A model generated the notes under the pieces. The model was not told the origin of the DNA, ran no database searches, and saw only the letters and a program-made list of their open reading frames with translations. Of a stretch of 46,890 bases of DNA, positions 1-46,890 are shown in pieces (position 1 is the first letter of the stretch; every line of letters begins with the position of its first letter). The translations under genes were made by a program, and so were the position numbers. The stretch covers positions 1 to 46,890 of the forward strand of contig JYFJ02003044.1 in NCBI GenBank assembly GCA_000934665.2. The letters are read 5' to 3'. The DNA is from Catajapyx aquilonaris (lineage: Eukaryota).

Positions 1-3000
1 CAACTCTCCGTGTTCATCTGGCCACTCCACACTACGTCTCTGTCGAGACCATTTGCCAACTACCATTCTATTTCCTTTTTACGCAGCTGTAAAGGTATAA
101 TTGTGAATGCATATTTTGGGTTTTCTTTGTTTCAGGGCAAAGGCGAAGGCGAAGGGACTCAGCCAGAGAAAACCGACATCCAGCACAACCAATGTCCCAT
201 AGTAACAGAAATTAATGTAAGAATTGCAATTTATTAACATTTTTTGTAATCATTGTGCCAAAATTATAAAATGAGCATTTTTTGCCATGAATTCCATGGA
301 TTTCCTCTAAAACACTGTTAGTAATCCCATTAGACAGTGTCTATTTAGATAACTCTGTTCATGGATCATTCTGGGACTGATTAGGGCCTATATTTGGCCC
401 CATTGCGTACTTTCAAGGCGCACATGCGTTCCTTCAAATGCAATTATTTTCCTTAAATCAAAAAAGTCCTCCTGAGATTTTTTTCTATGTGAGGGAAAGG
501 GTCTGAGCTACAACATTATTTAAAAATCGGATTTTTAAATTAGGCGGATTTTTTTTAAAAAAAATTGAAATTTTGAAAATGGGACAAAATTTTCAAAAAA
601 GTCAAAATACGAATTTTCAATCCTCAGTGAGATTGGGCTCTCGAATCTCTTCAAAGGGAGCGGTCTACGACGTCTGTAGCTCAATTGGTTCACGAGATAT
701 GACCGATTTCTGAAACCCTACCTTCCGAAAATGACGTTTTTTTTTTTTTCGGTGGGCCTATCTCCGGGGAGGGGGGGTAAATCTCAAAACCGCGCAAATG
801 GTATTTTTGAAAGACGTAATTAAAGCGATTCGCCGATTTTCGTCAAAATCTGACAACCCAAGGGTCAGGGGGCTCGGTGAATTGACATGGAATGACCCAC
901 ATGATAACATTTCAGTACATGCAACAAGAGAATGAAAATCACACACTGGCATGTGTAAGAGAACTGTAGTACATCCTTTGTTACTTAGGATATTATTGGG
1001 CCCAGTGGTCTGTGTATTTCAAGTATTATCACCACTTAAGCTACAATGTGGCAATGTTCATTACTTCGCAAAACTGTACATTATTATAAGTGCAGATATG
1101 AAAGCATAGACAATCACTTCTCACAACCGAGATGCATCCTAAAAGATATTGAACCACCATTCCCTCTTACACCCCCTCAAGTTTCTCTCATCATTCATGG
1201 TCGACCCCAATCGTCTATTAATTTGAGGTCAGTAGGGCGGAGACTTCTAAAATGCTAAGTAATAACATGTCACACAGGTGTCACACTTGATAATTTTCCA
1301 GGCCCCACCCTCTCAGCCCATGCACGCCGCATGCACGTAACCTCACGAATCCCTCACCACAGCCCAGCAGTGATTAAGAATCGGATTTAATAACCAGTCA
1401 TACATTGCATGTATTCAAGCCTAATATTAGCATATGACCTATCTATAGCGGTGACCAAGGCCGTTATTGCGTTCCACATGAGCTTCCTCGTCACTCATTC
1501 CTTTCTCCGTCAACAGCTTTCCCTCCAGCATGTGAAAAACAATTCCTGATGTATACAAATATGTGACCAACATATCTGCCAGCTTATTCTTTCCACATAT
1601 CATGAATTTCAGCAGCTACATACAATTCGCCTTGGCCGTGACTTGACCCGTGGCTTTCGGAACAAGCACTTTTTTTTCCTTCTTTCATTTTAATGGCCCT
1701 GCTGGCTGGGGGATGTAACAGGAAACGAGAACCGGTCTCTTGCTCTCCTCAATATCATTCAGAAGTCAAGGCAAAAAAGAATAAGGAGAGACCTTGCCAG
1801 AAGATCAGAGTCCTCATTTCACCAACTAGAGACTCGCAAAAGAAGCCATGTGACCTAGAGTCTGGACAGAAATTGCTGGCCTCACAGGTCGCAACTAAAA
1901 CTGAATTTCGCAAATTATTCAGAGAACACTTCTTGCTCTGGTGCTTATTCAGGTCCTGACAGATGACATTTTGGAGCCGCAAACCCGCCACCATAAGGGT
2001 GAAATGGAAGGACCCTAGCTGTCACCATCAGAAGAATACCTCAAACCACTTCACTGCACTCTTCTTCGTTGAGTGGCGGTTTCCTTTATGTGAATGCCAA
2101 AATGCAGTGTACTTCAGTTTGGCGGAAATATTCCGCGAATTCGGCCAGTTTTATTCTCAAAGTTCATGGAAGTCTGCATGGAAGCAGCTATTATTTTACC
2201 GACAGGTTTTGCTCCGGACAAATTGCAAGCTTACAACCACAAAAAAAGAGCATAACCTCATCATCATATAAAGACAGGGACGCAAGTGGCGCTGGCAGTG
2301 TCCTAATTAAAGGCCATCCCGACAGAAAAACACTGAGGATGTCCCTTGTCGCGACACAAACAAGTGTGTTTAAACATTGCTAGAGTGAATACTGTGTGCC
2401 CCCTTCAAAAATATTGATGGAATATTGACGGCAACCTTACAGTAATCCAAAGCAGCGCATATTATTCTAATGGTGTTCCCGTTCGGAGCCGATCCGATCC
2501 GACATTTTCCCAGAGAATAATCACAGGCAGTCGGATAAAACGACCCGAACGGAACATAGGGTACCATCAAAGGCAAGGCTAATTCATATCGACGAATCGC
2601 GATCATCCAATTAGGTCTACTCATCTGAAATTCTGTCGAGTGCGTCATTATTGCCTCCTTATTAAACCGAATCCAATTCAACGGCGGGACTGACGTGCAC
2701 CAAGTACGGCACGTTTCCATTTTCCAAATCAAATTGGAAGGTACATGCAAGGTATACAACCCAGTTAATTAAGCTATACAAATCATCAAACGGTCCAAGT
2801 GGCACAATTGACGCAAGTTGCCGTTTTATCGTGGACCACAAGGTGTTAGTGTTCGCTCATCAAAATGTGTTGCGTAACTTGACAGCTGTAACAACATAAT
2901 ACCGCTATGGCGACAACTCTTATCAGTTTGAACAGCCGGTCGATCCTTGCAAATGATTGCTCCCCCCCAAAAAATCGTACACTTTTCCTCATTATGCACG

Positions 3001-6000
3001 TGTCTTCAAAGTTGTCTGCCTCCCTTATCTGCATCCCACGCCTTTCTGAATATTATTTGCCGTACTAAAACAGCCCGGCTCGCACCTTTCTAACACGCTT
3101 GAAGGTATACAGTATACATGAAGAAGGAAACACACTTTACGCTATTTAAGAGCTTGGCAAGTGCGCTAATTGTCAGCTGCAGTGCTATACGCTTTCATTA
3201 TTCAGCGCTCAAGACGAACTAAAACGTGTCATACGCCTTTAATAATTCTCTCAGGTAAAAGATTAAATCGGGCCCGCCTCGTAAAAAGTGCAAAATATCA
3301 GACGGCCGAATTTTTAATGAGGCCCAGTGGCTGCCAGTGACCTCTCCCTTGTCTCTGCTGCAGTGGAGGAAAAAACCCTGTCATGTCCCACGGGTGACAT
3401 TGCTAAGGTTTGTGGCAGAGGCACCGCCCTTTGCCTTGCAATCGATACTATCCACGGTAGGGGGCGGCGGGGGCGGGGGTGTTGGAGGTGAGGGAGAGAA
3501 AAAAAAAAAAATCGGCCATAGCATACCCTGCCTCACTACCACTACCCACCTCAACCAACAGCACGAAACCTACCAACTCTATAGTAGGTCACGAAAAAAT
3601 ACATTTCTACACCAAGAAATCAATTTGTATGTTAAATCATTATTAATTATTAAAAGTGGTTGGGTGAATAACACACTAGTTCCGCATTGTCATTTGAAGT
3701 CACGCGCCGCAATAACTTTCGAAATGAGACCAAATTCTTGGCTCGGTTCGGATTCGATAGCCTATGAAAAGCGATTACAGGCATGCCAAAGCTGCAATTT
3801 AAAAAAAAAAAAAAAACTGTAACAAGCCACAGGACATTATTCCTTCGCACTTTTTATTCGGTTAAGTCTTGCATGTCCCTTCCAACTTCCTAGAAAGGTG
3901 GCAAAAAAGGTGTCCTTCAAGTAGCGTAATCTTGCAATCTTGCCAACAAAATACCGTTGCTAGATCTTTACATGATCATATACCAAGCTACAGCACAACA
4001 CACCGTACAAATTTGGATACGCTTCCTGCTCTCTCTCTATACCATAATATTCTGCATTATTATGCTGCGGCTTCCTGTAACCGGATATGTGTAAGCAAAC
4101 ATCCGCTCCTTGAACGATTGGCAATGGGTACATGTTTGAGAACCTCCATTTACATGCTGCGACGATCCTTCCTAATGATTTGGGGGAGGCTGCTGGTGTA
4201 TTGAAAGCGCAACTTGAATGGTGCTCAGATGAATCAGCACCACTGGAGAAGAGCACCCCCAAGGCCGGTCGGGAGTGACTCACTTCTCCTTTAGAGGGGT
4301 TAGGTCTGCCCCGGTCTAAAGACTAGGGGCCGCCTCCAAAACTGACTCACCTCCTTACTGGATACATGATAGCACAAGAGAACATCAATTGAAGCTGCAG
4401 CTAATCAATAACGCTGATTGCTAGGGCGGGGGGACCGACACACAGAATCTATACACTGCAATTGCGCCTCGGATGCTGCATGTCACCATTATGTTGGGAC
4501 TATAGGTTTGCTTTCTATATATTAAAAAATGGCAATGAGAAGGGCGGAAGTATGGCTGGGTAAGGCATTAGCAGGGAAAACATTTAGTTACGTAAATTGC
4601 CAGAAGTGGACCGTCCTTATTTAGACTGCCTGCTAAGCCCTTGAATGCCGACAAGGAATGGCAGCCTCGTAAAGCACGATTCAAAGTGAAGGTTCCTGCA
4701 AGTTCCCTATAATAGTCCACATGCAAATTATTTATAAACAATGGTGCCGATATCACATCCATTATTAATGATTGCCATAATATGTCGGATCAAATGCCAT
4801 TGCCCCGAGCATTGTTGTCGGCACCATTCCCCTGTGAATGCCTCCTACACGTTACAGTATACAGAAATAACGCGGCCGGGTCTTATTTTAGCTGTTCCAT
4901 CTGTCTACGTCGGCTACCTCCTTCCTGGACCTTATACACAATGGGCGAGCTGACAATGCTTTGCAATATTTTATGTTCGTGACAAAAACTTCTTATTTGG
5001 GCGGCCTTATTAGCAGGGTCGTTGACCCCCAAGAATACAGTCCAGTTACTTTTATGCCCAGCACTCTAGTGTCGATTAATAACTGTTTGAATTGGTAATA
5101 AACTGCGCCATTGAATTTATATCACCAACAAGGAAGCGTCGTCTAGTATATGCATCGCTTCTCCAACACGACATTTGAGCAACATTATGACAGACGTCCA
5201 AGAATCAACCTCTGCATTATTGATGTCCCTGTGCTCGATCATCTCTGGATAACCTCCCCAGAAATGTCTCTATCTGACTGATAAGAGGGATAACCACCCA
5301 AGTGCTCAGGAAATGGCAGCACCCTCTGTAATCACCGCATTGTGCGATGATGCTCATTGCACCAGATAAGAAGTGTGGCATGATTGGGACAGGTCAAGGG
5401 CCGAACAAGTACTCTTCGATCCAATAATTGGGCCAGTCACGAAAGGCACACCATCCACTACCTGCTTTGTACGATTTGGGCTCATCCCCTTGATCTGCAA
5501 GGATCGATCCCTTATGTATAAAGCACTCTCTCTCCAAGGTCGTTTCACCCTGGAACAACCCGGAACCCTTTGCCCAAAAAATGTTCACTCGGGCATCGAT
5601 CCGGTAAAGGAGACGACAGGACATTCAATTGCGACTCGGCTTTCGAAGGGGGGGTGGGGAGATGAATTAAATACATTTTTCGGAGGTTAAATACCTTTTT
5701 GCGCGTGATTAAAGGGTCAGTAGTCTATAGGCAATCAAGGTCCGAATGAAGGCACGAAAAGAGCCTGTACAGTATGTTCGCCACATTTCCTGGAGTCACA
5801 CCATGACTTGGAGCATCCTGTGGAACTTAGGAACAGTAACATGCATACACCTTTCATTCCTTTTAAAAAATAATTGCAGCGGAACAATTAAAATGTCACG
5901 TATCCGGAAACCGTGAACTATGTTAATTGCAATAAAATAATGCACGACTCCACATGAAAATCCCCGATTTTAAAAAAATCTTATGGACCCATTTCTGCAA

Positions 6001-8152
6001 GTGTATATGATCAAACAATTATGTCCACCACACTGCCTGTTATTTTTATTAACATGTGATGAACAGCAATGTACAGTAAAAGCGTAATGCGTACACTGTA
6101 CAGTACAGCATACTGCAATTCGTATTAGGTTTGCTAATTCGTGGATTATAGTGTTATACAACACCATGGAAGGTGTACAGTCACGGAATCTGAACTACGG
6201 GAATGCTCAAAATAGCAAAGTTCATACGTATATCTCAAAATTCCTGGCACGATAAGTCAGTCATTAGTGAGCTATGTCAAGATTCCTAGATAAAGTGTAT
6301 CTTACGGTCTGTAAATAAACCTGTCATCTTCCGATAGTACTCGACAGCTGCAGTGATAACAAGGAATTCATATCTGAACACTGGAACAATATTTTTGACT
6401 ATTTTGAGCATGATGATACTGCTCCCTATCTCCAACGGTCTTTTGCCATCAGCCCAATGAAAACCAAGCCGACAAAAGGATGCCTCACAAAGTGATCCTA
6501 ATTCCCTCTATATCCCCTAGTTTGAATAAAACATGACCGTTGCTCGGTCGTTACATCTGATGACTGACTGGAGCCAATGATCCTCCGCATTCTACAATTT
6601 CCATAACAAGTGACTGGCTCGTCAAGTGTGGGATGTGACCAGCAATATTTGCAAACATCTCCAAAAATATGGAAAAAATAAGCAATATGGCATGGTAGGG
6701 CTTGGCATGGTATGAAAAATACCCTGCATTATGGAACACCAGGCAGGTGCAAAATCAAGCATCTCATTTGACTCAATCTGACTATAAGGCTCAGGGGACT
6801 GCCCAAAGCCGCAACTGCCATCCCACATGCATCCAGGAAAGTTACAGGCTACGTCTATTTTTAATGGGATTTTACGTGTTGCCCACTATACGCTGCCACC
6901 AAAGCCACGTTTCAGAAATCTAATTTTCCGACCCAGTTACTGATGAGATTTGGCATAATCTTAGGGCGAGCTCTCCTCCATCCCCATTCAGTTTAACTAT
7001 AGCTACTAAAGTAAATCCACAGGATAATGAAGGAACGGATTTGCATGGCGTTGCTGCCCCCATTTTATAAATTAAGCATGCTGGTCGCATGATATCAATT
7101 AGTCAAAATTATCCAGCACTCATTACAACAGTCGCAGTTTTTGTTATAAAATCAGGCTAAACAACATGTTATCAGCTTGGTGTATGTGTACCTTTAGAAT
7201 AAAGACATGTCGTGTCTCTGCATGGACACTGCCATTTAAGTAGTAGCAGGTGGATTCAGGTGCTCTATTTTTAGCCACTTGTTGGTAGGTCTAAGTCCAC
7301 CTACGAGCAAGGTATCCTAAATAAATAATTCATATGTCAAATATCATCCGCCATATCTGGAATTCCCTACAACCAAAGCAACTTGAGTAACGACAGCACA
7401 TCCTAGGTCATTGTTCATGTGGTTGACAGCACCATTAAAATTGCGACATCAACATGCCATTGGACAGCACTGTGGGTATTTGACCATCACAACATACCCA
7501 AAAAGTTATCTTGTGGTTACAATGCTACTTAGCCGTACTTAGCACCCTAGCGTGGACACTAGAGGTGCGGCTCACCCACTGGGGTAATTACCACGCATGT
7601 TTGAAGTAAACAACAAAGTCGCCTCTGCTGGCCTTTAGCGTCCTAATCTGGCCATAGCAGGCAACTTATCCTTGAAGCAATCATCCAAAACGCAAACAAG
7701 TCACCTTGCAATATAGGCAACTAAATCCATGTAGTCCATTATATCACAAGGTCCTTTATGCTAGTGTCAAAATCCATTCCAAAAAGGACCTCCCCAATCA
7801 ATCCCACCCTTTAGATCAGGGGGGGGGTTGTGAGTGGAGCAAGGGTTGGGTTTTGGCCCCGATCCAACCCCACGTTCTTTCTTCCCTCCCGAGTGACTCC
7901 CCCCCATCCCCACCCAAACAAAACAGACGGATGGACTTTCTGGCCCCTGCCCAAGAAAACAGTCCATCGAGTGTATCCGGACATGATACGCAAAAGGCGG
8001 CAGTAAAGGTCAGTTACACCCCCACCATCCCCCCCGTACACAAAATCCCTATACATAATCCATACATGGAAAAGCCACGCCTGCGCTGTCCCGTATTATA
8101 ATGTGTGTGTACATTGCCAGGTGTAAATGTTCGTGCGGATGGGAACTCCTAC

Positions 8153-8289
8153 CCGTGCAGGTATCGCTGTATGAAGCACTGCGAGGCGGGTCCTGGCGAT
8201 TTGGGCTGTCCTGGTCCGTCTGATGAGCTCTGACCGGAGACGGACAGCTGTCGGATGAACCCTGCCACCTTCTTCTTGATGGACGGCAT
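8153..8289 (-). CDS. First coding exon of a probable PP2C-like domain-containing protein (Drosophila CG9801-like); rest of gene not found, probably left of the window
   Basis: ATG at 8289 gives MPSIKKKVAGFIRQLS...SQCFIQRYLHG and ends at donor GG|gtagga. Resembles the recalled CG9801 N-terminus (MPSLRQKV..FRQLS...FITKYLEG). No further exon recognised in 1-8152. Confidence 0.6.
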
Positions 8290-9750
8290 GTTCTTCTCAG
8301 GTTTTTGTTTCACCCGCACTGCGCCTTGTTGTTGTGATCCATCGGTGCGGCTGCGACCACCGAACGATCCCAACTGCACAGCTGGACTGGGGGGGAGCTC
8401 TGCGTGAGAGAGAGGGGGTGGAACAGGGTGGAAGGGGAGCCAAACACGCGCGCTGTCTGACGGACAACGTCTGCACTAGAGTGTTCCATACTGTCCCCCT
8501 TAGGAGTTGAGAACCCGGCACCCGCGGTGCTTTGCTCAATGATTTTGTACAAACAGTGCATTCACCTCTCATACGGTCAACACACTATCGCAAACTGAGG
8601 AATAGGGGAGCCTGTCGATATGCCATTTAAAAGCTATTGGCCTCGATGGCTTTCCACGAACCTAATTACGACTTTATATATAGAGAAGCTCGTGTTGGGG
8701 TTGTTGACAGCAGTGGAGCAAACATTATGATGACCTTTTATACCGCTCTGCAAAGGTATATATGGGCTCCACTGTTTGAACAATGGTTTAGGGGATTCCG
8801 AAATGTGCAATCAATTTTTATGGTCCTTCTTGCAACTATATGGTCGGTCCAGCTCCCAACCTTTTTCGGGTCAACCTTTTATGATAGTCAAGTAACCCCC
8901 CCCCCCACCCCCCTCCCGAGTATGAGTAGAATATTAATGTAGTGTAGACATATTGAACCATATATATTTAAAAAAAAAACTCCGTGGTAAAATTCCCTAT
9001 GACCCCCCGGAAACGGCTTCACGATCCTCAGGTTGGGAACCACTGAGCTATAGGCAACATCACCATCAGGCATGTCAACACCAAACACATTTACAAACGA
9101 GTAATCAATTTACTGAACAAGCAATTACACACTCGGGAATAGAAACATCCGTATAATTTTATGAATGTAACTGCAGTAGCCTGAAGTTCATCGTGTTCTG
9201 ATTCCTAATATAACATTGTAATGTCCATCTTACGCAGGACGCTTCTTCACTGGAATCTGCTTAATTTAACCGTCTTCCTGAACTTATTACGTCTTGAGAA
9301 GTCCCACTTTGTTGTTTGTTCTGAAAATAAAATTGCAGTCATCAGATCTCATCTCCCGGCTAAGAATAAAGTTTGCAATCTTCCCAATCTGCTCAGCAGA
9401 AAAAAGTCAAACATTGTGAGCACTTTTAGCTGCATGTATAATTATACCGTTCACCAATCAAGGCCACCACCACAAATTACTTTTATGGGAATGGTTGAGA
9501 TCAAGGTATACCGGTAATGTATGAGGCTATGAGAACATCAGTATCTGGAGGCAAATACCGTGTGAGCTCAAATTTAAATCATACTGCGAACACATCTTAA
9601 TGTCCTGGAATGACATGTTGAAAAGCAAATTTAAAGTCAATTCCAACTTGAATGAAGGTAGTCAAATGAAAATTTAACTGAATTACCGCTCGCAAATAAT
9701 TTCGCCTTTCAATATATTTTAATAATAAGGTTAATTGCATTGCTTGTTCT

Positions 9751-9792
<42 letters not shown>

Positions 9793-9800
9793 TTTTTTTT
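9751..9800. repeat. (TTG)n microsatellite plus T run
   Basis: About 13 TTG units directly after the putative CAP-D2-like stop codon. Confidence 0.95.
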
Positions 9801-12800
9801 ACTTTTTCGGCGTTTTCTTGTCCGCCTGGGAATATTCCAAATTGGGTTCCACGACGACGACGACGTCGCCCGTCCAGCTGACCTTGCTTAGCTTCGGTTT
9901 GACCTCTTCACTGTTCTTCTGTTCGGATCTGAATCCTCTCTGATCTATCTTCCGACATGCGCCAAGCGGCTCATTCCCAATACAACCTGAATTATAGAGA
10001 GAGCACTTATTAATATTTTGCATATACCAAGCTACCAGCTACCAGGTCAAGTTAGGAAAGGGGAGAGTTTATATTCACCTTCTCCTGGGGGACGTACAAT
10101 AATAACGGCATCCGTGACCGTAGGACGGGCAGTAATCTTAGCCTTTTTTCGTGTAGTTTTTCGCGCTTGACGTCTGATAGCATTCTCTGTCCGTTGCGTC
10201 AACATACAATTCCTCATTCGATTAGATATTTCAATCACCAGGATCTGAAACACATGCGCGACCGTGAGTCTGACCTGCTGGCTGAGAGAGAGAGAGAGAG
10301 GACACGCACCTTGACCGTTTCGGGTATTTTGTCGAAATCCTTGTACCTGTCCACGATGGACAAGAGGTACTTGGCCACCAACTTGTCCCTCATGTACTTG
10401 GACAGGCAGGTGACGAACTTGGCCCGAATGTGCTTCAGAGTGACTTCCGTGTGAGGTACGACGGACAAGCACATGGCGATGCACCTCCTTTCCGTGATGC
10501 TGCAAGACGAGTCCTCCATCATCTGGCACAGGCAGCGAACCGCATCCGCCACCAGTGTCTTATTCTTCTGGCCGAGCAAGCACATCAGAAATCTGCGACA
10601 ATGATGCCATGTGTTAACAAGTGTATCCCACAATCTTGCAGACATTTTGTTTTCACATGGAGTACCTAAAGGTGTCGAGAGAGTCCTGCTGGGAGAGACC
10701 GCTCTGTGGACGACAGATTGGTCTGAGGACCTCCATGACAGTCTGGACGAGAAGCCTCGGATTCGTCTTCGCCACGTCCTCTCTGAAGAACCTTTTGGCC
10801 TCTGACGCGACTTCCGGGGTTTGGTCCGAGATGCCGATGCAGATGGCCTTTGCGTACTTGCACAGGCCCAGCTTGCCCCTTCTGATGTACCGGCAGAGGT
10901 ACTGCACTGCCTCCAGGCGGACCTCGGGAGATGCGTCCACCACCCTGCGTGCATGTGTTTGGGAGTCATCTAATATACACTACGTGCAACTGGAACCACA
11001 AGGGATACTGGTACCTTTCCTCAAGCGCTTTCGCAACGTCACTAATCACCCTGCTGTACTTGGTGCTCAGCTGGGCCAGAGCCTTCACCGTCGCATAACG
11101 TTCCTGTGCAAACGGACACATTTGTGCCACTAGGCAGAACACCTGCAGAATTCAAGCCGTCATTGTTTTGACGTCAGTTGGTAAAGCACTCCCAACGAAA
11201 TATCTGGCACATGTGAATGTATACCTTGAGATTGACTGCGCAGAAGGTATACGAAGTGTCCATGTACTCGTGGAGCACTCGCCTGATGCAAGACCACAGC
11301 TTCCGACTAATCGCGAATGTTGCAAAACACAAGCACATGTATTCCACATACGTACTGCAAGAAAAACACAGCTACTGTCTGTGTCACACATTACAATCCG
11401 TCCACACGAAACGAACCTGAACTGGATCCTAAAAACCTCGGTCGTGAAGCTTTTCATCTTCAAGATCGTCGACGTCACGTCGTTTCCACTAGACTTGGGT
11501 CTGCTCGTCACTATTCGTTCCTTTTCGTACTGCAGGAGTCTCAGGGCCGTCCTGCCCGCCAGGTACACTCTCCTGCTGGCCCCGACCTGGTAGCGCCTAT
11601 CATCCTTGATGTTGCCGTCGTGCTTCCACACCTCTCGCATAATCGTGTCTAACATTTCCAGAGGGTCTTTGGACACCTGCAGCGAACAACACAATTGCAC
11701 ATACACAAAAAACATGGTAATAGTACTGTGCTTGAGCTATATTTACCCGAAATAGAAAGTCGACGCCCTTGCTGGCGACGCTGATGAACTCTTGCACGGA
11801 GAAGGCTGGGACGCAGTGTTTCAGGATGTACAGGACGCGCTTGGGGATGAGATGGTTGTTGGACAGGCGCGGTTGTCTGCGCTCGGGGTCATAGGACAGC
11901 TTCAGCAGGATGCACAGGGTGCTTCTCAGCAGCGGGGGGTCATTCAGCCGACTCAGACCGACGTGAATCAAATATCCCATACCGTCTATCGGTGATATTG
12001 TCGCCGGCATGGCCCTGTGTATACAGTATATACAGTACGTACTGCAGTCACGAAATCAAGTTGCCAATCTACATAATTATAATATATGGAACGGTCGTTG
12101 CAGCTTACTTGGCCACGAGCCCGAACATGCTGATTGCCGCCTCTGGTTTCTCGCCGCTCGAGAGGACTGCCTCGGGTAAATCATTCCACATTGTCTGGTG
12201 AGTACAGGTTATCATTAGTGTGGTGTAGGTACACTCTCCTGCTGAAGATTAGAAGCAAGAAAAAAATATATCGCTGGAGGCATTTAAATGATTTGTGTTC
12301 GGCAGAGACAGTGACAACTAAACCAATAATAATAATTATTCCCAATAACGGACTGACCCTGAATTGCAAGATGTCTTCAGTGTCCAAGTGTATGAGCCAG
12401 CAGAAGAAGACCCTCATTGGTCGCATCTGTGCTTCGCTGCACGTCCCCACTATTCCCGTAAAAGTGCGGATCACCAACAGGGATCTGCGACAAATGCGGA
12501 ACCATGTTACACTTGGCATCACTATAATTATGCATTACGTCAGATGCAGTTACACTATAGAGTGACAGACGCTGTGACGACTACGGCCACGTCTGACCCT
12601 CGATGTAACCGCACCTTTGTGAATCATGTCACCTGTTGTGGACGGGCATGTCCCTGCAACTGCTTATGAACACCTCGCAGAGCAGCTCCCTGCGTTCCGT
12701 GTTCTTGTCTGAGGGCGCCATCAGCCTAGCGACGAGCCCGCAGATATGTTTCATTGAGTCTTGGACACCCCTGAAGGCGGACAGGACCATGAACATCATC

Positions 12801-15800
12801 GACTTCTTCGTTTCCGCCAAGTTCTCCGAGTCCAGCAGGAGAGCCACCTTAGGGACAGCTTGGGACAAGGCGGTGTCCACGTTCTTCAGATCTTGCAGGC
12901 AGCGCAGCAGAGTCTTCAAGTTGTTCTCCATCCTGACCTCGTCCTTGACATCAACATCCTCTTCTCGCATCGTGTTCCAGTACGACTCCTTCAGGGACCG
13001 TATTAGGCCCTCCCCCAATTGATCGTCCTCATCCTCCAGCAACAGAAGGACCTTCCTCCTGGACAACTCTTGCAGGTACAGCTCCTTCAGCTGCTTCAGA
13101 AAAGCCCACAGGCTCCCGCACTTCGACTTCTTGTCACCGCCGCCGGTGAACCTGGCCCTGGACGGATTTATACGAGGTCATACAAGGATATGAAAGGATG
13201 GACGAATATCGCCGTGAACTTTGGACTCTTCCAATAATGACCAAAATGGTTGAGAGAAGTGGTATGTGTCAAACATTGCATTAAAGATGACATCAACGGC
13301 ACGCAGACAGTTAACCAAGTATTTCTATACAAAAATTAAATAAAAATTAAATAATATGTACCATACCCACAGCAAGTCATTAAGAGGATCTTTGAACATA
13401 TCACAGCCTCTGGTACCCGATCCTCCACCAGCAAATTCGCCATTTTCAGCGACTCCCTGCACCACCTCTCTGTAGACGAAAATTTCGGCGACACCTGCTC
13501 AGTCCATTTGTCAGGTCCGGTGTACATATGGTCGCAAAATTTGTCTGGAAAAAATAATCATATTATAGCCTCGGTGTTATCGCATTTATTTAATCTATTG
13601 CTTACCACCAAAGAACTTGGAAATCATTCGTGATTCCACCAAACACCATTCCTCGCGCTTACTCTTCAGGTGATCAATTGCGCTCAGTCGATCCTCCCTT
13701 CTCTTCAAAATGTCGTCTACTTGTGAGAAGTCAACCTGAAGATGAATAACATCGTGAGAGGCTGTAGTTAAATGAAGCCAAATAACACGATTGTCGTTGC
13801 TTTTATCATTCGGTCAACGATACTTGGAAAGTTGGAATATTAACACTAAGAACCGCACAACGTCAAGGACTCGGATCCTAAACACCGACCGAACGACAAC
13901 GACACCCGTGTGCACAGCCCACAACAATGCTGTTAATTTGCCTTCGCTATGGGTGAGTCGGTGAGGAAGAATAGGAGCAAATCCAAGATGTTTTCTCTGA
14001 CTTCATCGACACAGCAGTTGACTTGAGACAACGCCAATCGCAAGGACTCGCCTGTCACATCCCCTGGAAACTTTCCGCCGCAAATCAGGTTTTTCAGAGC
14101 CTCTGAAGCCTGTTGAAAGGATCGGTGAAACGTAAGTGTGGATTGATTTCGCTGACATGTTATGTGGAGTCATACTACCTTGCACAAGACCACCGGTTGT
14201 ATGTCTGAGAATGCGTTCATGACGGTCTCTGCCAGCTGATTCCTGAGGTGGACATCTCCAAAGGTGAGAGTGTTGCGACCGTCCTCCATCATGCGTACAA
14301 TCAGATGCTCGGCTACCTCCACCATCCAAGCTCTCATAGTGTTCGACTGAAAATTAGAATTTCGACGGATTCGCATTGGGCTATCGTTGAGTCGTTGTGG
14401 ATGCAGTGGATCCCAACCACAACGGCCCAAGCACTTTATACGCTAAACTGAAACTGCACATTACAGAAGAGTAGTTTCCGGAAGGGATGTGGCCAATCTT
14501 GTTATCATGTGACGAGAGAAGCTTGTACTGCTCCTGGACTAGATGCGGGTACAGCCTGCTCATCGTGACTAGAAATTCCCTAGAGCTGCTCATGTCTTCC
14601 TTCGTGTTGCAGTACTGAGGCGTGATCTCCAGAGACTTCCCGATCATGTGCAGGCCGACATCTCTGCGGGTCCTTTTCTCCAGGACCACTATCAGGTCCA
14701 ACAGGGTGGATTTCAGGTGCCTATGGATGCACAGCATCCGCACCGCCTCCTGACTGAACTTCACCACGTGTTGGTGCCGCTTTACCAGGAGGAACAGCAC
14801 CTTCTGGATGTTGGTCCGGAAACCCTCCATGCTTTTTTCCTCGAGCGAGAACTCGTTTTCCATCATTTTGTAGCACACACTTGACAGCAACCTGGATTTG
14901 AGGAAAAGTTGATAGGCATACCGTAAAAATCATCAGCAACAACAACCTACTCGACAAATGAGGTCTCAGCAACGTGGTTTTTCCACAAGAAGTGAATAGG
15001 GAGCTTCACCAAATACAGGATCCATGTCATCAGCACTTGTTTGTTGTGATGCCAGGTCTTTTTCTGCGGAGTGAGTCACACACCGAATTACAGTATGTGT
15101 ACATATAAATATTTAAATATCGTTATTCGAACCTAACATACAATCCCAACTGCAAGTAACTTGACAGCTTGTTTCCCGTATTGACGCTCCATATTTTCAG
15201 CCAGTGTGCATGCTATGTATGAGATCATCTTCAGGATGTTCCTGTACTTGTGTTGAATAAAAGGGTTCATTCTTTCATGGAGCTTGACCTTGCTCAGTTC
15301 CAGTGTGACCTGATACATGGCTGAAACAACGAATGGTTATATGTGATTGACCGTGGGCATGGTATTACAACTATGATGATCAAGAATAATGGGTTCCTGA
15401 CCATTCAAGATAATGCTACAATACTCCTGCACCGTGTCTGCTTCTAGTTGATCAAAACATTCCAGAACTCCGTAGAGCAGGTTGAAGCGACTTAAAATGA
15501 ATCCGGCGCCTTTTGTAGCCAAGGAGTCGTTACACCCTGTAATAACGAGAGGGTGTTACTACGTGTTGTATAGAAATTAGATACGTTTCACTTGGACCAG
15601 ACGACCTCGAGATGAGCCACAGGTCGTCTCGAGTGCACCTTATCCTCTAATCTTATAATATAATGCGAACAGTACAGTTCGTACAAGTATTTCACTTGAC
15701 TATACTGATATACTCACGTTTGGAGCTCTCTGCAACTTCATCGTAGTTGACGAACTCAGTGACGACGTACCTGTCAAGACGAGCGTAGATCAGTTCCCCT

Positions 15801-15841
15801 ATATTTTCGGGTATTACAAACTCTTTTATTTCGAAAGCCAT
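9799..15841 (-). CDS. Condensin complex subunit 1 (CAP-D2/Cnd1)-like HEAT-repeat protein, multi-exon, highly diverged
   Basis: Phase-consistent exons: 15841-15718, 15536-15402, 15320-15142, 15063-14951, 14891-?, ?-14179, 14109-13942, 13735-13606, 13544-13367, 13157-12633, then several partly resolved exons, ?-10310, 10244-10079, 9986-9799. Colinear matches to recalled NCAPD2 blocks: KEFVIPENIGELI..DRYVV; YRNILKMISY; HFLWKNHVAETSFVELLSSVCYKMMEN; DASPEVRLEA...DQTPEVASEAKRFF; CIAMCLSVVPHTEVTLKHI. Some middle exons and the true 3' end are uncertain. Confidence 0.8.
10284..10300. repeat. (GA)n microsatellite in an intron
   Basis: gagagagagagagagag inside intron 10245-10309. Confidence 0.9.
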
Positions 15842-16339
15842 TCGAAAGGATGTAAAAGCCAAATTCGGTCAACGAAAGCGAAAATTCCTTCGGGTGTAAA
15901 GCACCAAAAGGAGTTTAACAATATTTTTGCTTTACAATATTGCACAGGCGGGTAGGTAAGCAATGCAACAATAGAACTATTTTTACTGCCGAGGAATGGC
16001 ATAATCATTGTTATTTTAATTTATTAGCAATGACAACAATGTCATGAGGGCCTTTAAAAATAGGAAAACAATCCATCATGTTTCACTCCGCATCGTTGTT
16101 GTAGATTGTGTCAACGGACTACCGGTACGCAGCACTATGTGCACCCTGCATGCATGATACAGGTCAGTACTGTGTATATATAGGGCAGCTTGCACGTAGT
16201 TTTTGTAACATAGTTTTGCCCATTCTTCATCCCTGTCTGCTGCTTGGAAACAGCCTGTTTACAAGGCCAATTTTTATGGTGGGTTCTACCCCCACTGCAT
16301 AGGTTGGTTCCAGGAAGATAAAATTTGAGTGAGTCAGTA

Positions 16340-19300
16340 ATGGAGCTCGGCACTGCATCGTCCTTAACAACGGCTCAGACAGATGCGACCTCCGTTCAAG
16401 CAACACCGCGGTCAACAACAGTTGCATCAAATGCCAGCCAGCCACCAACAGCTGCATCAGGTACAAGCCAACCACCAACAACTGCATCAGGTACAAGCCA
16501 ACCACCAAAAGCAGCATCAGGTACAAGCCAGCCACCATCAGCATCGTCAGCTACAAGCCATGGTCCACCACCTACCGTTTCTGTTACTGGCCCAGAAGAC
16601 AACGGGGAAGAAAGGGAGCCATCTTTGTCACAACAATCACAAGCATCATCAACAGTTGGTGGGGGTCCCTCAAAGATGTCGATGACGAAATCCGCGTCCT
16701 CAGTACACGGTCAGTATACTCTGAGCAAGTGTTTCTCAAGCTTTATAACATACTACTGTACTATGAATTCTGCAATAAACATCGTATAAATGGTAAACAC
16801 ACTGTGATATATGCAGGATCGCATCAATATATACCTGAAGAGCCTGTCAAGAAGAAGAAGAAGAAAAAGAAGAAGAAGAAGAAGAAAGAGGATGTTGTTT
16901 CGGATGACGCTTCAGGCCCAGAGCCAGTGGAGGAGGAGGAGCCTGCCCCACAGGCCACTGCAGATCCTCGTGACCGTGGCCGCTTCCTGCGCAGGGGCCG
17001 TCTTCCCACGGCAGTCGAACCTCACGTCAGGGGTCTGATCACCTTCGAGGACCTCAGAGGAGCTGCGGCTGCTGCTGGTGTGGAGGGTGCAGGGAGGCAG
17101 CTGTTTGCACAGAGGCGTCAACACCTGAAGGAGCAGGGTGCTGATTCAGGGATAGGATCACACGGAGGCAGGTCGAGGAAGAGCACCGCCAGGAAATCCA
17201 AGATTGCGTCCATGGGAGGTGCCGATAGCCTGGGAGTTGAAGACATGCCCTTGCCGCCTGTCGCTGAAATATACACTTGGCCAGATGAAAAATTTGAAGG
17301 TATTGGCTACATCCAGTCACACCCCTGAAGGCACATTCATAACCAAAGATTTTTCTTCTTCTTCGTGTTACTCACTGTTAGCAATAATTATTGTATAGAG
17401 TACCCACTTGTGTTTCTTCCACTAATTAGGAATGAGTGAGGAAGAAATCGAGTGGTTGCTAAATCGACATCGCCAACTCAACGAAGATTTGAGTGCCGAG
17501 AACCTCTGCCTTGAACGCTACAAAGAAGGTCTGATTCCTCGATTCAAAGAAAAGCTGGCAGTGGAAAGGCTGAGAAATGAAACCGCAATTACACAGGGGC
17601 ATGTTAAACATGGTAAGTTAGTAGAAATATGGGTAGCTTTGGAGACTAATAAAAGTGCAGAAAGGTCATTCATAATGCTTTTTTCACGTTTAGAGGGAAG
17701 AGGATCGAGGACCATGCGTTCTTCATCGCTGCCACAAACACCTGACAACATGTCACAAAAGGTGAGAGGTGAATTTGCTAATCATGCATTCCAATATTGT
17801 ATACAAATCAGGTATTGACTGTCGGGGGGAAAAAAAGACGACAGGGGGATCTTTGTCAGGCAGTATGAATTCAGAACCAGGCACAACCTCGGAGGCGATC
17901 AAGAGGGTGAACTGGAGAGAAAGGGGCAGCCTGTCTTCAGCAGTGGCGGAGGCAAGGAGGCGATCGCAGGACAACAGGAGCCTATCAGCCTCCGACAGAA
18001 GCTTCATTCTGATGGCTGATGGCGAAAAGGCGCCAGAGGACCCCCGCAATGGGCCAAGAAGGATCAGCATCATGAGCGTGGTCACTCATCACACTGACGC
18101 AGCTGGACGCCAGTCTCCAGACGCAGGTCGCAAGGAGAAGATGACACGGTCAGCTAGCATCTGGTCACATGCATTCTCCGATTCAGTCGTGTCAGGAGGA
18201 ACCAGCAGAGACGGATTCAAGTGGGTGTCGCCCAGAACAACCAGTGAAAGACTCGGCACTTTTCATCTGCTTTGTCTCTTCTCCTTCATGACAGACTGGA
18301 TTTGTTCACCAAGGTCACAATCATGGCCAAAGAAAACGAGCATCTGAAGGATGAGGTGGAGAGACGAAGGGAGCTCATCCATAAGACGCTCCTCGTCTGG
18401 AGGTCTGAGCTGGCGGAGAGCACAGAGCATCTGGATGAACTGGTGAAGAACAGGGAGCTGTTCATGAAGAATGTGGTGAACGGACCGTTAGGCCCTCGGA
18501 CCAGCAGGATTATGGCACGTCGTGTCCTTGGGTAAGTATATACCCAACTCTTCAGCATAACATGCTCACAGCGAAGGCATTCCTTGCTATACAGGCACTT
18601 CAAGGACACTCTGAAGCAAAGAGACAGGCTCCTGCTCTACATGATGCTGAAGATGTCCCAGTACAGGGATCTGGTCAAAAAGCAGGCATCTGAGATCAAG
18701 TATAAGATGGAGCTCAGCAAGTCATTGTGCCCGGTCGACTTTGAGTATCAGGATGTCCAGATTTCGATCTACACCAATAAGCTCAACTTCATGAAGAGGC
18801 ACAAACTTCGCCTCAAGGTGGAGAAAGGTGAGTGATCATACTTACCATGCGTACTGACAGGTGAAGCTGCACTCCCTACGTTGCAGGAAACATATTCTCC
18901 AAGAAAATATTGACTCGACGGGAAGCGCTTATGGAGAAGCAATTCCTGAATAATCAGGCGGAGTTGATACGTGAGAAGGAAAGTGAACTGTCGTCAGAGG
19001 ACACGCTTCTCCATGACACACTCAAGGAATTGGGCAAAGCCGAGCAAAAGTGCCTTGTAGCAGAAAAACTTAATCGCAGCAAGGTACAGTTCCACTCATC
19101 ACTTCATAGCTGCCTCCAATGGCAATATTTAAATATTTCATTAGACAAAATGTGCAATAACAAAAAAAAACATCAAATATATATACAGATATCACAGTAC
19201 TTATGCAATGGGAGAATGGACATAATGTATAGTTTGATTTTAAACTGAAGCAAACAAGTTTATACTAGTGTTGCAATGTTCATTCCTTGCTTTCAGGAAT

Positions 19301-19851
19301 AATAGTTATGGATTCACTCTCTTTTAAAATTGATTTCTGATGCCATTTTAATATTGATCTATCTTCAGGGCCCATCAATAGAAGACTACCACACCATAGC
19401 AATGCAGGAAACTGAAGCAAGGCGTGATCTCTGCAAATACGAGAGGAAAATAAACACACTGAACACGGTTATCCGAACCCAGAAGCAGGCCTTGATAGCC
19501 ATGAATAAGAAAGGCCCTGCCCTACAGCTTCCTACTCCAAAGCTTATGAATGGCTTGGTTTTCTCAAAGACACCAAACAAAGTCAAGTTTCCGTACCCAA
19601 TTCGCAATATTGCAAAGCTGTTCCAATACAAGAAAATCATGGACAAGATCAAAAAACGCTTCCGAGATGAAGAGGTCAAGAGCGTTGTGATAGATCGCAC
19701 GGATCACCGACTTTCTCAAGTTACAATTGACACCAACAACACCACACCTTCAGGGGTTGAAGTGATCCATCCAGGCACAGATTCAAAAATCACTAAAACC
19801 AAGTCTGAGAGGTCTGTCAGGTTTCAGGAACCAGTCTTACCAGAAAACTAG
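16340..19851 (+). CDS. CCDC113/CFAP263-like (DUF4201) coiled-coil cilia/flagella protein with long low-complexity N-terminus
   Basis: Exons 16340-16709, 16817-17299, 17430-17612, (17694-17768 uncertain), ~17812-18220, 18295-18531, 18595-18827, 18887-19083, 19369-19851. Matches recalled CCDC113 motifs: SLCPVDFEYQDVQ ~ ALHDVDFQQLKIE; EKGNIF ~ SSGNTL; GPSIEDY...KYERKINT ~ APQVMTY...MWERKVEI. AATAAA at 19895-19900. Start codon tentative. Confidence 0.7.
16437..16560 (+). repeat. 30-bp coding tandem repeat (about 4 copies of SQPPxxxSxT)
   Basis: Unit gcca(g/a)ccaccaacagctgcatcaggtacaa repeated in the first exon of the CCDC113-like gene. Confidence 0.9.
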
Positions 19852-20381
19852 CAAGTGACTGTGAATTCAATGCTTCCCTGAGTTGGTAAGAGTCAATAAA
19901 GAAAAGAGCTTATCTGTTATTCGTAACACATGGGGAGTACCCACTGCCTGTCAGACTCCATATGTACCGTACGGTACATGCACTGAATATGCAAGCTTGG
20001 TTGGTTGTTTTATTGGAGGAGCCAAAGCAACTAAGGCTATCTGACATAGGAGAGCGTGAGAGGGAAAGACAGATTTTTGGGCTGTGGAAGGCAATAGGAG
20101 AATCCTGAGAAAACCCACGTGAACCCAGACAGGACATTGCAGCACAATTTAATGTTATCAACGATCAGCATTAATAGCTTCTTTCCTTTACCTGTGATTA
20201 TCCAAGGCGTAAAAACAGTTGTCTCATTTTGTTTCGTTTTCTCACTATAAACCCCTTTCCCCCAAAAATAGATGAAGGGCATAACATTAAGCCAGACTAA
20301 ATGTAGAAAACTGTTCGATTTTATTCTTAATATTATTGTTATTGGATTGAGGTGGCAGAAAAGACATCATTTGGTGTTGCA

Positions 20382-23300
20382 TCAGTAACCTCCTCTGTTC
20401 CATCCTCCCCTACCCCCCCTGGGCCCTCTCCACATCATCCCTCGGCCTCCTCTCCCGTATCCAGGACCCATCCCACCTCCCATCCCTCCCCCCATTCCAC
20501 CTCCCATTCCTCCGCCCATCCCACCTCCCATTCCCATTCCACCCCCACCCATCCCGCCTCCCATTCCACCCATTCCACCTCCTCTTCCTGGTGGAGGCAT
20601 CATGTACCTGGGCCCTCCTCCATCTTCAGGTCTCTGAGGAAGGCCCATGGGCATTGGAGGCCGCATCATCCTGTCAAAGTGTGGCGGATGTTGCATATGT
20701 GGAGGGGGAGGCCTGTCCCACTGTTGCTGCTGTGGCGGCATCTGATGCATGTCATCCTTCCCCCCTCCATCGTATGCCCTCGACTCCCACACAGGCATTC
20801 CACCCCTTCCCCCGCCTCTGGGTCCCATATGGGGTGGGGGTGGAGGAGTGTCAACTTTGACAGAAGAGGTGGATCCTCCACTGTCCCACCTCCGCTTGTG
20901 GCGCATGGGGGCCAAAGGAGGGCTTCGTTTCTCATCTTCCTCTTCATTTCTCTCCTCAGGTGGGAGCTGCCGTTTCACAAACGGTTCAAAGCTGCGGATA
21001 GGTACAGAACCAGTTCCTCTTCCTCCCACCGTGCCTCCACCTCTGCCTGTGTCACGAAGGGGCGGTACGATGGGCGGCCCCCAACGGCGTGATCGTCCAG
21101 ATTGTGCTCCTGGAGGGGTTGGAAGTAGGTGCTGGTTGGTTCTGTCTGAATGGCGCATGTCCACGTCCTTCTCCCCATCCTTATCAGAGCAGTCCCCTTC
21201 CCCACTCTTCTCAGTCACACCATCCTTGTCTGCTTCTTCTTCCTCCTCATCTGGCTTCAATCCCTTGTCCTCCAGAACCTGCCAAGCACATCCCCAACAT
21301 CGTCAAACAAAATATTTCCTCTTTCTTAAAAGTACTCATGATCCAGCCAAAGTAAAACACGGTCAGGGTGAATGTACTATCAATTACGAAAAGTTCAAGT
21401 GTGCGGTCTACCCAATATATTACTGCACATTCTCACACAAGCTCACCTTGTTTAGCTTGTCTCCTCCCTCCAGGATGGCTTGGGCGAGATCTGATCCAGC
21501 AGGCACAGGGACCACCTTCCCCCCAATGATGATGGCAGTTGGCTGAAGCTCCGTGAGTGGAAGGATCCCTGGCACAAGCGAGTCCCCGCTTCCCCCTCCA
21601 GCTATGCCACCTTCTTTATCAAAATGCCTCCTTCTCCTCCCTTCTTCATCCTCTTCATCTGTTCTCTTAGTCTCATTCCACTGTGCTTGGAAGTTCTTTG
21701 GAATTGGCTTGGCATATGGGACCTTTTTCAAGGGCTTCCCCTGATCAGCTGGAAGCATGTCAAAGTCCAGCCCAGGGATCTCCAGCTCCTTGTTATTCTC
21801 CTTGGTGCTCTCGATGCGGTCTTCCGGACCCATGCCAGGAATCGACATGGAGGGCTCATCCATGTCCATGTCGTCTCGGTCGGCGAGTCCCGCAGGAAGG
21901 GTGTTAAGGTTGTACTTGTCCCTCATCTTATCCCCAGGTCGATTGCGTGTCCAGAACTTGCTGGTGTGGTCATTGGATCCCGAGCATAGGATGTGGCCCA
22001 ATGGGTGCCATGCAAGGGCCCACACTATGCTGTCATGTGCCTGTTCAATAACTCCAACTTCCTTGTCGGACCTGAAAAATTATGCATGTTACATAATTAT
22101 ACTACTTACTACAGTACATGTATGCAATATTTCACCTTAATCAATATTCTAGTGAAATACAAAATGTTTGGACCAATTTCACACCAGATTTAGAGTTACA
22201 AAATATTCACTGATACTTACCCTACATGCCAGAAGAGCACGGATCCATCTGATCCACCACTGCAGAAGAGACCCTCATGAATAGGGTGCCAGGCTACGCT
22301 ACTGGCTTCCTTCTTGTGACCTCTGAAGGTCTGAACCTCTTGGCTCAGATATCTTACGTCGAACAACTTCAAGAGATGGTCCCTAGAGGCTGTTACCAGC
22401 CAATTACCATTTCGGTTCCATTTCACATCCATGACTGTGCTTTTGTGAGCATGCCTGAAGTAAAGATGAGAAAATCATACATAAGCAATGTGTTGACATA
22501 ATTTTCTTTCTCTCTCTCTCTTATTCCCTGTAACAAAAGATCCAACCCTACACTGGTGATCACTGTCTTCTATCGAACAGTTTATTAGCAGTCAGCTGTA
22601 AAAGTATGACAGACACTTACATAGTTGCCAGAGATTGGCCAGTCTTGGGATCCCAGATCTTCACTGGCTGTTGATTGTCCTTACTGCCAGACACGAGGAG
22701 ACCCTTTTGAGGATGCCAGTCCACACAGCGGACATCAGCACCATGGCCTAATGGAGCCAGACATGATAATAAAATGTAAAGTGCCCCAAGCATGACAAAA
22801 TAATATGAATGATAAAACATAATTTGGATAACTTAAAATGCTACTGATATAGGCCCAAGTCCTACCTCTCAGAATTCGTTCTTCATAGCACCGCATAAAA
22901 TCCCACACGCGAACTGTACCATCATCTGAACAGGTTGCAAATTTCTGATCTGTAGGGCTGAAGCTAGATAGAAAGTGTAGAATTAGCAAGTGACTCCATT
23001 CACACTACCAATTGCAATTACACTCTGAACACATCACATCAAAGTTGTTAACACCTGTGACCTGCAGCAAAATTGAACTGATACTGTTATGCACATCTGT
23101 ACACCTGCAAATACTTCGGTATCCAGTTTCCAAGCATCTGATGACTGAGACAGAATGCAAGAAGAATATATATCACAACCTTAAAACCAACGACATCACC
23201 TAAGCTACAACAGACAGAAAAGAATGCCATACAAGAGGTGAGTCATTAAAGCTAGCTAGCTAGATGTAACCAATAAGCTACTGCAATATTGTGGTAGAAA

Positions 23301-26300
23301 ATAGTCCACAGCGTTAAAAGTGGTAAAAGTAACCTGGGGCCATATTCATGAATGGGCACAAATGAAAAGCAACATCCTTTTTGGCAGGAAAGCACATTAC
23401 AGCCCCTCGGTAGTAATCAATTTTGTTTGCACTTGTGCATACATAAATGAGAGTGAATATCCAGATGGCCGTGACAACCTCCCAAGTGTCTAATTGGCAG
23501 GATATTCTCTCCCTGTTCATGTGATATCAACAATACACATTGTCAAAAAATTCCTCAATATCTGCCAGCCATGGTTATGCAGAACATTTAGGTTTAGGAA
23601 TAAGCCTACACCAAATAAACATCCTACCTTCTCATGATGCACCTAGTACAACTAACAAATATTGTGAATCACATAACCTCGCATCCTAATTTTCTAGCCT
23701 TATAATATGTTGACTTCCAAAAAGGCAAATGGCTAGGCTACTTAAATAGTGTATGCTCTCTGCCAAAAAAATGTTTCAGCCAGACTTACGTCTTTTGGCA
23801 CAATACAACCATCAGTACTCACCCAACATAAAGTCTATGGCAAGAAAAGACCAGAGGACTGATGGTTTTAGTCTGGCCATAATATTTTCTTGACAGATAA
23901 CACACTCTCAAAAGTTGCAATTTTATTGACTGAAATTAATCCAGCCCACAAAAATGGCGACCAATTTTTACGATTTCTCCTGTTCAGAGTAGGGTTAAAG
24001 TTGCTCATTGATACATGTGTTCCTGGACATTCACATGAACCTGCATTACCTTGACAGTATTCTATGTTTACCTCATACAACTGACCACCCTGATTGCCAA
24101 AAATGTCAAGAGTCAAGGTGCAGTGTCTACCAGAATACATTCATTAAAATTAATGCCTTCAAGAAATAGTGACTTTCAAAGAATACTTGAAAGTCAGGGC
24201 TGTATTTTTTGAAATAATAAAAATAAAAATAAAACCACACAAGATTAGTTGAATTACAAGTAGGGTCCAAGTGGGGGATAAGTGGAAAGTAGTCATAGTG
24301 GAAACTCTTCCAGAATGTGTGTTGAAATTTGTTTGGAAGTATTTCGGATCCCACACACATTTCCTCAAGTTACTCAGTCAGGTTTCCTGATCCCGTGATG
24401 AGGCATAAAAAGAATATCCAGTTTCTACCAGTTGTGTAGCTCACTTCAAAATGACCAAATGAGCTGGTAGTTATTACCATGGCATAAACCATCCAAACTG
24501 CCAAAGAGCTATCCAAGAATAGCCGACACGAGTTCAGCATTCCAAAGAATATACTCTAAGTGCCAGTTTGGAGTGCAAATAATAATTTTGGAATGCAAAT
24601 TGCATCTTTGCATCCAAACATTTTGACTCCTGCAATACCCAGGATTTAGTCACTGTCATATCTAAATATGCTGGGCAGAATTTTCGTCCCACTGCTAACT
24701 TAGCCGTACCAGTGTTGGCAGTATGGTACTGCTAAGTTAGCAGCAACTAGCAGAGGGACGAAAATTCCAACCTCTGTCTTTCCATGTTAGGCAGGATGTA
24801 TCAAACAATAACTTTTTAAAAATTCATGAATTACAAAAGATTTCTGCTGTACACAAGTTTTTGACATATCAAGATCCAGTACAGTTCAGTCCTACCAAAT
24901 AAGGGTACACCTGGAGGTAGGCAGGTTTGATCAAGAATCTTAAAACAAAATAATTAAAAATAATATTTTTCAGTGAAACCACAGGAGGTGCCTCACAATA
25001 CATGGTATGGTCGTTCCACATAGAAAAATACTCCCCACGTGCAATAAAACATGGTGTATATCCAGCACAGTGTTGGACATTANAAATTGTTGAACATATT
25101 CTGTAATGTCTTAGAATCACACCCATGGGAATGATGGTTTTCATTTTCCGATTGATAGTATCCAAGAGGAAAACTGCTCTGCAACCTAGAGAAATAGCCT
25201 ATATAAACACTGCAACAGACTTACGCCTCAAAAAGAACAAAGAGAGGCATGGGTAGAGCACACACCTGCAAGCAACACACAACATAAATGATGCTTCCAT
25301 ACAACCCTTATTTGGGTGTGGGCTGGCTAAGCATTTGTGGAAGCAAGGCTAAGTTGAAGTACAAATCCCCTGAACGGAAAGGGTCGCTTCCAGGATTGAT
25401 TTTCACAATAGTTTTTACTGAAAATGATTCCTAATGATATTAGATGAAAAAGTGGAATTCAGTTTTTAAATTATCTTCTGTCCTCTAGGTAGTGAAAATC
25501 TGGCCTTGCAAGTTCAATTTTTTTGCACTTGAAAAGGCCCCAGAAGGGACTAGGAATCTCGCAAAACTTTCATTTAAATTTTTATGACAATGAAAGATGA
25601 TGGCAATTTTTTGAGTGGCATATTGTTCACATGTATTATTCATTGTCGGCAACAATTAGTACACAATGAATAACATCCATTACATCTGCAATTTGTAATG
25701 TGCCAGCCCTTAGAAAGTCTTTCAAACTACAAAAGGCATTTGTTCTGATAGTACTACTGACAGATATCATTTAAAAATATGACACAATCATGCACATCAT
25801 TAAAGTTAAGCTGGCAGGTACACTACTGAAATACAGCGAAATCTGTTCATTTCCGCGATTTTTTCTGGGAACTGTGTATGCATATGGCATGTGTATTCTG
25901 TGGCAGAAACTTGTCCATTCCGAAAAAATTTAAGTCACTTGCAATTCCACTATGCACGTTTCACTGTACTTTGAGGCTATCGTGCTGCAGCTGTGTACTG
26001 ACAACTTATGTTATCATGCAAACAGAATATCAGCAGTAATCTCAATTAACTTATTTCAGCTTTAAAAACAATTCAATTAAAAACCTGGTGGTATTGCTCA
26101 TCCATCAACTCCCTTCAAAAAATCTGAATGTGCTCACCAACACTTACCTCACATTCACCATTATTTTGAACAAAGTAAGAATCAACGTGTTAAAGCTCTT
26201 ATTCTGTACGTGACTGTTTTGCCCTTGCCCACAACATCCAATCTGCATTACAAATGTACAACCTACTGTGATTCTGAAAAGCAACTGTGATATAATTTAC

Positions 26301-29300
26301 TAAGGTTTGCAGCACTCCTTCCACACAAGGAAATAATAAGAAAATAAATACAAAAAGAATGGAGATAACTGCCCTGACCAGTAGCAGGAAAAAAAATAAT
26401 TTCTAAACATATTAGGTCATTATTACTGATATCAAAATAGGATGGAATATCTTTAATAGGATATACTTGGTTGGTTTGTTACAGCATTTTCTTTTAAATT
26501 TAAAGGGTCATGTGAAGGGAATTATAAGGGTATTTTATTTCTTTATTGGGAAGTGTGACTTTATTCATGTATGCTTTATTTGGGATAGATGACATTCATT
26601 ACTCCTCTTGCTGAACCGATTGTAGTTGTAATATTTATTACGAAAAAAAAATCTTCTCGCCAGGTATTCCAAGCACGCAGGCCATGAAGAATGAGCAACA
26701 GAAGAATAAAAATGAGCATAAGGACTCTGCTACCTTCATGTTTCTTTTCTCACTATCTGTGCGACACTGCTAAGTCCAGTTAATTCTCTTTGGTGCTTTT
26801 TCTGCAGTTTTTGTAATGCCATGTAGGCATGTCCTTGAGATACTCGTAATGACTTTTTACTGGCTTACTACACTGCATCGACCCTAAAAAGTAATGTAAA
26901 GATGTCCCCCAACAACATACTGCAGCTTTGAATTTACAAATTAATTTTGAGCACTGTTCACATACTGCTAAATTTTGAGTATATGTAAATATCTAGACTG
27001 CTGTCCTACCAGAAACAATCACTTGTATAAAATGAAACAGAAAACATCATAAAAAGTTAATTCACCACTGGTATTTTACATAACTTTGAGTACTCTAATG
27101 CACTGACTGTGAAAGTTTCAATTAATTAGCTCCCGGCAAATATAACCTGTCTAACATTTGATAATGCGATGCATCTAGCTATTTTGTTTATAAATGTGCT
27201 CAAGGCTTGTAGGCACCAGCGTTCATATTTTTAACCCTTCCCTAGTATCAATATGAGACCAAATTCGCCCATTTAATAAATAAGAAGCTTGCTATCTGTC
27301 CTGCCCTACAGAATATCTGGTCAACTAACTTGCGTAGTAAAGAATAACTCCGAAAATACAGGACATGATCAACTGATGTGCATTTGCAACAAAACCTGGC
27401 AGGACATCAACAAAGTGATAAAGCCATGTGAATATTCTACCTATTGAAACTTCCTGCCTCTACACCACCATGCCCATGAAGACAGCAGAGTCCTTCACTA
27501 TCTCGTTATTTGAGTCCAAATATTTTTTTATTGCCATCTCAAAATTGTACAATTTATTGCAAAATGAATGTTACTTCTTTAATTCTGTAACTAATTTGTT
27601 TGAATCTTTAGAAAATAAAAAGGGGGTTTCTTTATTTCAAATGCATTACATGAGAACGAAATTGGTTCATGCACCAAAAACCCATCTACTGGCGAAAGGG
27701 ACTTCCGTGTCTTTATTAGGCCGTTACAACTGAATTAAAAGGTCCAGGTTGCTCACTTTATTAGCAAAGATAAAATGTAGTATTCACTTGCAGGTGGCTT
27801 TGAAAGTTAATCGGGGGAAGGGTTGCAGGATTGGTGTGAAGGGTTGCTGCACTGCCCAACATTAATTTCATTTAACTGTTCGTGCTAAGGATGCTAAGTC
27901 CAGGCTTGCTTTTCTATCCTTCACGTATATGAAATTGTAAAATTACAAATAATGTCTTTTAAATGTTCACCTACGAGTGTCTAGCCCAGAGAACCAAAGT
28001 ATTAGTACCGTCACAAAATTTATTTCTGGATGTTTTCTTGGGCAAAATTATGGAAACTTCTGCACAGGCACAGTAAACCACTGTGCATTCTTACAATTTA
28101 AATTTCCTGGTGCTCTAGTAATGGTTCAATAAGTTACTCGAGGTTATGCCCAGAAAAACATGAATTTCAATGTGATGTTACTAGGTGTATCTCTGTTCTG
28201 AGGTTCTTTTACAACGAGATGATTCTCATCATCGAAAGTTAAGTATATTAATGCTATTGTTGTTGACTACTTTGGATTCTTTAGATGTGTACTGTACATC
28301 ATGTCCAGTAATCATTGTACTACTTCGCTCTCCTTCACCGCTAGCCAAGCCTTTCCAATAAAATAATCAAAAAGCAAGTTACAGTACTCCAGCACTCAAT
28401 CTCACTCAAATCCAATGCTATTATGCAGTGCTTCTACTCCTGGCCGCACCCTGAAATAAAATTCTCTCTCTTCCCCCCCTCCAACGACTATTTTTCCAAG
28501 GTCATGAAACAAAGCAGAATGGATGATGAATTACCTGGATATTTTGTTTGACACAGTAATGCAGGCAAGAAAGACTGCATGGTATGACAGCATTCCACAC
28601 TTCATCAAATGTCTCACATAACTGTGTCCAAACACATGCTGTATGTTGACAAAAAGCTCAACCAAGTGCCTGTCTGAGACTATCACATTAGTTCTAGAAA
28701 TTCTTTTGAGAACTTAAGAATTCTTGTGATGATCAAGCACCCAGTGCACACAGCTGCCTTTCAATCTTTGCTTGTAATTTACCAGGTAATTTGACACCAT
28801 TCTGGGAGTATAAAACCCTGAAAACCCTCTCTATGCATGAGGGACATTCTCTATACCTGAGGCCACGAATGGCTTCCTTATGTGCTTGGTACATCTTCAC
28901 GTTGTTCATGTTGGACTGCCAATACTTGATGTAACCGCTGTGATCTCCTGTCACCATCCACACGTCATTGTGTGACCACACCATTGTTCTCACTGGGCTG
29001 TCATGAGCCTAAAATGCATAATGTAACGTATTAATATTGCAGTCCAGCTACTTCAACTGCAGAGTTGTAATTTTCTCACAATTGCTAATCAAACAACTTT
29101 GAAAAGACGAAATATGGCTCACCTGTAAAATGGTCTCAAAATTGAACGTGAGACCATTCCAAAGTGTGAACTCTCCACTTGAGGCACCTGTAACCAGTCG
29201 CCTGCCTTCCGCAGTCCAAGCAAGGCAAAAGATTGGGCAGCGCATTTTATTTGTGGCTGTCTTCACAAACTTGGTGGTGACCGCATTGATGGGATTGTGT

Positions 29301-30835
29301 AGCAAGGATGGGGGCGGACACATACCGGGATAATACAGGACATCAGGCTGAATGGCATGCCTGTCCCTGAAGTCCCGCTGCCACACCCGACCCTGAAATA
29401 ATACACATGCCAATCACTGGAGCCAGAAATTACAACAAGTATCCACACTGGATGCATGATCACATTAACAGAGTGAAATCTGAGTATAATGGGATTGATC
29501 CACTTAATGGAAATTTTCTGAAATACACAAGTTTCTGTTGTATTGGACAATACTAAAATAGGGTGAATGCATAGGGACCTAACTTTGAATGATAACAGAA
29601 GAAGTCAGGGGAGCAGTCTGCCTCAAGGGCAGATTAAGTGTTTAGTTTCTTATGTAGCAATGAAAGAAAAATGAATGAGTGCAGGGGTATGGGAAGAGGG
29701 TATGGGGTTGGCAGAAAAATAAATGGCATAAGGGGGCAAAGGATGACAAAGGAAGTCTTGCATTATTATGCACATCTGAGAGAAGCTGATATCACACATG
29801 TTCAAGGTTCCAGACTTGTCATTTGTCTCTGTCAGATGCAGAACAGCATTTTGTGAATGTACAGTATGGCAGTGGATCTCTGAACTGCCATACTCTCTCT
29901 CTAAGCTACTCTATTCTTGATTGTGGGGGAGGAAGGGCATTCCTTATTGTGGCCTGCATACCAACACCCACACACCCCAGACAATCACTTCCTCTCCCAG
30001 TCTCTATATTTAAAGCACAAAGTTTGCATGTCAGATTCTAGACTACTTCAAAAGCTGAAAATTGCTATAAAGGGAGCTGATCAGCAGGAAAATGCCCCAA
30101 ATCCCCCAAATTTTTGCATAGAACACATTTTTAAACCTTTGACAACCAAAATTCCTAGAACACACCAGGAAAAATTGGTATCATAACAATTCTCCCGGGT
30201 GCGCAGCGCGGATTTATGTCAGACAAAAGGATACCCACAGTCCGTTAACCCAAAGAACGATGTGACGTCACCTTCCGCCAGCTTCCACCAGCTTCCACCT
30301 GGCTCTTCCTTCCTCTCATGTCCCTCTTCAAGCATACTACTGCGCATGCTCAGAAAACACGGCTGGTGTGACCTCAGATAGTTTTTTGGTTTAAAGAACT
30401 GTATAGTAAAAGGGTTTACCAAATGCTACGATGCCCACTGACTTTGTGGGTAGTACTGGCAAGAGGACAAGTGCTGTCGTATTTCATAAAACTTGACATG
30501 CAGAATGGTTGCGATCATTCATCACACTCTTCCATGCGTTTCATTAATTTTTTTATAAATGCCATTCAAGCAGAACTTACCTCCAATAAATTAATCACAG
30601 ATGAATTGTAATCTACTGTCTTCCTCATGACACTTTTCCTCAGCCTTTTCCCATCAAACTCCATCTCAGGTCCAGGTCTGGGATACGGTCGATACGGCGC
30701 GTATCCTGAATACATCCTCTGAGGTTTATTATCAGGACTGACATATCGATAGTTAGGGGAGAACTTGTTCCCCATCCCCATGCCCATCCCCATCCCCATG
30801 GGCGGAGGAGGGTGTTGCATCTGAACAGCTTGCAT
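20382..30835 (-). CDS. WDR33: Pre-mRNA 3'-end processing protein WDR33 (CPSF subunit, Pfs2 orthologue), 885 aa
   Basis: Eight phase-consistent exons: 30835-30581, 29392-29123, 29008-28857, 22963-22866, 22747-22621, 22454-22221, 22071-21447, 21278-20382 (2658 nt). Diagnostic sequences: [89 protein letters not shown]. Gly/Pro/Met/RGG-rich tail. Sense-strand AATAAA at 20320-20325 and 20009-20014. Confidence 0.97.
24678..24767. repeat. 90-bp imperfect inverted repeat in the large WDR33 intron
   Basis: gaattttcgtccc-a-ctgctaacttagc-c-gtacca pairs with tggtac-t-gctaagttagcag-(bulge)-gggacgaaaattc. Confidence 0.85.
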
Positions 30836-31120
30836 GTTTTCAGTCTATCTTCGAAGTCACTGCACTAGGTCACGAACTGGAAAGGTCAGATCAACCAATT
30901 ATTAGGTATGAACTTTTTTGTTTCCAGAATGTTCGATTAAGGCTTGGAACATGTCATCTCCCCGGCATAAGGAACGCGAAAGGGACTCACATCATGTGCA
31001 CCGCTACCTTCCTCGGTGCTTGCTGCCTCTTCCCAGCAGGTCCGTTCCAGCCGGCGGGCGTCTCTTCCGAGGGAAAGGGAAGAACAGTTTTTCACCGGAG
31101 AATCACAAACACGCACTCAC

Positions 31121-31300
31121 CACACGCCATTTTGAGACTCGAACAACGTTTGCAAAGTGTTTACACGAGGCAGCCGCTGACACTCCCACTGCGCATGCGC
31201 GGTATTCACACTCCGAGCACGGATTGGACCACTTCGTGTGTATATGAAACACGATTGGTCGAGGCTGTTTTCACGACCGGCATGCAGTGACGTCAACACG
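31121..31300 (-). promoter_or_regulatory. Putative WDR33 promoter and non-coding first exon (housekeeping-type motifs)
   Basis: CpG-rich. YY1-like AAAATGGCG (31125-31133, minus) followed by donor gtgagt at 31120; NRF1/EWG-like TGCGCATGCGC (31190-31200); two ATTGG/CCAAT boxes (31223-31227, 31254-31258); CRE TGACGTCA (31288-31295). Acceptor tttccag| at 30877 lies just upstream of the ATG. Confidence 0.6.
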
Positions 31301-31999
31301 TATCGGCTAATTAGTTACTAATCAGTCGCATGAAACATTAATATTTTTAAATAAATGACATAATTTCATGCCGAATACTGCCTGCTTAAACAGGCTTAAA
31401 CGATCATTTCAAAGTTTTGATGCCATGTCGATAAGGAGTTGGTTAAAGCATCGCTGCTACAAAAACGTGGCGTCATTTTGAAAAAAATTGTGGTAGTTCT
31501 GATGGTGTGCTCTAGATGGCTCTCAATACCTCGTTTGATGACTTACGCATGTGGCACATACTTGAAGGCCTTGAATTTTATGATTGTTATACAGTGCCGT
31601 CAGTGCGTTTTAAATCATAAATTACTTTCTACAAATGTAAAGCGCACATTCTTGCCCTTACAATACAGGGGAGAAAATGCTTTTAAAAATTCGAAAAAAT
31701 TCTTGTCATAATGGTGGATCATTTTTTTTAAAATAGTAAAGTGGGAAATACCGTCAACAACATGGGCCTCTGGCAAAAATTTGTATTAACCTACGCTTTT
31801 TTTTTACTCGTCCGTACGTATCTACGTCACCGACTAAACTGGTTTTTTTTTGACGCACGGACGAAGAAGGTCAACCGGCCACAACCAGAAGATACAGCTT
31901 ACGTCTCCGAACATTTTTCTCAAGTTCACGAGTTTTCCAGCGCACTTTGCAGCTTCGACAATTATTTTTCGTGAAATACTCTCGACAAACGCACCTGCC

Positions 32000-33342
32000 A
32001 TGAGGCATTGTCTGACTCTTTCTCTCATTGCACTGGCATTCATCAGTGTTGGTATGTACAGCCTTCAACTATCATACTTACGCATTTAATAATGCTTCTC
32101 TACCGTACATTACTGTATAATAAGTACATTAATTTTCAATGACTTCAGCAGTCTTCTGCAATCAAAAGTAAAGCTTCAAATTTCAATTACGCAGGGTGTG
32201 ATGAGACCACGAATAAGACCATAGATGAGACCACGGATAAGACCATAGATGAGACCACGGATAAGACCAAAGATGAGACCCCTGGACCTGAAATCAGCAA
32301 AAAGTGTCTAAGGTGCATCTGTCTCGCGATGTCAAGATGCAATTTCGGAAGAGGATGCAGTACTACAATGACAGGCAAAAAAATTTGTGGTGCATTTCAG
32401 ATGACCAAAGTCTACTGGATTGACGGAGGTCGACTCGCCGTCAAAGGGGATGAGTCAAACATCGATGAGGACAAAGGTATATTAGATGGCGTCAGAGGCC
32501 AGACAAAGTTACTGCAAGTTGCATAAAAGTAGTACGACTGCATATCATTTTGTGACTGCGTTGGTTTATACAGTTGCACCAATAACCAAGTCATGAAGCA
32601 ACCAGATTACATAGTACATACCGGTACTGTATAACACAATAGGTATAATGTAAGACAAAAAAGCTACATAGTCTGAAGATACGGAAAAGCCAATGTACAT
32701 ATTTAAAAAATATTAACATAAAAACTGCAATATTATTAACCTCCATCTCCACAGAGTAATCTAATATTTAGATATTTTCAAAGATTTAGAACTATGTAGC
32801 ATAACGTACACTGCCTGTTTTACGTGATTTGTGGCATTCACAAACATGATAACTTTTTTTTCTAACGAAATTAAGATTAGTGTATAGGACCTACCTGTAT
32901 ATTTTACTGATTGCAACATATTTCTTCATTGCAGTTTTCGAAAATTGCGCCAATGAAGCTCGATGCGCTCGTCAATCGGTGAAAAATTACATGAATAGGT
33001 ACAAGAGGGTATGTATACATATTACTACTATCTTTACAACTGCCAAAAAATATATAATATTAAATTGTATAACACATTTCTCTAGATAGTACAGAATAAC
33101 GAATAATATCGGTGTTGTGAGTGCTCTATACTGTATACCTCTAGGTGATGTTGTTTAACTGGTAATAATATTCTTCACTAATGCAGGATTGTAACGACGA
33201 TGGAAAGATCAACTGCGAAGATTTTGCGAGAATGCACGGATTCGGACCTTCCGGTTGCAGCCAGACATCCGGCCTGACCAACAACTTTTACCGAGCTTTC
33301 AGTACCTGTAAAAGGAATCTGCCTCTGACTGATGATGATTAG
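32000..33342 (+). CDS. Invertebrate (i)-type lysozyme/destabilase-like protein 1, 187 aa, secreted
   Basis: Exons 32000-32051, 32195-32476, 32935-33008, 33187-33342. Signal peptide; CLRCIC..SRCN, CGAFQMTKVYWIDGG, VKNYMNRY, DCNDDGKINCEDFARMHGFGPSGC. Confidence 0.93.
32200..32280 (+). repeat. 24-bp coding tandem repeat (DETT[N/D]KT[I/K] x3)
   Basis: gatgagaccacg(a/g)ataagacca(t/a)a x3 plus a partial unit, between the signal peptide and the lysozyme domain. Confidence 0.92.
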
Positions 33343-33884
33343 AAACTTGTCCACGCTTCTTTTCTTATAAAGATTTGCTGTGTTGCCTTCAGAATGTGAC
33401 TTGGCCAAATTCTGAATTTATTTGTTCCGTGTCAGTGCAAAAATAACAGTGTGTTACGGAATTTATTATCGGAATAGTTACAATGTACCTGTTCATGTGC
33501 CCTGTCTTTATGACTGTGATATACGGTACCTGTATGATGAAATTACAACAAAAAAATGGCATAGCCTATCATGTATAATAATCGATTAAATGCTGTTGAT
33601 TATTACTGCAATATTTTCTGGTTATAGTGTAAGTGTGACGGAATTTATTCCACGCAGCCATTACTCGGTGTCATATTTACAACGTGCACATCAGGAACAA
33701 TGTTGCATAATAGCAAATATTTGATCTCTCTAGACGGACAGGAATGAAGCAAGTGAAGCTTATGAAATGTGAAGCATTAGCGGTGTCAGCATGTACCACA
33801 CCAATTGCATAAATGACATGGTGATGACATAGCTGCATGTACGATATGTCAGCAGTATCATTGTAAGAATCCTCGAGCATAACA

Positions 33885-35392
33885 ATGAAACCCGCGAAGC
33901 TCATCATCTGTGAGAGGTGCTCTGTACTGGCCACATTACGATTGTTGCTGGTCGCGTTTTTGGTGTCAAACATTTGTGCCCATGTAGAGTACGAAGGTCC
34001 GGAAGGTGCAAGAATAGTGGGTGGTCATCAGGCTGCCAAAGGAGAGTTTCCATACCAAAGTTCGCTTCAGTTGAAGGGTTATGCTGGTCAACGGCACTTG
34101 TGTGGAGCCACCCTGGTTCATCACAACTGGATTATCACGGCGGCTCATTGCGTCTTTGGGTAATCCAGCACACATACTACAAGTTGAGTTATAGCCAGGG
34201 AATACCTGAGCGAGTTTCTAATTATGCAGCATGCAACCTTGAAAATCTGCATAACATTAAATATTTACTGCGTCGCATAATACGAGTAACAGTGTCACTA
34301 ACACGATGTACTGTACGTCAGATCTGTACTGAGTATTGACGTCTGCAGTTGAACGTGTCTTTAGATCCACAGACATGTTTTTTGGGTTTGCTACATATAA
34401 TATTATTCAAATATGGCGAGCAGAGGATCACTTTATGCAGAGAAGCAGAGGTGTTTGTTTGGTCTCCGCCATCTGCTTTACCAGATTTAAGATATTTACG
34501 TAATGAGCATGCACTAGGTATATACACGTAGCCTAATCTTCGACACGCAAATTCGCAGGATATCCAAGGACAAGATGAATGGCAATGATGTACGTCTCCT
34601 CTCTATTCCATGGGTTAAATACATCAGGGAAATTAATTGTGCCCCACGAATCGCGATATTTTTTCAGGAGGCCTCCAACAACCCTAGTGGCGTTGATCGG
34701 TGCCTTCAACTTGAGCGATCTAACTGAAAAAGACAGACAAGAGAGACACGTCGTTCAAGTGGCCATACATCCTAACTTCTCACACGGTTCGCTCATGTAC
34801 GACATGGCTCTACTCCGTGTAAGGCATAATTTTTTCTTCGTGTAATTAAGAACATAATTATATTAATTTACGAAGCTGTGTCGTGCATTTTCTATCGATA
34901 ACTGTCATCCAATTGATTAATTTTAGGTGGAGTCTCCTTTCACCTTAGGAACCATGGCGCGCCCTTTGCCATTGCATCCAGCCAACAAGACATTGTCAGT
35001 GGGAACATCTTGCATTATCACCGGTTGGGGTAGAATCTCCGTAAGCTTCATGGACACTTCAGGACTCTTTCCCACCGACTCATTTCCAATAATTACAGGA
35101 AGACGGGCCATCGTCAGCAGTGTTAAGAAAAGCCGTGGTACCCTTGGTGTCTCCCAGCTCATGCAGACGAGTGTACGGGCCACGAGTGTCTCGAGCCATG
35201 TTGTGTGCCGGACTCGCCAGAGGAGGAGTGGACGCTTGCCAGGGTGACTCCGGAGGACCCTTGGCCTGCGGGGGTCACCTGGCCGGACTCTCCTCCTGGG
35301 GGTTCGGTTGCGCCTTGCCTGGATTCTTCGGGGTCTACTCACACGTCGGAAGGCTCAGGGATTTTGTCGACCAACGACTTAGAGACAAATAG
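33885..35392 (+). CDS. Trypsin-like serine protease (S1A), 277 aa, single domain
   Basis: Exons 33885-34159, 34668-34818, 34927-35040, 35099-35392. Hydrophobic leader, activation site R|IVGG, intact triad TAAHC / DMALL / GDSGGP, S1 Asp in DACQGDSGGP. AATAAA at 35434-35439. Confidence 0.95.
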
Positions 35393-35587
35393 CTTGCTCT
35401 GGCATGACTGTGTGACAATACTGCTGACAAGTTAATAAAATATATTGACACTTTCATTCGAGCTAGTTTTTAAAAGCTATATCCGACTTCCTGTAACGAT
35501 ATACTGTATTTTGGCAGCGCCATGCTCCTTTGATCCTTGCTGTTTGATGTGCTGATATGGCATCGTAATCTGCAGTCTTACGGAACT

Positions 35588-35705
35588 GGAATTTCCCTAG
35601 CCACTTCCCGGGAAAAGAGCGCGGGCACGGTGGATGACCACAAGGAAGGTCATCGCTGAGTATGATAAAAGCAAGTGGCCCCTGTAGGGTGAAGTACTTG
35701 ATAAA
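35588..35705 (+). promoter_or_regulatory. Putative immune/haemocyte cis-regulatory module upstream of lysozyme 2
   Basis: kappaB GGGAAATTCC (minus, 35588-35597), STAT-like TTCCCGGGAA (35605-35614), RUNX TGACCACA (35635-35642), GATA TGATAA (~35663, ~35699). Confidence 0.5.
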
Positions 35706-35771
35706 TCTGTAGCAAGACCAACTATACTCACTGCTTCGCATTCTGACAACGTCTGTGAAATTGATTTGGTC

Positions 35772-37009
35772 ATGGAGCGATTCGGGATTCTGGTTTTTGT
35801 GGCATTGGCATTGTGCAGTGTCGGTAAGTGCAATAATCTTGACATATTATGTAAGATAACAACCTGAGGGGAAAAAATCATTATCCTTTTCATATAACAC
35901 AGGCCATGTTCGATAGGTCTCATGCTTCGATGTCATTCCCCAGCAGATTGATTTACACCTAATAATCGAAACATGCTTCTTACGTCAGGTTACTCCGTTG
36001 AAGTCAGCAGGAAGTGTTTAGGATGCATTTGCTACGCGAACACGCAGTGCAACTTCAATAGAGGATGCACCACATCCGCAATAGGAACAAAAATTTGTGG
36101 CGCGTTTCTCATGACCAAAAACTACTGGATAGACGGTGGACGCAGCACTGTCGAAGGCGATGACGCACAGAGCGACCAAGGTAATCTCTTATATCGTCTT
36201 CCAGCGATGCTGTGGATGCTGTGTGGATGTCAATTTTGTTTTCCAAGGCAAATAAATTAAGTGAATGATTGTTACAGACTGATAGGACAATTAAATCTCT
36301 GTATTTCATAAGCAACAATTCCGCTTAGGCATTGTGGAAATGATTAGATAATTTTCTAAAAAAATTATAATGCAGCCACTGATGGCACCCAAACAATTGT
36401 CCAGGCATTGCACAAGTGACCTTCACTGGCATGTCCACCAATGTTACAAAATTTCACGAAGAACTGCAGGGAGCATAGTCAGTATATATCCTATCTAGAT
36501 CATGCTACAGCGAGTTTGCCGACGCTTACTCTCAAATAGCAAAAAAAAAATCTCCAACTCCACAGGTGCACAGCACTTAGTCTTAAAATAATGAGTTATA
36601 TTGTTTTGTACCTTATCATAAAATACCGAAAGCCATTTACTGATGCAGTAACTCATGCACACAAAATCAAACCCCACATTGTTGCATTATTCTTTCAGCA
36701 TTTGAAAACTGTGTCAACAATGCTCGATGCGCTCGTCAAACCCTGAGAGGATACATGAATCGTTACAAAAGGGTAAGCAAAGCTCATTATATGAGATGTT
36801 AAATAGTGTGTGTAACAAAACAGCTCCAATAAAATATGTCTCATTGAGCACAGGACTGCAACGGTGATGGAAAGATCAACTGTGAAGATTACGCCAGAAT
36901 TCACGGCTTTGGACCTAGCGGTTGCAGAAACCCATCCATACTGACACACACGTATTATAAAGCGTACAGTGCTTGTAGAGATGACTTAACTTTCACTGAA
37001 GAGGACTGA
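35772..37009 (+). CDS. i-type lysozyme-like protein 2, 157 aa
   Basis: Exons 35772-35823, 35989-36180, 36699-36772, 36854-37009; same intron positions and phases as copy 1; CLGCICYANTQCN...YWIDGG...DCNGDGKINCEDYARIHGFGPSGC. AATAAA at 37276-37281. Confidence 0.93.
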
Positions 37010-37305
37010 ATTATTCATTTTATGAAGGGATGGGAAGATTCTTCATAACTAAAAGAGGGAATGAATTATATTATGAAATTAACCGTTGTCGAATTTGACA
37101 TTTTTGTGATATTTAGTTATTTGCCTGCTAATACTTTAATGCACATTGCATGTGAAATACTTATCTCATAGTTAAAGTTATGAGAAACTTATTACAACTT
37201 TATGAATAATGCTGCACCATATCATGCTCATTATACTGTACACTTTATCATACTGTACTCTATCATGTAGTGTACAATAAAAGCCGATAAACGTGTGAAC
37301 ATGTT

Positions 37306-37632
37306 TGTTTTTTTGCCTGTACCCCATTATCGGACCTTGGGCCCTTATTAGGGGAGTGGTATACCACTATTTTTTGGGAACCATATAATATATATATATA
37401 TTGTTCCAAGGTAAGTATAGGAGGGGATGTGCAAAGTGCAAGTGCGCTGTCGTTAATTGGTCATTTTGTGAACTCCCCCGGGTGGCTTAGTCTATCGGAT
37501 ATTGCCACCCGAAACGAAGCCAGAGATGGCCCAACTCTGCACGAAAGAAGGTGGGAACCCCGGGTGGGGATTGAACCCGGGACCTTAACTTCCGTGGGCG
37601 CGCGCGTTACCGCGGCGCCACTCCATCTCCCT
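37306..37632 (-). mobile_element. tRNA-derived SINE with target-site duplication
   Basis: Minus-strand head with A-box-like TGGCGCCGCGG and B-box GGTTCAATCCC; A-rich tail; flanked by an 18-bp direct repeat TAAACGTGTGAAC(a/c)TGTT at 37288-37305 and 37633-37650. Confidence 0.85.
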
Positions 37633-37924
37633 TAAACGTGTGAACCTGTTCTCTTATGTAGTACAGATTATTTATTTTAGAATTTTTAAGATATCCACAT
37701 CTGCTCATATAGGCTCAAAGCTGATCATATTATATTAACAACTTTGCTATTTATTTACATATTTACAGATAGATTATAATCTATTGGAAAAGATCATTAA
37801 TATCATATCAAGATCATTTAATATTGCGTGTCTATCGCTCTAGGAACTCTGCATCATTGTTGCTGCCGACAAGCTGACGAATATTATTAGGGCGTCCTTG
37901 AGTGTGACTTATCATTTTAGAGAA

Positions 37925-37985
37925 CCTGGCCACTTCCCGGAACACGATTACCGTTACGGGGGATAAAGACTGATGACCACAAACT
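37925..37985 (+). promoter_or_regulatory. Putative STAT/GATA/RUNX module upstream of lysozyme 3
   Basis: TTCCCGGAA (37934-37942), GATAA (37962-37966), TGACCACA (37974-37981); the gccacttcccgg and gatgaccacaa blocks are shared with the lysozyme 2 upstream region. Confidence 0.5.
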
Positions 37986-38100
37986 AAAAATATCGAGCTC
38001 TAAAAAAAAGGAGTAAAAGTCTCGCTATTACACTGCACATTTGATAATAATAAGGCATATTGAGAGAAGCTGATTCTGACACACACCTACCCACGAAGCA

Positions 38101-39070
38101 ATGTTATTGGAGAGATGTCAGATTCTGGTTTTTCTGTCGCTGGCATTATTCAGCGGTACTCGTAAGTGCAATGATATCGTGCTTTAGTGTGCCACATTTT
38201 GATTGGGTGAGCATGGAATGGCATTTAAATTGAATAAATCGTGGGCATGCGGGTGAAATCCACGAAGTCCTGGGATAAGTCGGAAGGTATAAAGTCTGCT
38301 TATGAAAGCAACTTTGCTCCAATTTCGATAATAAGTGCTGGGCCCATACTGAATTATTGTAACACCATTTGCACTGGTACTAAACCGGATACCTCATTAC
38401 ATTTCTCAGGTTGCGGGACTAAAGTCAGCAATAAGTGTCTAGCATGTATTTGTCACGCCATGACAAAGTGCAACTTCAATAGAGGATGCACAACTTCCCC
38501 AATAGGAACAAAAATTTGCGGCGTGTTTTTCATGACCAAACCTTACTGGACCGAAAGCGGACAAAACACTATCGAAGGCGACAACATCGACAGTGAACAA
38601 GGTAATCTCATTTAGGGTTTTAAATACCTCTGCATGCTGCAAGGAACGACTTCGTGGTTACTATTCCTAACACTGGTGAAGCACCAAATACACACCTATA
38701 CTATTGTGTAAAATACAAATAATAATTGTATAATATATATAGGCAATTATTTCAGCTTTTGAAAACTGTGCCAATGATGCTCGATGCGCTCGTCAAACCC
38801 TGAGAGGATACATGAATCGTTACAAAAGGGTAAGCAAAGCTCATATTATATGAGAGCTTAAAATAATAGCGTGTGTAACAAAACTGCTCCAATAAAATAT
38901 CTCATTGAGCACAGGACTGCAACGGTGATGGAAAGATCAACTGCGAAGATTACGCCCGAATACATGCCTTTGGACCTACCGGTTGCCGCGACTCATCCAG
39001 ACTTACACACAAGGTTTACAAAGAGTTCATCGCTTGTAGAGAGGACTTATCTCTCACTGATGATGACTGA
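38101..39070 (+). CDS. i-type lysozyme-like protein 3, 160 aa
   Basis: Exons 38101-38161, 38410-38601, 38756-38829, 38915-39070; CLACICHAMTKCN...PYWTESG...DCNGDGKINCEDYARIHAFGPTGC. Confidence 0.93.
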
Positions 39071-39124
39071 TGAAGTAGTGTACGTACGAGTGGTGCAATA
39101 TTTTGTGCTATCAATCTTGTAAAG

Positions 39125-39225
39125 TACAGGATGGTCCAACCCAAGAAGAAACATTGCTCACAGAAATTCTACTTATTTCTCTGTTTTTGGTCAGTTCTAT
39201 TTCTTCCTTGTTGGACCACCTGGTA
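39125..39225. mobile_element. Small TA-flanked MITE-like inverted-repeat element
   Basis: TA-CAGGATGGTCCAAC.CAAGAAGAAA ... TTTCTTCCTTGTTGGACCACCTGG-TA; imperfect TIRs of about 25 bp resembling Tc1/mariner ends. Confidence 0.5.
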
Positions 39226-40463
39226 TTTCAGAAATGAAAGGTTTATGCCCCGTATGTAGTTATGTTTTTTTCTTGTAACTGTCCTAACCGTAAATCTTGA
39301 CGCCTTTGTGCTGTTATACTTATAATTATGCCGATATCGTTGTACTGACTAGCTCATTGTTTATTATGACTCCCTGTGTGTACTACAAATTTCCCCTTCA
39401 ATCTTTTAAAAAGTAAAACAGATTTCTACCAGTGTATCGCTTTTACCCTGTTAATATTTCTTTGAAGTCCTGATTTGCAGAGTGACCATAATAGCAAATG
39501 AATCAGGTATTACGTTACGCAACCATCAAAACGTATACTTTCTGATGGTCAGCCAGTTGTCTACTAGACTACAAAGCCCCCCAAGAAAATATCTTTAAAA
39601 GTGCAAGTAAAGCAAGGGATCACAAAAGGGATGATGCCATCTTCAAACTCATATCAAACTAAGTTCAAAATAAAAAATAATTCAATCGCGAATCTTACTG
39701 CGAGTGAGTTTCTTTCTCCTTGCTGCAAAGTGTCTAGCTATGCAGGCCGGGTCTATGGACTCAGATTTCAAATGTCTGAAGGACATCTAGCCTGGATGCA
39801 TCTCATGCATTTTCCACTTGACCTATTGCCCATGATAGGCGACTCCTCAGACAAGCCGCAGGCAGATCCAGATCGACACTGCATTTTTCACTACCAGAAC
39901 GAGTCCTTCCTATTTTACCACGCTAGAAACAGCCAGAGTTGTACAGTATAATTTGAGTCAGTCTTTTCGGAAGCAATAATGTTTTTCTTCCCCTTTCGCA
40001 AGCTTTCCCATACAATACATTACCCGTCGTTAAAAGCAAGTCACGTATTTTTGCGACAGAACTGGCAAGCAACTGTCCTTCTGTCTGGCTGGAGCATAAT
40101 GCAGGTCTTGAGCAAACCGGTCGACGGCATTGGCAAGACAAAGCACCCCCAGTCTGTGTTGGATTCAAATGGGCCAAGAATCCCTTCACCCTTACCCCCC
40201 AGCATGACCAAACGTTTCAATTTAGCCGGGAGAGTCATTTCCATGTATCGTTGCGTCACTCGTAATATAGTCTATCTGATGTCTGAGTGTCTGGATATTA
40301 AGCGTCGACTCGATCGGCGGCAAGATGACACAGAGAAAAAGGGCCTAGTACCTGCAACTCAAAGGTTATTGTGGTTCAGCTCCGGTGCACGTTGGCCGTT
40401 CCCAGAAAACATAGGGAGACATTGGTTCAGAGAAGCTTCCAGATCAATTCGCTTCTTGAGAGT

Positions 40464-40545
40464 CACGTAAAGTTATTGTGATTTATTGGAAGTATATTTT
40501 GCAATTGCAAAATATACTTCCAATAAATCACAATAACTTTACGTG
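40464..40545. repeat. Perfect 82-bp palindrome (41-bp arms, no spacer)
   Basis: cacgtaaagttattgtgatttattggaagtatattttgcaa|ttgcaaaatatacttccaataaatcacaataactttacgtg; arms checked base by base. Confidence 0.97.
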
Positions 40546-42645
40546 TTGCGACATTCTAATAGCAATTTTATTCTAAATGCAGGTTATTTATAAGATAACG
40601 TTGCTTTATTTTATTTTAATTAATTATCGCAGAGGCTAATTCATACACTACGATGAAATTGTACAATGCAAATGTAATCTAAACTGTCGCGAATCAGAAG
40701 GTTTATGTATAGCTACTGCACTGTACCTTTGTATAAATTAATGAAAGCAATATTACTTGTAGTATCAGCCAGGGATTTAGTATCGGGTTTAGTATCACGC
40801 GGAGTGTCAGTTTTACGCGGAAAAGTAAGCAGATCATATTATGCTACAAAAGGTGATGTCTACTTTTTCTCAAGGGCACTTATTGTAAATTAAAATATTT
40901 AGCGTAGAATGTACAGTATTTTTTTAATCTACCACGTGAAAATTGGGAAGACAAATGAGTACTATACAGTAACAGGAATATCCTGCTCTCTAGACAACCT
41001 GACTGTCACGGGTGGTTGTGGGGTGGCATGGCCAACAGGATATTTCACAATGAGGCTTCATCAAACCTTAGCCACAGTGCGGCATAATGACGCCTTCCAG
41101 ACAAAAGTTACTCGTATTATTTAGAGAGCAGTTTGGTCTAGATGTTAAGGAGCTAATTACAGTAAATTTTTAAAAAAAACTGTTCCCTGCATATTTCTCC
41201 ATATCATAATGTTGCTTGAATAAGCACCTAGTTATCACTCAAAAACTCCCTCAATACTAAATGCGTGACAAAGCATTGACCCCGTCAGGGACAATGCAAA
41301 TGTCAAACTTGAAATCATCCTCCATATCTCGACATCACTCGATTGCGAACCTGATTGCTCTGCATTTCAGGTCTTTGAAATGACAAAACGAGGGCTGCGT
41401 ATGTGCCGTACGTTCGGGGTCCAGACGCTTGGCATGACGCAAGAGAAAGGCAGGTAAGTTGTTCTGCGCAAATGTTTCTCCTCCACTGAGTGACCTTGTG
41501 TGCCTCATTCTGGATGTGGCGCAGGCAATGTTGTCGGCGTCGGCTCGGTCCCAAAGCATTTCAAGTGGCCCATCTCGTTGTATTCAGTTATCGGAAAGCC
41601 AACGCAATACCATCCCTCCCCGCCCTCTACATACTAAGAGATTCCACCCAACGTCACAAGAAACATTTTCTCATGCCCCTGAAATTGTGACGATAACGTC
41701 AGGGTTAGGAATGAAGAGCAAGGTGGGTAGAGGGTGGTGATGATATACGTCGTCAAAATAGAAGTCGCGACTGTTGGCGGCTCCTCTGATATCTTGTTGT
41801 CGCCGTGTCTGTATGCAAATGAGATGGCAACCTGTGCGCAGGTATTTCGCGGATCTGTTTGTGAGATTTTGCAATGGTAGATCACTTTTGTCACAGTCCC
41901 TTTTCCTGTTTGGTAGTCAAGAGAAGGGGAATAATTCCTATGATGAAAGATATATCAAATGCTGACGTCAGGTACAATATTTCAAGTACACACAAAACTC
42001 GACCAACAATCATTCTATAGAATGAAACAACCAACCCGACCCTTAGTGGCCTGATATTATTAAAGATAACTTCAAGGATAAACTGGTCATCAGGAGATCA
42101 CTAATGTAGAGGTGTCCATTTGATATCCGAAGCCTTGTTCCCGAGAAAACAGGCTTCAAACATTAGGATTGTAAAATATCCTGGCCTGTGTGCAACCCTA
42201 TATATGTGCACCTTGCCTCTTTTTCCAAGTTCTCAGGCATCCTTCTACAGTATTTTTGCGCCTATAAAATATGAGGCGATAGGCTAAGTATGATGGCATT
42301 ATAACGTAAGGAAGCGGATCAGGACTGCCAGAAGTTAGTGGGTTCAAGTGTGTGTTACTATATCTTCTACATAGTTGATGGAAGCTTCTGGACAGTGCAA
42401 TCTTAACCTAGTGTCCTGTATGAAAAGGTCGATGGCGGAGGAGTTCGTTGAAGAAGGTAAACATATACTTGCAGATGTATTCGCAGAAAGCGCGGAATTT
42501 ATTGCAGAGCTGCAACATCAGGGAACTAATTCGACGAATTCAGTCATGTCCTTATCCTTATAACGTATTTATAATACTTGTACCTACGGGTCAGAGCCCC
42601 GTACCCACCGACTAGTTGGCGACTAGCCATACCTCTTCTTCTTCT

Positions 42646-42964
42646 TCTATAATATTAAAATCGAACGTAAGAAGTCGGGTTGCAAATCTCCCGCGTTCGA
42701 ATCAGCACCGTGCCGATTGAGGAACGCCAAAGTCAAAAACCCCTAGGACATCATAATAATTACGATTTACTTAGCCGTCAAAGGGTTAATATAAGGAGGG
42801 GGAAGGGGGAGGGGAGTAGATGATGCGGATAATATTGTTGGATGAGCATCATTAACACCATGGCCTACACCGCAGGCCGCATGTATAGAAAAAAGCGAGC
42901 TAAGCGAGTGGTTTTCTTTGCCTGCGCCGTAGAAAAATGTGAGCGAAGCGAGGGGTTTTTCTAG
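42646..42964 (+). mobile_element. Possible non-autonomous Helitron-like element
   Basis: Starts TCTATAATATTAAAA and ends ...GAGCGAAGCGAGGGGTTTTT-CTAG|T; both resemble arthropod Helitron termini. The 5' flanking base is not the expected A. Confidence 0.35.
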
Positions 42965-45900
42965 TATTTTATAACCTGCTATAGTTGACACCTGTTTAGA
43001 GAAGTCGCTCTGTTCCCCCCCAAAAAACCGTCATTCACCAATATGAAAATAAAATTCCTCATCAATCCAGAGTTTGTTGTAAACAGATTTGACTATTTTT
43101 TCCCCTCCCATTCCCGGAAATAAAAATACGATTGCAAACAAGACGTGTGTTTCATGTCAAGTGTTATCCCAGTAAGGTCATGCAAGTCACAGCATATCTG
43201 GTGATAGGCCAGCATTACATTTCGAGTGCGATTATTCCTGGTTTTGTAAGGCATTTTTTTACATTAGTTTATCTCTTAAAGTATGATTGAAATACGACTG
43301 CGACTACAGATTTGAAATTATTGGTTAGCTGAAGTTTCAAATGCAGCCATACCTTATGCTGTCATCAGATTTACATATTTGTCGTTCTTCAAGAACTTGG
43401 TATACGACTGAGTGGCTGCAACTAGGATTTAACTTATGCGGATTTCTTGAATAATTATATCCTGAACGCAGGCAACCAGTTGAGTTCAGTTGGGCATTCC
43501 AGTTTTCAAACAACTGAACAGTGATCCATGTCGTGGATGTTTTCATTCAAAAAACAAGCAATAAACAAGTAATAATAAAAAGTCTTACACACAAAGCGGA
43601 GGCACACTTTCGACAATAAGAGTTACAGAAGAGTAAGCAATTACGTATTTTCATGAGTCAACTTGTTATGAGCTGCTACATTATTGCCCTCGTGCTGCTT
43701 GAATACCAGTCTAGCGAATATATACTACAAGGAAATAATGATCTTGGAACAAAAGAACCTCATTGTATAAAATAATGTACGCTGTACTGATGTAATGGGA
43801 AGAGGATCATGATGATGACGCACGACTGGCGGCATTGGCACAAAAGCGAAAACAAGACGTATAAATGGTTCCTATACATGCCAAGTAAGTGATTCCGCAT
43901 GATGAGGAATAAGAGCAACAATGTTACGAAGACATTACAATATTATCGTCTGGTATTAATCTACATGTGTATTGATCGACTGTTGTTCCAAGGTTGTTGT
44001 CGTCATTTTGCGTTCGAGTGTGTGTACCGAAACTAGTCATTTCTTATCGGTCAGTGAAAAGGTTGGAGAAACAGGCCATTAAAGGGGCGCTAACATTACA
44101 ATTTTCTTCTGCAGGCCATGCATTTCAGACAGAAATGATTTGCAAATCCTACTTACAGGAGTAAAATTATGCTATTTCTAATATTCCCGCTCTTTCCCGT
44201 CAACATATTTAGTTGTGCATAATTTTCCGATTCGTCTTATTTTTAGACCGAAAATTTTGAGATATTTAGGCACTAGAAATACCTATAGTGAATTTGGGAA
44301 CAACGTATGTCTCCTCGCCATATCGCCATTTTGGTCCGGAGCAGATGATACTTCCACGTAGGCCCGGGTGTATGCAAGCAAATTAAGGACACTCTTCGAT
44401 ATACTGTACGAGTACAATATTAAAAAATGATACCGGCAGTGTGTAATAAGAGATTTTTTTCCTTGCAATTCGAACACTTGGAATTTTAACAACTTTGAAC
44501 ACTTTTTGCCTTGAAACACTATTTTACAGCCCTAAGGCTCAGTTCCTCTGGGCATTTCATACAGTATTGCCAAAATACGTATATCATGCATCCGAATATA
44601 ACATTTATGAATATTTGGCAATCAATCTATATAGACGCAAAATGGCCATTAATACTAGAGATATACCTAATGCAATAAAATGTCTGTGACATGAAAAGAT
44701 GGTATACCTCATACGGAAAATCTAATTGTACCGTATAATAAATTTTGCAGTACAATATTACGGTATTAAGTTATTTCCGAAGAAGTTCCACACATGCAAA
44801 AGGGGTTCTGAAGCACACATCCTGACATAAGGAAATTCAGATTGGGTTTGACACGACATGTCATGTAAGCAAATAATGTTTTCATAAAATCTCCTTCATT
44901 CCTCATTCATATGATATGGCAAAGTAAAAACTAATGCTTTTTAAGATATAAAATTCTATTCGATCAATCATTCACCTGGAAGTCATACGTCATTCGTCAC
45001 TGTAAGAGAAGCAATAACTCATATTAGTCATCACCTCTCCTTTACCTTGCCATGCCAACATTCTTGTTGTTGAGAAAATAATGACAATGCAGTAACCTTT
45101 AGAGTGTTGCCCAATTAGTTGAAGCAGAGTCTTCCAACAATGCCCTTCCCAAATCATGGTATACTGCTATCGGCAGGTCTCTGTTATTCTTTATATTGCA
45201 TGGACACTTGTCAGGCGATTACACCCGCAAAAGGACGCAGAAAGGTCGGAGGTCACTGTCCCTGCGTAAACAAACTATAGTGTGACGCAAATGCTTGGCC
45301 CGCCCCACTTCTGAATCTCTCTCGACAGAACCCGGTTTCGAAGAAGAATGTCTGCATCATCCTGCTCATCAACAGCCTTAATTATTATTAAGGGCATTGT
45401 GAGGGACTGCGCAATTGGCAAACCTTTTTTAAATCGCAATATCATAAATAAAGTGGTGCAACGTGACTTACCCCACATGCGCAATTAATTTACGTACTTA
45501 TGTCGTCTGCCATGCCTTATAATATTGTTGTTAATAATATAATTGTGACTGACAGCAACCAAGTTAGCAGTGACGCAGGTTGTTTTTTCTCTTGAAACCG
45601 CAGACTACTGCTTGTAAGCAGCACCTTTTCATCGAGGTGGTTTATGCTGGAGAGACTCCAGAAATATCTCAACCATAACAGTACCACTTCTAAGGTGCAG
45701 GAAGAATTTAAATAACAAACCATCACACACCTGAAAATGGGAGAACCAAAAGCTTGCCTTCAGATCAGATCGTTAGATATTGAGGCATACATGCATCAAG
45801 TAAAATTATTGTAAACAGTAAAGAAAAGCGTATTCAATTTAGAGGTCGTAATTATTTCGGAATTAAATGAATGATAATAATTATGATATTATGATGGAGG

Positions 45901-46890
45901 CATCCCATACGCATGCAATTCACATCGCTTTTACTTGTATGGTGAGATTTCTGTAACTTAAACATTTGAACATGTAAAGTAGAATCTATTTTTTAAATAT
46001 TTTCCTGTCAGGGTTGGCGAGTAATTATGTTTTTGATTTTAGGAGTCAACATTATTGACTGCATCTGGCCAGGGTTTTTCAAGTTATGAAGCCTATTTTC
46101 AAATGAGGGGTCCCAAATCAAAGGTAGCCAAGTCCATCATAAGAGATTAAATAAACAAAAACCGATGGTTACTTAACTTTCACCTGCACAATCTTGAAAT
46201 TTTTCACGTACATGTGTTGCCGCAGTTCAACTAAATAAATCTCCAACATGACATTTATGCTAGACATAATTACTGTATTCTGTATATCCCGCACAATTTT
46301 GGAATTTATACTTTTTATGTTGGCCTTACTTATTAGCACGACGCCTTCGAACCGGTTCTTTGTCAATATTGGGCCCCGACCTGACCTTTCTCCCACGATA
46401 CCACGCGCGCCACGTCTAGAACAAGGGCGCTTCATAAATTAAGAAACGCTGCTGTCCTCCACAATTTACTAGACACTTATTACCCTGTCTACCCTGTGTA
46501 AAATTCGCTGACTGAATGCGACCTTCCTCTTTAAAATCACGTAGAGAGCTGACCTTCCCGAAATAAAATAAAAAGTTCAACCTTCCTCGGCATTGTATAC
46601 TACCGACTTATGTGCGTAATTTCCTTAAAATTTGTGTCCGTTTTTGGACTACAACTAAAAGATGCAATTATTAGAGAACTAAATTCTATAGGTTCATGAG
46701 ACAAAATCAAATTCTAATGAATGGAGTACGTACAGTCGCCGACATATTGATTGAATCAGTTCCCTTGCGAGCCGATTTCGAACGTTATCCTGGCTATTCA
46801 GAGCAATCCCGCACAACATCTTGCGAAATCCAGTGAGGCGAAAGAGTAAGGTATTTAACAGTGTGAACGGTGGCAGACGTAGGGGGGGGG

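Follow-up and report, generated by a model that had tools for sequence, protein, structure and literature searches.

A V2-type intron with clustered poly(A) signals in the WDR33 gene of Catajapyx aquilonaris: a candidate attenuator of WDR33 output

The window analyzed here is one whole contig (46,890 nt) of the 286-Mb genome of Catajapyx aquilonaris. It contains a WDR33 gene on the (-) strand, with eight coding exons that join into a single 885-aa frame. The best full-length WDR33 match among the proteins fetched was a damselfly record (85.5%). Transcript evidence came from run X1, the sole run listed, which is of unrecorded kind and kept as contigs without strand. One of its contigs spans all WDR33 exons in spliced form, and a joint in a run X1 contig places a further intron of 114 nt in the 5'UTR (30877-30990). 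The coding introns measure, in order, 1188, 114, 5893, 118, 166, 149 and 168 nt. The one following coding exon 3 (28856-22964) is the largest of the gene, and a run X1 contig joins across it exactly. Its length was thus correctly given in the initial annotation, as was the limit of 1.2 kb for the other coding introns, which range from 114 to 1188 nt.

Features of the WDR33 locus discussed in the text (positions in the window; hexamers of each cluster are given by their lowest position).
Feature	Positions	Strand	Details
WDR33 coding exon 1	30581..30835	-	frame and X1 contig; 5'UTR intron upstream
WDR33 coding exon 2	29123..29392	-	frame and X1 contig
WDR33 coding exon 3	28857..29008	-	last residues HKEAIRGL, phase 2
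Weak donor CAG/GTATAG	28851..28859	-	consensus matching
Long intron, 5893 nt, orthologue of human WDR33 intron 6	22964..28856	-	
Read-through frame, 41-residue tail and TGA	28733..28856	-	translation
Candidate alternative acceptor	28670..28691	-	AG at 28671-28670, CTAAT 18 nt upstream
X1 contig, 1139 nt, without mismatch	27533..28671		candidate 3' UTR of short isoform
Single AATAAA, upstream of proximal cluster	28019..28024	-	
Proximal cluster, five AATAAA in 236 nt	27527..27762	-	at 27527, 27553, 27631, 27712, 27757
GU-rich stretch, 5' arm of helix	27475..27495	-	32-52 nt past last proximal hexamer
3' arm of helix	26720..26740	-	734 nt away from 5' arm
Distal cluster, five AATAAA in 106 nt, four in 47 nt	26534..26639	-	at 26534, 26542, 26560, 26575, 26634
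U-rich tract	26320..26360	-	~170 nt after distal cluster
Copy of dispersed repeat family	25377..25642		~70-75% identity to dozens of places
Short hairpin-shaped dispersed repeat	24663..24781		
WDR33 coding exon 4	22866..22963	-	exons 5-8 then run to stop at 20382
AATAAA, likely terminal signal	20320..20325	-	~60 nt past full-length stop codon

Donor strength was scored as the number of matches to the U1 consensus rather than with a trained model. The donor of the long intron matches at one of the four positions +3 to +6, against two to four for the six others, and is the weakest of the seven coding donors of WDR33. The large size of the intron was also considered as a mark of feedback, and did not hold up as one. 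The large intron of the human gene is intron 7, and CstF-77 of the present genome contains an intron of 15.1 kb that has a consensus donor and eight scattered hexamers forming no clusters, so that intron size alone means little. The preceding CstF-77 intron, which we equate with the human feedback intron, is ~880 nt long, with the donor AAG/GTATGT and three hexamers.

The long intron contains 12 AATAAA hexamers on the WDR33 strand (sense) and 11 on the opposite strand (antisense). Ten of the sense hexamers fall into two dense groups, 1.1-2.3 kb past the donor; all ten had been placed correctly on the (-) strand by the initial annotation, to which we add those at 28019 and 23922. Clustering is confined to the sense strand, with at most three antisense hexamers in any 230 nt. 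Whole-intron dinucleotide shuffles contained 3.9 hexamers on average, and none of 3000 attained any of six statistics; when shuffling was done block-wise (blocks of 120-500 nt), the same statistics were attained by 0-2 of 3000. Two such groups were seen in none of the 3000 shuffles, and random placement of 12 hexamers produced two groups of five in 230 nt in 0 of 100000 trials. The genome background was taken from 60 stretches of 10 kb, giving 240 windows of 5893 nt (pairs overlapping) with 0.745 AATAAA per kb and strand. At least 12 hexamers were found in four of these 240 windows, and four hexamers in 41 nt also in four, corresponding to three distinct places that are all AAAT-type microsatellites. 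Five in 100 nt occurred in none, five in 230 nt in two, and two groups of five in 230 nt in none. Among 24 GC-matched windows, one attained the hexamer count and none had five in 230 nt; these chance figures flatter the result, because the window sizes were picked after the clusters were known. Clustering thus exceeds what composition-preserving shuffles produce, which was the check proposed at the outset. Of the two initial caveats, the similar number on the opposite strand stands, but the count is not near chance: 12 hexamers were found for about 4 expected, and both strands are above chance.

The initial annotation laid its emphasis on the distal cluster. The proximal cluster is the better supported of the two. 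TGTA is present within 60 nt upstream of three of its five hexamers, and a GT/TG-rich stretch lies downstream of two of the five. In the distal cluster none of the five hexamers has TGTA within 60 nt upstream, and there is little GU downstream; this cluster is a possible back-up site. The U/GU-rich tract reported to follow it is indeed present, but too far away. Downstream elements of poly(A) sites obey a distance rule, and at ~170 nt from the last distal hexamer the tract is no ordinary downstream element.

Reading past the donor of the long intron, the frame of exon 3 meets a TGA at 28735-28733, giving a 266-aa product with two WD repeats. Its tail is not hydrophobic: the best 19-residue Kyte-Doolittle mean is 0.11, versus 1.86 in mammalian V2 records. 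By this hydropathy window alone, a transmembrane tail is absent from the read-through frame. If a possible acceptor near 28670 were used instead, the tail would have 46 residues and be borderline hydrophobic (1.54); no run X1 contig contains the joint from exon 3 to 28670. An intronic X1 contig (27533-28671) begins on the AG at 28671 and, unjoined to exon 3, spans most of the sequence between the read-through stop and the point where the proximal cluster ends. Run X1 has no contig over 28672-28856 or 26016-27532. Since these are contigs from one study, their ends and the uncovered parts were weighed neither for nor against either cluster; for polyadenylated 3' ends in the intron, the transcript evidence is this one contig, and contigs reveal neither ends nor strand. 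At its far end, the contig stops 20 nt past the hexamer 27558-27553, abutting the genomic A run 27532-27521 (seven A).

Short forms of WDR33 are known from human. Isoforms V2 and V3 are reported to result from polyadenylation in introns 6-7, with intronic polyadenylation detected by 3'RACE, and V2 homologues with predicted membrane tails are described in Drosophila and Nematostella (PMC11019558). The statement of the initial annotation that human short isoforms arise in the intron at this same coding position agrees with V2 and intron 6 in that report. Intronic polyadenylation at the orthologous intron is already published for human, Drosophila and Nematostella (PMC11019558). According to PMC11445923, human intron 6 is slowly spliced and 1668 nt long, and intron 7 measures 36284 nt. 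The present intron resembles that of V2 in position and phase, in read-through after the second WD repeat, in downstream hexamers and in a weak donor (compared with the descriptions in PMC11019558 and PMC11445923). It differs in its tail, which has 41 non-hydrophobic residues, whereas the reported human V2 tail is transmembrane and has 118. It also differs from the V2 described in that its hexamers form two dense groups, and in its size (at 5.9 kb it exceeds all other introns of this gene, unlike in human, where intron 7 is the large one). Clustered intronic sites, a large intron and a possible alternative acceptor recall V3 from human intron 7; in contrast, the intron equivalent to human intron 7 has only 118 nt here and no sense AATAAA, so a V3-type alternative acceptor with sites was not found in it.

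Other 3'-end factor genes offer further comparisons. Feedback has been reported at CstF-77 (PMC3708835) and at PCF11 (PMC6428223). As described for CstF-77/su(f) (PMC3708835) and PCF11 (PMC6458999, PMC6428223), the gene studied here encodes a 3'-end factor and combines a weak donor with a large intron, an intronic signal and a truncated product. Arrays of five hexamers are not part of those descriptions, and feedback at CstF-77 and PCF11 is reported as proven by knockdown and site deletion, whereas at WDR33 of this species it would be hypothetical. PCF11-dependent attenuation by premature termination is reported for WDR33 in human and zebrafish, and attenuation of RBBP6 is described alongside it (PMC6458999, Fig. 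7C-D). The present case would share with it the gene itself and a premature cleavage within the gene body that diminishes full-length output; the vertebrate report, as far as consulted, leaves the intron unspecified (PMC6458999).

The orthologous intron was then compared at related DNA loci. In a metagenome scan, the best 80 of 165 related loci were analyzed: the junction is followed by an intron or read-through in 63 of them, 11 loci are contiguous there and 6 remained unparsed. A GTRAG donor was found at none of the 63 junction loci among these 80. The junction loci form 20 groups, of which four with less than 300 nt were left out of the hexamer count and 16 were kept. The first 1.5 kb of these 16 groups (17658 nt) contain 63 sense and 33 antisense hexamers, the sense count being higher in 13 groups, lower in two and tied in one. 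The upstream intron, by comparison, has 7 sense and 17 antisense hexamers (17 groups, 9790 nt; Fisher p=0.002 for the difference between the two introns). Donors score 1.75 at the junction (n=20 groups) versus 2.47 at the upstream intron (n=17; p=0.003). All these counts refer to the best 80 of 165 loci, and both p-values are optimistic because hexamers within a cluster depend on one another and 30 loci were lumped into a single group.

Dense clusters are less general. At least four hexamers in 230 nt were found in 5 of 16 group representatives, including that of L134, a vertebrate locus with four between +334 and +430. The two groups with fewer sense than antisense hexamers are L149 and L081-L088. 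The latter is the closest insect-like group and has one sense versus six antisense hexamers in 1.5 kb, the single sense hexamer being at +166 in 8/8 loci. Two ant-like species (L091 and L092) share five aligned hexamers, and the 100-nt block in which four of these lie shows 97% identity, against 64-70% for the blocks from +201 to +500. Compared with L095, four joints further upstream are spliced in L091, which then continues 1094 nt into the intron. L145 reaches 1045 nt into the intron and ends in ten A, 22 nt past an ATTAAA; this run is possibly templated. Complete introns measure 343-5378 nt (14 loci) and three loci exceed 10 kb (best 80 of 165); in 12 of 13 loci the junction intron exceeds all neighbour introns that were measured, human being different. 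In the comparison across relatives, as initially suggested, the sense excess and the weak donor are kept, dense clusters occur in the five representatives only, and the long intron has no nucleotide likeness to any of the best 80 of 165 loci. A conserved intronic poly(A) signal is thus found as architecture, not as sequence shared with this species.

The frame past the junction was also followed in these loci. Tail hydropathy reaches at least 1.6 in 9 of the 17 lineage groups with a closed frame, versus 65 of 249 random open stretches. Tails of fewer than 19 residues (1-14) are present in 5 of 17 lineage groups, with the weak donor kept. In one group the top tail hydropathy is probably an artefact of low-complexity sequence, yet 26 of the 28 members pass.

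The junction was also followed in protein records. Vertebrate V2-type records and the present gene part at the same residue and in the same phase; the vertebrate records, P0191 for example, have a tail of 118 residues, as many as are reported for the intron-6 tail of human V2 (PMC11019558). With exon 3 plus the tail as query, R-Y or R-W follows the junction in 14 of 120 matches listed, and the tail of this species is common to none of them. The short Bactrocera form used as query returned matches of 168-536 aa only, from which no frequency is implied; among the 120 listed, 70 diverge exactly at the junction, 49 are canonical and one has an insertion. Named arthropod short forms come from Bactrocera, Zeugodacus, Lygus, Apis, Atta, Callosobruchus and Oryctes, and part of them could be gene models truncated at a long intron. 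In a bee and ant cluster, a 304-aa form spliced upstream occurs on 50 contigs; tail length and sequence are conserved between ants and bees. The Bactrocera record P0266 takes a different acceptor within the orthologous intron. Records P0265 and P0268 are read-through proteins at the upstream intron; retention is therefore not confined to the V2-type intron, and simple intron retention may account for some short-form records. Protein clusters do not reveal what share of donors lacks an immediate stop, because forms that stop at the junction merge into full-length clusters.

Taken together, we favor, with moderate confidence, the view that the long intron is a conserved V2-type cleavage-and-polyadenylation checkpoint, that is, an attenuator of WDR33 answering to overall 3'-end-processing activity. 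The weak donor would slow splicing of the intron, and part of the transcripts would be cut ~1.1-1.3 kb into it, most likely at the proximal cluster, the distal one serving as a putative back-up. The predicted short product retains two of the seven WD repeats and has a short tail without membrane character; it would for this reason be unable to read AAUAAA and would probably be a dead end. As cleavage and splicing compete, less full-length WDR33 would be made at high 3'-end-processing activity and more at low activity. Vertebrate data suggest that such an attenuator would be set by the machinery as a whole (PCF11, CFIm, CPSF with WDR33, U1) and not by WDR33 alone. Since the known membrane protein is seemingly not encoded, the transcript may serve mainly as a brake on WDR33. 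Clusters beyond chance, the weakest donor, the V2 junction, the conserved sense excess, spliced contigs entering the orthologous intron, the X1 contigs, PCF11-dependent attenuation in human and zebrafish (PMC6458999) and the higher WDR33 mRNA in human CPSF1/2/3 knockouts (PMC10664987) argue for an attenuator. Against it stand the 11 antisense hexamers, an intronic contig that has no strand and does not reach exon 3, clusters that are not universal, the lack of nucleotide likeness to the 80 loci, read-through at the upstream intron too, the HeLa knockdowns described below (PMC11445923), and the absence of WDR33 from the differential-IPA tables for human as consulted (PMC10664987).

Alternatively, the intronic sites might make a V2-like short protein with a job of its own, as for the membrane-bound STING regulator in human, and have no role in feedback. 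The membrane-tailed homologues reported in Drosophila and Nematostella (PMC11019558) point this way, together with the excess of hydrophobic tails across lineage groups, the tail kept between ants and bees and the other acceptor taken by Bactrocera P0266. Moreover, a hydrophobic tail could stem here from the acceptor near 28670 instead of read-through, and the intronic X1 contig begins on precisely this AG. We nevertheless consider this explanation unlikely: the read-through tail itself scores 0.11, the joint to 28670 is in no X1 contig, and the five lineage groups with tails of 1-14 residues still have a weak donor, for instance L098, with six sense and no antisense hexamers. A more speculative order of events may also be proposed. 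Feedback, with the weak donor and the hexamer array as a dose sensor for the hexamer reader itself, might be the ancestral role of the V2 intron, retained across animals even with tails of only 1-14 residues, and the STING-binding tail a later gain in some lineages, with an intronic helix (described below) as a possible timer in this species; we judge this, too, to be improbable.

The initial annotation had proposed strict autoregulation, in which the hexamer array is a WDR33/CPSF30 dose sensor and WDR33 sets its own output. WDR33 is reported to bind the hexamer (PMC11019558, PMC11445923), and arrays, rather than single sites, recur in the orthologous intron of several lineages, but several others have none. 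Human knockout data are mixed. WDR33 mRNA rises after knockout of the partner subunits CPSF1, CPSF2 and CPSF3 (log2 +0.40, +0.31 and +0.30); CSTF3, PCF11 and RBBP6 mRNA are likewise up in CPSF knockouts, and read-through may inflate the rise (PMC10664987). In the differential-IPA tables as consulted in the same study, WDR33 has no row, whereas CSTF3 has one in 4/4 knockouts, that of WDR33 included. In PMC11445923, CFIm25 knockdown is reported to lower V2/V3 with V1 unchanged, and knockdown of FIP1 or CstF64 to leave V2/V3 unchanged, which argues against strong feedback in HeLa. PCF11, moreover, is the factor reported as limiting, and it controls WDR33 attenuation (PMC6458999, PMC6428223). The parts consulted of PMC4407891 and PMC11331416 contain no statement on WDR33 feedback, and no test of WDR33 autoregulation was found in open-licence papers and bioRxiv; subscription papers or supplements may hold one. 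Strict autoregulation thus appears quite doubtful.

Finally, it is very unlikely that the clusters are A-rich drift in an AT-rich intron, unused by WDR33, with 27533-28671 as an independent transcript, a processing fragment or the result of priming on the A run 27532-27521: the antisense hexamers, a GC content of 37% (below the 5th percentile of genome windows), a contig unconnected to exon 3 that halts just before the seven-A run and the absence of sequence conservation with the best 80 of 165 loci would fit, but composition-preserving and GC-matched controls fail to reproduce the clusters, the sense excess is limited to this intron across lineages, and polyadenylation in the human orthologous intron is shown by 3'RACE (PMC11019558). 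Such drift suits the distal cluster better than the proximal one.

Coming back to the attenuator, what differs here from the published cases is the predicted non-membrane-like read-through tail, together with the 5 of 17 lineage groups whose deduced tails are shorter than 19 residues. As the event has already been described, the benefit lies in a sharper test and in an argument about evolution, not in a new mechanism. WDR33 short isoforms have so far been read as immune proteins. Species with a weak donor and poly(A) signals but no membrane tail set apart two possible purposes, production of a short protein and restriction of the long one, and are a clean setting in which to ask whether the reader of AAUAAA belongs, with CstF-77 and PCF11, to a homeostatic loop of 3'-end processing.

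The intron holds additional elements. The GU-rich stretch past the proximal cluster can form a 21-bp helix (27495-27475 with 26740-26720) whose full pairing, including two G.U, exists only on the WDR33 strand. It may hide the downstream element of the proximal site after 750 more bases, and so time the use of the back-up cluster. Its energy was attained by 0 of 300 shuffles, yet was equalled or exceeded in 39 of 120 genome windows, and the 871-nt helix region folds no better than shuffles (z -0.88); the helix was thus rejected as a special feature. No similar helix was found at a similar place in 17 related introns. The arms were also discarded as mobile-element ends, the 21-mer having two exact places and one with two mismatches, against one place for the reversed control. 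A search for structured RNA (snoRNA, miRNA, other Rfam) gave no match, apart from two sub-threshold hits (E 0.15 and 0.4) that both lie on the hairpin repeat. A repeat or mobile-element origin of the clusters was rejected as well, 26200-27900 and 27900-28856 matching only themselves in a search that skips common words. The two dispersed repeats of the intron both sit further down than the clusters.

In ants and bees, the intron following the WDR33 junction (end of coding exon 3) encodes a hydrophobic tail of about 56 residues, which is kept in length, sequence and stop between the two groups. This tail is a good candidate for a counterpart, in Hymenoptera, of V2, the human short isoform of intron 6. 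In eight other related loci (L081-L088), the first 260 nt past the donor are near-identical, the tail has 10 residues and a single AATAAA is fixed at +166. The orthologous intron in these loci exceeds 10 kb and lacks clusters.

Past the same junction, the Bactrocera protein record P0266 reads S followed by six other residues. This points to an alternative acceptor within the WDR33 junction intron, a mechanism similar to that of human V3, although PMC11019558 did not find V3 in invertebrates.

In Catajapyx, the intronic contig of run X1 starts at an AG (28671-28670), with a branch-like CTAAT upstream (stretch 28691-28670). This contig is not joined to exon 3 (gap region 28672-28856). Its start may correspond to an alternative acceptor, to a separate transcript or to an assembly break.

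The 21-bp helix located between the two poly(A) clusters can pair completely on the WDR33 strand only. The GU-rich sequence that follows the proximal cluster lies within the 5' arm of this helix. The helix is unique in the genome; helices equal to it were present in 39 of 120 genome windows. One of the two dispersed repeats in the long WDR33 intron is a near-perfect hairpin.

Features of the WDR33 contig, related loci and CstF-77
Feature	Coordinates	Remarks
Intron-encoded tail, ~56 residues	L091 894-1060; L092 439-605	Proteins P0067, P0229, P0234, P0235
21-bp long-range helix	window 27495-27475 + 26740-26720	WDR33 strand; between both clusters
Dispersed repeat	window 24663-24781	Distal part of long WDR33 intron
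Dispersed repeat	window 25377-25642	Distal part of long WDR33 intron
Destabilase (i-type lysozyme) exon 1/3	window 32143-32526	Upstream of WDR33
Destabilase exon 2/3	window 35952-36260	Upstream of WDR33
Destabilase exon 3/3	window 38238-38615	Upstream of WDR33
Trypsin-family gene	window 33867-35392	Between first two destabilase exons
Long multi-exon frames	window 10047-19851	Both strands; downstream of WDR33
CstF-77 gene	L074 5236-6146 and L074-L076 (G000:C1768 6247-21346)	

The three destabilase exons are tandem paralogs. No Pfam match was obtained for the one exon tested from the frames downstream of WDR33.

Elsewhere in this genome, the CstF-77 gene displays a 33-nt exon, a GTATGT donor and an 880-nt intron with three AATAAA; the next intron measures 15.1 kb and its donor fits the consensus. 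Four separate DWNN-domain (RBBP6-like) exons were detected, on contigs C4637, C880, C7188 and C2923 of G000, the source-species genome.
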